Source: Candidatus Omnitrophota bacterium
GTDB taxonomy: Bacteria; Omnitrophota; Gorgyraeia; JABMRN01; RBG-13-46-9
Assembly (NCBI GenBank): GCA_013203315.1
Contig: JABMQJ010000002.1
Coordinates: 1-45,831 of the forward strand
Reading direction: 5' to 3'
Length of the DNA: 45,831 nt
The notes under the pieces were generated by a model that was not told the origin of the DNA, did not search any database, and saw only the letters and a list, made by a program, of their open reading frames with translations. Shown piece after piece: positions 1 through 45,831 of this stretch (positions within the stretch are counted from its first letter, which is position 1; every line of letters begins with the position of its first letter). A program made the translations under genes and the position numbers.

Positions 1-1
1 A

Positions 2-77
2 TGGTACCCGCACTAGGAATCGAACCTAGAACCTTGACATTAAGAGTGTCCTGCTCTACCAATTGAGCTATGCGGGC
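2..77 (-). tRNA. tRNA-Lys(CTT), CCA encoded
   Basis: Reverse complement GCCCGCATAGCTCAATTGGTAGAGCAGGACA-CTCTTAA-TGTCAAGG...GGTTCGATTCC...GCGGGTACCA folds as a cloverleaf; anticodon CTT. Confidence 0.95.
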
Positions 78-193
78 ATATATCAAGACTAATATTATAT
101 CAAAATATTAGGCATTGTAAACGAAATATTGCCTTTTTTCCCTTCATGTAATGGGAAAAAGATCTTAAGAAAAAACCGTAGGTTTTGTCTTAA

Positions 194-300
194 ATCCAGA
201 ATACTTTATCTTACTCCCCCTTCCCATCAGGAAAGAGGTACAGGAAATGGCATGAAATGCCATTTCCGTCATAGGGGAAAACCTGGGTTTTCCCCTTGAA
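194..300 (-). repeat. tRNA-trailer structured repeat, copy 1 (homologous to 27466-27575)
   Basis: Shares the blocks GTTTTCCCC(C)TATGACG, CTGTACC..TTTCC..ATGGGAAG and ATAAAGTATTCT with 27466-27575, in the same orientation relative to the upstream tRNA. Confidence 0.8.
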
Positions 301-301
301 T

Positions 302-387
302 AAATTCGGTCGCAAGACCTTTTGCCGAAGGCAAAAGGACGAGGACAAAAAAGCAAATACCGCACTTTTTTGCCCGAGGCCGAATTT
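302..387. repeat. Multi-branched palindromic cluster immediately 3' of tRNA-Leu
   Basis: AAATTCGG...CCGAATTT encloses GGTC-GCAA-GACC, CCTTTTGC-CGAAG-GCAAAAGG and GGACAAAAAAG...CTTTTTTGCCC hairpins. Confidence 0.65.
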
Positions 388-396
388 GTATAAGAG

Positions 397-478
397 TGCG
401 GATGGAGGGAGTTGAACCCCCATGAGTTTCCCCACATGGTCCTAAGCCATGCGCGTCTGCCAGTTCCGCCACATCCGC
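397..478 (-). tRNA. tRNA-Leu(TAG), CCA not encoded
   Basis: GCGGATGTGGCGGAACTGGCAGACGCG-CATGG-CTTAGGA-CCATG, long variable arm, GGTTCAACTCC...CATCCGCA. Confidence 0.95.
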
Positions 479-587
479 AAATGCTTGGCGTTGCATTATA
501 GTCGAAACTCAAAATTATTATAAGAACGGATCAACGTGTAACGCAAGTTCGCATCGAGAACTTGTTTTCGGGCATAACCTTAGAATA

Positions 588-615
588 ATTGTAACCTTAT
601 TTTCCGAAATGTCAA
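588..615 (-). promoter_or_regulatory. sigma70-type promoter for tRNA-Leu
   Basis: TTGACA-16 nt-TACAAT on the minus strand. Confidence 0.55.
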
Positions 616-661
616 TAATTTCCCCCCGCACCGTGGGTTAATGTCAATTCAAGGTATCGGT

Positions 662-2398
662 TTATTTCTTTCGATAATCGTAAATCCTTGTATCTTTTTT
701 TGTTCCCCGAAATTCTTTGAACGTGCCGGTTCTGTCTTCCAATATTTTCTGCCATTGCCTGTCTGATACGTTTACTCTTGCAATCCGTGAAACATTTGAA
801 AAAAAGATTTCCTTATCGTAGTAATAATTCGTGTTCATATTCTCCGGATCAAGAAGATATACCGTATCATTTGTGTGCCATTGCACTTCCTGAAGTAATG
901 GCACAGGGGCTACAATTCCATCGATACTATTCCTTCTAATTAGACCGGTTAAGTTAACCGATGCATCAGAAAAGCGCGTAATACGGGTATTACCGATTAC
1001 GGTCAGTGCGCTGTAAAGTATATAGCCTAAGATAATAGCAGTCATAAAAGGTTTTATCTTGAAGGTATCTAATCTATTAACACACTCAAGAAATGCGCAA
1101 TAAAAACCAAACGCGAACGGAAGAAAATACCGGAATACTTCATCGTTGCACAAATGCCAGCTCGGCAACAAAACGGCAATAATCAATACAAAAGGGCCAT
1201 ATATCAATGATCGTTCATCGGGCTTCCGTCGTAGGGCGAGGTGAGTGTAAACCTTTGTCACCATGTAGATAAATACGGGTATAAACAAAAATAATGTCCA
1301 TAGAGACCGGCTAGTTATCGCAACCTTTTCAACGTTTCCCCCGACCATATCGCTGTACTTTCCCTGGATAAATCGCGGGAATGTTAATTCGGAAAATATT
1401 TTAATACTATCAGGCCACATATGATAATGTTTTAGAGAATAACTACTGCCCCGATACTGTATGTCAGAAACATAGCGGGGCTCCTGGTGTAACTTATAAT
1501 AAAAGGATGGTAGAATAGTTGAAATTATTAAAAATGTGAGAAAAAGCAAAGCGGCAATGCGTTGTTTATTTTTAAAAGAAAAAAATCGCCAAAACCGTAC
1601 CGCAAATACAATTAAAAGAAGAACGGCAAAAAACATGCAAATAGGTTCGAACATTTTTACCGAATACGCGTTTCTTCTTGTAAAATATCTGTAAAGAGCA
1701 AGGAATAGCAAGGGAAAACTTGCCAGCAGAGGTTTCATTGCTTGCTTCAACTTAAAGCACCCTCGTTCCAGCCCTTCTGTCTTTTCAATTGAACAAGCTA
1801 AAAGCCATAGTACTGATATAACGATTTGAATGAATAGTAAACTACAGACATAAATTGAAAATCCGCATAATATTCCAAAAAAAATCCACTTTAAAACTGA
1901 AGCGTGCTTTTTCAATGATAATGTATACCATAAAATAAGTGCGACCAGCAACACAATGAAGCTATAATCCGGAGTATATAACCGATAAAGTATGGCTGAA
2001 TTAACGAAACAAAGTAACAGGGCAGTCCCTACGGCGATAATTCTCGGAAATATTCTCAACAAAATAAAATAATATAATATCGTCGAAAGGCTGTAGAAAA
2101 ATATCTTGGGAAGATACAAAGCGGATGTCGAAGGGCCGGATATCGCAAAGAGAAAAGCAGACACGGCTTCCTCGATGGGTGCCATATATGTTTGTCCGAC
2201 AAGAAATATAAAAAATCGCCCACTGCGCACAATCTCAAAAACAGTTCGTGCGGATAGATAGCCATCGAAACCCAAAGGCGTTTCGCATTGCATAAGAGAC
2301 GGAATGCGCCAGATAAAAGCAGCAAAAAACAAAAAAAACGCAAATAATATGTCGCTGCGAACAATGCGTTTTCCTGGCAGTATCAATTCGGGGGACAT
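662..2398 (-). CDS. Polytopic membrane protein, probable GT-C (ArnT/PMT-like) glycosyltransferase
   Basis: 578 aa with many hydrophobic segments; acidic loop (GFDG..., GQTYMAPIEE) after the first TM helix; late RYFLP motif typical of GT-C proteins. Confidence 0.55.
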   Translation of the reverse strand: MSPELILPGKRIVRSDILFAFFLFFAAFIWRIPSLMQCETPLGFDGYLSARTVFEIVRSGRFFIFLVGQTYMAPIEEAVSAFLFAISGPSTSALYLPKIFFYSLSTILYYFILLRIFPRIIAVGTALLLCFVNSAILYRLYTPDYSFIVLLVALILWYTLSLKKHASVLKWIFFGILCGFSIYVCSLLFIQIVISVLWLLACSIEKTEGLERGCFKLKQAMKPLLASFPLLFLALYRYFTRRNAYSVKMFEPICMFFAVLLLIVFAVRFWRFFSFKNKQRIAALLFLTFLIISTILPSFYYKLHQEPRYVSDIQYRGSSYSLKHYHMWPDSIKIFSELTFPRFIQGKYSDMVGGNVEKVAITSRSLWTLFLFIPVFIYMVTKVYTHLALRRKPDERSLIYGPFVLIIAVLLPSWHLCNDEVFRYFLPFAFGFYCAFLECVNRLDTFKIKPFMTAIILGYILYSALTVIGNTRITRFSDASVNLTGLIRRNSIDGIVAPVPLLQEVQWHTNDTVYLLDPENMNTNYYYDKEIFFSNVSRIARVNVSDRQWQKILEDRTGTFKEFRGTKKDTRIYDYRKK

Positions 2399-2481
2399 AA
2401 TGCTTAATTACCTTTTTCTCTTAAGTATTTTAATTTCATCAGTATCCGGTTGGATTCTTAGGAAGACTTTTCCGATGAAAT

Positions 2482-2558
2482 TGGCGCGCCCGGGAGGGAT
2501 CGAACCTCCAACCTACTGGTTCGAAGCCAGCCACTCTATCCAGTTGAGCTACGGGCGC
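2482..2558 (-). tRNA. tRNA-Arg(TCG), CCA encoded
   Basis: GCGCCCGTAGCTCAACTGGATAGAGTG-GCTGG-CTTCGAA-CCAGT-AGGTTGGAGGTTCGATCCCTCCCGGGCGCGCCA. Confidence 0.95.
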
Positions 2559-2574
2559 GTATATAGTTAGATCG

Positions 2575-2760
2575 CTAAAACTTAATAAAGAAATCAACGA
2601 ACGGGTTATTGGTTTCTTTTTGTGTTTTTTTAAAGTGATAGCTCATCGAAGCGAGCGTCACGCCTACCATTATAAGAAAGGCCGCTACAATTATTGATAA
2701 AAGTTTCGGAAAAGCGGCGATAAGAATGCCGACTACGATGAATATTATACCGATTGCCAT
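2575..2760 (-). CDS. Small two-TM membrane protein (DUF3096-like)
   Basis: 61 aa, GILIAAFPKLLSIIVAAFLI pattern; GGAGG RBS upstream; starts 2 nt after the mnmA stop. Confidence 0.65.
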   Translation of the reverse strand: MAIGIIFIVVGILIAAFPKLLSIIVAAFLIMVGVTLASMSYHFKKTQKETNNPFVDFFIKF

Positions 2761-2762
2761 TA

Positions 2763-3848
2763 TTATTCCTCCCCTGCCTGCCGGCAGGCAGGCTGTATAG
2801 CCTTTTCGATGACACCGCCGCCCAGAACAACGTCTTTATCGTAAAATACGACTGACTGGCCCGGCGTTACCGCTTCCTGCGGTTCTTTGAAAATCACTTT
2901 TATTTTTTCTTTGTCCCGAAAAATTGTACATTTTGCCTCTTTTTGATTATACCTTATTTTAGCAAAAACTTTTTTGGGTAAATCCCCGACAAGCAGATTT
3001 AATTCGGTAGCCAGAAGGCCCTTTGAATTTAAATCCTTTTTCTCGCCGACAACCAGGCGATTCTTTTGGGCATCTATCGAAAGTACGTAAAGAGGGTGCC
3101 TGTAACCCACGCCCAGCCCTCCCCTTTGCCCGATAGTGTAGAAGGTTGTGCCCTTATGCGTTCCGAGAACTTCGCCTTTTAAAGTTAGAATTTCTCCCTG
3201 GCTTATTTCTTTCTCCAGCCGCGCGGAGAGAAATCGGTGATAGTTTTTTTCCGGAATGAAGCATATATCCTGGCTCTGGGGTTTTTCTGCGACGGGAAGG
3301 CCTATGTCTCTGGCAATTTTGCGGACCTTGATTTTCGTAAGTCCGCCCAACGGAAAAAGTATTGATTTCAACGCATCTTTTTTTATAGGGTAAAGAAAAT
3401 ACGACTGGTCTTTTTTTATGTCCTTTGCTTTTTTTAAGACGTGGCTTTTTCCCTTTTTTTCGATTCTGGCATAATGTCCCGTAGCCAGAAAATCGAAACC
3501 CAGAGAAAGAGCTTTTTTAAGGAGAATTTCAAATTTTAAAGTTCGATTGCAGTCAACGCAAGGGTTTGGGGTTTTACCGTTTAAGTATTCTTTTACAAAT
3601 TTATCAACAACATTCTTTTCCAGATCCTTTGAAAAATCCATTACGTAATGCGGGATTTTTAATTTGCGGCATACTCTTTTGGCATCTTCTATTGCCTGGG
3701 GGCCGCAACACGCAGGCTTCTGGCGGCTGGTTTCCTTGATACCGAGGCACATAGTCGCGCCTGTTACCTTAAGCCCAGCCTCTTTAAGCAGATACGCCGA
3801 GACAGACGAATCCACCCCACCTGACATCGCAACCAATATCTTCTTCAT
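2763..3848 (-). CDS. mnmA: tRNA-specific 2-thiouridylase MnmA
   Basis: AMSGGVDSS, TPNPCVDCN, ATGHYA, KDQSYFL, SQDICF, YTIGQR and TPGQSVVFY motifs. Confidence 0.97.
   Translation of the reverse strand: MKKILVAMSGGVDSSVSAYLLKEAGLKVTGATMCLGIKETSRQKPACCGPQAIEDAKRVCRKLKIPHYVMDFSKDLEKNVVDKFVKEYLNGKTPNPCVDCNRTLKFEILLKKALSLGFDFLATGHYARIEKKGKSHVLKKAKDIKKDQSYFLYPIKKDALKSILFPLGGLTKIKVRKIARDIGLPVAEKPQSQDICFIPEKNYHRFLSARLEKEISQGEILTLKGEVLGTHKGTTFYTIGQRGGLGVGYRHPLYVLSIDAQKNRLVVGEKKDLNSKGLLATELNLLVGDLPKKVFAKIRYNQKEAKCTIFRDKEKIKVIFKEPQEAVTPGQSVVFYDKDVVLGGGVIEKAIQPACRQAGEE
2773..2792. repeat. Perfect 20-bp palindrome CCTGCCTGCCGGCAGGCAGG inside the mnmA 3' end
   Basis: Self-complementary and GC-rich; encodes the PACRQAG tail. 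Confidence 0.8.
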
Positions 3849-3857
3849 AGCTTTATC

Positions 3858-3886
3858 ATTCTAACAAGGGAGTTGAGTATGGTCAA
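3858..3886 (-). promoter_or_regulatory. mnmA promoter (near-leaderless)
   Basis: TTGACC-17 nt-TAGAAT, ending 9 nt before the ATG; no SD. Confidence 0.6.
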
Positions 3887-3893
3887 GGATAAT

Positions 3894-4026
3894 TGTACCG
3901 TTTGCGATTTTCCTTTTAATCTGTCCCTGATTCTGAACGTAAAGGTGTCCCTTCTTTGTATTTCTAGAGGGACATCTTTAATTTCAGAATCAGGGACAGG
4001 TTGCATTGAAAATCGCAAACGGTACA
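3894..4026. repeat. 133-bp inverted repeat (MITE/REPIN-like)
   Basis: Arms: perfect 19 bp TGTACCGTTTGCGATTTTC, perfect 17 bp CTGTCCCTGATTCTGAA, and 12/13 TAAAGGTGTCCCT around a 15-nt loop. Confidence 0.85.
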
Positions 4027-4043
4027 CTCTTAGGTAAAGAATT

Positions 4044-5147
4044 TTAGGCGAGGGAGACGTCTTTTAACGTGCCCAAAAATGCATCCAGCACGTCCGGGTC
4101 GAATTGTTTACCCCTGTTGATTTTAAGTTCCTCGATGGCCTTTTCAGCGCTCATCCTTGACCTGTATGCCCTATCGGATGTCATGGCGTCAAAAGCATCT
4201 GTGCATCCGATGATACGGGCCAAAAGCGGTATTTCTTCTCCCCTCAAACCGTCGGGATAACCGCCTCCGTCATACCTTTCGTGGTGATGTTTTATGGCAG
4301 GGATCCCGCTTTCAAGAAATTTCAGATTCGAGAGTATTTCTACGGCTTTGGCGGGATGTATTTCTATCTCCGCCCTTTCTGTTTCGGTAAGGCGGCCGGG
4401 TTTATTCAATATAAGATCGGATATGGCAATTTTGCCGATGTCATGCAACCTTCCGCAATAGGTAAGCATTATTCTATCCTCTTTCGAAAGGCCGAGCACG
4501 CCTGCTATCGCCAGGGCATAGTCTGTAACCTTTTCCGAATGCCCGCGGGTGTACGCATCCCGCGCCTCGACGGCGGAAACAAGGGATTTTATCGTATTCA
4601 TGTATGAGTTAAAAATTTTCTTATGCACCCTGACGTTGTCTATTAATATGGCTATGTGATTGGCGAAATTCATAAGAATTGTTGAATCGCTCTTTTTGAA
4701 TTTTCCCACTTTCCTGCCGTAAACTGTCAGCGTTCCCATTGTCTCTTTTTTTAAAAGGATAGGAACGCAAATTAAGGAACGGATTTTTTCTTTTTTGATG
4801 TCTTTTTTAAATTTTATGTCGCGCCTGGTTGCGGTATCTTTTATAACAATGGGTTTTTTTATGGCAGCGACTTTACCCGCAATGCCATCTCCGATTGCCA
4901 CAATTGTCTTTTTTGTGTAGTCTTTGCTTAAACCCTTACTTACTCTGGTTGTTAAAATTCTTTTATGGCTATCAATCAGCCTAAGATTGCATATTTTTGC
5001 GTTTAATAAAATCGGCGCGATTTTGACGGATTGCTTAAGGATTTTATCAAAGGAAAGTTCGTGTGTGTTCGTGAACTGTTTATCTAATTCGGATATAAAA
5101 TCGAAATATGAGTTGTTCTTATGCACGGTGTTTATTTTTTTTGACAT
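4044..5147 (-). CDS. GAF + HD-GYP cyclic-dinucleotide phosphodiesterase
   Basis: N-terminal GAF domain (GDGIAGKVA, SLICVPI); DAYTRGHS, LHDIGK, HHERYDGGGYP and DAFDAMTSDRAYR motifs intact. Confidence 0.9.
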   Translation of the reverse strand: MSKKINTVHKNNSYFDFISELDKQFTNTHELSFDKILKQSVKIAPILLNAKICNLRLIDSHKRILTTRVSKGLSKDYTKKTIVAIGDGIAGKVAAIKKPIVIKDTATRRDIKFKKDIKKEKIRSLICVPILLKKETMGTLTVYGRKVGKFKKSDSTILMNFANHIAILIDNVRVHKKIFNSYMNTIKSLVSAVEARDAYTRGHSEKVTDYALAIAGVLGLSKEDRIMLTYCGRLHDIGKIAISDLILNKPGRLTETERAEIEIHPAKAVEILSNLKFLESGIPAIKHHHERYDGGGYPDGLRGEEIPLLARIIGCTDAFDAMTSDRAYRSRMSAEKAIEELKINRGKQFDPDVLDAFLGTLKDVSLA

Positions 5148-5179
5148 TTCTATTCTTTCTTATGGTAAAAAAAGCGGGG

Positions 5180-5268
5180 AAAAAAATAAAACATCCACTT
5201 TCGCGTCTGTTTTACTATATTCGGAATGTATTTATTACTATTATACGCTATAAATCGATCGCCGTCAA
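5180..5268 (-). promoter_or_regulatory. Promoter plus terminator-like leader hairpin for the HD-GYP gene
   Basis: TTGACG-17-TATAAT (5268-5240), then TAAAACA-GA-CGC-GAAA-GTG-GA-TGTTTTA followed by T7. Confidence 0.55.
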
Positions 5269-5329
5269 GACGGTTTGGCGGGTATTACACTTATTTTACA
5301 TATACTATAGATTTGTCTAGCCTATAGTA

Positions 5330-6847
5330 CTACGCCACGAAAAGGCTTTTCGATGAAAAATTCGGTTCGCAGGTAAGATTAACCCCCAGGCTTCGCAGGC
5401 CTACCTCATCTCCCGGGGTTGGGATATGTGTCATGTGGACTTCGCATTCTTTAAGTTCTTTTAGCTTTTGCATGGCTAATTTGGCCGTAGGGTTAGTAGC
5501 TGCGCTTATGCTTAAACTTATTAAGGTTTCGTCCAGATTAAGGCTAAGACTCTTCGCGCCCAAAACATCTTCTTTTAAGTTCGCTATCGACCCGATAGTG
5601 TTGGGCGATAAAAGGTGTCTTTTATCAGGTATTTCGGCTAGAACCTTAATGGCATTAAGGATAAGGCTCGAGGCAGTGTGCATCAAAGGTGAATTCTTGC
5701 CGGTAATAATTCTCCCGTCTCGTAGTTCTATGGCTCCGCCGCAAAAAATTCCCTTGTTACCTTTTTTCTTTTTCTTGGCTTCCTCGGAAGCTTTCCTGGC
5801 GGGCTTTACCACGATTCTATCTTCCGGCTTAAGATTGAGTTCTTTTAAAAGCGATTCAATCCTCTCCACTGTTCCCCGGTCAACAAAACCCAGCACGTGT
5901 TCACAAGCATACCTGAAATATCTTCTTATGATTTCCTGTTTTGCGGCCTCTTGCACTGCTTTGTCTTTTACAATCCCGAAACCGGCGCAGTTTACGCCCA
6001 TATCCGTAGGAGATTTATAGACTTCTTTGGCGCCCATTATTTTTTTCAGAATCTTTTTTAGTACCGGGAAGACCTCTACGTCGCGGTTGTAGTTAATAGC
6101 TGTTTTCTTATGGGCCTCCAGATGAAAGGGGTCGATCAGATTGAAATCCCTGAGATCCGCAGTAGCTGCTTCATAAGCTACGTTTACAGGATGTTTTAAT
6201 GGTATATTCCATATGGGGAAAGTTTCAAACTTGGCATATCCTGAATTTACGCCTCTTTTGTGATCGTGATAAAGTTGTGAAAGGCAAGTCGCCAGCTTTC
6301 CGCTTCCGGGACCGGGCGCTGTAACTACAACCAAAGGCTTATTAGTTTTAATATACGGATTAGCGCCATAGCCTTCTTCGCTTACTATCGTATCCACATC
6401 CTTAGGATAACCTTTCGTAAACTTATGGGTATATACCTTTACGCCGCGTTTTTCTAATTTATTTTTGAATATCTTCGCTGCCGGTTGGTTGTCGAATCTT
6501 GTTATCACGACAGCCAAAACATCAATGCCCCAATCCCGCAAATCGTCAATTAACTTCAGCGCATCGACGTCATAGGTAATGCCAAAGTCAGCCCTTACCT
6601 TTCTTCTTTCAATGTCGCCGGCGTAGATACAGAGTATGATATCCGCGTTATCCTTTAGTTTTTTAAGTAATCTCATTTTTACGCAAGGGTCAAATCCCGG
6701 CAAAACCCTTGAGGCGTGCATGTCATAAATAATTTTACCGCCAAACTCTAGGTAAAGTTTATTATCGAATTTTTTTACTCTCTCTAATATAGCCTTGGTT
6801 TGCTCTTTCAGGTATTTTTCATTATCAAAACCTTTTCTTTGCGGCAT
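5330..6847 (-). CDS. DUF1846/UPF0371 family P-loop protein
   Basis: GFDNEKYL, LYLEFGGK, TAPGPGSGKLATCLSQLYH, YAKFETFPIWN, YEAATADL and SPTDMGVN signatures. Confidence 0.85.
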   Translation of the reverse strand: MPQRKGFDNEKYLKEQTKAILERVKKFDNKLYLEFGGKIIYDMHASRVLPGFDPCVKMRLLKKLKDNADIILCIYAGDIERRKVRADFGITYDVDALKLIDDLRDWGIDVLAVVITRFDNQPAAKIFKNKLEKRGVKVYTHKFTKGYPKDVDTIVSEEGYGANPYIKTNKPLVVVTAPGPGSGKLATCLSQLYHDHKRGVNSGYAKFETFPIWNIPLKHPVNVAYEAATADLRDFNLIDPFHLEAHKKTAINYNRDVEVFPVLKKILKKIMGAKEVYKSPTDMGVNCAGFGIVKDKAVQEAAKQEIIRRYFRYACEHVLGFVDRGTVERIESLLKELNLKPEDRIVVKPARKASEEAKKKKKGNKGIFCGGAIELRDGRIITGKNSPLMHTASSLILNAIKVLAEIPDKRHLLSPNTIGSIANLKEDVLGAKSLSLNLDETLISLSISAATNPTAKLAMQKLKELKECEVHMTHIPTPGDEVGLRSLGVNLTCEPNFSSKSLFVA

Positions 6848-6874
6848 GATATCGCTCCTTAACCAATTACTCAG

Positions 6875-9800
6875 CTATTGTAGTATTTTTTCCTCTTTTT
6901 TTTTACTCGCTGTAAGATCTTTGTGGTAATCCTGTAAAGACTTCGGTAAAGCCTTTGACTTAAGCATGCTCTCTATCCCTTCTATGCTGGCCTCCGCAGC
7001 TGTAAGTGAAGTGATGTAAGGAATTTTGTGTTTTATCGCGCTCATGCGGATGTAGCTGTCGTCGTGTTTTCCGCTGTGTCCGATGGGTGTATTGATAATA
7101 AGATTTATTTCTTTGTTTTTGATTGCATCGGAAATATTGGGCCTGCCTTCGTGCAGTTTTTTTACGACGCTACTGTCTATCCCCTTTTCCTTTAAGAAGC
7201 GCGCTGTGCCCTCTGTGGCATAAAAATTAAATCCGAGCTTTTTTAGCTTTTTTGCGATGGACAGGAGAAATTTCTTATCCTTATCGGCTACCGTAAGTAA
7301 AGCATTTCCTTTTAAGGGAAGCCTGATCCCGGCAGCTTCCTGGGCTTTATAAAAAGCTTCTCCGAATGTATTCGCGATTCCCATGACCTCGCCTGTAGCC
7401 CTCATTTCAGGGCCGAGTAGCGGATCTACTTCCGGAAACATATTAAACGGGAATACAGCTTCTTTCACTCCGACATAAGGGATTTTTTGCGTTTTTAATT
7501 CCGGGAAGCTTGAAAGCTTTTTACCCAGCATTACCTGCGTTGCAATCCTGGCTATGGGTATATCCATGATCTTAGAAACAATCGGAACAGTTCGAGAAGC
7601 GCGCGGATTGGCTTCAAGAATATACACCTTATCATCGCAAATAGCGTATTGTATATTCGTAAGGCCTACGACCTTCAATTCTTTTGCGATTTGCGCGGAA
7701 TATTCTTTAATAGTTTCAAGGTGTTCTTTTTTTATGGTTCGGCTGGGAATTACGCAAGCCGAATCTCCCGAATGCACGCCGGCCAGCTCTATGTGTTCCA
7801 TTATAGCTGCCACAAAGGTGTCTTTTCCGTCGGAAACAGCATCCACCTCAACTTCAACGGCTTCTTCGAGAAATCTGTCAATTAACATCGGGTGTTCCGG
7901 GCTAACGTCTATTGCCCCAAGCGCATAGTTACGTAACATCGTTTCATCATATACAACTTCCATGCCACGGCCGCCTAAAACATATGAAGGTCGCACCATG
8001 AGCGGATATCCTATTTTTTCGGCGATCTTTAGCGCTTCTTCGAGTGAGCGTGCCGTGCCGCTTTCCGGTTGAGGTATGCTAAGTTTAATCATTTTTTCTC
8101 TGAAACGCTCTCTGTCCTCGGCAAGGTCTATACTCTCGGGGCTTGTTCCTAAAATCTTGACACCGTTATCTTTAAGTTCTTGGGCGAGATTGAGCGGTGT
8201 CTGCCCGCCGAACTGAACTATAGCGCCGATAGGTTTTTCTTTTTCGTAAATTGTTAATACGTCTTCAACCGTGAGTGGTTCAAAATAAAGCTTGTTCGAC
8301 GTGTCGTAATCGGTTGAAACGGTCTCGGGATTGCAGTTAACCATTATTGATTCATATCCTTCGTCTCTTAGCGCAAATGCAGCGTGAACGCACGTGTAAT
8401 CAAATTCTATGCCCTGGCCTATGCGGTTTGGCCCTCCGCCGAGTATTAATATTTTTTTATTCGGCGATACGGGGACCTTATCTTCTCCGATATAAGTCGA
8501 ATAATAATATGCTGCATTTTCGACTCCGCTTACCGGAACCGCATCGTAGCGGCCGTGTTTTCCTATCGCAATTCTTTTTTCTCTTACGTCCTTTTCTTTA
8601 ACACCGAAAAGCCCCGCAAGATAACGATCCGAGAAACCCCATTCTTTGGCTTTCGCTAATCTTTCGTCGGGAAATTTCTTCCATGAAAACTTAAGGATCT
8701 CTTCCTCGTATTCGACAAGTTCCTTTATTTCATTGATAAACCAAGTTCCGATATGCGTAACTTTATAAAGCTCATCTATCGTCATCCCTTTTCTAAGCGC
8801 TTCGTACATCAAAAATATGCGTTCGCTGGAAGGGGCCGCGAGTTTTTGCCTTAGCGCATCAAGCGTAAGGGTTTTAAAATTTTTCGCCCCACCTACGCCG
8901 TATCTTTTTATCTCAAGCGAGCGTATGGCTTTCTGGAAGGCTTCCTTAAATGTCTTTCCTATGCTCATGACCTCGCCCACGGCTCTCATTTGGGTTCCAA
9001 GGACATCTTTGGAGCCTGGAAATTTCTCAAAGGCCCATCTGGCAAATTTAATTACAACATAGTCGCCCCATGGTTCATATTTTTCCAAGGTGCCTTTTCT
9101 CCAGTAAGGAATCTCATCCATGGTTAAACCCGCTGCAAGCTTCGTGGAAATACGCGCGATCGGAAATCCCGTAGCCTTTGAGGCAAGCGCCGAAGAACGC
9201 GATGTCCTGGGATTAATTTCTATGACTACGATCCTGTCGTCTTTTACATTGTGCGCAAATTGAATATTGGTCCCCCCTACAACGCCGATGGCATCTACAA
9301 TCTTATAGGAAATATCCTGCATGCGCTTCTGCAAGGGTTTCGGAACCGTAAGCATGGGCGCGCAACAGAAACTGTCGCCTGTGTGAACGCCCATTGCATC
9401 AATGTTTTCTATAAAACAAACCGTTATTTTCTGATTTTTATTGTCTCTTACAACTTCAAGTTCCAGCTCTTCCCATCCTATAACCGCCTCTTCTACTAAA
9501 ACCTGATGTACGATACTTGCAGCAAGGCCGCGGCTCACGATCGTCCTAAGTTCGTCGATATTGTAAGCGATTCCGCCGCCTGTCCCACCCATTGTATAAG
9601 CCGGCCTTAAGACAACAGGATACCCAAGGTTTTCTACAATTTTTTCGGCTTCTTCCACGGAATGACATGGTTCTGACTTAGGCATGGAAACACCGAGCTT
9701 ATTCATTGTTGCCTTAAAAGCAATTCTGTCTTCTCCGCGCTCGATAGCATCAGCTTTAACGCCTATGATTTCTACGTTGTATTTTTTTAGAATTCCGGAT

Positions 9801-10111
9801 TTATAAAGACTGGAAGAAAGGTTAAGCCCTGTCTGTCCGCCCAAATTCGACAATAGCCCGTCCGGCCTTTCTTTTTCGATAATTTTCTCAAGGCTCTCTA
9901 TGGTAAGCGGTTCAATATACGTCTTATGGGCCATGCCCGGATCGGTCATGATTGTGGCGGGGTTGGAATTTACGAGCACGACCTCGTATCCTTCCTCTTT
10001 TAATGCCTTACAGGCTTGAGTGCCCGAATAGTCAAACTCGCAGGCCTGGCCTATGATGATCGGCCCGGACCCTATGATTAGAATTTTGTGGATGTCATTT
10101 CTTTTCGGCAT
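6875..10111 (-). CDS. carB: Carbamoyl-phosphate synthase large subunit
   Basis: IGSGPIIIGQACEFDYSGTQAC, NSNPATIMTD, second ATP-grasp GPNRIGQGIEFDY, C-terminal MGS-like domain; 1078 aa. Confidence 0.97.
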   Translation of the reverse strand: MPKRNDIHKILIIGSGPIIIGQACEFDYSGTQACKALKEEGYEVVLVNSNPATIMTDPGMAHKTYIEPLTIESLEKIIEKERPDGLLSNLGGQTGLNLSSSLYKSGILKKYNVEIIGVKADAIERGEDRIAFKATMNKLGVSMPKSEPCHSVEEAEKIVENLGYPVVLRPAYTMGGTGGGIAYNIDELRTIVSRGLAASIVHQVLVEEAVIGWEELELEVVRDNKNQKITVCFIENIDAMGVHTGDSFCCAPMLTVPKPLQKRMQDISYKIVDAIGVVGGTNIQFAHNVKDDRIVVIEINPRTSRSSALASKATGFPIARISTKLAAGLTMDEIPYWRKGTLEKYEPWGDYVVIKFARWAFEKFPGSKDVLGTQMRAVGEVMSIGKTFKEAFQKAIRSLEIKRYGVGGAKNFKTLTLDALRQKLAAPSSERIFLMYEALRKGMTIDELYKVTHIGTWFINEIKELVEYEEEILKFSWKKFPDERLAKAKEWGFSDRYLAGLFGVKEKDVREKRIAIGKHGRYDAVPVSGVENAAYYYSTYIGEDKVPVSPNKKILILGGGPNRIGQGIEFDYTCVHAAFALRDEGYESIMVNCNPETVSTDYDTSNKLYFEPLTVEDVLTIYEKEKPIGAIVQFGGQTPLNLAQELKDNGVKILGTSPESIDLAEDRERFREKMIKLSIPQPESGTARSLEEALKIAEKIGYPLMVRPSYVLGGRGMEVVYDETMLRNYALGAIDVSPEHPMLIDRFLEEAVEVEVDAVSDGKDTFVAAIMEHIELAGVHSGDSACVIPSRTIKKEHLETIKEYSAQIAKELKVVGLTNIQYAICDDKVYILEANPRASRTVPIVSKIMDIPIARIATQVMLGKKLSSFPELKTQKIPYVGVKEAVFPFNMFPEVDPLLGPEMRATGEVMGIANTFGEAFYKAQEAAGIRLPLKGNALLTVADKDKKFLLSIAKKLKKLGFNFYATEGTARFLKEKGIDSSVVKKLHEGRPNISDAIKNKEINLIINTPIGHSGKHDDSYIRMSAIKHKIPYITSLTAAEASIEGIESMLKSKALPKSLQDYHKDLTASKKKEEKILQ

Positions 10112-10191
10112 TTCCTTTTTTCCTCCCTTGTTTTTCCGCTTGTCATGTTGATATATTGCTGGTTATTATATCATTATTTATCTTATATGAC

Positions 10192-10236
10192 AAAAGAAAA
10201 GAGAGGATGCCTCTTCTTTTAAGACATCCTCTCTTT
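10192..10236 (-). terminator. Intrinsic terminator after gdhA
   Basis: AAAGAGAGGATG...CATCCTCTCTTT stem followed by a T-rich tail on the minus strand. Confidence 0.8.
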
Positions 10237-10262
10237 GGTTAAACCGAAATTGCATAGACAGT

Positions 10263-11600
10263 TTACACTAATCCTTGATCAAGCATGGCATCGGCTACTT
10301 TTACAAATCCACCGATGTTCGCTCCCTTTACGTAATTGACATGCTTTCCTTCTTTACCGTATTTAACGCAAATCTCGTGTATAGCTATCATGATGTTGTG
10401 AAGCTTGCTATCCACTTCTTCACTTGTCCACGATAGGCGTTCTGAGTTCTGGGACATCTCAAGGCCTGAAACAGCAACGCCACCCGCGTTAGCTGCTTTA
10501 CCCGGACCATAAAGAATCTTGGCTTTTTGGAATACCTCGATACCTTCGGGAGTTGTAGGCATATTAGCGCCTTCTCCGACGGCTATGCAGCCTCCTTTAA
10601 CGAGCTTCTTCGCATCACTTTCATTTATCTCGTTTTGTGTGGCAGAAGGAAACGCAACATCACATTCTACTTCCCAAGGCTTTTTGTTTTCGAAGTATTT
10701 ACAATTGTATTTCTTAGCGTATTCTTTTATGCGTCCGCGTTTGACATTCTTAAGGTCCATAACGAATGCCAGCTTCTTTTCATCCACTCCGTGGCTATCA
10801 TAAATATATCCGCCGGAATCGGATAAGGTAACCACTTTACCACCCAGCTGGTTTACTTTTTCCACAGTATACTGGGCAACATTTCCTGACCCGGAAACCG
10901 TGCAAACCTTCCCCTTTAGAGAATCGCCTTTGGTTTTTAACATTTCTTCGACAAAATAAACGCAACCATAGCCTGTTGCTTCGGACCTAATAAGGCTTCC
11001 ACCCCAGTTAAGGCCTTTTCCGGTAAGAACGCCCGTAAACTCATTTCGAAGCTTTTTGTATTGCCCGAACATGTAGCCGATTTCGCGGCCACCCACGCCT
11101 ATATCGCCTGCCGGTATGTCGGTATCAGGCCCTATATGCCTTGAAAGCTCCGTCATAAAGCTCTGACAGAATCTCATGACTTCATTATCGGATTTCCCCT
11201 TAGGATCAAAATTTGATCCGCCTTTGCCGCCTCCCATAGGAAGTGTGGTAAGGCTGTTTTTGAAGACCTGTTCAAATGCCAGAAATTTTAAAATTCCCAA
11301 ATAAACTGTGGGGTGAAGGCGAAGGCCTCCTTTATAAGGGCCTATCGCGCTATTCATCTCAATGCGGTACCCTCTATTAACCTGCACCTCACCGGCATCA
11401 TCCATCCATGGAACGCGAAACATGATAACCCTCTCCGGTTCGACAATCCTTTCCAGGATTTTAGCTTTAAGATATTTTGGATTTTTCTCCAGGTATGGCA
11501 TAACCGATTCAACGACTTCCAGCACTGCCTGGTGAAATTCTTTTTCACCCGGGTTTTTTGCAATAACTTCATTCATGAAATCTTTAACTTTTTTTGTCAT
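10263..11600 (-). CDS. gdhA: NADP-specific glutamate dehydrogenase
   Basis: GPYKGGLR, KNSLTTLPMGGGKGG, DIPAGDIGVG, EATGYG, SGSGNVA and GKAANAGGVA motifs; GGAGG RBS. Confidence 0.96.
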   Translation of the reverse strand: MTKKVKDFMNEVIAKNPGEKEFHQAVLEVVESVMPYLEKNPKYLKAKILERIVEPERVIMFRVPWMDDAGEVQVNRGYRIEMNSAIGPYKGGLRLHPTVYLGILKFLAFEQVFKNSLTTLPMGGGKGGSNFDPKGKSDNEVMRFCQSFMTELSRHIGPDTDIPAGDIGVGGREIGYMFGQYKKLRNEFTGVLTGKGLNWGGSLIRSEATGYGCVYFVEEMLKTKGDSLKGKVCTVSGSGNVAQYTVEKVNQLGGKVVTLSDSGGYIYDSHGVDEKKLAFVMDLKNVKRGRIKEYAKKYNCKYFENKKPWEVECDVAFPSATQNEINESDAKKLVKGGCIAVGEGANMPTTPEGIEVFQKAKILYGPGKAANAGGVAVSGLEMSQNSERLSWTSEEVDSKLHNIMIAIHEICVKYGKEGKHVNYVKGANIGGFVKVADAMLDQGLV

Positions 11601-11630
11601 TTTTCCTCCTTTTTAAAATAGCACCTGCAT

Positions 11631-11682
11631 AAAAAAAGCCCCAATCTCTTGGGGCTACTTTGCCTTTTTAAACTTCTTCGTT
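11631..11682 (-). promoter_or_regulatory. ANTAR-type dual-hexaloop attenuator upstream of gdhA
   Basis: AAC-GAAGAA-GTT, 6-nt linker, GGC-AAAGTA-GCC, overlapping the terminator AGCCCCAA-GAGA-TTGGGGCT-T6. Confidence 0.85.
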
Positions 11683-11688
11683 AGGACC

Positions 11689-11716
11689 ATTATACCGCTT
11701 AACATAAATATGTCAA
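11689..11716 (-). promoter_or_regulatory. gdhA promoter
   Basis: TTGACA-16-TATAAT; the predicted start lies at the first hairpin. Confidence 0.75.
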
Positions 11717-11733
11717 GTCTTTCTTTGAATTTT

Positions 11734-12477
11734 TCAATCTTTTTTTCCCTTGCTTCTTACTTCGCAAGAAAGTATGATCGCCTCGGCTATATCTTTCATG
11801 TTAACGCGTTTATTCATGCTGGATTTTCGTAGTAAATTGTAAGCGTCTTCTTCGGTAATATCCTGCTCTTTCATTAAAATACCCTTTGCCTTTTCTATTT
11901 TTTTTCTTGATTCCAACTCCTCTCCGATGACCTTGGTCTTAACAAGGAGTTCGGTATTTTCAATCGCCACCGCGGCCTGGTTTGCTACGGTGCTCAAAAG
12001 ATTAACGTCACTTTTAGTAAATTTATACATTGTCGTGGTGTAACAGTTAATAACACCTATAACTCTTTTTTTTACCATCATGGGAACGCTAAGCATGGAA
12101 ACGAGATTCTCTTCTCTTGCCAGCTTCTTCTCTTTATACGCAGGGTCCTTTAAAACATTTGCTATTATTATCGGTTTTCTTTCTTTTGCTATCAACCCGA
12201 CAACGCCTTCTCCTAGCCTAAGGCTTCTTTCCTTCAGATATTCCTCGCTCATGGCTTGAGTGGCCCGAATTTTTAAGTGTTTGGTTTTTTCATCTAAAAG
12301 CCACAATGAACAAATCTTGGCTTTCATTACGTTAGCCGTTAAGGTAACGATAAGCTTGAGGACATCCTCTAGATAAAGGTCAGAAGTTATTGCCCTGCTT
12401 ATTTTGCTTAATGCGTCGATGTGGCTTTTGTAAGAAGTGTCTTTCAACTTGCCCATAGGGTAGGTTCTTAAATTCAA
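11734..12477 (-). CDS. GAF-ANTAR one-component RNA-binding antiterminator (start may be the ATG at 12456)
   Basis: GAF domain (LGEGVVG, SMLSVPM, ANQAAVAIEN) followed by ANTAR consensus LESRKKIEKAKGILM...EEDAYNLLRKSSMNKRVNMKDIAEAII; ORF begins 8 nt after glnA. Confidence 0.93.
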   Translation of the reverse strand: MNLRTYPMGKLKDTSYKSHIDALSKISRAITSDLYLEDVLKLIVTLTANVMKAKICSLWLLDEKTKHLKIRATQAMSEEYLKERSLRLGEGVVGLIAKERKPIIIANVLKDPAYKEKKLAREENLVSMLSVPMMVKKRVIGVINCYTTTMYKFTKSDVNLLSTVANQAAVAIENTELLVKTKVIGEELESRKKIEKAKGILMKEQDITEEDAYNLLRKSSMNKRVNMKDIAEAIILSCEVRSKGKKD

Positions 12478-12485
12478 TCAGCCAA

Positions 12486-13805
12486 TTATAAAATAGCCAG
12501 ATACTTGTCTAATTCGTATGCCGTTATCTGCCTTCTATATTCGTTCCATTCGTCTTTTTTATTGCGGATAAAGTATTCGAATACCTTGTCACCTAAGGCT
12601 TTTCTTACGATGGCGCTCTTTTCTGTTATTTTTATGGCTTCGAATAAATCGTCCGGTAAAGATGTTATTTTTCTTCTTTTTCTTTCGGACTCCGACATGT
12701 CGTATATATTGCCCGTTACTTGCTCGGGTAAAGGATATTTCTGTTTAATGCCTTCGAGGCCTGCCGCGAGCATTACTGAAAACGCGAGGTACGGGTTGCA
12801 CGCCGGATCGGGGTTACGAAGCTCAACCCTTGTTGCGTTTTCCTTGCCGGGTTTATACATGGGCACCCTTACGAGTGCGGAACGGTTCCTTTGCGCCCAT
12901 GAAACATATACGGGCGCTTCATACCCCGGCACCAGCCTCTTGTATGAATTTACCCATTGGCAGCATACGGAACAAATTTCCGTGGCGTGCTTTAGGAGCC
13001 CGGCGATGAAATACTTTGCCGTCTTTGAGAGATGAAGTTTATCCTTGGGATCAAAAAAGGCGTTTCTCTTACCTTTAAAAAGTGACATATGCGTATGCAT
13101 GCCGCTTCCGTTTATACCATAAACCGGTTTTGGCATGAATGTAGCGTAAAGGTTTTCTTTCATGGCCACTTCTTTTACGGCCATGCGATAGGTCATCACG
13201 TTGTCAGCCATAATCATCGCCTCATTATAGCGCAGGTCTATTTCGTGCTGGGAGTTTGCTACCTCGTGGTGCCAGTATTCAACGTCTATTCCCATCTTCT
13301 CGAGCACGACAACGGTTTTGCGCCTTAAGTCCTGCCCTATATCCATCGGGGTAAGATCAAAATACCCTCCCTTATCGAGGATTTCGGTACCGCCTTTGTT
13401 GCGAAAATAAAAATACTCGAGTTCCGGACCTACATTAAAGGTATAGCCCATTTTTTTGGCGACTTCAAGATTTTTTTTCAGAACGTATCTCGGGTCCCCG
13501 GGGAAGGGTTTACCGGTCGTGTCCAGAACATTGCAGAACATTCTGGCCACAGGTCTATCTTCTTTGATCCAAGGAATGATCTGGAATGTCGCCGGGTCTG
13601 GCTTTACAAGCATGTCGGATTCTTCAATGCGCGAAAAGCCTTCTATCGAAGACCCATCAAAACCCATTCCGTCTTTTAAGGCACCTGCCAGTTCCCCTAC
13701 CGGAATATCAAAGCTTTTTAAAAAACCCAAAACATCGGTAAACCACAGGCGCACAAAGCCTATGTTTTTTTTCTTTACTATATCTAAGATCCCCTGTTTT
13801 GCCAT
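12486..13805 (-). CDS. glnA: Glutamine synthetase type I
   Basis: FDGSSIEGF, GPELEY, HHEVA.SQHEI, FMPKP..GINGSGMHTH, NSYKRLVPGYEAP and RVELRNPDPACNPY motifs. Confidence 0.96.
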   Translation of the reverse strand: MAKQGILDIVKKKNIGFVRLWFTDVLGFLKSFDIPVGELAGALKDGMGFDGSSIEGFSRIEESDMLVKPDPATFQIIPWIKEDRPVARMFCNVLDTTGKPFPGDPRYVLKKNLEVAKKMGYTFNVGPELEYFYFRNKGGTEILDKGGYFDLTPMDIGQDLRRKTVVVLEKMGIDVEYWHHEVANSQHEIDLRYNEAMIMADNVMTYRMAVKEVAMKENLYATFMPKPVYGINGSGMHTHMSLFKGKRNAFFDPKDKLHLSKTAKYFIAGLLKHATEICSVCCQWVNSYKRLVPGYEAPVYVSWAQRNRSALVRVPMYKPGKENATRVELRNPDPACNPYLAFSVMLAAGLEGIKQKYPLPEQVTGNIYDMSESERKRRKITSLPDDLFEAIKITEKSAIVRKALGDKVFEYFIRNKKDEWNEYRRQITAYELDKYLAIL

Positions 13806-13839
13806 TACTGTCCTCTCTTCCTTATATTATGTTCCGCAT

Positions 13840-13868
13840 ATTATAGCAAATCTGTGGTGATATTTCAA
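13840..13868 (-). promoter_or_regulatory. Promoter for glnA and the ANTAR gene
   Basis: TTGAAA-17-TATAAT with extended -10 TG. Confidence 0.65.
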
Positions 13869-13873
13869 ACAAT

Positions 13874-15070
13874 CTATTTAGCTTTTTCTTCCCAGCGCGA
13901 TTTGAGTTTGGGATTGTCTATCCACGATAGCAAATACTTGGTGTATTCGTCTCCTGTCACACCGGTTTCCCTTCCTGTAATCGCCATTTTCTTTTCGTAT
14001 AATCCACATACATCCAGAGCCATTTCCACTTTTTCGGCTCTCTCCGGAAAACCTATGTGTCTCAAGAGCATGGCGCTTGCGCGTACCATAGAACACGGAT
14101 CCGCGAATTTATCGCGGCCTTCGGTTACCATGCGCGGCGCACTTCCGTGAATCGCTTCAAACATGGCCCATTTTTTCCCTATGTTTGCGCTTCCGGCCGT
14201 ACCAACACCCCCCTGAAGTTGGGCCGCTTCATCGGTCAAGATGTCGCCGTAAAGGTTTGGAAGGACAAATACCTTGAATTCGTTGCGGCGCACTGGGTCT
14301 AACAATTTTGCCGTCATAATATCGATATACCACTCATCCAGGCGGATCTTGGGATATTCCTTCGCTATGCGGAATGCTACTCTCGAAAAACGACCGTCTG
14401 TTGTTTTAACCACATTAGATTTTGTAACAACCGTTACGCGATCGATATTATTATTCTTGGCGTATTCAAAAGCCATGCGAATAATCCGCTCGGCGCCGGG
14501 TTCCGTAATAACTTTAAAATCCACGCTTATATCCTCGGACACATCAAACCCCTTTGAGCCTAATACGTATGCGCCTTCTGTGTTTTCCCGGAAGAAGCAC
14601 CAGTCGATCCCATCTTTAGGGATTCGCACAGGTCTAACGTTGGCGAAAAGATCCAGGTGTCGGCGCATGGCCACGTTAGCGCTTTCTATATTGGGCCATT
14701 TATCCCCTGCTTGTGGGGTCGTCGTGGGACCTTTCAATATTACGTGGCAGGATTTTATTTCTTTCAACACGTCATCGGGAATTGCTTTTTTATGCTTGGC
14801 CCTGTTTTCAATAGTAAGCCCTGCAATGTCTTTAAACTTGATTTTCCCTTTGGCTACTTCGCTTTTAAGAACGTGGTTTAACACTTTCTCGGCGTGCCCG
14901 GAGATCACTTTGCCGATACCGTCCCCCCAGCAAACACCGATAATAATGGGTGACACCGAAGAATAATCTATCCGCCCGGTGTCTTTTTTCATCTTTTCGA
15001 CGCGCCGAAGCTCGCCTTCGACTATACTTGCAAATTTACTTTTTGCATCTTCGATTAGTTTTTTTGACAT
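13874..15070 (-). CDS. icd: Isocitrate dehydrogenase (isocitrate/isopropylmalate dehydrogenase family)
   Basis: GDGIG, KGPTTTP, SANVAMR (isocitrate-type S-x-N), RENTEG, NLYGDILTD, FEAIHGSAP. Start set at ATG 15070 with a GAGGGA RBS rather than GTG 15094. Confidence 0.8.
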   Translation of the reverse strand: MSKKLIEDAKSKFASIVEGELRRVEKMKKDTGRIDYSSVSPIIIGVCWGDGIGKVISGHAEKVLNHVLKSEVAKGKIKFKDIAGLTIENRAKHKKAIPDDVLKEIKSCHVILKGPTTTPQAGDKWPNIESANVAMRRHLDLFANVRPVRIPKDGIDWCFFRENTEGAYVLGSKGFDVSEDISVDFKVITEPGAERIIRMAFEYAKNNNIDRVTVVTKSNVVKTTDGRFSRVAFRIAKEYPKIRLDEWYIDIMTAKLLDPVRRNEFKVFVLPNLYGDILTDEAAQLQGGVGTAGSANIGKKWAMFEAIHGSAPRMVTEGRDKFADPCSMVRASAMLLRHIGFPERAEKVEMALDVCGLYEKKMAITGRETGVTGDEYTKYLLSWIDNPKLKSRWEEKAK

Positions 15071-15139
15071 ATTGTTCCCTCTTTCGAAAATCACTTTAAA
15101 AAACTATGTCTTTCCGCATAGGATTATACCTCTTAAAGC

Positions 15140-15166
15140 AAAAAAACCCAAGCAAAATATGCTTGG
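15140..15166 (-). terminator. Intrinsic terminator after nfnB
   Basis: CCAAGCA-TATTT-TGCTTGG followed by GT7. Confidence 0.65.
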
Positions 15167-15216
15167 CGCTTTTAAAAATGAAGCAAATTTCTATCTCGCG
15201 CTTATGCTTTTTTGTT

Positions 15217-16632
15217 CTATGAGAGTAGGCGCTTGATTATCGCCGCGGCGGCTTTCTTTGCCATGCCCATAGCTTCAATAACAGTGCCTTCGCCACCTAC
15301 AATGTCACCACCGGCATAAACGTTCTTAATCGACGTTTCCATGGTCTCGGAATCAACGGTTACGTCCCCCCACTTATCAACTTTTAAATTCGGAGTAACG
15401 CTTGTAAGGACACGGTTTGCCCCGAGCCCAACTGCAATTACCGCTATGTCACAATCGGATTCAAATTCGCTACCTTCGATCGGGATCGGCCTTCTCCTTC
15501 CGCTTGCGTCAGGTTCGCCCAGCTTGCATTGTAAGCATTTAATTTTTTCAACGCATCCTTCTTTACCCGTAAAACCTACAGGTTGAGTTAAGAATCTGAA
15601 TTTTATTCCCTCTTCCTTGGCGTGCTCGATTTCAAGGCGCCTGGCAGGCATTTCTTTCTCAGTCCGCCTGTAAAATACACTGACATTCGGCGGTATATTA
15701 TTGATCTTCTGGAGCCTCAAAGCTACCCTTGCCGCGTCCATGGCAGTGTTCCCGCCACCTACAACCACTATGCTCTTTCCTATATTTATGGGCGTGTGGA
15801 ACCGGGGAAACTCATACGCCTTCATTAAATTAACGCGTGTTAAAAATTCATTCGCAGAATAAACGTTGCAAAGGCTTTCGCCTTCCAGCTTCAAGAAAGA
15901 CGGCGTTCCCGCGCCTAATCCTAAAAATACGCAAGAATATCCTTCGGAAAAAAGTTCATCCAGAGACTTGCTTTTTCCTATAATGACATTTGTATTTATT
16001 TCTACCCCTAATTTCGCCAGGCAATCTATTTCGGCATTCAGGACATCCCCGGGCAATCTGAACGGCGGTATTCCGTAAGCCAATACGCCCCCTGTTTTAT
16101 GGAGGCTTTCAAAAATTACTACTTTTACCCCTAATCTCGCAAGCTCGCCGGCGCAGCATAGCCCGGCCGGGCCTGAACCTACAACAGCGACTTTAAATTT
16201 TGAAAGCTTCTCATTCTTTTGCGTGGGAATGTTTACATTGTTCTCCATTCCGTAGTCACCGGCAAATCTCTCCAGAAAATGTATGTTTATGGCATTTTCC
16301 GAGGCAAAGGGTAAATCTTTTTTTGTAAAGACGCACTTCTTTCTGCATTGATATTCAGCCGGACAGACCCTGCCGCACATGGACGGAAAATCGTTCTTTT
16401 CTCTTATGGTAAGATAAGCGCCTTTATAATCCTTATCCTTGATCTGGGCTATGAACTTCTTGATGTCTATTCCTACCGGACAACCGATTATGCACACGGG
16501 ATTCTTGCACTGTATGCACCTTGCGGCTTCTTCGAGCGCCTCTTTTTCCGTATAACGAGAAACAACCTCGCTAAAATCCACTATTCTCTTTTGTGCGTCC
16601 AAATCTTGTGGCTTTATTGGGACTTTTTTCAT
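15217..16632 (-). CDS. nfnB: NfnB/SudA (GltD-like) large subunit of electron-bifurcating transhydrogenase
   Basis: CIQCKNPVC..GCPV and CGRVCP..QC Fe-S motifs; GSGPAG and GGGNTAMD Rossmann motifs; overlaps the nfnA-like gene by 4 nt. Confidence 0.85.
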   Translation of the reverse strand: MKKVPIKPQDLDAQKRIVDFSEVVSRYTEKEALEEAARCIQCKNPVCIIGCPVGIDIKKFIAQIKDKDYKGAYLTIREKNDFPSMCGRVCPAEYQCRKKCVFTKKDLPFASENAINIHFLERFAGDYGMENNVNIPTQKNEKLSKFKVAVVGSGPAGLCCAGELARLGVKVVIFESLHKTGGVLAYGIPPFRLPGDVLNAEIDCLAKLGVEINTNVIIGKSKSLDELFSEGYSCVFLGLGAGTPSFLKLEGESLCNVYSANEFLTRVNLMKAYEFPRFHTPINIGKSIVVVGGGNTAMDAARVALRLQKINNIPPNVSVFYRRTEKEMPARRLEIEHAKEEGIKFRFLTQPVGFTGKEGCVEKIKCLQCKLGEPDASGRRRPIPIEGSEFESDCDIAVIAVGLGANRVLTSVTPNLKVDKWGDVTVDSETMETSIKNVYAGGDIVGGEGTVIEAMGMAKKAAAAIIKRLLS

Positions 16633-17468
16633 GTTTTTTCCAATCTACAAATATGATCTTCTTTTTTGCAATATATTTTGCTGCGATTCTGTAGCTCTTC
16701 CCAGTTTACCAGGTTTCCGTCAAACTCCGGCCCGTCTATGCAGCTAAATTGCACCTTTTTATTAACGGTTACCCGGCAACATCCGCACATTCCCGTGCCG
16801 TCAACCATGAGCGCATTTAAAGAAACCAGTGTTTTTACGCCGTAGGGCTTGCTCGTAAGAGAAACCTTTGCCATCATGGGGATTGGGCCGACCGCGTATA
16901 TGAGGCTGTAGGCCGAAGGCTTTGAATCATTAGTTAATAACTCTTTTAGAATATCAGTGGTAAAACCCTTCTTTCCGTATGAACCATCATCGGTAGCGAC
17001 GTGTAATTCATCGGATACAGATTTTAATTCTTGCTCTAAAATAAGTAGGTTCTTAGCTCTTGCGCCCAAAATAGTTGTCACATGGTTTCCGACATTTTTA
17101 AGCGCCCGCGCGACAGGGTATATTTCCGCGATACCTACTCCGCCGCCTACCAGAATTACCTTTCCGTATTTTTTTATTTCCATAGCGTGCCCCAAGGGAC
17201 CCGCTATGGCGTAAATATCATCGCCTGTATTTAATTTACCGAGAAGCTTTGTCGTAAAACCTAATTCCTGAAAAATTAACGTGATCGTGCCCTTTTGTTT
17301 ATCCGTATCCACGACTGTGAGAGGAATCCTTTCCCCGGATTCTTCTACCATAACGACAACAAACTGTCCTGGTTCCGCTTTTGGTGCCACAAGAGGAACA
17401 CGAACCACGATCTTTGTGACCCTCGTGCCTCCAGTGTCCATTAAAACAGATTTTTCTAATATTTCCAT
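16629..17468 (-). CDS. nfnA: NfnA/SudB small subunit (FAD, 2Fe-2S)
   Basis: PGQFV, GERIPLT, GPLG, GGGVG, TDDGSYG and MVDGTGMCGCCRV...CIDGPEF motifs. Confidence 0.87.
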   Translation of the reverse strand: MEILEKSVLMDTGGTRVTKIVVRVPLVAPKAEPGQFVVVMVEESGERIPLTVVDTDKQKGTITLIFQELGFTTKLLGKLNTGDDIYAIAGPLGHAMEIKKYGKVILVGGGVGIAEIYPVARALKNVGNHVTTILGARAKNLLILEQELKSVSDELHVATDDGSYGKKGFTTDILKELLTNDSKPSAYSLIYAVGPIPMMAKVSLTSKPYGVKTLVSLNALMVDGTGMCGCCRVTVNKKVQFSCIDGPEFDGNLVNWEELQNRSKIYCKKEDHICRLEKT

Positions 17469-17507
17469 GCGATGCTTCCTTTTTGCTACATTGAGAAAAT
17501 CGTAGGC

Positions 17508-17563
17508 AAAAAAAATAGCCCCAGATTCTGGGGCTTCCTTGCCTTATTTAACTCCGTTATCAA
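17508..17563 (-). promoter_or_regulatory. ANTAR-type attenuator upstream of nfnAB
   Basis: TTGAT-AACGGA-GTTAA (weak, two G:U pairs), then GGC-AAGGAA-GCC overlapping the terminator AGCCCCAG-AAT-CTGGGGCT-A-T8. Confidence 0.8.
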
Positions 17564-17568
17564 AAGCA

Positions 17569-17597
17569 ATGCTAACATTAAAGGTTATATTTGTCAA
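17569..17597 (-). promoter_or_regulatory. nfnAB promoter
   Basis: TTGACA-17-TAGCAT with extended -10 TG. Confidence 0.65.
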
Positions 17598-17617
17598 GTT
17601 CAAAATTTGTGCGCTCC

Positions 17618-18097
17618 CTACCCGCATACCAAAGATATCCAGCTACCTACGTAGTGCGTAATAATGATGACTATAATAGCAATGCCGATATGTTCTGCCG
17701 CAACCTTCCATGGTTTTTCATTTTGTTTTCTAGCCATGCCATAACTAAAAACACAAAGCATTGCAAGTCCCCATATTATACTTATTGCGATTGCTTTCGA
17801 AAGCTCGAACAGTAAAACCGGGATAACGAACGTAAGCGCAAAAACAAACTTTGACAAAAAAGTGGAAATTGTAGCCGCCCATATCTGTTTATGCGTATGC
17901 TTACCCTCAGATTCTTCCGACACATGAATGCCTAGCGCGTCTGAAAATGCGTCGGCTATGGCTATGGTTAATATGCCGCCTATTACGGCAAGCTTTGAAT
18001 GCGTGCCCGCATTAAGCCCCACCATAAGTCCAAGAGTAGTAATTATACCCGAAGTCAATCCGAAACTAAATCCTATCGTCAACGAATGTCTTAACAC
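17618..18097 (-). CDS. VIT1/CCC1 family membrane protein
   Basis: FGLTSGIITTLGLMVG...IADAFSDALGIHVSEESE signature; several TM segments. Confidence 0.75.
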   Translation of the reverse strand: MLRHSLTIGFSFGLTSGIITTLGLMVGLNAGTHSKLAVIGGILTIAIADAFSDALGIHVSEESEGKHTHKQIWAATISTFLSKFVFALTFVIPVLLFELSKAIAISIIWGLAMLCVFSYGMARKQNEKPWKVAAEHIGIAIIVIIITHYVGSWISLVCG

Positions 18098-19215
18098 TGT
18101 TCACCTATAATATTTTTTATCATTTCTCCGATCGCCAGGCAACTTGTAAGGCCCGGAGATTCTATACCTATTACATTTACGAAATTCGGAAAACCCTTCT
18201 CTTCTTCGTTTTTGACCACGAAATCCCTGAAATTCTCGCCCTTCTTCTGTAGTTTAGGCCTTATTCCAACGGTGTCAGGAATTAAGTCGGCTTCTTCCAG
18301 GGACGGTAAGAATTTCGAAACAGAATCAAAAAATAGAGGCCGGGCCTGTTTTTCTTCGATATCGTAATCTATTTTATCTACGTATTTCGCATCAGGGCCG
18401 AGCCTAAGACCGCCTGCTAAATCCGGCGTAACATGAATTCCGAGATCTATAACGCCCGGTGGCGGATAAACAAGGTGTTTTACGGAAAACTTTTTAGGGT
18501 TCCTTATTCTGAAATACTGTCCCCTGCAATAATGAATTCTGTAACCTGACTCTTCCGGATCGATGCCTATGAACTCCGCAATCTTGTCGGATTGAAGCCC
18601 CGCACAGTTAATTACGCATCTTGCGCGAAAAGAAAATGAGTCTCCCTTCGGCTCTTTTACCTCTATCTTATAAGAAGCGCCTTCTTTTTTTATATTTGTG
18701 ACTTCAACTGAAAAGGCAAAATTAACATTATTATTTTTTGCTGCCTGATGAAGAAATTTCATCAGAGCATGAGAATCTATAATACCAGTATCCGGTGAAA
18801 AAATAGCCTTTTGGGCGGTAACATCCGGCTCTAATGCCTTTATTTCTTTTTTATCTAAAAGCCTTAGATTTTTAACGCCGCATTCTGTGGCATTTTTGTA
18901 GATACTATCGAGTTTTTCCAGCCCTTCACTGTCACTGGCCAAGATGAGTTTTCCTAATTTCCGGTACGGAATATTGTACTTGTCGCATAAATCATAAAGA
19001 AGATTTTTGCCGTGAATGCACGTTTTGGATTTTAGGCTATCTTTGGGATAATAGATCCCGGCATGGATAACCTCTGAATTCCTGGAACTTGTTTCCTGCC
19101 CGAAAGAAGGATTTTTTTCAATTACCATTATGTCTTTTCCGGATTTTGAAAGAGCATATGCCGTTGCAAGGCCGATGACGCCTGAGCCTATAATTGCGAT
19201 GTCGACTTTTTCCAT
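18091..19215 (-). CDS. FAD-dependent oxidoreductase, L-2-hydroxyglutarate dehydrogenase (LhgO)-like
   Basis: IIGSGVIG, ETSSRNSEVIHAGIYY, INCAGL, LGIHVT.D, GIRPK and GIESPGLTS motifs. Confidence 0.8.
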   Translation of the reverse strand: MEKVDIAIIGSGVIGLATAYALSKSGKDIMVIEKNPSFGQETSSRNSEVIHAGIYYPKDSLKSKTCIHGKNLLYDLCDKYNIPYRKLGKLILASDSEGLEKLDSIYKNATECGVKNLRLLDKKEIKALEPDVTAQKAIFSPDTGIIDSHALMKFLHQAAKNNNVNFAFSVEVTNIKKEGASYKIEVKEPKGDSFSFRARCVINCAGLQSDKIAEFIGIDPEESGYRIHYCRGQYFRIRNPKKFSVKHLVYPPPGVIDLGIHVTPDLAGGLRLGPDAKYVDKIDYDIEEKQARPLFFDSVSKFLPSLEEADLIPDTVGIRPKLQKKGENFRDFVVKNEEEKGFPNFVNVIGIESPGLTSCLAIGEMIKNIIGEQC

Positions 19216-19224
19216 CTGTAATGC

Positions 19225-19719
19225 TTAAAATTTATCCCAGTGTATCACGTCTTCTAACTTGCGGGACTTAACTTGTGCAGATTTTTCTTTCGGCCAACCC
19301 AGCGATATGAGGCTTACAAGCTTTAGTTCCGGCGGCGCACTTAAAAGCTTTGAAACCTCGCCTGTGTAGGGTTTTTTATCGCCGGCGACCCAGCAGGCGC
19401 CTAACCCGAGATCTGCGGCCGCAAGTAGGACATTTTCGGTAGCAGCCGAACCGTCTTCGAGGTAATATTTTGTATCCTTACAAAATATGGCTATGCAGGA
19501 GCCGGCGCTTTTTATAAAACTGCCGGTTGAAGCGATTTCTCCAAGTTTTTTCAGTTTTTCTTCATCAGTTATCACCACAAATTCCCACGGCTCAACGGCC
19601 CTTGCCGTTGGCGCGCGGCGGCCCGCGTCTACAAGCTTTTCCAACAAGTTTTTCGCAATAGGCTTCGCCTGGTATTCCCTTACGCTTTTTCTTTTGGATA
19701 TGGAGTCGAATGTTTCCAC
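19225..19719 (-). CDS. Nitroreductase family protein
   Basis: RKSVREY, APTA...PWEF and LAAADLGLGACW motifs. Confidence 0.88.
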   Translation of the reverse strand: METFDSISKRKSVREYQAKPIAKNLLEKLVDAGRRAPTARAVEPWEFVVITDEEKLKKLGEIASTGSFIKSAGSCIAIFCKDTKYYLEDGSAATENVLLAAADLGLGACWVAGDKKPYTGEVSKLLSAPPELKLVSLISLGWPKEKSAQVKSRKLEDVIHWDKF

Positions 19720-19738
19720 AATTTGGCCTTTCGTATAT

Positions 19739-20182
19739 TTAATATTTTTTAAATAACTTTTCGGTACTAAATTTTTTTATAATACGGCCTGTTAAGAAAT
19801 AAGAATAAAAGTGCGAGGCATTACTCATGTAATCCATGATTAAGTGCGCCGAGCATCCGATCGCGATTGCCATAAGATAGATATTTTTCGTGACTATCGC
19901 AAATATCCAAAGCAGAAATAATAGTTCAGCCGAGTGGAACACAAGATATACCCTGTCGAATTTCAGGTATCCTTTCTGCTTTTCTGTATGTTCGCATGCG
20001 GTAAACATATTTTTAATCGTAAAATTCCGCCAGTCATGGTGTATCATGAATTCTATGACGTGGTCCAAATCTATGAATATGCCGGAGGCAAAACATAAAA
20101 GCCCTGCATAGAAAGACCGGGTAGAAAACCATAAAATACCGCCGAGGGTTAACGAAACTGCGGCGTGGATTAACGGTTTCAT
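19739..20182 (-). CDS. Membrane-bound metal-dependent hydrolase-like protein
   Basis: N-terminal H, DLDH, FHS and HLIMD motifs in hydrophobic context (YbcI/YdjM-like). Confidence 0.6.
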   Translation of the reverse strand: MKPLIHAAVSLTLGGILWFSTRSFYAGLLCFASGIFIDLDHVIEFMIHHDWRNFTIKNMFTACEHTEKQKGYLKFDRVYLVFHSAELLFLLWIFAIVTKNIYLMAIAIGCSAHLIMDYMSNASHFYSYFLTGRIIKKFSTEKLFKKY

Positions 20183-20201
20183 TTTTTAGGCCTCTCGTAA
20201 T

Positions 20202-21368
20202 TTATAGCGACATCTTTAAGATTTCGACAATGTCTTTTTCGGATAGCTTTTTAAAGGAGCCGACCTGGCCGTGCGAGGTAATTGCTTTTTTCGCCATTTC
20301 TGCGAAACGGTCCCCTTTTATATTAACTTCGCTTAGTTTCGAAGGCAGGCCCAACGAATTGAAAAAATTCCTTGTCCTATCAATCGCTGCGCTTGCAATC
20401 TTCATTTCATCTTTGTCTTTTTTAATACCCCAGACGTTTACTCCGTATTCAGCAAATTTTTTCACTGTTTTTTGGCTTAAGGTAAATTTCATCCAGTTTG
20501 GAACTATTATCGCAAGCCCCACACCGTGGCTAATGTCATAAATTGCGCTTACTTCATGTTCAATGGCGTGAGATGCCCAGTCTCCGACTTTACCCATGTC
20601 CAAGAGATCGTTTATTGCCAGGGTATTTGCCCAAAGAATGTTTGCGCGTGCGATATAATCGCGCGGTTTTTCACATGTAACGGGACCGTATTGTATGCAC
20701 ACTTTCAAAAGCCCTTCTGCTATGCGATCTGATACGGCTGCTCCCGAATAATTGCTAAAATATTCTTCAAAAACATGCGCCATTATGTCTGCTATGCCCG
20801 CTGCGGTGTGGTATTCATTTACGCTGTATGTATATTCCGGGTCCAGTATCGAAAATACCGGTCGCGAAGTTTCTGATCCAAAAGCAAGTTTTTGCTGCGT
20901 GTCTTCTCTTGTAATTACCGCGAAGGTATCCATTTCAGAGCCTGTGGCCGCGAGTGTTACAACCGTTGCTACAGGCAGGCTGGCGGTACAGGCTACATCA
21001 TTTTCAAAAAAGTCCCAGACATCTCCCTTATACTTTACGCCGGCTGCTATTGTTTTGGCGGCATCGATAACGCTTCCGCCCCCTACTGCCAGGACAAGGT
21101 CCACCCCTTCCTTTTTGCAAATGTCTATGCCTTTGTAAACACTTTTCAGCCTGGGGTTGGGTTTTACGCCGGAAAGTTCGATATATGAAATCTTGGCTTT
21201 TTTTACTTCTTTTAATACGTCGTCAAATATACCGTATTTTTTTACGCTGCCACCGCCTGTTACGATTAATATTTTTTTAGCGCGGCTCTTTAACTCCTGG
21301 CTCAAAGCGCTTATTTGCCCCTTGCCGAAGTAGATTTTCGTGGGAATATGATACGTGAAGTTTTGCAT
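20202..21368 (-). CDS. Iron-containing alcohol dehydrogenase (butanol dehydrogenase-like)
   Basis: PTKIYFGKG, AVGGGSVIDAAK, TLAATGSE, HAIEHEVSA and HGVGLA motifs. Confidence 0.92.
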   Translation of the reverse strand: MQNFTYHIPTKIYFGKGQISALSQELKSRAKKILIVTGGGSVKKYGIFDDVLKEVKKAKISYIELSGVKPNPRLKSVYKGIDICKKEGVDLVLAVGGGSVIDAAKTIAAGVKYKGDVWDFFENDVACTASLPVATVVTLAATGSEMDTFAVITREDTQQKLAFGSETSRPVFSILDPEYTYSVNEYHTAAGIADIMAHVFEEYFSNYSGAAVSDRIAEGLLKVCIQYGPVTCEKPRDYIARANILWANTLAINDLLDMGKVGDWASHAIEHEVSAIYDISHGVGLAIIVPNWMKFTLSQKTVKKFAEYGVNVWGIKKDKDEMKIASAAIDRTRNFFNSLGLPSKLSEVNIKGDRFAEMAKKAITSHGQVGSFKKLSEKDIVEILKMSL

Positions 21369-21372
21369 CTTT

Positions 21373-21942
21373 TTAATCGAGTATTATATCTTCGAGTTTG
21401 CGTTTCGGTACATGATGTGTGCTTTTCCCGTCGCGCCAGTATTTTATATTTCCGTCGGATCCTGTAGTTTCGATCTCAATCTTTTCCTTAGGTCTGCCGA
21501 TGGCAAGAACAAGAAATATTTCGTATCGAGGCGGGATATTCAGGGTTTTTCGCAAACCCTCGCGATCTATCGAACCTATCATGCAACCACCAAGTCCGAT
21601 TTCAGTGGCGCCCAGAAGTATGCTTTGCGCAGCTATTCCGTGATCGCAATCAAATTTCTTGCAAATTTCGGTGTCGCCTAAAATGATTATATACGCCGAT
21701 GGCCTCTCCCCTTTTTCGGGTCCGGACCAGTCCTCCAGATATCCTGCCCATTTAAGATTGGGAAAAATTTTAGAATTTTTTTCAAGATCACATGAGAGTA
21801 TATACTTTAGCGGTTGCAGATTAGCTGCTGATGGAGAAAACCTCGCCAGATCAACGAGTTCCCTTAGCGTGTTCTTCTCTACGACGAAATTTTCCTCGAA
21901 ACGCCTGTAGCTTCTGTTTTTTAGTACAGTATTTTTTATCAC
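21373..21942 (-). CDS. Nitroreductase family protein
   Basis: NRSYRRF, SPSAANLQP and GIAAQSILLGA..GLGGC motifs. Confidence 0.88.
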   Translation of the reverse strand: MIKNTVLKNRSYRRFEENFVVEKNTLRELVDLARFSPSAANLQPLKYILSCDLEKNSKIFPNLKWAGYLEDWSGPEKGERPSAYIIILGDTEICKKFDCDHGIAAQSILLGATEIGLGGCMIGSIDREGLRKTLNIPPRYEIFLVLAIGRPKEKIEIETTGSDGNIKYWRDGKSTHHVPKRKLEDIILD

Positions 21943-21944
21943 TT

Positions 21945-22910
21945 TTAGCTATTTAAAACGTATTGGAACATAAGCGGGGCGACAATACTAGCGTCTGATT
22001 CGATCATGAATTTCGGTGTGTCAACGCCTAACTTTTCCCACGTGATCTTTTCGTTTGGCACAGCGCCGCTATAGGAACCGTAAGAAGTTGTGCTATCGCT
22101 AATCTGACAAAAATATCCCCAAAAAGGGCACTCTTTAGCTAAATCCTGTTTTATGAGTGGCACCACGCATATCGCGAAGTCACCTGCGATTCCTCCCCCT
22201 ATCTGAAAAAACCCTATTGAGCTATTTTTTGAATTCTCCAAATACCAGTCGATCAGATAGTTCATTTGTTCTAAACCGCTTTTTACAAAATTAAGGTCTT
22301 TGAATCGGCCCTGTCGCATATTGGCGACCAAGCCGTTACCCAGAGTGGAATCTTCCCAGCCCGGTGTAAAAATCGGTAAATTTTTCTCGCATGCAGCCAG
22401 AACCCAGCTATGCTTGGGATCTATTTCGTAATATTCTTTTAATTCCCCGCTTCGGATGAGTTCGTACATAAATTCGTACGGAAAAAGTCTTTTACCGCCG
22501 GCTTCGGCTTTTTCCCATATGAGGTAAAGTTTTTCCTGCAGCCTCCTGACCGCCTTTTCCTCGGGTATACAGGTATCGGTAACGCGGCTCAAGTGGGCTT
22601 TCCTTAGCCCGATTTCTTCTTCCGGGTGAAGATGCCTGTAATTCGGCACCCTTTTGTAACTGGCGTGGGCAATCAGATTAAATATATCCTCTTCCAGATT
22701 AGCGGCGGTGCATGAAATGCCGTGAATTTTATTTTTTCTTATCATCTCGCTTAAAGAAATACCTATCTCACCTGTTGAAAGCGCACCCGCCATGGCAAGA
22801 AACATTTTTCCGCCCCCTTTAAGATGCCGAACCCAGGCTTCCGAAGCCTCAGTTACAACCGCGGCGTTAAAATGTTTGAAATTTTCGTTTACGAATTTTT
22901 TTATGTCCAT
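21945..22910 (-). CDS. Deoxyhypusine synthase-like protein
   Basis: HFNAA, MAGALSTGE, RVTDTCIPEE, IGGGIAGD, SYSGAVPNEKITWEK (Lys retained) and SDASIVAP motifs. Confidence 0.85.
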   Translation of the reverse strand: MDIKKFVNENFKHFNAAVVTEASEAWVRHLKGGGKMFLAMAGALSTGEIGISLSEMIRKNKIHGISCTAANLEEDIFNLIAHASYKRVPNYRHLHPEEEIGLRKAHLSRVTDTCIPEEKAVRRLQEKLYLIWEKAEAGGKRLFPYEFMYELIRSGELKEYYEIDPKHSWVLAACEKNLPIFTPGWEDSTLGNGLVANMRQGRFKDLNFVKSGLEQMNYLIDWYLENSKNSSIGFFQIGGGIAGDFAICVVPLIKQDLAKECPFWGYFCQISDSTTSYGSYSGAVPNEKITWEKLGVDTPKFMIESDASIVAPLMFQYVLNS

Positions 22911-22914
22911 GTTT

Positions 22915-23388
22915 TTATAATAATTTTGATATTTGATCCCGACATTCCTTGGCGCTTTCGGCCTGTTGGAGTGATGTCATCGCCTGAACGCGCGCGCCCT
23001 TTGCCTCAAGGCCTTTTTTCATAACTTGGAGGGCTTTGTCTTTTCCGGCGCCGCTTCCGTAAGTCACAAACAGGATCGCAGTCTTGCCCTCCAGCGAGCT
23101 GCACTCATTAAGGTAGGAATTAATTGCCGGGGCCGGCTTGAATGCCCATACAGGGCTCCCTATGATAACGCGGTCAAAATCCTTAAGATCCAAAAGAGTT
23201 CTATAAAGTTCCGGTTTCTTTCCGAGAAATGCCTCCCTGCACTGCATTATAAACGATGTTTCTTCCTTAAGTGGCCTTATCCTGATTGGAGTGGCTTCCT
23301 CGCCTTTGTTTTTTAATAAGTCAATTATAAGCTGCGCCACGCGATGCGTATTACCTGAATAGGAATAATAAACTACTGCGGATTTCAT
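22915..23388 (-). CDS. Flavodoxin family protein
   Basis: YYSYSGNT, IGSPVW and FVTYGSG motifs. Confidence 0.85.
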   Translation of the reverse strand: MKSAVVYYSYSGNTHRVAQLIIDLLKNKGEEATPIRIRPLKEETSFIMQCREAFLGKKPELYRTLLDLKDFDRVIIGSPVWAFKPAPAINSYLNECSSLEGKTAILFVTYGSGAGKDKALQVMKKGLEAKGARVQAMTSLQQAESAKECRDQISKLL

Positions 23389-23410
23389 ACTTTACCTCCT
23401 CCGACAGATT

Positions 23411-24043
23411 CTATTTGGTGTAGGTATAATTTACGATTTTGTGCTTACTCAAATCCAGATTGGGTACGATAATGATTGCTTTATCTTCGGCTAAGAACTT
23501 GGATCTCCGGACGCCTATATCCAGCACTTTGACAATTTCTCCAGACGGGATCTTGATCTTATCCCCTACCTTAAACGGCACGTCAATCATGATAAGAAAA
23601 CCGGCGATAACGTTTGCAATGGTATCCTGCGCAGCCAGCGCGATAGCAAGGGAGCCGACGCCTAAGGCTGCTATTAAAGCGCTTATATTTACTCCGTAAA
23701 ATGGTAAGATAATGAGGAGGGCAATCGACCAGATGATAACTTTAAATGTTCTTCTAAAAATAGGAATTAATTGATCATCGAGCCGTGTCTTAGTTTTAGA
23801 GGCTATAGTTTCCTTATACCAGTCAAAAACCGCGCCGGCAATTCTATGAATTATAAAAGCTATACATATGGCAAACGCTGTACTTACATATTTCTTTAAG
23901 GCCTGATGAAATTCCGGTGAAACCGCGGGAAATATCTTTATCCTGTAAAATATGTAACACCCGATGAGTAAAGCAAATATTGCAGTAGGTAGGAAAGATT
24001 TTTTTACTATCTCCCAGCTAATTTTATTAGAAACCTTTGCCAT
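23411..24043 (-). CDS. Short MscS-family mechanosensitive channel
   Basis: AALGVGSLAIALAAQDTIANVIAG, PFKVGDKI, IIVPN; ends right after the beta domain. Confidence 0.85.
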   Translation of the reverse strand: MAKVSNKISWEIVKKSFLPTAIFALLIGCYIFYRIKIFPAVSPEFHQALKKYVSTAFAICIAFIIHRIAGAVFDWYKETIASKTKTRLDDQLIPIFRRTFKVIIWSIALLIILPFYGVNISALIAALGVGSLAIALAAQDTIANVIAGFLIMIDVPFKVGDKIKIPSGEIVKVLDIGVRRSKFLAEDKAIIIVPNLDLSKHKIVNYTYTK

Positions 24044-24066
24044 TTTTAAGCCTCCTAAAGTGTATT

Positions 24067-24095
24067 ATTATACTCTGAAAAATACAATGCCTCAA
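24067..24095 (-). promoter_or_regulatory. Promoter of the mscS-to-VIT operon
   Basis: TTGAGG-17-TATAAT; AGGAGG RBS downstream. Confidence 0.6.
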
Positions 24096-24207
24096 GGTAA
24101 ATTTAGAGTATTAAATTTTTTATCACTTTTTCTTTCCAAAAATAAATAAATATGTTATACTGCAAATAGAATAACAAAGTTTTTTACAAACAATATACGG
24201 AGGTTTT

Positions 24208-25719
24208 ATGAAATTTGGCGGCAGGCTTCTCATTATCGGCTGCGGATCCGTTTCCCAGTGCGCCATTCCGCTTATACTTAAACTAATTGAAATGCCCCCG
24301 CAAAAAGTTACTATCATGGACTTTGTCGATAATCGCTCGCGCATAAAAGATGCGCTCGAAAGAGGAGTAAAATATGTTAACGACAGAATAACTGTGGAAA
24401 ACTTTACTCATCTTCTTCAAGAATACGTCGGGCCCGGCGACATGATTATCGATCTTGCCTGGAACATCGACTGCATGGCCATGGTCCAGTGGTGCCGGCT
24501 CAATAACGTCCTTTATGTCAATACTTCCGTAGAAGAATGGGATCCTTACAAGGATACAGAGCGCAATGATCCTACAAAGTATACCCTGTATTCCAGGCAT
24601 ATGCAAATTCGTAAAATGCTGGAAACATGGGGAGAGAATGACGGGCCCACCTCAGTTGTTGATCATGGTGCCAATCCGGGCCTTGTTTCACATTTTACGA
24701 AATACGCGCTTATCGATATCGCCAAGAAAATCCTGAAAGAAAAGCCGAAGGATCCAAGAAAAAAAGAATTGGAAAAAGCCTTGCAAGACAAAAATTTCGC
24801 TAAGCTCGCGCAAATAGAGGGCGTTAAAACTATTCACATAAGCGAGCGTGACACGCAAATCACCGATAAACCCAAAGAGGTAAACGAATTCGTTAACACA
24901 TGGAGCATTGAGGGCTTTTTTGAAGAAGGCGTTGCCCCTGCAGAACTAGGTTGGGGAACGCACGAACACTTAATTCCGCGTAATGCTTTTTTCCACAAGG
25001 TTGGCCCTGGCAATCAGATCTGCTTAGGCACTATCGGTATGAAAACGTGGGTGCGCTCCTGGGTTCCGTGCGGTGAAATTACCGGTATGGTTGTTCGCCA
25101 CGGAGAAGCGTTCAGCATCTCAGACCGCCTTACGATATGGGAAAACGGAAAAGCTGTTTACAGGCCCACCGTTCATTATGCGTACTGTCCGTCCAACGCC
25201 GCAATGAATTCGCTACACGAGCTTGAGATGAGGCAGTTCAAGCTGCAGGAAAGACAAAGAATAATGAGCGACGAAATCATAGACGGCCGCGACGAACTTG
25301 GCGTGCTTCTCATGGGGCACGATTTTAAATCGTGGTGGTGCGGAAGCATTCTTGACATACACGAAGCACGGCGTCTGGTCCCCCATCAACAGGCAACCAC
25401 GCTTCAGGTTGCAATATCAGTAGTAGCGGCCGCTATCTGGATGATAAAAAATCCGAAGAGCGGGTTTCGCATGCCTGATGATATCGATCATGAGGAAATT
25501 TTAAAAGTTTCCATGCCTTTCATAAAACCTTTTATATCGAAAGCGGTTGATTGGACACCCCTTAAAAATTTGAACACGAAGTTTACCAAGTTTGACGTAA
25601 ACCGTCCGAAAGAAGAAGACATGTGGCAATTCGCGACATTTTTAGTGGACCCCAAGCAAAGGCAAAACGTATATGAGCGCACTGACAGCACAAAACAAAA
25701 TGAAATCGCTAAAATTTAA
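24208..25719 (+). CDS. hss: Homospermidine synthase
   Basis: IGCGSV Rossmann motif, HGANPGLVSHF, IHISERDTQ, FVNTWSIEGF..EG..PAELGWG, HGEA, YRPTVHYAY, DELGVLL and ATTLQV motifs. Confidence 0.92.
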   Translation: MKFGGRLLIIGCGSVSQCAIPLILKLIEMPPQKVTIMDFVDNRSRIKDALERGVKYVNDRITVENFTHLLQEYVGPGDMIIDLAWNIDCMAMVQWCRLNNVLYVNTSVEEWDPYKDTERNDPTKYTLYSRHMQIRKMLETWGENDGPTSVVDHGANPGLVSHFTKYALIDIAKKILKEKPKDPRKKELEKALQDKNFAKLAQIEGVKTIHISERDTQITDKPKEVNEFVNTWSIEGFFEEGVAPAELGWGTHEHLIPRNAFFHKVGPGNQICLGTIGMKTWVRSWVPCGEITGMVVRHGEAFSISDRLTIWENGKAVYRPTVHYAYCPSNAAMNSLHELEMRQFKLQERQRIMSDEIIDGRDELGVLLMGHDFKSWWCGSILDIHEARRLVPHQQATTLQVAISVVAAAIWMIKNPKSGFRMPDDIDHEEILKVSMPFIKPFISKAVDWTPLKNLNTKFTKFDVNRPKEEDMWQFATFLVDPKQRQNVYERTDSTKQNEIAKI

Positions 25720-26863
25720 AACCGAGGTAACCCGGTCCAAGGCCGAGGTAAGCGGCATAGAAAGCCTGATACGTACGATGCTAAGAAAGCACCGCACGCC
25801 TTTCATGATAATAAAGCGCTGCGCGCTTCAAAAACAGTACCAGCGCTTCCGCAAATGCTTGCCTGATGTTATTCCGTATTACGCCATAAAAGCAAATCCC
25901 TATCCCGGCATTATTAAAACGTTTGTCAAGCTGGGGGCCAGCTTTGACGTCGCAAGTGCCGCTGAAATGAAACAGGTTCTTCGTCTTGGCGCAACGCCGG
26001 CAAAAATTATTTTCGCTAATACTATTAAATCCCCCGAAGACATTTCTGCCGCCAGAAAAAGAAGGGTACGCCTCATGACCTTCGATAATGAACCTGAGCT
26101 TTATAAGCTTGCGAAAGATTATCCCGGGGCGCGCGTGCTCTGCCGCATCAAAGTAGCCAATATTGGAAGCGTGGTCGAGCTTTCGCTTAAATTCGGCGCT
26201 GACCCGGACCAGGCCTTCTTCCTACTACGTAAAGCAAAGGCGCTCGGACTCGTGCCTGCCGGAGTAAGTTTTCACGTGGGCTCGCAATCAACTAATGTGG
26301 AAAATTATCTGCAGGCGCTTGAGATCTCATCCGGCATATTCGATCAGGCCAAGGAAAACGGCCTCCCGCTTAAGATCATGGACATAGGCGGGGGTTTTCC
26401 GATTCAGCATTTCGATAATGAGATAGGCATAAATTTTGAAAGAATGGCTTCGCATATAAAAAAGCAGACGAAAATGCTTTTTGATAAAAATGTTAAGTTT
26501 ATCGCAGAGCCCGGGCGCTTTTTGGCAGGTCCCGCCGGAATTTTAGTCACGCAGGTTATAGGAAGGACCTTCCGCAATAATAAAAATTACTATTATTTAA
26601 ATGACGGCATTTACGCTGATTTTTCCGGTATAGTGTTTGACCATTGCAGATATGAGTTTAAGACCTTGCGGCGCGGACAAAAATTCCTGAGTACGCTCGC
26701 GGGACCGACCTGCGATTCCCTTGACACGCTCTCTGCAAACGAAGAGATTCCGGAACTTTACGTAGGCGATGTGGTTTATGTGAAAAATATCGGCGCCTAC
26801 TCCTCTGCAAGCGCAACCCCCGGCTTCAACGGTTTTCCTCCCGCCAAGATCATAATAGTCTAG
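25673..26863 (+). CDS. Ornithine (or lysine/ornithine) decarboxylase, alanine-racemase fold (alternative start 25700)
   Basis: YAIKAN, FDVAS, KFGA, FHVGSQ, DIGGGF, AEPGRF, GPTCDSLD and NIGAY motifs. Confidence 0.9.
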   Translation: MSALTAQNKMKSLKFKTEVTRSKAEVSGIESLIRTMLRKHRTPFMIIKRCALQKQYQRFRKCLPDVIPYYAIKANPYPGIIKTFVKLGASFDVASAAEMKQVLRLGATPAKIIFANTIKSPEDISAARKRRVRLMTFDNEPELYKLAKDYPGARVLCRIKVANIGSVVELSLKFGADPDQAFFLLRKAKALGLVPAGVSFHVGSQSTNVENYLQALEISSGIFDQAKENGLPLKIMDIGGGFPIQHFDNEIGINFERMASHIKKQTKMLFDKNVKFIAEPGRFLAGPAGILVTQVIGRTFRNNKNYYYLNDGIYADFSGIVFDHCRYEFKTLRRGQKFLSTLAGPTCDSLDTLSANEEIPELYVGDVVYVKNIGAYSSASATPGFNGFPPAKIIIV

Positions 26864-26889
26864 GGCGATCCTCTTCCTAATATCATATC

Positions 26890-26918
26890 TTGACTTTTAA
26901 AATTGCGGTTGTTATAAT
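26890..26918 (+). promoter_or_regulatory. Promoter of the tRNA Pro-Arg-His cluster
   Basis: TTGACT-17-TATAAT. Confidence 0.75.
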
Positions 26919-26995
26919 AAAAAAAATTGTATTCCCTCGGTTGCTTCTATGGAATCGCAACCTCGGGATGAATTTTTCTTTAAGCGAAAAATTCA

Positions 26996-27071
26996 CGGGG
27001 CGTAGCGAAGCTTGGTTTATCGCGCCTGGTTTGGGACCAGGAGGTCGTCAGTTCGAATCTGACCGCCCCGA
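26996..27071 (+). tRNA. tRNA-Pro(TGG), CCA not encoded
   Basis: CGGGGCG acceptor stem, CCTGG-TTTGGGA-CCAGG anticodon arm, GTCAG-TTCGAAT-CTGAC T arm. Confidence 0.95.
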
Positions 27072-27097
27072 CTCTTTACAAATTTGGTTGTCGTAAA

Positions 27098-27198
27098 TAA
27101 GGTACTTCGGAAGTAAGAAAGGTCCTTCAACAATGATCAATCCTCCCATAAGTCGGATTGATAACATTGTTTCAGGATCAAAATTGTTTCACAATTTT
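27098..27198 (+). repeat. 101-bp tRNA-leader structured repeat, copy 1
   Basis: 96/101 identical to the reverse complement of 45585-45685; ends flush with G1 of tRNA-Arg(TCT). Confidence 0.92.
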
Positions 27199-27275
27199 GG
27201 GCCCGTAGCTCAGGTGGATAGAGCATCTGCCTTCTAAGCAGAGGGTCGCGTGTTCGAATCACGCCGGGCCTGCCA
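27199..27275 (+). tRNA. tRNA-Arg(TCT), CCA encoded
   Basis: GGGCCCGTAGCTCAGGTGGATAGAGCA-TCTGC-CTTCTAA-GCAGA...GTTCGAATC...CGGGCCTGCCA. Confidence 0.95.
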
Positions 27276-27338
27276 TCTATACAGATTCGGTTGTTGCAGA
27301 AAAAAGTTATGAATTTGTGAAATTGCTCCGCAAAATAT

Positions 27339-27413
27339 GGTGGCTATGGTGTAATGGTAGCACGGAAGATTGTGGTTCTTTTAGTACGAGTTCAAATCTC
27401 GTTAGCCACCCCA
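27339..27413 (+). tRNA. tRNA-His(GTG), G-1 and CCA encoded
   Basis: G-GTGGCTA...GAAGA-TTGTGGT-TCTTT...GTTCAAATC...TAGCCAC-C-CCA. Confidence 0.95.
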
Positions 27414-27416
27414 ATT

Positions 27417-27462
27417 AAAAAAGGATTCGCGAGGCCTGAAAGGCCGAGGCGAATCCTTTTTT
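27417..27462 (+). terminator. Terminator-like hairpin after the tRNA cluster
   Basis: AAAAAAGGATTCGC-GA-GGCCT-GAA-AGGCC-GAG-GCGAATCC-T6. Confidence 0.7.
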
Positions 27463-27465
27463 AAT

Positions 27466-27575
27466 TTCATAGGGGGACAACGTAGTTTTCCCCCTATGAC
27501 GCTCACTCACCTTCGGCTCGTTCGCTGTACCCCATTTCCGCATGGGAAGCCAGCCAAAATAAAGTATTCTTGAAT
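27466..27575 (+). repeat. tRNA-trailer structured repeat, copy 2 (homologous to 194-300)
   Basis: Same ordered conserved blocks as 194-300, with the central hairpin replaced by a different one. Confidence 0.8.
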
Positions 27576-27745
27576 ATCCTCAAAATGATTCGTTAGGGAT
27601 TTGAAATAAACGAGCGCGAGTAAATAGCAAAGAAAAAACCGTAGCGACGCATAGGGTTGTAAGTGAGCGAGGGAAGTCGGGGTTTATCCTAAAGCGAAAC
27701 GAAAGTTAAGCCGACTGTCTGCGAAGGCGAAACAGGTAAATTCCG

Positions 27746-29464
27746 TTATTCATCCGTAGGTCCCCCAACGCCAGTTTCGCCAGCGTTCATGCGGGCCTCT
27801 TCACCAGCATTCCTTGGAACCCTGGGTAAATCCGTCCATCCTTTCGTATTCCACCTCTGGTCTATCCACTCCTCTCTTACCGCTTGAATAGCCTGGAACG
27901 GTGAAAGGGCATCGGATATAGTTGTGCTTACCTTACTAGCAATTGTAAGCGGTATGTAAATAACATCTCCGTCTTCGATTCTTATATTCTTGGATAAGTT
28001 ACCCCTGAATACAATGTCAAATGCATCCACTTGTTTCACAACAGGATGGAGCTTGTCCGGCTTTGTAATCAAAACCCTGCCTAGCGCACGATTGCCACCC
28101 CAGTCTGACATAAATAAAGCATCGCGTAACGTAAAGTTCGCACGGGTTATATTGTATGGCGTACAACTGGTCTCGTCAAGAACGTAAAAAATCTTACTCC
28201 TATACCCTGTTATGCCAACGTACACAACAGGGTCTTTAACGTATCTTTTAAGGGCATTTGTCACACTTGCCTGCACTTCAGATGCTGTCAGGCCTTCTGC
28301 TTTTACCGGCTCGTTTACAAGCGGAAGCATTATCTCGCCGTTTGGTCCTACGCCGGCAGTTCCGCTTATTTCAGGATGGTCCTGGACGCTTATACGAACC
28401 GTATCTCCGGCACCCAGTGTGTAAGAACGCTTCCTTCTTTCTTCTTTCTTTCTATTTGTGATTATCTCTTTGATTTTTATGCTGAGCTCCGCATCATCCA
28501 TGAGCGAGGCTATTTTCACGTCTTTTACGACGTTTTCCATCTGGCGGTCGTCCAGTATTTTACCGGCAATCCTTTTTACTCTAGGACTGAAATCTCCTTT
28601 TTTGTATTCAGCTTTATCCAGAAGGCTCACTGCCGCTTGTGTCATCTTGGGCGTTACGCCTTTAGTTTTAAGTTCGTTTTTGTCTAACAGGTTTTCAACG
28701 CCCTGCACTATTTGAGATGCAACGCCTTTTCTTCTGAATTCATCAATAAGGCGAGCTCCTGATTCTTGCTCTTCTTGGGCTACCTTTATTTCCCAGTCTT
28801 TGATTATACTTTCAACCCGCACTTCTTTCATGTAATATTTTTTCAATTTTCGCATATAGTCTTTAGCGACTGAGTTACCCGGGTCTAGCGATAAGGTTTC
28901 AGAGAATTTCGAAAGCGCGGGCCCAAACTGTTTTTGCCTATAGTAGGCAAGGCCATCAGCTATAAGTTCTTTTATCTTTATCTTTTTTAGAAGCAATGTA
29001 TCTTTTCTTGAGTTCGAACGCCACTTTGCCTTGCTCCGTTTTAGCTCTCTTTTAACTTTACTCAGATATCTTTTTACGTACTCGTCATTAGGTTTTTTCC
29101 ATACTATGTAATCTAAAATTTCTACGGCTTCTTCGAGCCTTCCGGATTTATATAGAACAGTGGCAATTCCGAAATACCTGTATAACTCTCCCTGTTCCGT
29201 AAGGGGTTCGGTGTCCATAGGCCTTATGGAAAGTTCCTCGGCGAAGGGGGTATCGATTGCGGGTTCTTCCAGGATACCTTTGTTCCTAAATTCATACCTA
29301 TATTGGCGCTCCAAAGATGCCTGTTCTCTTGGTTCTAAGCCTTCAGGGGCATAAATTATAGGGTCCTGGCTGACAATAGCAATTTCTTCTGCGCCAAAAG
29401 ACACCTGTGCCCCGCATACAACTAGTGATAATATAAGTAATGTGAATATAAAGTTTTTGCTCAT
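27746..29464 (-). CDS. Polysaccharide export (Wza/Poly_export) protein with N-terminal TPR-like extension
   Basis: Signal peptide; TPR-like helices (GLAYYRQKQFGPALSKF...LDPGN); YTLGAGDTVRISV...GEIMLPLV...AEGLT...YVKDPVV Poly_export domain; IEDGDVIYIP. Confidence 0.8.
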   Translation of the reverse strand: MSKNFIFTLLILSLVVCGAQVSFGAEEIAIVSQDPIIYAPEGLEPREQASLERQYRYEFRNKGILEEPAIDTPFAEELSIRPMDTEPLTEQGELYRYFGIATVLYKSGRLEEAVEILDYIVWKKPNDEYVKRYLSKVKRELKRSKAKWRSNSRKDTLLLKKIKIKELIADGLAYYRQKQFGPALSKFSETLSLDPGNSVAKDYMRKLKKYYMKEVRVESIIKDWEIKVAQEEQESGARLIDEFRRKGVASQIVQGVENLLDKNELKTKGVTPKMTQAAVSLLDKAEYKKGDFSPRVKRIAGKILDDRQMENVVKDVKIASLMDDAELSIKIKEIITNRKKEERRKRSYTLGAGDTVRISVQDHPEISGTAGVGPNGEIMLPLVNEPVKAEGLTASEVQASVTNALKRYVKDPVVYVGITGYRSKIFYVLDETSCTPYNITRANFTLRDALFMSDWGGNRALGRVLITKPDKLHPVVKQVDAFDIVFRGNLSKNIRIEDGDVIYIPLTIASKVSTTISDALSPFQAIQAVREEWIDQRWNTKGWTDLPRVPRNAGEEARMNAGETGVGGPTDE

Positions 29465-29501
29465 GTCTTTTTTTCCATTATATTGCTAATATCTTAGTTA
29501 A

Positions 29502-29530
29502 AATATACCTGATAGTAGCGATTTTGTCAA
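29502..29530 (-). promoter_or_regulatory. Promoter of the export gene
   Basis: TTGACA-17-TATATT. Confidence 0.55.
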
Positions 29531-29708
29531 GTTTTGACGCTATAAAACACTACATAACATATTACAATATCAATTCATAACACGAGATATCATGAAATAA
29601 TATATATGCAAATCATAAATATATATTATTTTTTACTCCGTTAGTGCTTGATGTTATTGAAGTTACGTACTTAAATTATTTGGCAGGTATCAATTTGCGG
29701 GTTTCGCT

Positions 29709-30500
29709 CTATCGTCTTTGTAGCCTATATTTATATTTATAATAGTAGCGATATCGGCCCAAATAAGAATAATAGGCCGGAACAGTAGTGTCTGTCAGGA
29801 TGCAGGCCTTCGGTTTGGCCTGCGCGTGCCTCAACATGGTAAAGCACTCCTCTACCATATTCTTAGGCGTTGTTCCTTCTCTTACCACGAGCAAAACGGC
29901 GTCACATATTGAGCCTAATATGCAGGAGTCAGTTACGTTTATGACAGGTGGTGTATCAAAAACTATGTAGTCAAATTTTGATTTAAGCTTATTAATGACT
30001 TCTTTAAGTTTTGCGGAACTTAAGAATTCGGTGGGACTGGAAATCAATGTCCCCGAAGGTATTACATATAAATTCCCGAGGACAGGTTTTTTTATCAAAT
30101 CTTCAAGAGCAGTTTCTCCGTTTAAAATATCGCTAATACCGGGTTTTCTCGATATACCCAATAACTTGTGAACTGTAGGCCTACGCAAATCAGTGTCAAT
30201 GAGCAGGGTTTTTTTCTCGGTATCCAAAGCAAGGGTATAAGAGAGATTGCAGGATGTAACAGTTTTTCCCTCCTGGCTCTGTGTGCTCGTTATTACGATT
30301 GTTTTAAACGGTGCCTGGGGGGATAGAGAATATAAGTTGGTGCGCAAGACCTTGTACTGCTCGGCAAGATACGAGTGCTTATCAGCATAAGCGACAAGGC
30401 GGGCGTCTTGGCCGCCTTCTGTTCTTGCCTTTTTTACAACATAGATCGGCGGTAAATAATATGAGATTACTTTCTTTAGGATATTCTGTATATTTGGCAT
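29709..30500 (-). CDS. CpsD/CapB-type bacterial tyrosine kinase
   Basis: EQYKVLRTNL, Walker A STQSQEGKT, LIDTDLRRP, FDTPP, and Tyr-rich tail YYSYLGRYRYYYKYKY. Confidence 0.92.
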   Translation of the reverse strand: MPNIQNILKKVISYYLPPIYVVKKARTEGGQDARLVAYADKHSYLAEQYKVLRTNLYSLSPQAPFKTIVITSTQSQEGKTVTSCNLSYTLALDTEKKTLLIDTDLRRPTVHKLLGISRKPGISDILNGETALEDLIKKPVLGNLYVIPSGTLISSPTEFLSSAKLKEVINKLKSKFDYIVFDTPPVINVTDSCILGSICDAVLLVVREGTTPKNMVEECFTMLRHAQAKPKACILTDTTVPAYYSYLGRYRYYYKYKYRLQRR

Positions 30501-30510
30501 AATCTTTTTA

Positions 30511-32142
30511 TTATTTTAAAAATGTAAAAAATAGTTGAAACAGTTTAAGTTTAAGCAAAAACTTGGCTGATAAGGCGAAAATTATTAAGCTGATAATAAT
30601 GATATTTCTCCGAAACATTTTCAGTCTGACCTCTCCGATAGTAGCAATCCGGTCAACTGAACCAAGAATTGGTGCATGTAAAAGTTCTCTCAATTCTGAT
30701 ACCGATTTTATAGAATTATCCATTGATTCGCTTGTATATGCTAGGCCTGTTCCTATAAACAAAGAAATGACAAGACCGAATATTACTTTCGGTGCTTTCT
30801 GAAATGGCATCGGCCCACCCGGCATTTGAGGTTTTTTAACTACAACCAGAGTCAACCCGGCCTCTAATTCTTCTATGCGGGTTTTCAATTCTGTCTCCCC
30901 GATCTGTCTTCTTATCTCCTGGTAATAACCCTGGCTAATCTTTTTTTCCTCGGTTAGCTCCTGAAGCCGCGATGCAAGCTCAGAAATTACGCTTGATTCT
31001 CCAAGGGACTGTGGGGAAGCTTTTTCGTATTTTTTTCGAACCAGTTCTATTTTCTCTTCAAGAGTCGCAATCTTCAGGTCAACTTCTTCAATTTGTGATC
31101 CAAGGAGGTTTTTTGCCTCTTTTTTTGCAGTTTCGGATTCCTGAATGTCCCGTTCTTCGCTTCCTTCGCTTATCGCCGCTATACGTCTTTGCCTCAGGGC
31201 TTTAAGGCTCTGTATATTTCTTTCTATTTTTTTTATCTGCGGGTGTTCTGACATAAACCCTTGCAAAGTAAGATTAACAACTTCAAGCTCTTTGTCGGCT
31301 ATTTGCTTAGAATAGCGCTCAACGTAAGCGTCTTCTTCCGGATTTTTACCCGGTAAGGCGGTCAGATATTTACCGCTTTCCAGGCTATATTTGAGCGCGT
31401 TCTTATTTTTTTGGGCCTCTAACAATTCTAGCTGCAGCTCTGATAGCATTTCATCGTATTTGGCCATTTTCTGTATCGCAGCCTGATCCCTTGCGGCTAA
31501 ATCCCTTTCTCCTGTGATTTCGCTTATTAAGGCTCTCTCGGCATCAGTTAAATCCTTGGACCTTTTTCTCAGATCAACTTTAATATCTGATATACCTTCG
31601 TTTATACCCTTTATCTTATTACCGTAATATTCTTCCTGTTTTTTTAGGAACTTTAACCCGACTTCTATTTTCTCCATCGTTATTTCTTTCATCTCTATGC
31701 GTAACCCGTTAATGGCAGCCAGAACAACCTTAAAACAAAGCTCGGCATCTTCAGATTGGAAAGATATGTCCATAAGACTTTCTTTCGCGTTATATGCCAT
31801 CCGTATGTTTTGTAGTTGCTCGCGTAAAACATGAATTTTATCAGGGTTCTTTTCTTCGCTTACACTCGGCCATACTTCTTTGGTAATTCTATCCAAGCCT
31901 TCGCCCATGCTAAGCTTTCGGATAAACGTTTTTACTGCATATTGATGGCCGGACTGCGCCATTGGCGCGCTTCTTGTTTCAAAAGACACTGTAGCTGAGG
32001 CCACATACTTAGGTGGTATATCCGAAATCTTGGCAAAGACAACACTCATGATAATGATGAATGGGGAAATGAAAAGCCATGGATGGCGGAAAATAAATTC
32101 GATGGATTCGAATATGTTAGTACTTTTTTCTTCTTCTGGCAT
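30511..32142 (-). CDS. Polysaccharide co-polymerase (Wzc N-terminal part/GumC-like)
   Basis: N-terminal TM plus PPKYVASATV, long coiled coil with EHPQI, Pro-rich segment and G-rich TM, DNSIKSVSELRELL..PILG. Confidence 0.85.
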   Translation of the reverse strand: MPEEEKSTNIFESIEFIFRHPWLFISPFIIIMSVVFAKISDIPPKYVASATVSFETRSAPMAQSGHQYAVKTFIRKLSMGEGLDRITKEVWPSVSEEKNPDKIHVLREQLQNIRMAYNAKESLMDISFQSEDAELCFKVVLAAINGLRIEMKEITMEKIEVGLKFLKKQEEYYGNKIKGINEGISDIKVDLRKRSKDLTDAERALISEITGERDLAARDQAAIQKMAKYDEMLSELQLELLEAQKNKNALKYSLESGKYLTALPGKNPEEDAYVERYSKQIADKELEVVNLTLQGFMSEHPQIKKIERNIQSLKALRQRRIAAISEGSEERDIQESETAKKEAKNLLGSQIEEVDLKIATLEEKIELVRKKYEKASPQSLGESSVISELASRLQELTEEKKISQGYYQEIRRQIGETELKTRIEELEAGLTLVVVKKPQMPGGPMPFQKAPKVIFGLVISLFIGTGLAYTSESMDNSIKSVSELRELLHAPILGSVDRIATIGEVRLKMFRRNIIIISLIIFALSAKFLLKLKLFQLFFTFLK

Positions 32143-32294
32143 TGTTTCCTGTATAGATTTAACTATATTTTGGACTTTGCCAAAAGTATATCACATCTAT
32201 TATCATATTGCAATACTCGAGTTAATAGGGTATTATATATGGCATCAGCTTGATATTAAGATATTTAACACATTATTAAAAAAGGGGGCAAAGC

Positions 32295-32669
32295 ATGAAC
32301 GATAAAAATCCTGTAATGCTAATTGTTGACGACGAGGCTGAGGTATTAAAAACGTTTAGAGAAGTATTCGAATTAAGGGGGTGGGACATATTTACCGCAC
32401 CCATGGGAAATATTGCTTTATCCATCATAGAACAAGAAAAAGTAGATATTGTGCTACTTGATATTCGCCTGCCAAGCGAATCGGGAATTGATTTGTTAAA
32501 AGAAATAAAATCCAAAAATCCGGCTCTTCCCGTTATTATGGTAACGGCTTTAGGATACGATGATGATCTTGTTAACGAAGCGCTTCGCCTCGGTGCTTCC
32601 GGATACGTGAGCAAGGGTGTTCCGATAAGAGAGCTAATCGGGGCAGTCCGTAACGCCATAGCAAAATAA
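32295..32669 (+). CDS. Single-domain response regulator (receiver only)
   Basis: LIVDDE, VLLDIRLP, PVIMVTA and GASGYVSK motifs. Confidence 0.9.
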   Translation: MNDKNPVMLIVDDEAEVLKTFREVFELRGWDIFTAPMGNIALSIIEQEKVDIVLLDIRLPSESGIDLLKEIKSKNPALPVIMVTALGYDDDLVNEALRLGASGYVSKGVPIRELIGAVRNAIAK

Positions 32670-32698
32670 GAGCCCGCGTTTTTAACGCAGGCTCTTTT
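32668..32698. terminator. Hairpin terminator between convergent genes
   Basis: AGAGCC-C-GCGTT-TTT-AACGC-A-GGCTCT followed by Ts. Confidence 0.6.
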
Positions 32699-32718
32699 AT
32701 GAAATCTAAAATATTGGC

Positions 32719-32898
32719 TTATTTTTTTAGAAGCTCGAGAAGCTCCAGGTTAATGCCGAGAAGAAGTAAAATCATTGAGATTTTCATTAAACCTATGGGT
32801 CCAATTACGGGCAACGTAATGATACCTAATTTCGTTAATACGCCTACCACAACGGCTATCACTGCCAGTACAATTATTTTTTGCGCTAAAGCTACCCC
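32719..32898 (-). pseudogene. 59-codon two-TM small protein frame whose expected start codon reads GGG
   Basis: AGGAGG (32910-32905) + 6 nt + GGG GTA GCT...; frame (G)VALAQKIIVLAVIAVVVGVLTKLGIITLPVIGPIGLMKISMILLLLGINLELLELLKK*. Confidence 0.55.
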
Positions 32899-32912
32899 GG
32901 TCCGCCTCCTTT

Positions 32913-33863
32913 CTATTCCATAACCAAAATTTCGTCACCCTCTTTTATTCTGCGAATGTCGTATCCGTATTTAGTTTCATCCAAAAAGGCAGCCGACACC
33001 TTGTAGCGGGCGCTAATTATAGTAGCAAACGCCGCTTCTTTTCCGTTTTTTAAAACTATGCACTCCTCGCCTTCCGTTACGTCATCTCTCCGACCTAAAC
33101 TAATAACCATAAGGTTGTAGCGTTTGTCAACGGAAAGTATTTTGCCTCTTTTTCCTGCCACTAAAAAATTCGACTGCGGTATTTCGGTTGTTTTTGTTTT
33201 GCTTAATTCCGCTGCTGTTTTCTGCATCCTAGCCTGCCTCAGATCCTCAGGGCTGGCTTCGGGCTTTTCTTGCGCCTTTTTGTTACTCGCTAAATTTGCG
33301 GATTCCAACGCTACATCTTCTATATTTTCCCCGCTTTTAGCTAATTCCAGATTGCGTAGTGTTTTTTCTAATAATTTTTTTACGTTTTCGTCCTCTTCTT
33401 TCGCAATGTTTTCCTGTATCAGATCCGCAAGCGGTTTTTTTTCCGACTCTCGGGCTTCCGCGGCCAGGGTAATATTTTTCTCTTTTAACGCCTCAATTTC
33501 ACCGGCATGCTGCTTGACCATGGCCTTACTTTTCTCCTCGAGAAGTGCTAACGTCTTTTTTGTCTGGGCAGTTTCCTCATTTGTCGAGATAACTTGTTCC
33601 TCCAAATCCATGTTTTTCTTTATAAATGCTGCTTTGTGATCGTTAAAATCAGATTCCGCCTCTTTCAAGCTACCAACCATAAAAAAAACAAGGATTATGC
33701 AAAAAACAGTTATTGTAGATAGTCCGATGAGGTACAAAGTTTTGTTGTCTGTTATGTGTTTAAATATGTTGAAATTTTGAGATTCCACGGGCTTGGTTGG
33801 CGTCGGAGAAGATACCTCCGGATCGGGGGCATGAGAAGGCTCTTGCGCATTATTTCCTACCAT
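32913..33863 (-). CDS. Hypothetical membrane-anchored coiled-coil protein with C-terminal beta domain
   Basis: Single TM, long coiled coil, GKILSVDKRYNLMVISLG...IKEGDEI C-terminus. Confidence 0.7.
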   Translation of the reverse strand: MVGNNAQEPSHAPDPEVSSPTPTKPVESQNFNIFKHITDNKTLYLIGLSTITVFCIILVFFMVGSLKEAESDFNDHKAAFIKKNMDLEEQVISTNEETAQTKKTLALLEEKSKAMVKQHAGEIEALKEKNITLAAEARESEKKPLADLIQENIAKEEDENVKKLLEKTLRNLELAKSGENIEDVALESANLASNKKAQEKPEASPEDLRQARMQKTAAELSKTKTTEIPQSNFLVAGKRGKILSVDKRYNLMVISLGRRDDVTEGEECIVLKNGKEAAFATIISARYKVSAAFLDETKYGYDIRRIKEGDEILVME

Positions 33864-33937
33864 ACTGAAACAAGTGTAACATATACCCCAACAAAAATCA
33901 AGGCAGGATCGTTTCTGTCTGTGCTCCCGGAATAAAG

Positions 33938-33966
33938 TTGCAATCGCTATTTTTATAGTTTATAAT
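33938..33966 (+). promoter_or_regulatory. Promoter of the AsmA-like gene
   Basis: TTGCAA-17-TATAAT. Confidence 0.6.
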
Positions 33967-33995
33967 AATCACCTACTTATTGGGGGGTATTTATT

Positions 33996-35687
33996 ATGAA
34001 AATGCACAAATTTTCGTTGATATTGATCATAGTTTTTATAGTCATAGCAATGGTTGTATCCTTATATGCCGGTAGGCATTTTTTTCTTAATAAATTAAGA
34101 AATTTTCTGATTGAAAAACTGGAAACATCCGCCCGGCATGGAATAACAGTAGAAAACGTAAGCTTCATGCCTTTAAAAGGAGTGCGCCTTGCGGGCGTTT
34201 CCTTCTACAAGGATAAACTCTACAAAGAGAAAGTGTTTTACGTTTCACACCTTTACATAAAGTTTCCTCTCTGGAAATTTCTTTGGAATAAAGTATTTTC
34301 GCCTACTATAGCGGTAGAAAATCTTAAATTGCAAAATACGCTCGTAAACGGTTACCTTGGTTTTTCCGTAGACTTAGCTAAAAAAAACCGGACGCAGGAT
34401 GAGACCCCCTTTGCGATACAGAATATGTGGTTTCATAATCTTTCGGTAAAAAACGAGTTTCTTCGCATAAGAAATGCAAAGGGTTCTGTTTACGTTAGCC
34501 CCGAATCCATAAAGACAACCGATGTTAGTTTTAATCTGAATAACGAGCCCTGTAAATTGCAGCTTGAAATCGTCGACCCTGCCGGAGAGGCTTCTGTAGC
34601 ACTCACTATAGCTTCCGCAAAAATCAATCTTACGTCAAGCGTAAATAAAGAAGCGGGGGTTTATAAGATTTCAAAAATAGCCGGTGATTTTTTCGATTCA
34701 TCATTTGAATTTATGGGGGAATTTGAATATGAAAAAGCCCCGACCCTTACCCTGTACGGCAAAGTTATTCTTGACGCAGGAGATATTGTTCATTTCGTTC
34801 CCGAGGAAATGCAAAAAACTCTGGTTGCATTAAATCCCGGTGGGATTTTGAGTAATTCGATTTATTTTAAGGGAAATTTGCAAGAGTCAAGTGGGTGGGA
34901 ATTGGGTGTAAAATCAGACGCCGAAACCCTGTGGATAGGAGGCTTGGCCCTCCCGCGCTTCAATGTGGACGCGCGCATAAAAGACGGAAAAGTCACCGTG
35001 CCGCTCCTTAGCGCCTACCCTTATGACGGCGCCCTCGCTTCCGCGTTTGAAATCGACTTAAAAGACGACTATGCCCCATACCGGCTAAGTTGTAAATTGA
35101 GTAAGATTGACATTAGGGCTCTTCTCGAAGATACGAAAATTAAAAGCAAAAGCATAAAAGGTTTTTTGTTCTCTGAATTTGCGGTTGGGGGTAGCGTAAA
35201 AAATATAAATTCCATGGAAGGCTCCGGAAACATCTTTATAAAAAACGCGAACCTCGGCCCCATGCCCCTTTTAACGCCCCTTCTCGGAAATATCTACGGA
35301 TACATGCAGGGTCTTATCCCGGAACTAAAAAAGGTTGAAATAACACAAGGCTCCACTGATTTTTATATAAAAGACGGGCGGGTCCTGACGGATAATCTTG
35401 TTCTGTGGGGCGAAACTGTCAGCATTCACGCGAAGGGTTATATAGATTTTAACGGGAACCTCGATTTTGACGTTGAAAACAAAGTCGCAGAACCCGAGAA
35501 TATCAAAGATCTCGAAGACTGGCAGGCGGGCCTCCAGGAGGCAATAGTGCAATTCGGCAAAATGATGAGTTCTGCCCGCCTCACCGGGACTTTACAAAAA
35601 CCAAAGTGGAAATTTGAATATCTGGGGGGCATACAGAATGTCTTGGGGGGCGGGTTAAATAAAGTTCTTAAAGGTATTTTTGAATAA
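33996..35687 (+). CDS. AsmA-like envelope protein
   Basis: N-terminal TM anchor, repeated beta-strand pattern, C-terminal KGYIDFNGNLDF...LTGTLQKPKW. Confidence 0.7.
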   Translation: MKMHKFSLILIIVFIVIAMVVSLYAGRHFFLNKLRNFLIEKLETSARHGITVENVSFMPLKGVRLAGVSFYKDKLYKEKVFYVSHLYIKFPLWKFLWNKVFSPTIAVENLKLQNTLVNGYLGFSVDLAKKNRTQDETPFAIQNMWFHNLSVKNEFLRIRNAKGSVYVSPESIKTTDVSFNLNNEPCKLQLEIVDPAGEASVALTIASAKINLTSSVNKEAGVYKISKIAGDFFDSSFEFMGEFEYEKAPTLTLYGKVILDAGDIVHFVPEEMQKTLVALNPGGILSNSIYFKGNLQESSGWELGVKSDAETLWIGGLALPRFNVDARIKDGKVTVPLLSAYPYDGALASAFEIDLKDDYAPYRLSCKLSKIDIRALLEDTKIKSKSIKGFLFSEFAVGGSVKNINSMEGSGNIFIKNANLGPMPLLTPLLGNIYGYMQGLIPELKKVEITQGSTDFYIKDGRVLTDNLVLWGETVSIHAKGYIDFNGNLDFDVENKVAEPENIKDLEDWQAGLQEAIVQFGKMMSSARLTGTLQKPKWKFEYLGGIQNVLGGGLNKVLKGIFE

Positions 35688-36264
35688 TGGTCTTGGCTTT
35701 TTTTAGGGCCTCGGCCCGGTGGCTTATTTTGTTTTTGAACGAAGATTTAAATTGCGCAAAAGTACGGTTATATCCACCAGGCGTAAAAAGCGGATCATAA
35801 CCGAATCCATTCATTCCTTCCGGTTGAAGCCCAATAGTTCCCTTGCATTGCCCGAGAGCAGTTCCCAATAAAATCCCGTTTAAAGCGACAGCCGCTACCG
35901 AGATAAACGTTGCCTGCCTTTTTTTTGGAGGAACATTTTTCATGAGCTTTAAAAGCTTTGCATTGTTTTCTTCGTCTTTTGCCCCTACGCGCGAAAACCG
36001 TGATGACCGCACGCCCGGTTTCCCTCCGAGAGCATCCACCATGAGCCCGGAATCATCAGCCAAAACCATTTCTTTTATATAACGCGAATAGGTAAGGGCT
36101 TTTTTTATGGCATTCTGCCTGAAGGTCTTGCCGTCTTCTATAACCGTCGGGAGATAGATTTTTAAATCCGATAGTTGTAATACTTTTACATTGAGGCCGG
36201 TAAGGAGCTTTTTTAGTTCTTCTTTCTTATTCTTATTTGTTGTGGCAATTACTATTTTTTTCAT
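35668..36264 (-). CDS. rdgB: XTP/dITP diphosphatase
   Basis: [38 protein letters not shown] and ISHR motifs. Confidence 0.95.
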
Positions 36265-36980
36265 AAATTCAGGATTTTCTTTTGTGCGGTGAAAATCTTT
36301 TTCATTCCTTTTTTTGCAAGTTCGACCAGATTATTCATCTGGGTTACGGAAAAAGGCTCGCCTTCGGCTGTGCCCTGAATTTCAATTAACTTCCCTTTCC
36401 CTGTCATCACCACATTCATGTCTACGCTCGCGGTAGAATCTTCTTCATAATCCAAATCCAGAACTTCTTTGCCGCCAACAATACCTACGCTTATCGCGGC
36501 GACGTGGTCTCTGATGGGCATTTTATCAAAAGCACCTTCTTTTTTTAATTTCTCTAACGCAAGAACTAACGCAACAAAACATCCTGTAATGCTCGCGCAG
36601 CGCGTGCCGCCGTCGGCCTGCATTACGTCTGCGTCCATCCTGATCGTGCGCTCGCCCAACTTATCCATATCGCAGACAGACCGCAGTGAACGGCCTATAA
36701 GGCGTTGAATTTCCTGGGTCCTTCCCCCTAATTTACCTCTTGCGGCTTCTCTTACAATTCTCGATTTACAGGAACGCGGCAGCATTCCGTATTCCGCAGT
36801 TACCCAGCCGGTACCTTTGCCTTTTAAAAACCTGGGCACGCCTTCCTCCGCGGAAGCCGTGCACACTACTTTTGTGTTCCCTATTTCGATGAGGCAGGAT
36901 CCTTCGGCGAATTTCATAAAATCCGTGGTGATTTTCATTTTCCTTAAATCCGCCTGTTTTCTTTTGTCATGTCTTTTCAT
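36261..36980 (-). CDS. rph: Ribonuclease PH
   Basis: [39 protein letters not shown] and EIQGTAE motifs. Confidence 0.97.
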
Positions 36981-37003
36981 TCATGCCTCCGTCTTCGGTA
37001 GTA

Positions 37004-37522
37004 TTAAAAAATATCTTTTCCTTTCGAATCTATGCCTACTATTAAAGGAAAATCTTCGACTTCTAATCTGTAAATAGCTTCGGGCCCCAGCTCTTTAAAC
37101 GATACAAGCTTGGACGACTTTATCCTCTTGGCCAGATACGCCCCTGCCCCGCCAATCGTTAAAAAGTAAACTGCTTTGTGTTTTTTTATTAGCCTCTTTA
37201 CCTCGGGCGATCTTCTCCCCTTCCCTATCATAGCGCCAAGGCCTTTTTTTAATAAAAGAGGGGTAAAATTGTCCATGCGGGAGCTGGTGGTAGGACCACA
37301 TGAACCGAAGAGGTTATCACGCCTTTCAGGCGTCGGACCTGCATAGTATATAATGGCGTCTTTTAGCTTAAGCGGAAGCCCTTTTCTTTTTTGCGTAAGT
37401 TCGGTTAATTTTTTATGCGCGGCATCCCGCGCAGTATAGATTGTGCCGGATAAAAGCAGTTCTTCACCGCATTTAAGCTTTAAACGTATATTTTTTGTTA
37501 GAGGAGTTTTTATTCTTCGCAT
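37004..37522 (-). CDS. Fe-S hydro-lyase (fumarate/tartrate) beta subunit
   Basis: TARDAAH, GPTTSSRM, MIGKG and LGPEAI motifs. Confidence 0.9.
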   Translation of the reverse strand: MRRIKTPLTKNIRLKLKCGEELLLSGTIYTARDAAHKKLTELTQKRKGLPLKLKDAIIYYAGPTPERRDNLFGSCGPTTSSRMDNFTPLLLKKGLGAMIGKGRRSPEVKRLIKKHKAVYFLTIGGAGAYLAKRIKSSKLVSFKELGPEAIYRLEVEDFPLIVGIDSKGKDIF

Positions 37523-37525
37523 GTG

Positions 37526-38368
37526 CTATATTGTTTTACTTGCACTTCGCGTAACATGGCAACTGACATTGATAGCAACCGGGAGTCCCGCGATGTGTGT
37601 CGGATATTCCAGGATATTCACGCCGAGACAGGTTGTCTTCCCACCTAAACCCATGGGACCGATGCCAAGCTTGTTTATTTTTTTCAATATTGTGTTTTCC
37701 AATTTTTTTAAGCTTTTCCTTGGGTTGGGTTTATCGATAGACGAAATAAGGGCTTCTTTGGCTAGTGACGCCGCTTTATCAAAAGATCCTCCAAGGCCTA
37801 TGCCGAGAATATACGGCGGGCAAGCATCGGGTCCTGCGGCTTTCGTGGTTTCAAGAACAAAATCAATTATTTCCTTTTCACCGTTTGTAGGTTTTAGCAT
37901 TTCAATTTTGCTCTTGTTTTCGCTGCCAAAACCTTTTGGTACGACGGTTATTTTCAACTTATCCCCTTTTACAATTTCGGTATGGATTACGGAAGGCGTA
38001 TTTGTATTGGTGTTAACCCTTAAAAGTGCGCTTTTTACGACGGATTTTCTTAAAAAACCTTTTTGGTATCCTTCCTTTACGCCGCCATCAATAGCAGCTT
38101 TTAAGTCCCCGCCTGCGAGTTTTACATTCTGGCCAATCCGGATATAGACAGACACTAACCCTGTATCCTGGCAAAGGGCGCGCTTTTCTTTTCTTGCGAT
38201 TTCGGCATTCCGGAGCAAAATCTCCAGTACACGCTTCGCCCTTTTATTGGTTTCGCCTCTCAAAGCTTTTTTCATGGCCTTTTTTATATCGTGGCGTAGA
38301 TTCATGTTAGCCTGAATACAAAGTTCCGAAACCGCTTTTTTAATTATGTTTACGTTTATTTTCCGCAT
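37526..38368 (-). CDS. Fe-S hydro-lyase (fumarate/tartrate) alpha subunit
   Basis: CQDTG, KGFGSEN, ACPP, GPMGLGG and HIAGLPVAINVSCH motifs. Confidence 0.9.
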   Translation of the reverse strand: MRKINVNIIKKAVSELCIQANMNLRHDIKKAMKKALRGETNKRAKRVLEILLRNAEIARKEKRALCQDTGLVSVYIRIGQNVKLAGGDLKAAIDGGVKEGYQKGFLRKSVVKSALLRVNTNTNTPSVIHTEIVKGDKLKITVVPKGFGSENKSKIEMLKPTNGEKEIIDFVLETTKAAGPDACPPYILGIGLGGSFDKAASLAKEALISSIDKPNPRKSLKKLENTILKKINKLGIGPMGLGGKTTCLGVNILEYPTHIAGLPVAINVSCHVTRSASKTI

Positions 38369-39156
38369 AGAATTACCTTTTTTGCTTTTATATTTTTTCC
38401 TAAAAACACTTTGGCCAGCGACGAGAAGCTTCCCTTGTCATCGCTTGCGAAAAACTTCGCATATGCTTTTTTATTATTTCCCAGCATATTTTTTTTCCTT
38501 AAAATATCTCTTGTACATTCCGCCGTGACCTTAGAAGAATCTATAAGAACTATATTTTTGCCGGTAATTTTTCGTATTGCTTTTTTTAAAAGCGGGTAAT
38601 GAGTGCACCCCAATATTAACGTATCTATTTTTTTTGCCAGTAGTGGTGATAAATATTTTTTGACCACCTTCAGGGTTATATCGTTATCAAGCCACTTATT
38701 TTCCACAAGCGGAACAAAAAGAGGGCAGCTTTTCTGAACCACGAAACAATTTCTGTCAATTGATTTTATCTTTGTTTCGTACACCCGGCTTGATATCGTC
38801 GCGCCTGTGCCTATAACCCCGATGCGCCCGGTACGACTTGCCTTAAGCGCTTCTTCCACGCCTGGCGTTATTACGCCAAGAATCGGAACGGAAAACGAGC
38901 GCTGTAGCGAGTCCAGGCTTAAGCTTGAGGCCGTATTGCAGGCAACAATAATAAGCTTTACTTTAAAATGTAAAAGAAACTTCGTTATTTCTTTTGAAAA
39001 CCGCGTAATTGTTTCCTTGGATTTGTTGCCATAAGGGACTCTTGCGGTGTCCCCGAAATATACGATGTTTTCTTTCGGAAGCAGGCGAAAAATCTTATCC
39101 GCAACCGTTAATCCTCCGACACCCGAATCAAATACGCCTATCGGCCTATTATCCAT
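38356..39156 (-). CDS. murI: Glutamate racemase
   Basis: FDSGVGGLTV, DTARVPYG, ACNTAS and LGCTHYP motifs. Confidence 0.97.
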   Translation of the reverse strand: MDNRPIGVFDSGVGGLTVADKIFRLLPKENIVYFGDTARVPYGNKSKETITRFSKEITKFLLHFKVKLIIVACNTASSLSLDSLQRSFSVPILGVITPGVEEALKASRTGRIGVIGTGATISSRVYETKIKSIDRNCFVVQKSCPLFVPLVENKWLDNDITLKVVKKYLSPLLAKKIDTLILGCTHYPLLKKAIRKITGKNIVLIDSSKVTAECTRDILRKKNMLGNNKKAYAKFFASDDKGSFSSLAKVFLGKNIKAKKVILCGK

Positions 39157-40256
39157 TACTTTGAAAATCCGTTGGTTCGTTCATATTCTCGTTCATACGT
39201 TGATATAGAGCGGGAGATGGCTTTTGCTATTCTTTCTCTGAAAGAAGCGTTTTTCAGTTTGGATTCTTCGCGCCTGTTAGTTAAGAAACCCACCTCAACA
39301 AGGATTGCGGGCATAAAAGCGCCCTTTAACACGACAAAACGCGCCCCCTTGACGCCTCTTTTTTTCAGACCAAGGCTATCGGCAGTTATGTTACATATGT
39401 AGTAAGCCATCTCTTTTGATTCTCTCCTATTTTCATTGAGTTGCATGTCCCACACGGTTGTTTTTGTGGCCAGATTTTCCCCTTTGGTAATTTCTCCTTC
39501 CTCGAATTTCAAGGAAGCGTTTTCAGCCGCTGCCAGAGCCCGCGCCCCGTCGTCAGTGGCATCAGACGGGTAGTACACCTCAAAGCCCCTCGCTTGCGAA
39601 TACCTTGATGCATTAGCGTGTATGCTAATAAAAAAATCTACGCCCCTTTCGTTGGCAAAGGCAGCCCTTTTGTAGAGCGGTACAGCTATGTCCTTTTGCC
39701 TTGTCAAAAGCACCCTGAAACCTTTTTTTTCTAAATCTCTTTTTAGCCTCTTGGCGATATCAAGGACCACGTGCTTCTCTCTGGTCCCGTACCTGCCCTT
39801 GGCCCCGGAGTCTTTTCCGCCATGGCCCGGGTCTATTACTATAGTTTTTATCTGATGGCGCTTCGCAATAAGAGCCGGTTTTTCTTCTAACCCGAACACC
39901 TGTTGCGACACAAAAACGGCTGTTCTAATAGGAATATACGCTGCACCGTCTTTGTATTCTATGGGGTAATCTAATTTTATTGATTTTTTATTTAGAAGCG
40001 CAAGATTAGAATCCGGCCTCAGAACAAGCGTATCATTACCGCGTTTCACCTTTATCCTCTGTGAAACCAAATCCCAGTCCCAGTCCAGGCCGTAGTAATC
40101 GCAAAACCTGAGAAACGGCACATACTGCATGGTGCCGAACGTAACGGTTTGGCTATAGAGAGGCGCTTGAGGCAGTCTTGTAATGCCCGCTTGGAACGCG
40201 CAGCCAAAAAGCAGAGAAGAAATAACTATTGATATTAGTAATTTTTTTATAGTCAT
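39156..40256 (-). CDS. N-acetylmuramoyl-L-alanine amidase (Amidase_3), probable lipoprotein
   Basis: IDPGHGGKD, EK, SIHAN, LVEVGF motifs; lipobox LFGC. Start placed at ATG 40256 (MTIKK); the ORF track extends to 40280. Confidence 0.88.
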   Translation of the reverse strand: MTIKKLLISIVISSLLFGCAFQAGITRLPQAPLYSQTVTFGTMQYVPFLRFCDYYGLDWDWDLVSQRIKVKRGNDTLVLRPDSNLALLNKKSIKLDYPIEYKDGAAYIPIRTAVFVSQQVFGLEEKPALIAKRHQIKTIVIDPGHGGKDSGAKGRYGTREKHVVLDIAKRLKRDLEKKGFRVLLTRQKDIAVPLYKRAAFANERGVDFFISIHANASRYSQARGFEVYYPSDATDDGARALAAAENASLKFEEGEITKGENLATKTTVWDMQLNENRRESKEMAYYICNITADSLGLKKRGVKGARFVVLKGAFMPAILVEVGFLTNRREESKLKNASFRERIAKAISRSISTYEREYERTNGFSK

Positions 40257-40290
40257 GATTTTTAAAAGGCCCTTCGTCATTGCAGATTAA

Positions 40291-40394
40291 GATCCTTCAC
40301 TCCACAAAAAATGTTTCTACTTGTTGCATTTTTTTGCGTCGCTCAGGATCAATTCCGCCTTTGGCGGAATTGATGGAGCCCCCGCTCCCTCTGA
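40291..40394. repeat. Compound palindromic element in the amidase operon leader
   Basis: Minus strand GATCCT-GA-GC-GA-CGCAAAAAAATG...CATTTTTTGTG-GA-GT-GA-AGGATC, adjoining the perfect 12-bp stem ATCAATTCCGCC-TTT-GGCGGAATTGAT and GGAGC-CCCC-GCTCC. Confidence 0.7.
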
Positions 40395-40623
40395 ATTTAC
40401 AATATAGCATAATAATTTCGAATCCTCAAGAAGTTTTACCACATGGCTCGCTACCAATTTTTTCTTAGTAAAGTACCAAACGCTATAAGAAGGCGATGGA
40501 CACAATATTCTTGCCTGTTAATAATTCGTTGCCATTTGGACGCTTAAATGCTAATATAATTAGTGTTTATATGAATGAAAACTGGAGAATCGTAGAATTT
40601 AGTAAAAAGGGGTATAGAAAAAC

Positions 40624-41427
40624 GTGAAAATAGCTGTATTGGGTAGCGCGGGGCTGATTGGCAAGGCCCTTTGCAAAAAGCTCAAGGAGTTAAAGATTGT
40701 CGAAAAAATAGATGGATACGATATATTGAATGGTGATCACCAGGATTTAAGAAGGAAAGAGGTTTTTGACGAGCCTTATGATTACTGCTTTTTTTTAGCA
40801 TGCGATGTTGGGGGAATTAAGTATTTAGAAAACAAAGGAAACCAGGCCAACATCATAAAGAATAATATTCGCATTTCAGACAATGTTTTCAGAAAGTTAG
40901 AAAAGCATAATACTCCCTTTCTTTTTGCCAGCTCTCAATTGGAGCAACAAAGATCTGCGTACGGCGCGATAAAGAGATTAGGCGAAGAATATACCAGGCT
41001 TCTGGGAGGTCAGGTAGCAAGATTCTGGAACGTCTATGGCTATGAAGCAATAGGTAAGAAAAGCCATGTTATCCCTGATTTTATCCACCAGGCGTTAACA
41101 AACAAAAGAATACAATGTATGAGCGATGGCTCCGAGAAAAGACAATTTATCTATGCCGCTGATTGCGCAGAGGGGCTTATTGCTACAATGCAGAATCCGG
41201 CTTTAAAATTAGTTGACCTAACCAGTAGAGAGTGGATATCGATTAAAGAAATAACTCTTTTAATAGAAAAGCTCACCGGGGCAAAGGCAACCTTTACGGG
41301 TAAAAATTACCCCTCGTATAAATACATAGAACCCACGCACAACGAAATTCATAAATTGTGGAAAATGCAGTGCACGATGGAAGGCGGCATTAAGGAAATA
41401 ATAGAATTATACAAAAAGGATATCTAA
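40624..41427 (+). CDS. NAD-dependent epimerase/dehydratase (nucleotide-sugar)
   Basis: GSAGLIG, FASS, YGAIK (YxxxK), RFWNVYG and RQFIYAAD motifs; GTG start. Confidence 0.85.
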   Translation: MKIAVLGSAGLIGKALCKKLKELKIVEKIDGYDILNGDHQDLRRKEVFDEPYDYCFFLACDVGGIKYLENKGNQANIIKNNIRISDNVFRKLEKHNTPFLFASSQLEQQRSAYGAIKRLGEEYTRLLGGQVARFWNVYGYEAIGKKSHVIPDFIHQALTNKRIQCMSDGSEKRQFIYAADCAEGLIATMQNPALKLVDLTSREWISIKEITLLIEKLTGAKATFTGKNYPSYKYIEPTHNEIHKLWKMQCTMEGGIKEIIELYKKDI

Positions 41428-41613
41428 CATCAAAATTTTTATCCAAACTCGTTAAATTTTAACAACATGTACCGCTTCTCAAAAGAGAGCTGAGCACAAT
41501 TTTGTTCAACCTATTTGGCTTTGAATATTTTCTTTGCCATTTTACACCCCTTTCTGTTACCATATTCTAACATAAACTTTCGCGCAGTTTAGTTTAAGGA
41601 GGCCTAGTTAGTA

Positions 41614-42078
41614 ATGAAACATAAAATTTCTATTTTTATTCCGGTGTTTAATGAAGAAAGGATAATTGAGAGGGATATAAAAGCGCTTGATTACGTAATA
41701 AAGAAAATACCCGTCGAATATGAAATATTTATAGTAAACGACTCCTCAAAGGATAGAACTAAAATAATTGCTAAAAAAATCGAACAATCAAACAGCAAAG
41801 TTACATTGCTTAATTACGAGATAAATCCTACCCGTAGGGAAAATCTTGCTCAGTCCTTTAAGAAGGCAAGCGGGGACATTATTGCTTTCGTTGATATAGA
41901 TTTAATTGCCAGCCTTCGTTTTTTGCCGGAGTTAATAAATCAAATAATTTTAGGCTATGATATTGCAACAGGTAATTGTCGCACGCCGCTACCTCGTAAA
42001 ACCACGAGCGGCGTGCCTGTCGCGTTCGGAACGACCTCGCCGTTCGCCTCAAACTATCACGAAAAACTCCGTTTCTAA
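41614..42078 (+). pseudogene. Truncated GT2 (DPM-synthase-like) glycosyltransferase
   Basis: IPVFNEE, VNDSSKD and DID motifs; family-like sequence stops at GYDIATG (about 41973), where palindromic non-coding-like DNA takes over. Confidence 0.75.
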
Positions 42079-42343
42079 CAAAGCTCGTGGCGTGTGTGTC
42101 CGCCTTATCCCGCAAGTCTCATCTGCGTAAGTTAAAACGTAATTTAGCAAAACTGGATACAAAGAGTCGCAAGAAGGCGAGTGGCCGAGGCTCTTCAAAC
42201 TTATAAGACGACGCATTCGGCTTTTTGCCCGCATCAAAAAGCCGAATGCATTGGTTAGTTTTCGATTTCTTTCAAAATAGATATTCGGCAAAAAAGAATG
42301 ATAATGCCTGTTTCTTTTCGGAAAAAGATGAAACTCGGAATTT

Positions 42344-43609
42344 CTATGTCTTAAGTATCTTTTCGTAAAGCTTAAGATAGCGCTTGGCTTGAGTTTGGAG
42401 GGTGTACTCTTTTTCTACGAGTTTTCGTGCGTTTTCTCCCATCTCTTGGCGTTCTTTAGGGTGGGTTATCATGTATTCCATCTTGTCGGTCAGGTCTTGG
42501 GTGTCCTTTAGCTCTGCGAGTAGACCTGTTTTGTGGGGGTTTATCATGTCTGGTATCCCACCTGTATTAAAACCTATGGGAGGGGTTTCGCAGGCCATGG
42601 ATTCAAGGCAGGTCTGGCCGAACGCTTCTTCCAGGGATGGGACTACAAGCACGTCACAGCTTGAGTAAACAGAGGATAGCAAGGCTTTATCATGTATATA
42701 GCCCAATTGATATATGGGAAATCTCACATCTTTAGAAAAACGATCCGTGTCCTGTTCGGGGCCGAAGGTAACTAAGGCTGTAGTAGAGGAGTCTATTTTA
42801 TTTTTAAGGAGTTTTAGGGTTTCTAATAAATATTTAAAGCCTTTGTTTTTTGAAAGATAATAAGCTCCGAAGAGAATGAGGGTTTTGTCCCGTGGTAGCC
42901 TTAACAGGTCTCTTGAGTAGTATTTGTCGCGTTTTTTAAATATAGATGTTGATAGACCGTGGGGGATATTATATATTTGGAAATTTTTGAACAATAGGCT
43001 TTTTTTCACGCAATCCGCCAGGTGTTTGCTTGCTGCTACAATAGATATATTACATCCCTTGTAAGCTTTTTCCTTTCTCATGAAGATTCTTCTCGATAAA
43101 TCATTGGGATCATTAGAGCCTAATTGAGGACATGAACCGCAGCCTGTCTGGTATTTTGTACATTCGCCGGGAACATGGCATCCACCTGTGATAGGATTTC
43201 TATCGTGCAAGGTCCAGATTACGGGTTTGTTGGCTATGCTTGAAAAGAATTCATTATAATCAATTATCTGCGCTATCCAGTGTAAGTTAATAATATCTGC
43301 TTCTTTAACAAGCGGGTGGTTGCTTACGTTGTATATCGTCCTGTCATCTGTGAATAAATCAAGCCCTTTGGGGCGGGTTTTTCTGTATGCATTCGTTTCT
43401 GAAGAAATCGCTTTATTGCATACTTTATTCCGCAGGGAGTTAAAAATGTTGTTATGTTGTTTGAATTGCACAACACCGCTATCAGATGAAGTACAGTCTA
43501 AAACCAGTACCTTAGACTCAAGCCCTATAGACTTTAATCCAAGGTGAAGCCTAAGAGCTGCTCCTCCTGCTCCAGGACTATCCATTTTGCATATGTGTAG
43601 GATTTTCAT
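42344..43609 (-). CDS. GT4 glycosyltransferase (WcaC-like)
   Basis: GAGGAALRLH, NLHW, WTLHD, GGCH, NKG and EAFGQTCLESMAC motifs. Confidence 0.9.
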   Translation of the reverse strand: MKILHICKMDSPGAGGAALRLHLGLKSIGLESKVLVLDCTSSDSGVVQFKQHNNIFNSLRNKVCNKAISSETNAYRKTRPKGLDLFTDDRTIYNVSNHPLVKEADIINLHWIAQIIDYNEFFSSIANKPVIWTLHDRNPITGGCHVPGECTKYQTGCGSCPQLGSNDPNDLSRRIFMRKEKAYKGCNISIVAASKHLADCVKKSLLFKNFQIYNIPHGLSTSIFKKRDKYYSRDLLRLPRDKTLILFGAYYLSKNKGFKYLLETLKLLKNKIDSSTTALVTFGPEQDTDRFSKDVRFPIYQLGYIHDKALLSSVYSSCDVLVVPSLEEAFGQTCLESMACETPPIGFNTGGIPDMINPHKTGLLAELKDTQDLTDKMEYMITHPKERQEMGENARKLVEKEYTLQTQAKRYLKLYEKILKT

Positions 43610-43610
43610 A

Positions 43611-44573
43611 TTATTTGAGCAATCCTGTGTTGATCAAATTTTTTAACTTTTTTTTGATTATAGAGAAATATTGTATTATTTTCCACTTAAGCGTGTCCCT
43701 TTCCCTCATCTGGTTGCCCCCGTGATTGTGATAAAATATATAATTATCCGCTTTTCGATCTGACATAACAAAAGAAGGGTGTTTTATTTCCCATATATCA
43801 GTTGTCGGAAGATCTGCGTAAGGGGAAGTTTCTACGCAATGAGTGCTTTCTACGGATCCGAAACCGATGTTTGATATAAGGTTTGTTTTAGGAATTATTG
43901 CCAAGCCATTCTGTCTTAGGCAGGCATAATGCCATTGATAATCCCAGGTATCTATCTTTCCTTCAAACATGCAGTCTAATGTATCAATCCAATATTTTCG
44001 CTCGTAAGGATCCTTCCACGCCGAAAAAACCATATTTGATTTTTTATATCCAGGCCATGTTTTCATATCGACATCGTAGTATTGCCATGCCCTCCTCCAG
44101 GTAGCCCAGCCCCAGACAGGGGGATACTGCGAAAAATAATAACTATAATTGGTTTTGCTAGTGCCAAATTGAAAATTGCTGCCACCTATATGCGTTACTC
44201 GACCATCATATCGATAGTGCTCAAGCAACGTTTGGCAAAAATAAAAGAAAGATGGGGCAGGCAGGCAATCGTCCTCCAGGATAATCGCTTCCTCAACTTT
44301 TGAGAATACCCAGTCCAATCCGCTTGAGATACGCCTCTTGCACCCTAAATTTGTATCCGCATAGTTCTTTATTACTTCGCAATCCCAGTTAATTTCTTCG
44401 ATAATCGTGCGCGCGGCAGCGCATTTTTTTATATCGTCTACCTGTCCATCTCGAGGACCGTCAGCAACTACGAAAAGTTTGGTCGGTTTCGCCTGCGCAA
44501 TTGCTTTAAAAACACGTTCAGTAAGGTGTGGACGATTAAAAATCATGAATACAACGGGTGTCACGATATCCAT
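43611..44573 (-). CDS. GT-A fold glycosyltransferase (often annotated HlpA-like)
   Basis: FNRP, ADGPR, NLGC, ILEDDC, WGWATWRRAW, WDYQW and ISNIGFG motifs. Confidence 0.8.
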   Translation of the reverse strand: MDIVTPVVFMIFNRPHLTERVFKAIAQAKPTKLFVVADGPRDGQVDDIKKCAAARTIIEEINWDCEVIKNYADTNLGCKRRISSGLDWVFSKVEEAIILEDDCLPAPSFFYFCQTLLEHYRYDGRVTHIGGSNFQFGTSKTNYSYYFSQYPPVWGWATWRRAWQYYDVDMKTWPGYKKSNMVFSAWKDPYERKYWIDTLDCMFEGKIDTWDYQWHYACLRQNGLAIIPKTNLISNIGFGSVESTHCVETSPYADLPTTDIWEIKHPSFVMSDRKADNYIFYHNHGGNQMRERDTLKWKIIQYFSIIKKKLKNLINTGLLK

Positions 44574-44601
44574 GTCTTAAACCATGTTAATTTTTGCACT
44601 A

Positions 44602-45306
44602 CTAAGGGCTACCTTGTATCGAACTTATATATGGTGCTATTTTCGTTAAACCAGGTGCCCACCAGTAAACATTAAAGTTTAAAATCTTCAAATAATAATT
44701 GAGCTCGAAATCGATAGGCATAACTATTTTATCTATTTTATCTAAAAGCTTCTTTGCCGCTTCAAAAGTTATTATATAGGAATCCGTACAATTTGTTGCA
44801 GGATGCGCTCTTTTGTAAACATATTTACCGGGTTGCGTTGCAAGTGGTATGGAATTTCCTGAACCGTCGTTTAGTTTGTCCCAGGAAAAATGGCTACTAA
44901 AATAAATCATATCATAATCCCGTGGGGTTTGTTTAAGATAAAGATTGAATGTTTCACAAAAATTTTTATCTAAAATAACATCGTCTTCCACAATAATGGC
45001 TTCTTTTATCTCCTTATCAACTACTTGCCTGTAGCATTCCAAGTGTTTCAAGGCCAGTGAAATTTCAGATTTCTTTAGTTTTCTATAAGTCGGTGGCTCT
45101 TTATAAAGATCAAGGCATCTCTTATGCCACAGTTTTGGTTCTGGGGCATAAGCCTTGTTGATTAAGCTATCTATATCCTCTTGGTCAAATTTCTCTACCC
45201 AGATAGGAGTAATAGCTAACTCATCGAGTTGCCGACTCAAAGCTTTTTTTCTTTCTTTTAATCTAGTATAATGAGGTATGAAGAGTTTATCAATTTTTAG
45301 CTTCAT
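44602..45306 (-). CDS. GT25 (Lex1/LOS biosynthesis-like) glycosyltransferase
   Basis: ERK, SEISLALKH, IVEDD, DSYII...AAKKLL and PID motifs. Confidence 0.8.
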   Translation of the reverse strand: MKLKIDKLFIPHYTRLKERKKALSRQLDELAITPIWVEKFDQEDIDSLINKAYAPEPKLWHKRCLDLYKEPPTYRKLKKSEISLALKHLECYRQVVDKEIKEAIIVEDDVILDKNFCETFNLYLKQTPRDYDMIYFSSHFSWDKLNDGSGNSIPLATQPGKYVYKRAHPATNCTDSYIITFEAAKKLLDKIDKIVMPIDFELNYYLKILNFNVYWWAPGLTKIAPYISSIQGSP

Positions 45307-45508
45307 AATGGATGTTCTATTACTTTTTTTAAATCGTTATAAACTTGGGCTGTTTTTTTCTTTTATAACTTTGACCTTGTAACCGTCTATTTCATCGTCA
45401 TCCTTTAGATTAAGTATTCTGGATGTGTACCAGCAATGTCGAACTTTCTTATTAATAAAAATGGAATGCTGCTGAAAACTTCCTTCACAGTCATGGCTTG
45501 CTACTGAT

Positions 45509-45584
45509 TGGTGGAGCTGAGGGGGATCGAACCCCTGACCTCATGCATGCCATGCACGCGCTCTTCCAGCTGAGCTACAGCCCC
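45509..45584 (-). tRNA. tRNA-Ala(GGC), CCA encoded
   Basis: GGGGCTGTAGCTCAGCTGGAAGAGCG-CGTGC-ATGGCAT-GCATG-AGGTCAGGGGTTCGATCCCCCTCAGCTCCACCA; G3:U70 pair. Confidence 0.95.
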
Positions 45585-45685
45585 AAAATTGTGAAACAAT
45601 TTTGATCCTGAAACAATGTTATCAATCCGACCCATGAGAGGATTGATCATTGTTGAAGGACCTTTCTTACTTCTGAAGGACCTTA
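45585..45685 (-). repeat. 101-bp tRNA-leader structured repeat, copy 2
   Basis: 96/101 identical to 27098-27198; ends flush with G1 of tRNA-Ala. Confidence 0.92.
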
Positions 45686-45805
45686 GTTTTCTCTTATTTC
45701 CTTTAAATTATACCAAACCAAAAAGAAATCACAAGCAAAATATACCGCACACAGGCAAATATGTTGAATATAAAACGTTATATGCTATAATAATGTGAAT
45801 TTCAT

Positions 45806-45831
45806 GCCGAAGTGGCGGAACTGGCAGACGC
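45806..45831 (+). tRNA. 5' part of a tRNA, probably Leu, truncated by the window edge
   Basis: GCCGAAGTGGCGGAACTGGCAGACGC has the same D-arm as tRNA-Leu at 397-478; TTGAAT-16-TATAAT upstream. Confidence 0.75.

Follow-up and report, generated by a model that had tools for sequence, protein, structure and literature searches.

The gdhA and nfnAB genes of a Candidatus Omnitrophota bacterium are very probably controlled by ANTAR-type attenuation: each is preceded by a leader comprising a predicted promoter, two hexaloop hairpins and an overlapping intrinsic terminator, and a gene for a GAF-ANTAR protein lies directly after glnA in the same 45,831-nt stretch of DNA (referred to as the window). The switch mechanism is a textbook one, already known from EutV, NasR, GnfR and NitR. 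Its redox target is apparently undescribed: as supposed in the initial annotation, the literature searched did not mention NfnAB among ANTAR targets. If such control is real, ANTAR regulation reaches beyond nitrogen uptake and assimilation to an electron-bifurcating redox enzyme, and nitrogen status is tied directly, at the level of transcription, to the NADPH supply of anaerobes.

Organization of the locus and its leaders

The nfnAB unit (minus strand, as are all features described below) consists of nfnA (16629–17468; gene call and profile match) and nfnB (15217–16632), encoding the putative small and large subunits of an NfnAB-type transhydrogenase. The two genes are adjacent and overlap, and the closest solved relatives of both products are Nfn subunits (for NfnA, P. 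furiosus NfnI beta, E 1.9e-85). The nfnB product passes the TIGR01316 "glutamate synthase" cut-off, but this assignment was rejected, since GltD chains match far less well (E 1e-76) than Nfn chains (1e-126 to 1e-137). The FAD arginine (R201 in P. furiosus) aligns with R192 and the glutamate cluster ligand with E121, a match so far not diagnostic against GltD. The gdhA gene (10263–11600) encodes a predicted NADP-specific glutamate dehydrogenase (NF006929, 773.9 bits; cut-off 536), and these comparisons support both the NADP-GDH and the NfnAB identity. It is closed by a 16-bp terminator (10198–10236); carB (6875–10111; gene call) has a predicted promoter of its own (10193–10165).

A terminator at 15148–15166 (folding and terminator prediction) ends the nfnAB unit. 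It is followed by an icd-like gene of the isocitrate/isopropylmalate dehydrogenase family (13874–15094), which scores below every NCBIfam cut-off, has no ANTAR element detected upstream and likely serves 2-oxoglutarate supply. The glnA gene (12486–13805) encodes a type I glutamine synthetase (TIGR00653, 529 bits; cut-off 429). The gene for the GAF-coiled coil-ANTAR one-component regulator (11734–12477; profile match and model) would begin, with a TTG start, 8 nt past glnA, in agreement with the initial annotation; the ATG at 12459 is the likelier start. Both genes are probably co-transcribed from a predicted promoter at 13840–13868 (11/12 consensus plus TG). The coupling to glnA proposed earlier does not extend to control of glnA itself: the gene has this promoter of its own, no terminator or attenuator was found in the leader behind it, and the terminator at 15166–15148 separates it from nfnAB. 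In this genome glnA is therefore not an ANTAR target, and is linked to the system only via its probable co-transcription with the regulator gene.

The gdhA leader comprises a predicted sigma-70-type promoter (11689–11716; 16-nt spacer, 12/12 consensus), hairpin P1 (11671–11682; AAC-GAAGAA-GUU), hairpin P2 (11653–11664; GGC-AAAGUA-GCC; scan and folding) and an intrinsic terminator (11630–11656; 8-bp stem 11656–11637 plus U tract, -14.0 kcal/mol). The corresponding parts of the nfnA leader are a predicted sigma-70-type promoter (17569–17597; 17-nt spacer, extended -10, 10/12 consensus plus TG), P1 with the loop AACGGA (17550–17561; up to 5 bp as 17548–17563), P2 (17532–17543; GGC-AAGGAA-GCC) and a terminator (17508–17535; 8-bp stem 17535–17517 plus U tract, -14.7 kcal/mol). 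The P1-P2 linker is 6 nt long in both. According to folding and terminator prediction, the terminator overlaps and excludes P2 in each leader, and the closing-pair probability of nfnA P2 is about 0 without protein. Every component that the initial annotation had listed for this pair of homologous leaders was thus present.

In both leaders, the two hairpins have stems of 3 bp or more and loops of six bases, as in the definition of an ANTAR attenuator (PMC3369931), which also asks for A1 and G4 in both loops. These bases occur in both loops of the nfnA leader and in gdhA P2, but not in gdhA P1, which has G1 with G4 kept; nfnA P1 closes with U-G, where C-G is usual in relatives. Each P1 is off consensus by one position. 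The gdhA P1 may be a variant close to consensus that functions as in the rest of the family; G1 recurs in relatives, where 28/56 terminator-overlapping hairpins with this base keep the full stem, many of them before nitrogen genes. Covariation of the two terminators had also been claimed; both 8-bp stems are as written, but they differ by a single compensated loop-closing pair (A-U vs G-C), which alone would be weak evidence of covariation. At gathering score, Rfam identified only seven tRNAs in the window and no leader family, and a search of 20 element-bearing loci gave only two weak matches (E 0.44 and 0.56).

Distribution in the genome and among relatives

A genome-wide scan for two hairpins with an overlapping terminator returned three matches among 746 tandem hairpins. 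Two are the gdhA and nfnA leaders, the only intergenic matches in the genome; the third, near the start of contig C8, lies opposite a long open frame. Thirty locally shuffled genomes yielded six such matches in all, with at most two per genome. A scan for one hairpin plus terminator gave 11 matches, compared to 5–12 in 10 shuffles, which is not above chance; the signal here therefore comes from the complete architecture and from the relatives. Only one ANTAR gene was found in the whole genome, in keeping with the view of one cognate GAF-ANTAR protein and two attenuators, and gdhA and nfnAB are supported as its only detectable targets. GOGAT, Amt, PII, CarA and PyrG were not found in this genome.

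The comparison set comprised 61 Omnitrophota-class genomes, 44 of them ANTAR-positive and 17 in which no ANTAR gene was found. The element tracks the ANTAR gene: in either pattern, it was present in 35/44 of the former and 2/17 of the latter, although P-values for this comparison overstate it, since most genomes whose leaders supplied the patterns were ANTAR-positive and related genomes do not count as independent. An element precedes nfnA in 12/25 genomes with the ANTAR gene (1/8 without) and gdhA in 10/25 (0/6 without). The lack of such leaders in ANTAR-bearing relatives has to be read with care: the element is absent directly before nfnA in 13/25 and before gdhA in 15/25, which in several cases reflects the location of the gene inside an operon. 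At the VIT1-nfnA junction, four ANTAR-positive genomes have a gap of 133–236 nt containing the element, compared to 7–16 nt and no element in four ANTAR-not-found genomes. In one single-contig genome gdhA abuts carB where relatives have the regulator gene. One genome (94% complete) contains elements of both patterns, yet no ANTAR gene was found in it.

In a test of stem covariation that left the two outer pairs of P2 free, both were paired in 119/152 elements, against 75 ± 3.6 in the null (maximum 88 in 2000 shuffles). Where G4 is replaced by C, T or A, both pairs form in only 3/31, 1/9 and 2/18 cases, respectively. At 9/31 gdhA loci, the gene immediately preceding gdhA is an nfnB homologue, and in L159 a Stn-like trimer stands directly before gdhA, behind an element. 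The regulator has glnA inside the fetched flank at 28/80 loci; nitR of Clostridium saccharobutylicum presumably also lies next to glnA, in a glnA-nitR-gltAB cluster. The regulon described as self-contained is so in this genome only; the nitrogen regulon of the class is wider in relatives, and the system here is a reduced remnant of it.

The regulator and the proposed switch

The regulator carries an ANTAR domain (PF03861; 71 bits, cut-off 27.3), preceded in the predicted model (mean pLDDT 85.9) by a long helix (residues 149–199). In an alignment whose numbering is shifted by two residues, the protein shares nine of the ten RNA-contact residues that PMC8934654 lists for EutV (R191, K192, K196, E209, Y213, R217, M221, N222 and R224), and the position of EutV R177 is occupied by N226. 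PtsP GAFs (PDB 3TRC, 3CI6) rank 1–3 among the fold matches of the GAF domain (TM-score 0.83–0.87 by target length) and are its second and third PDB sequence matches, at only 24–29% identity. The margin is narrow, with an HD-GYP GAF at rank 4 and a cAMP-binding GAF at rank 8; a GAF-HD-GYP protein encoded within the window is 31% identical. None of the matches was a reference structure with bound ligand. Full-length PtsP, a phosphotransferase, was rejected (81.8 bits; cut-off 583). PtsP GAFs respond to glutamine and 2-oxoglutarate (PMC13104625), and since the fold is PtsP-like, we lean slightly towards one of these metabolites as the ligand. The protein has about 240 residues and, if it acts as proposed, defined RNA targets; no earlier GAF-ANTAR ligand test was found in the literature searched.

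The GAF-ANTAR protein would be translated from the glnA transcript and act as a one-component antiterminator. Unless it is active, RNA polymerase would stop in the gdhA and nfnAB leaders, since in folding predictions the terminators greatly exceed the two small hairpins in stability. An active dimer, a state assumed from EutV and NasR, would load on P1 and keep P2 folded, so that the terminator is blocked. The regulon in relatives and the PtsP-like fold suggest that the active state most likely corresponds to nitrogen shortage, with low glutamine and high 2-oxoglutarate sensed by the GAF domain. Since neither glutamate synthase nor an ammonium transporter or PII was detected in this genome, the cell would respond by raising NADP-GDH and NfnAB jointly; NfnAB could convert NADH and reduced ferredoxin to the NADPH used by GDH.

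A switch that is ON in nitrogen limitation seems probable, and its combination with attenuation, the ligand left aside, nearly as probable. Relatives mostly have a single ANTAR gene per genome, and in them leaders of the two-hairpin type stand before amtB, glnK, glnA, gltB and genes of the glutamate synthase family. The first four are classic starvation genes, and a regulon that includes them along with carAB and pyrG suggests this sign. The same attenuators could work in the opposite sense, glutamine or nitrogen excess activating the regulator so that plentiful ammonium leads to the synthesis of GDH, NfnAB and enzymes that consume glutamine. This would suit the one-hairpin elements of relatives, many of which precede such enzymes (pyrG, carA, carB, hisF, nadE, amidotransferase), the role of GDH as the high-ammonium route in Geobacter (PMC2995071) and C. 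thermocellum (PMC9888227), and a genome that, with CarA, PyrG, GOGAT, Amt and PII not found, looks adapted to direct ammonia use. We nevertheless consider it unlikely, given the starvation genes behind two-hairpin leaders and the action in nitrogen limitation of GnfR (PMC2995071) and, according to a review (PMC6316151), of NitR.

Activity data from other bacteria bear on the favoured sign. GDH activity rises 2-fold under ammonium limitation in a C. thermocellum strain without GOGAT (PMC9888227). Counting against it, GDH activity of the wild type drops 64-fold in nitrogen limitation, an nfnAB deletion has no meaningful effect on amino-acid output (PMC9888227), and Geobacter gdhA is repressed in limitation (PMC2995071). 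Mutants of eutP in A1 or the closing pairs lost induction (PMC3369931), which counts against function of the deviating P1 hairpins here; A1 makes no specific EutV contact (PMC8934654).

A nucleotide or redox signal, or binding of glutamine synthetase, rather than a GAF-bound nitrogen metabolite, might control the regulator, which would explain both why nfnAB is a target and why the regulator gene lies beside glnA (as in the 28/80 loci with glnA in the flank). The closely ranked cAMP-binding and HD-GYP GAFs are compatible with such an input, as is the reported action of c-di-GMP on the ANTAR protein NasT (PMC10783516); strong class-wide conservation of the GAF domain (column identity averaging 70%, with invariant core residues) and targets that are mostly nitrogen rather than redox genes make it quite improbable. 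That the leaders are decaying, their fixed leaky terminators setting the expression level and the regulator mattering little, fits the one non-consensus position in each P1 and the missing remainder of the regulon, but is very improbable with an intact regulator, retained RNA-contact residues, the recurrence of G1 with full stems, the lack of a specific contact between A1 and EutV, and leaders mostly absent from genomes in which the regulator was not found.

With attenuation that is ON in nitrogen limitation as the preferred reading, a broader one may be put forward tentatively. The Omnitrophota PtsP-like GAF-ANTAR protein could be a kinase-free glutamine/2-oxoglutarate sensor tying reductant supply to nitrogen status. 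It would induce GDH jointly with a bifurcating transhydrogenase that generates NADPH (in many lineages NfnAB, in at least one a Stn-like complex), and GDH would go up, not down, when nitrogen is short. It might also act on natural one-hairpin attenuators located at the transcript start, without room for an EutV-type recruitment hairpin, and on tandem arrays with longer later terminators. The occurrence of two-hairpin, one-hairpin and tandem leaders under one regulator family makes the question of why P1 is needed, raised in PMC8934654, directly testable.

Comparison with known ANTAR systems

The leaders resemble those of the EutV-controlled eut genes of Enterococcus faecalis (PMC3369931, PMC8934654) in having two 3-bp hexaloop hairpins with G4, the second overlapping an intrinsic terminator, and the 6-nt linker falls within the 5–12 nt of eut (PMC3369931). 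Unlike EutV, which has a phosphorylated receiver, the regulator has a GAF input; P1 deviates, the targets are assimilation and redox genes, and many relatives have one hairpin only. NasR of Klebsiella oxytoca (PMC7496416) likewise joins a small-molecule sensor to ANTAR in one polypeptide and controls nitrogen genes by attenuation, but through a NIT instead of a GAF domain; NasR and PAL were the sole characterised one-component ANTAR proteins named in that 2020 paper.

GnfK/GnfR of Geobacter sulfurreducens also acts by ANTAR antitermination in nitrogen limitation, on nitrogen genes among which are glnK and amtB, but is a two-component system with RpoN promoters, and gdhA there is under the DNA-binding protein GnfM and is not an ANTAR target (PMC2995071). 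NitR of C. saccharobutylicum, according to a review (PMC6316151), is an ANTAR protein that induces the GS/GOGAT genes when nitrogen is limiting, whereas the targets here are GDH and NfnAB, and GOGAT was not found. The GAF domain is like that of PtsP (enzyme I-Ntr), but is coupled to ANTAR output instead of phosphotransfer, and its invariant pocket residues are not all common to PtsP.

Both transhydrogenase subunits have their best sequence matches in NfnAB of Thermotoga maritima and Pyrococcus furiosus (PDB 4YLF, which we take to be the T. maritima enzyme, and 5JCA); unlike these, the putative transhydrogenase described here lies behind an ANTAR-type attenuator.

The two window leaders and their gene block

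The window genome (1.5 Mb, 97% complete) carries the minus-strand gene order nfnA-nfnB, icd-like, glnA, GAF-ANTAR, gdhA, carB and DUF1846 gene. The leader architecture proposed for gdhA and nfnA in the initial annotation (promoter, hairpin P1, hairpin P2 and a terminator overlapping P2) was confirmed. In both leaders a predicted sigma-70-type promoter is placed 24–25 nt 5′ of P2, the P1-P2 linker is 6 nt long, and the terminator has an 8-bp stem whose 5′ arm consists of the last P2 loop base and the P2 3′ arm. Folding analysis gave −14.0 (gdhA) and −14.7 kcal/mol (nfnA) for the terminators, compared to about −4 kcal/mol for P1 plus P2, and predicted P2 to be practically unformed unaided in both cases. 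P1 is imperfect (G1 in the gdhA leader, a U-G closing pair in the nfnA leader).

Among 746 tandem hairpins detected genome-wide, only three had an overlapping terminator: the gdhA leader, the nfnA leader and a third match located opposite a long open frame. Thirty shuffled genomes yielded six two-hairpin-plus-terminator matches altogether. The totals of the promoter and terminator scans are at shuffle level (26 vs 25.6 and 21 vs 17.3, respectively); the weight rests on the top-ranked sites and their placement, not on these totals.

Both nfnAB and gdhA are closed by predicted terminators, while carB and glnA have predicted promoters of their own, that of glnA without an attenuator. glnA, the icd-like gene and carB were rejected as targets, since in none was a hairpin that overlaps a leader terminator detected, and a single-hairpin scan of the window genome did not exceed shuffle level and gave no further credible target. 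No Rfam family for the element (P2 plus terminator, with or without P1) was detected in the window or in 20 element-bearing loci. The icd-like gene (13874–15094, minus strand) encodes a member of the isocitrate/isopropylmalate dehydrogenase family, scoring below all NCBIfam cut-offs, and is flanked by the nfnAB terminator and the glnA promoter. A homologue (80% identity) is present between nfnB and gdhA in the relative G038, and a second family member on contig C10 of the window genome. The window also contains seven tRNA genes (5–77, 397–478, 2485–2558, 26996–27410 and 45512–45584) and, at 21945–26863, a deoxyhypusine-synthase-family gene with a divergent saccharopine-dehydrogenase-family/PLP-decarboxylase pair, probably involved in polyamine synthesis.

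Distribution and form of the element in relatives

Element patterns (conserved P2 plus terminator) were derived from the leaders of gdhA and nfnA homologues and fall into two sequence classes: class A, with a GGC stem as in the window, and class B, with a GAC or AAC stem and mostly an AAAGGC or AAAGAC loop. When the two outer P2 pairs were left free, both were formed in 119 of 152 elements (shuffle mean 75, maximum 88), a count inflated by the relatedness of the elements; the middle pair alternates between A-U (79) and G-C (48).

The search for ANTAR genes was positive in 44 of 61 genomes, the matches lying where the regulator homologues lie. The co-occurrence of element and ANTAR gene, suggested as a check in the initial annotation, was observed: either pattern is present in 35/44 ANTAR-positive genomes vs 2/17 others. 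Pattern B accounts for 31/44 vs 1/17 (three matches in the reversed control); pattern A (11/44 vs 2/17, p 0.32) alone does not separate the two groups. The exceptions are G027, with one match before an unrelated-looking gene, and G019 (94% complete), which has real-looking elements and no detected regulator; an assembly gap, recent loss or another reader protein are the alternatives for the latter. The G019 elements at locus L219 occupy positions 7986–8017 and 11571–11603 of contig C9.

An element directly precedes nfnA in 12/25 ANTAR-positive vs 1/8 other genomes (the best 30 matches plus three added, out of 55 genomes with a match), the single case lacking a detected ANTAR gene being G010, which is 57% complete and whose contig stops inside glnA. 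For gdhA (the best 30 matches plus one added, out of 32 genomes with a match) the values are 10/25 vs 0/6. At the syntenic VIT1-nfnA junction, G000, G002, G005 and G013 have both regulator and leader, and neither was detected in G001, G003, G011 and G012; in single-contig G012, gdhA abuts carB. Distant nfnA homologues (52–60%) at L081, L083, L084, L086 and L088 directly follow another gene, which we take to be ApbE-like, and have no element. Since the syntenic relatives carry class B before nfnA, and no class A leader was seen before nfnA or gdhA elsewhere among the sampled loci except for one hybrid stem (G052), the window nfnA leader may have arisen as a duplicate of the one that follows the regulator gene.

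P1 was found 2–8 nt upstream in 17/29 first-in-series class A elements (shuffles 0.3) and 5/78 of class B (shuffles 1.1), and 9–20 nt upstream in 13/78 of class B. A promoter was predicted for 63/107 first-in-series elements (shuffles 3.2). In 14 of them (shuffles 1.0, maximum 5) the −10 box ends less than 20 nt before P2 and therefore leaves no room for P1, the start sites of these one-hairpin leaders being predicted rather than mapped. According to the relevant passages of PMC8934654, P1 is required for antitermination, and single hexaloops are expected only without the time constraint of transcription. The two window leaders do not belong to this one-hairpin variant. Compensation for a missing P1 by longer terminators was not significant in promoter-proximal elements (median 27.5 vs 21 nt, p 0.08), but only in second-in-tandem one-hairpin elements (34 vs 21 nt, p 1e-4). 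Two or three hairpin-terminator modules occur in tandem at L119:1145–1320 and at L048, L111, L117, L127, L128, L139, L140 and L143, the later modules mostly lacking P1.

The regulator, its regulon and the sign of regulation

The GAF-ANTAR gene (11734–12477, minus strand) is the sole ANTAR gene found in the window genome. Close relatives of its product are, by title, mostly from Candidatus Omnitrophota, many from “uncultured Planctomycetia”, with Deltaproteobacteria further out, which suggests that the window stems from an Omnitrophota bacterium. The structural model (77 sequences, mean pLDDT 85.9) comprises a GAF domain, a 50-residue helix and an ANTAR bundle, and in an alignment 9 of 10 EutV RNA-contact residues (as listed in a passage of PMC8934654) are identical. 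In a fold search the GAF domain ranked PtsP GAFs at positions 1–3, closely followed by HD-GYP, Nlh2, a Geobacter domain and a cAMP-binding GAF. PtsP GAFs are described in part of PMC13104625 as inhibited by glutamine and stimulated by 2-oxoglutarate; this response and the modeled fold match raise the odds of glutamine/2-oxoglutarate as the ligand to about even, and no more. The regulator has 11 matches in the window genome; the GAF of a GAF-HD-GYP protein (4044–5147, minus strand; predicted 11/12 promoter at 5268–5240) is 31% identical to its own.

Elements directly 5′ of the GAF-ANTAR gene itself (L024:1436(−), L046:2931(+), L195:1500(+) and L126:2273(+)) suggest positive autoregulation in some lineages; the window gene has no element directly upstream. 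Deltaproteobacterial (including Syntrophaceae) regulator homologues (65–67% identity) are present at L162, L164, L166, L167, L169 and L171, where class B elements precede glutamate-synthase-like genes.

Of 135 elements, 17 (coding, antisense or nested) were removed by eye ahead of the count. Among the genes that follow the elements are amtB, glnK, glnA, gltB, FMN glutamate-synthase-family genes, gdhA, nfnA, carA, carB, pyrG, hisF, nadE, a glutamine amidotransferase gene and NuoE-like genes. Two recurrent target types (e.g. L092:10928–11464 and L093:10906–11685) have no Pfam (1e-8) or NCBIfam (1e-25) match; one, of 170–180 residues, is presumably sigma-like and the other, of 250–280 residues, porin-like. 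A clean split of classes A and B into starvation genes and glutamine consumers is unsupported, as both precede carA/carB, glnA, glnK and glutamate-synthase-family genes.

Leaders of nitrogen-regulon genes in relatives align with the two-hairpin class A leader of the window. A metagenome scan with this type gave 32 matches, 26 without a clear terminator behind; the six with a terminator precede amtB, gltB, a glutamate-synthase-family gene or a sigma-like gene, and none of the six precedes nfnA or gdhA. Since class A two-hairpin leaders align with and precede such genes, comparison of sequences points to a switch that would be ON in nitrogen limitation. The window genome yielded no glutamate synthase, Amt, PII, CarA or PyrG (at 97% completeness, their absence is unproven), so the regulon here would consist of gdhA and nfnAB.

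Nfn, ammonia use and comparison with known systems

NfnA and NfnB had Nfn as best match among solved structures. Identification of nfnB as glutamate synthase was rejected, because Nfn structures score best and no large subunit was found: the window genome gave no gltB match, only one marginal 83-position hit (21 bits). An nfnB homologue lies directly 5′ of gdhA in 9 of 31 gdhA loci (best 30 plus one added). At L159:573–6350, NuoE-like and NuoF-like genes and a gene for a 697-residue Fe-S plus GltD-like protein directly precede gdhA; L146:3–4257 is similar, with its start cut off. Among the best solved matches is the 1172-residue chain 8OH5_C, and PMC10482914 gives the same length for StnC; the L159 protein falls far short of that length, its C-terminal part being missing. 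Because this set lies behind a class B element and before gdhA, a second, Stn-like transhydrogenase-like architecture appears to be under the same control at this one locus.

The DUF1846 gene (5330–6847, minus strand), adjoining carB (6875–10111), encodes a close homologue of PyrJ (PDB 7F00, E 2e-156), described in part of bioRxiv 10.1101/2024.09.24.614635 as an ammonia-only CTP synthase. Given this homologue and the undetected PyrG, CarA, GOGAT, Amt and PII, GDH, CarB and PyrJ may give the organism a direct route for the assimilation of free ammonia.

A precedent for GDH rising when nitrogen is short is GOGAT-less C. thermocellum, in which, according to passages of PMC9888227, GDH is up under ammonium limitation; the same passages report GDH down 64-fold in the wild type and no clear effect of nfnAB deletion. 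Up-regulation of nfnAB in nitrogen-fixing Geobacter is cited in passages of PMC10746287 that make no link to ANTAR. A term search of the accessible PMC3369931 supplementary files returned no “glutamate dehydrogenase”, “transhydrogenase” or “dihydroorotate” target; “glutamate synthase” occurs at 11 places, and at some of these an nfnB could be concealed under the wrong annotation. Literature searches on titles and abstract beginnings, mostly from outside subscription journals, turned up no paper assigning gdhA or nfnAB to ANTAR control and no characterised GAF-ANTAR protein. Three features appear to be undescribed in print: the GAF class of sensor, a transhydrogenase as target and the one-hairpin form seen in relatives. 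The window circuit itself is well supported as a real ANTAR-type circuit of known mechanism.

Follow-up and report, generated by a model that had tools for sequence, protein, structure and literature searches.

The leaders of tRNA-Arg and tRNA-Ala

The window, by which is meant the whole stretch of 45,831 nucleotides of a Candidatus Omnitrophota genome that was analysed, contains seven tRNA genes as called by ARAGORN. Two of these, tRNA-Arg(TCT), which starts at 27199 on the plus strand, and tRNA-Ala(GGC), which starts at 45584 on the minus strand (ARAGORN and the Rfam tRNA model agree), are unrelated genes lying 18 kb apart on opposite strands. Each is preceded, with no base between, by a leader of 101 nucleotides that is nearly the same at both loci. 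Direct comparison of 27098-27198(+) with 45585-45685(-) gives 96 of 101 bases the same (BLAST, 95% over 101), in keeping with the preliminary description of this DNA, which had reported near-identical leaders ending at tRNA position 1. The five mismatches are at 27104/45679, 27109/45674, 27146/45637, 27150/45633 and 27151/45632, the first two being within a 5' extension common to both copies and the other three within the terminal loop; the stems contain none, as had also been described. Outward of 27098 and 45685 similarity in the flanks is gone, with 7 of 24 bases the same, and inward it stops at tRNA +1, from where the two tRNAs differ. The fold that had been drawn for the pair was recovered, with an MFE of -27.3 kcal/mol and z = -3.79, none of 200 shuffled sequences being as stable.

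An assembly artefact, which the preliminary description had named as a possible undoing of its proposal, is ruled out by contigs of two runs, X1 and X2 (two samples from one study, X1 being flagged as the possible source of the window), which bridge the junction over 27110-27243. These contigs are evidence of presence only, and since the three loop variants are swapped between the loci in them, the assignment of loop variant to locus is insecure. A contig joint of 45584 to 45806 was also seen, its sides being just 25-28 letters long.

The features of the window are collected in Table 1. A promoter had been predicted upstream of both leaders; one is indeed seen, as a consensus match, before the tRNA-Ala copy, whereas the tRNA-Arg copy lies inside a Pro-Arg-His tRNA cluster, to which the promoter-like site on that strand belongs. 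The short variant of the element in this cluster is 2 nt 5' of tRNA-Pro (TGG, 26996-27072) and ~10 nt past the promoter-like site.

Table 1. Features of the window associated with the element E (positions are those of the whole stretch).
Feature	Position	Strand	Basis or remarks
Promoter-like site TTGACT-17-TATAAT with TG, Pro-Arg-His tRNA cluster	26890..26918	+	consensus match only
Short E variant: one hairpin and 10-bp P3	26929..26993	+	R2 E = 2.1e-5; sequence; flush hairpin
5' extension, common to both copies	27098..27118	+	partial duplicate of element 5' arm and short linker; part of 96/101 match
Element E, long form, ends at tRNA-Arg -1	27119..27198	+	CM R1 102.9 bits, R2 97.2 bits; fold; covariation
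Long imperfect hairpin P1/P2 of Arg copy	~27121-27179	+	fold
8-bp hairpin P3 of Arg copy	27180-27198	+	fold
tRNA-Arg (TCT), CCA encoded	27199..27275	+	ARAGORN, Rfam
Fourth E copy of the window, divergent intergenic region	40289..40371	+	R2 E = 9e-8; sequence, ORFs
tRNA-Ala (GGC), CCA encoded	45509..45584	-	ARAGORN, Rfam
Element E, long form, ends at tRNA-Ala -1	45585..45664	-	CM R1 102.6 bits, R2 97.2 bits
5' extension, as at 27098-27118	45665..45685	-	pair comparison
Promoter-like site TTGTGA-16-TATAAT with TG, upstream of E/tRNA-Ala	45707..45734	-	consensus match only

A family of structured repeats

The 101-bp leader is a member of a lineage-specific family, termed E here, of non-autonomous, hairpin-forming interspersed repeats. 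Members are 60-100 nt in length, ~80 bases being a rough figure for the element, and their architecture is one of two hairpins with 28 modelled pairs, in which a long imperfect hairpin, P1/P2, is followed by a weak, A/U-rich 8-bp hairpin, P3 (-2.6 to -6.1 kcal/mol). In the source genome (1.5 Mb, 32 contigs, 97% complete), BLAST finds three further, diverged copies, all adjoining tRNA sequence: one before tRNA-Asp, one before the 5' half of a CAT tRNA and one inverted at the 3' end of tRNA-Tyr. A MAFFT alignment of the five copies has 99.3% of cells paired, with two-sided changes in 14 of the 28 pairs.

A covariance model built from these five copies, R1, matches the source genome 15 times, while a second model, R2, from 37 sequences, does so 18 times, including the four elements of Table 1. 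The copy count that had been proposed earlier, by BLAST and covariance model, thus stands at 18 for the source genome, with members in 22 of 41 genomes by R1 (source genome counted). They occur in 12 of the 13 other members of the same family, and there are up to 37 R1 matches in the most E-rich genome. Across the phylum R2, at E <= 1e-5, detects the element in 19 of 151 sampled genomes from several classes, in a patchy manner, and in none of the 47 genomes of the phylum's largest family. A loose sequence pattern gave chance matches in unrelated phyla among the genome contigs listed. Among viral contigs a tighter pattern scan gave 10 matches, about what a rough estimate expects by chance; R2 confirmed none, and none is near a tRNA. 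A search of Rfam had also been proposed, and here E matches neither the T-box, the absence of which had already been noted, nor any other described family: at gathering score Rfam 15 returns only tRNAs from the window, and nothing credible comes up for 27060-27290 at E <= 10, or for locus L003 at E <= 1.

The pairing is well conserved. Compensatory changes are present in 27 of the 28 pairs among 37 sequences from 18 genomes, and 96.6% of cells in these sequences are paired, as against 75.7% after shuffling and <=52% with slid partners, in an alignment that was itself fitted to the covariance model. Given 25 copies aligned simply by MAFFT, RNAalifold independently arrives at 22 pairs, and compensatory changes occur in 20 of these. 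Conserved too are several unpaired parts, namely two 2x2 TC/TC internal loops, an apical CTC...TCG region and the TTC loop of P3, along with a G-U pair at position 4.

Such strong covariation and conserved loops favour a reading in which E is primarily a module of the host's RNA, that is, a cis-acting structure in the leader or spacer of RNAs in heavy demand (tRNAs, tmRNA, abundant mRNAs), serving to insulate or protect them or to time their processing. The strong hairpin would then cap RNA ends left by endonuclease cuts, the weak P3 would govern how accessible tRNA +1 or the ribosome-binding site is, and duplication to new sites would be a rare, secondary event. The copies that follow tRNA-Leu(GAG) in the congener G001 and in G005 appear to be orthologous and, when read by eye, differ by paired changes, which points the same way. 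Compensatory changes in palindromes can, however, arise without selection by template switching, and this, with the patchy distribution over the phylum, counts against such a module, which is held to be a possible explanation but well short of a probable one.

Placement at the T|GG junction

Twelve of the 18 copies in the source genome adjoin a tRNA gene, a tmRNA gene or a tRNA fragment. Seven lie flush (0-2 nt) before the 5' end of a tRNA or tmRNA gene on the same strand (Arg-TCT, Ala-GGC, Asp, Pro-TGG, Ser-TGA, Ser-CGA and tmRNA), one lies before the CAT tRNA fragment on contig C2, and four are inverted and flush with a tRNA 3' end (Tyr, Val-GAC, Ala-CGC and a truncated copy at Val-TAC). Four others are directly before GGAGG and a start codon (dnaK, clpP, ilvC and a ptsN-like gene), one is 17 nt before an ORF start (C18:78156-78217), and one, the window copy at 40289-40371, is flush with neither a tRNA gene nor a Shine-Dalgarno site. 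The copies are thus not scattered without tRNA bias in the manner of an ordinary REP, an outcome that the preliminary description had set against its own proposal. Its suggestion that the element targets tRNA 5' ends is borne out as regards tRNA, and not as regards the 5' end alone, since tRNA 3' ends (inverted) and Shine-Dalgarno sites are occupied as well, the T|GG junction being common to all. As for the CAT tRNA fragment, its missing 3' half and a neighbouring integrase were sought and neither was found, and ARAGORN with its intron and pseudogene options does not call it.

A wider set of 81 matches at 47 loci, drawn mostly from three relatives (G031, G008 and G006), comprises 15 copies flush with tRNA or tmRNA 5' ends, 24 inverted and flush with tRNA 3' ends, 15 at Shine-Dalgarno sites and 27 others, the last class including tandem partners and copies beside tRNA-like fragments. 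In every context class it is P3 that faces the junction. E ends in T in 101 of 110 matches, and the two bases beyond it are GG in 61 of the 110 and TG in 21; read on the complementary strand, the junction is CC|A. Where E meets a tRNA 3' end, the GG mostly corresponds to the encoded CCA on the other strand, and at tRNA-Tyr, which is without CCA, the discriminator base belongs to both E and the tRNA, with E adjoining the acceptor strand. Placement thus follows the sequence and not the mature RNA end.

This last observation bears on whether E might spread through RNA, its transcript being joined to, or reverse-transcribed from, mature tRNA ends. The junctions do fall at tRNA +1, and in many cases at CCA, and the inverted arrangement is what would be expected of tRNA-primed cDNA. 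Nevertheless, the case of the CCA-less tRNA-Tyr, the fact that Shine-Dalgarno junctions are not RNA ends, and the finding that the tRNA genes flanked by E are the genome's sole copies for their anticodons, all speak against an RNA route, which is accordingly thought very improbable.

Beside protein genes the arrangement is equally regular. In 27 copies that are not at tRNA genes, a sense ORF begins <=30 nt downstream, all 27 protein-gene copies being in sense orientation, and the genes downstream of E include dnaK, clpP, tuf, rpsO, rpsF, ssb, spoVG, glnB, fba and purH, while many forward copies are 4-45 nt past a -10-like box. The uniform sense orientation, the nature of the downstream genes (the first eight of those named), the proximity of -10 boxes and the T at position -1 are all points in favour of the host-module explanation. 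It is opposed by the inverted copies at tRNA 3' ends, which keep the element's own strand polarity, in both loop bases and the position-4 G-U, so that the tRNA transcript would read them as the complement and hence as a different RNA. The 5' ends of tmRNA and of tRNA-Asp each carry a copy both in the source genome and in G031, which belong to different families, and this is at odds with the mobile-element reading preferred below.

Recent copying, and filled and empty sites

Near-identical copies at unrelated loci, together with sites that are filled in the source genome and empty in its congener, point to recent copying. Beyond the pair in the window, two copies in G006, after tRNA-Cys and tRNA-Leu, have an identity of 0.95, and two in G031 before different genes have one of 0.93; the copies before clpP and ilvC are ~90% alike when their sequences are read by eye, and for 32 of 82 copies the nearest neighbour is in the same genome. 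In the grpE-dnaK spacer of the source genome, E fills the interval from the stop codon to GGAGG. The same spacer in the congener G001 is 7 nt long and without E, ten further relatives likewise lack E upstream of dnaK, and R2 detects E at 1 of 30 dnaK loci. The tig-clpP spacer is likewise filled in the source genome and empty in G001. Conversely, the tRNA-Leu(GAG)/tRNA-Glu(CTC) spacer is of 11 nt in the source genome and is occupied in G001 and G005 by two E copies and an ORF. The search for empty orthologous sites that had been advised was therefore successful at grpE-dnaK and tig-clpP, and with it, and with the multi-copy family and the near-identical copies at unrelated loci, the earlier suggestion of a small mobile element gains support. 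Two of these facts, the near identity at unrelated loci and the lack of E before dnaK and clpP in a congener, count against a host module.

No target-site duplication is evident at grpE-dnaK, tig-clpP or ilvH-ilvC in comparisons of the source genome with G001, where the flanks are diverged, being only ~73-92% identical in the compared regions. The left boundary of E is a soft one at this level of identity.

RNA processing

On E's own strand the ratio of G-U to A-C pairs is 39:3 for copies at Shine-Dalgarno sites, 32:9 at tRNA 5' ends and 48:22 for the inverted copies at tRNA 3' ends. The excess in the first two classes fits sense RNA folding and counts in favour of a host module, while the inverted class is ambiguous as to sense folding, as the tRNA transcript there would carry the complement.

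With respect to RNase P, the genome encodes a type A RNase P RNA (C22:1312-1714, 184 bits), the leaders end at tRNA -1, and the base at -1 is T. The release by RNase P that the preliminary description had given as its other alternative may take place here; no RNA run was found to contain the sequence. P3 would pair the leader bases from -1 to -8 into a helix that stacks upon the acceptor stem. RNase P of E. coli is blocked when a hairpin covers the leader bases next to tRNA +1 (PMC7897497), and the existence of this proven gate favours the host-module explanation. The E. coli device is an engineered, ligand-switched riboswitch with a sequestor hairpin, the 3' strand of which consists of the last bases of the tRNA leader abutting +1, as described there and as in P3. 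P3 differs in being natural, A/U-rich and weak, with no evident ligand domain, and from its low stability it may only slow the access of RNase P. By analogy, a hairpin flush with +1 should hinder the enzyme, such that a purely selfish insert would be costly, a point against the mobile-element reading, although P3 is weak.

Both RNase E/G and RNase Y are present in the source genome. RNase III is a different matter, as neither PF14622 nor PF00636 finds a match there. The rest of the family (13 genomes) and the sister family (four genomes) likewise gave none; the enzyme is found in 7 of 41 relatives, the E-rich G031 among them. The profiles were positive in 8 of 14 named genomes that served as a control.

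RNase III processing stems include the hairpins between the early genes of phage T7 and the stems that bracket rRNAs. E could be regarded as a stem of this kind, separating polycistronic tRNA and mRNA transcripts, in that its stem is of 20-22 bp with 2x2 internal loops, it would function in either orientation, and in G031 and G006 several tRNAs have an E copy on either side. Yet the enzyme was not found in a genome that is 97% complete or in its family, which makes a processing role unlikely there, and E occurs both with the enzyme, as in G031, and without it. For the source genome's own family the RNase III explanation is largely refuted, and in general it is hardly to be credited. The bracketing copies, moreover, are complementary only at the level of the family, as read by eye at locus L035. 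A leader-trailer duplex between such copies was considered and rejected: the two copies at the tRNA-Met of L035 differ in length and in P3 sequence, from which it follows that they fold locally.

Candidate partner enzymes

No mobilising enzyme for E was identified among the Y1 and GIY-YIG candidates. Y1 transposase genes are found in 34 of 41 relatives, with two in the source genome, one of which (L270 1456-1950) is flanked by unrelated inverted repeats of 19-22 nt. At six Y1 loci there is no E nearby, the best R2 matches having E >= 0.1 with filters off. The presence of Y1 does not track E counts, two genomes (G008 and G028) having E with no Y1 match. On the evidence of the six loci, Y1 was rejected as the partner of E.

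RAYT transposases are thought to move or maintain REPs in trans, and a comparable arrangement might be looked for in an ORF of 83-84 aa with a GIY-YIG domain (PF01541, E = 5e-20 and 2e-17) that lies between inverted E copies in three genera, the P3 ends pointing outward to the flanking tRNAs. The bracketed loci are those of G001 and G005, between Leu-GAG and Glu-CTC, and that of the source genome at C18:145752-146141, between Val-TAC and Asp, where the left copy is truncated and the ORF, of 83 aa, is at C18:145799-146047. Solitary E copies would then be the leftover ends of a GIY-YIG cassette, the nuclease moving or maintaining them in trans. The bracketing at these three loci, and the presence of exactly one such gene in the source genome, are consistent with this; nonetheless, 38 of 41 relatives have homologues, the relatives without E among them. 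Among the best 30 GIY-YIG loci, 18 have a tRNA gene, and all six with strong E matches are among those 18, compared with none of the 12 tRNA-free loci. The association is thus explained by both residing in tRNA spacers, and GIY-YIG was rejected as the partner of E on this ground. The gene in the Val/Asp spacer, with identities of 78%, 69% and 59% across genera, looks vertically inherited, which also tells against the cassette, so that its leftover ends are considered an improbable source of E. Named homologues of the ORF are mostly from Candidatus Omnitrophota MAGs. There is some likeness to SegB of phage T4, a free-standing GIY-YIG homing endonuclease with its gene in a tRNA cluster (PMC2330249), for the ORF here is also small and between tRNA genes. 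The ORFs here differ in being chromosomal, conserved across genera and of 83-84 aa with the catalytic domain only; they are predicted nucleases.

Comparison with known repeats

Hairpin repeats are common in bacteria, and the nearest comparisons are with REP sequences and MITEs. As defined in PMC3733652, REPs and REPINs are palindromes of 20-40 bp with a GTAG/CGTC tag, and RAYT (Y1) genes are flanked by REPs. E is likewise short, palindromic, hairpin-forming, multi-copy and non-coding; it also lies between co-directional genes, is plausibly transcribed, persists in its lineage and is copied within genomes. In contrast to the single palindrome of REPs, E has 60-100 nt and two hairpins. GTAG or CGTC, on either strand, is within <=14 nt of its 5' end in 5 of 110 copies and of its 3' end in 4 of 110. 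Moreover, E lies flush upstream of ribosome-binding sites and at tRNA ends, whereas REPs are mainly downstream of ORFs, and the source genome's own Y1 gene is not flanked by E. By size, tag and RAYT flanks, therefore, E is not a member of the REP family, and it is rated as a variant of the REP/MITE kind.

Correia elements, the MITEs of Neisseria, are of ~100 nt with inverted repeats, are co-transcribed and can alter RNA processing, their hairpins being cut by RNase III. E resembles these in being non-autonomous, ~100 nt long, based on inverted repeats and, presumably, co-transcribed. Its P1 arms can be seen as imperfect inverted repeats, with P3 lying outside them at the 3' end. It differs in that no target-site duplication is seen in flanks that are ~73-92% identical, and in that RNase III was not found in its host family. 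MITEs are not known to show the T|GG junction or to lie flush with tRNA +1 or CCA. Palindromic elements derived from IS200/IS605 have hairpin ends, a fixed short target beside one end and a Y1 TnpA. A comparison with these can be drawn from the complementary-strand junction CC|A and from the Y1 genes of the relatives, none of which is E-flanked at the six loci.

At the level of target choice, the eukaryotic Ty3 and Dictyostelium TRE elements, which are autonomous retroelements guided by Pol III factors, land within a base or two of tRNA genes. E shares with these its nature as mobile DNA that lands at tRNA gene boundaries, and differs as an 80-nt bacterial repeat that is found also at Shine-Dalgarno sites. 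Searches of the literature and Rfam found no family that lands base-exact at tRNA +1, mirrored at tRNA 3' ends, and at ribosome-binding sites; literature searches on Omnitrophota, on REPIN/RAYT with tRNA, on MITEs with tRNA or Shine-Dalgarno sites and on REPs with RNase P gave nothing like E, and its motif letters returned only unrelated primers.

Interpretation

The overall picture that is favoured, with a probability of roughly 0.58, is that E is a mobile, structured, co-transcribed repeat with a strong preference of junction, which multiplies at the level of DNA. New copies would settle with the P3 end against a G-rich boundary to give the T|GG junction, this boundary being the start of a tRNA or tmRNA gene, a tRNA 3' end read as its complement (CCA or acceptor strand), or a GGAGG ribosome-binding site. 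Since these insertion sites lie inside transcription units, E would be co-transcribed. Before tRNA-Arg(TCT) and tRNA-Ala(GGC) it would form the leader of the pre-tRNA, to be cut off by RNase P at T(-1)|G(+1), while in operon spacers it would be a structured stretch just 5' of the ribosome-binding site. The host may derive some benefit, for example from hairpin caps that protect processed RNA ends.

Certain features sit less easily with the mobile repeat. From the 39:3 excess of G-U over A-C in the Shine-Dalgarno class, the conserved unpaired bases, the proximity to -10 boxes and the choice of downstream genes, some of its properties look like the result of selection on RNA rather than on a transposon. 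Moreover, no mobilising enzyme was identified among the candidates, the six Y1 loci are without E, and no target-site duplication is evident in the diverged flanks compared. A more specific version, in which E is a site-specific mobile element that homes to T|GG edges, with P3 gating RNase P and GIY-YIG or Y1 as candidate placer, is thought unlikely; were it true, E would both parasitise and tune the maturation of tRNA.

If the placement of E is enzymatic, then it would represent a novel targeting mechanism. If, on the other hand, the hairpins matter as RNA, then E would be a natural instance of leader masking at RNase P sites, in a lineage in which RNase III was not detected, and such a role would bear on the maturation of tRNA operons and of operon-internal mRNA in little-known bacteria with small genomes. 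The covariance model of E would let annotators mask or label such elements.

Transfer RNA and tmRNA genes beside the repeat

A full copy of E, the hairpin repeat of about 80 bases, precedes the 5′ half of a tRNA with a CAT anticodon in the genome under study, G000. This fragment comprises the acceptor strand, the D arm and the anticodon stem and loop, and ends after the anticodon loop; its 3′ half was not found in the G000 assembly, nor was there any integrase near the fragment. The tmRNA of the same genome, the predicted tag of which is unusually long at 32 residues, carries flush against its 5′ end a collapsed copy of E, reduced to a minimal hairpin and the P3 hairpin.

At least 9 of 40 tRNA genes are followed directly on their 3′ side by a second, conserved motif, approximately TCTTATAC[TA][GA]ATT[TC]GG with a small hairpin or an A-run behind it. 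The ...AAATTYGG portion of this motif is similar to the E junction. At the end of the window a tRNA-Leu-like gene is divergent from tRNA-Ala, whereas in the congener G001 the Ala and Leu genes stand in tandem.

Locations of the features discussed (L, extracted loci; C, contigs)
Feature	Genome	Location	Strand	Remark
CAT-anticodon tRNA fragment, 5′ half	G000	C2:5969-6008 (L006)	minus	
tmRNA	G000	C18:1269-1652		
Second tRNA-3′ motif	G000 (window)	27073-27090; 27276-27293; about 380-395 (minus strand)		
Second tRNA-3′ motif	G000 (other contigs)	C11, C12, C13, C17, C18, C24		
tRNA-Leu-like gene, first 26 bases	G000 (window)	45806-45831	+	window's end
Promoter-like site of that gene	G000 (window)	45764-45791		
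Y1 transposase-like gene, 164 aa	G000	C18:80273-80767 (= L270 1456-1950)		
GIY-YIG nuclease ORF	G000	C18:145799-146047 (= L004:1238-1489)		relatives' loci L034, L010, L038-L066
ORF in tRNA-Leu(GAG)/tRNA-Glu(CTC) spacer	G007	L016, about 1680-2030		
Inverted E copies beside tRNA 3′-end duplicates	G031, G014	L056:1394-1427, L086, L078, L027		
Unrelated hairpin-forming inserts	relatives	L010 (G005), about 1330-1500; L274 (G001 C43:11750-11929); L245, L248		

Candidate enzymes and spacer ORFs

Inverted repeats of 19-22 nt stand on either side of the Y1 transposase-like gene (L270 1337-1397 and 1961-1998), a layout similar to that of a RAYT, but the repeat there is other than E. Searches for RNase III (PF14622, PF00636) over the whole G000 genome and 40 relatives gave no match in G000, which is 97% complete, in any of the 13 other family members or in the four members of the sister family, and gave matches in 7 of 41 relatives, figures to be read with the imperfect sensitivity of the search, since the control was positive in 8 of 14 named genomes.

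Throughout the class, ORFs for GIY-YIG nucleases of 83-84 aa are lodged in tRNA-tRNA spacers, namely Val-TAC/Asp and Leu-GAG/Glu-CTC, and also adjoin Lys-TTT and Tyr. Homologues occur in 38 of the 41 relatives, tRNA genes being present at 18 of the 30 best loci, and the copy in the Val/Asp spacer looks vertically inherited. The arrangement brings to mind SegB of phage T4. In the relative G007 the product of the spacer ORF is presumably similar to the four-helix-bundle proteins encoded in intervening sequences of 23S rRNA.

Other hairpin elements in relatives

Several inverted E copies in two relatives adjoin duplicates, about 20 nt long, of tRNA 3′ ends, after which comes a common GC-rich motif; the arrangement suggests a further small element that has gone into tRNA genes at the T-loop region. 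Hairpin-forming inserts of other, unrelated kinds are found in tRNA genes and operon spacers of relatives, for example in a tRNA-Glu pseudogene interrupted by GC-rich hairpins and in the ilvH-ilvC spacer of G001, which holds three hairpins. The genomes of the relatives contain several such repeat families.
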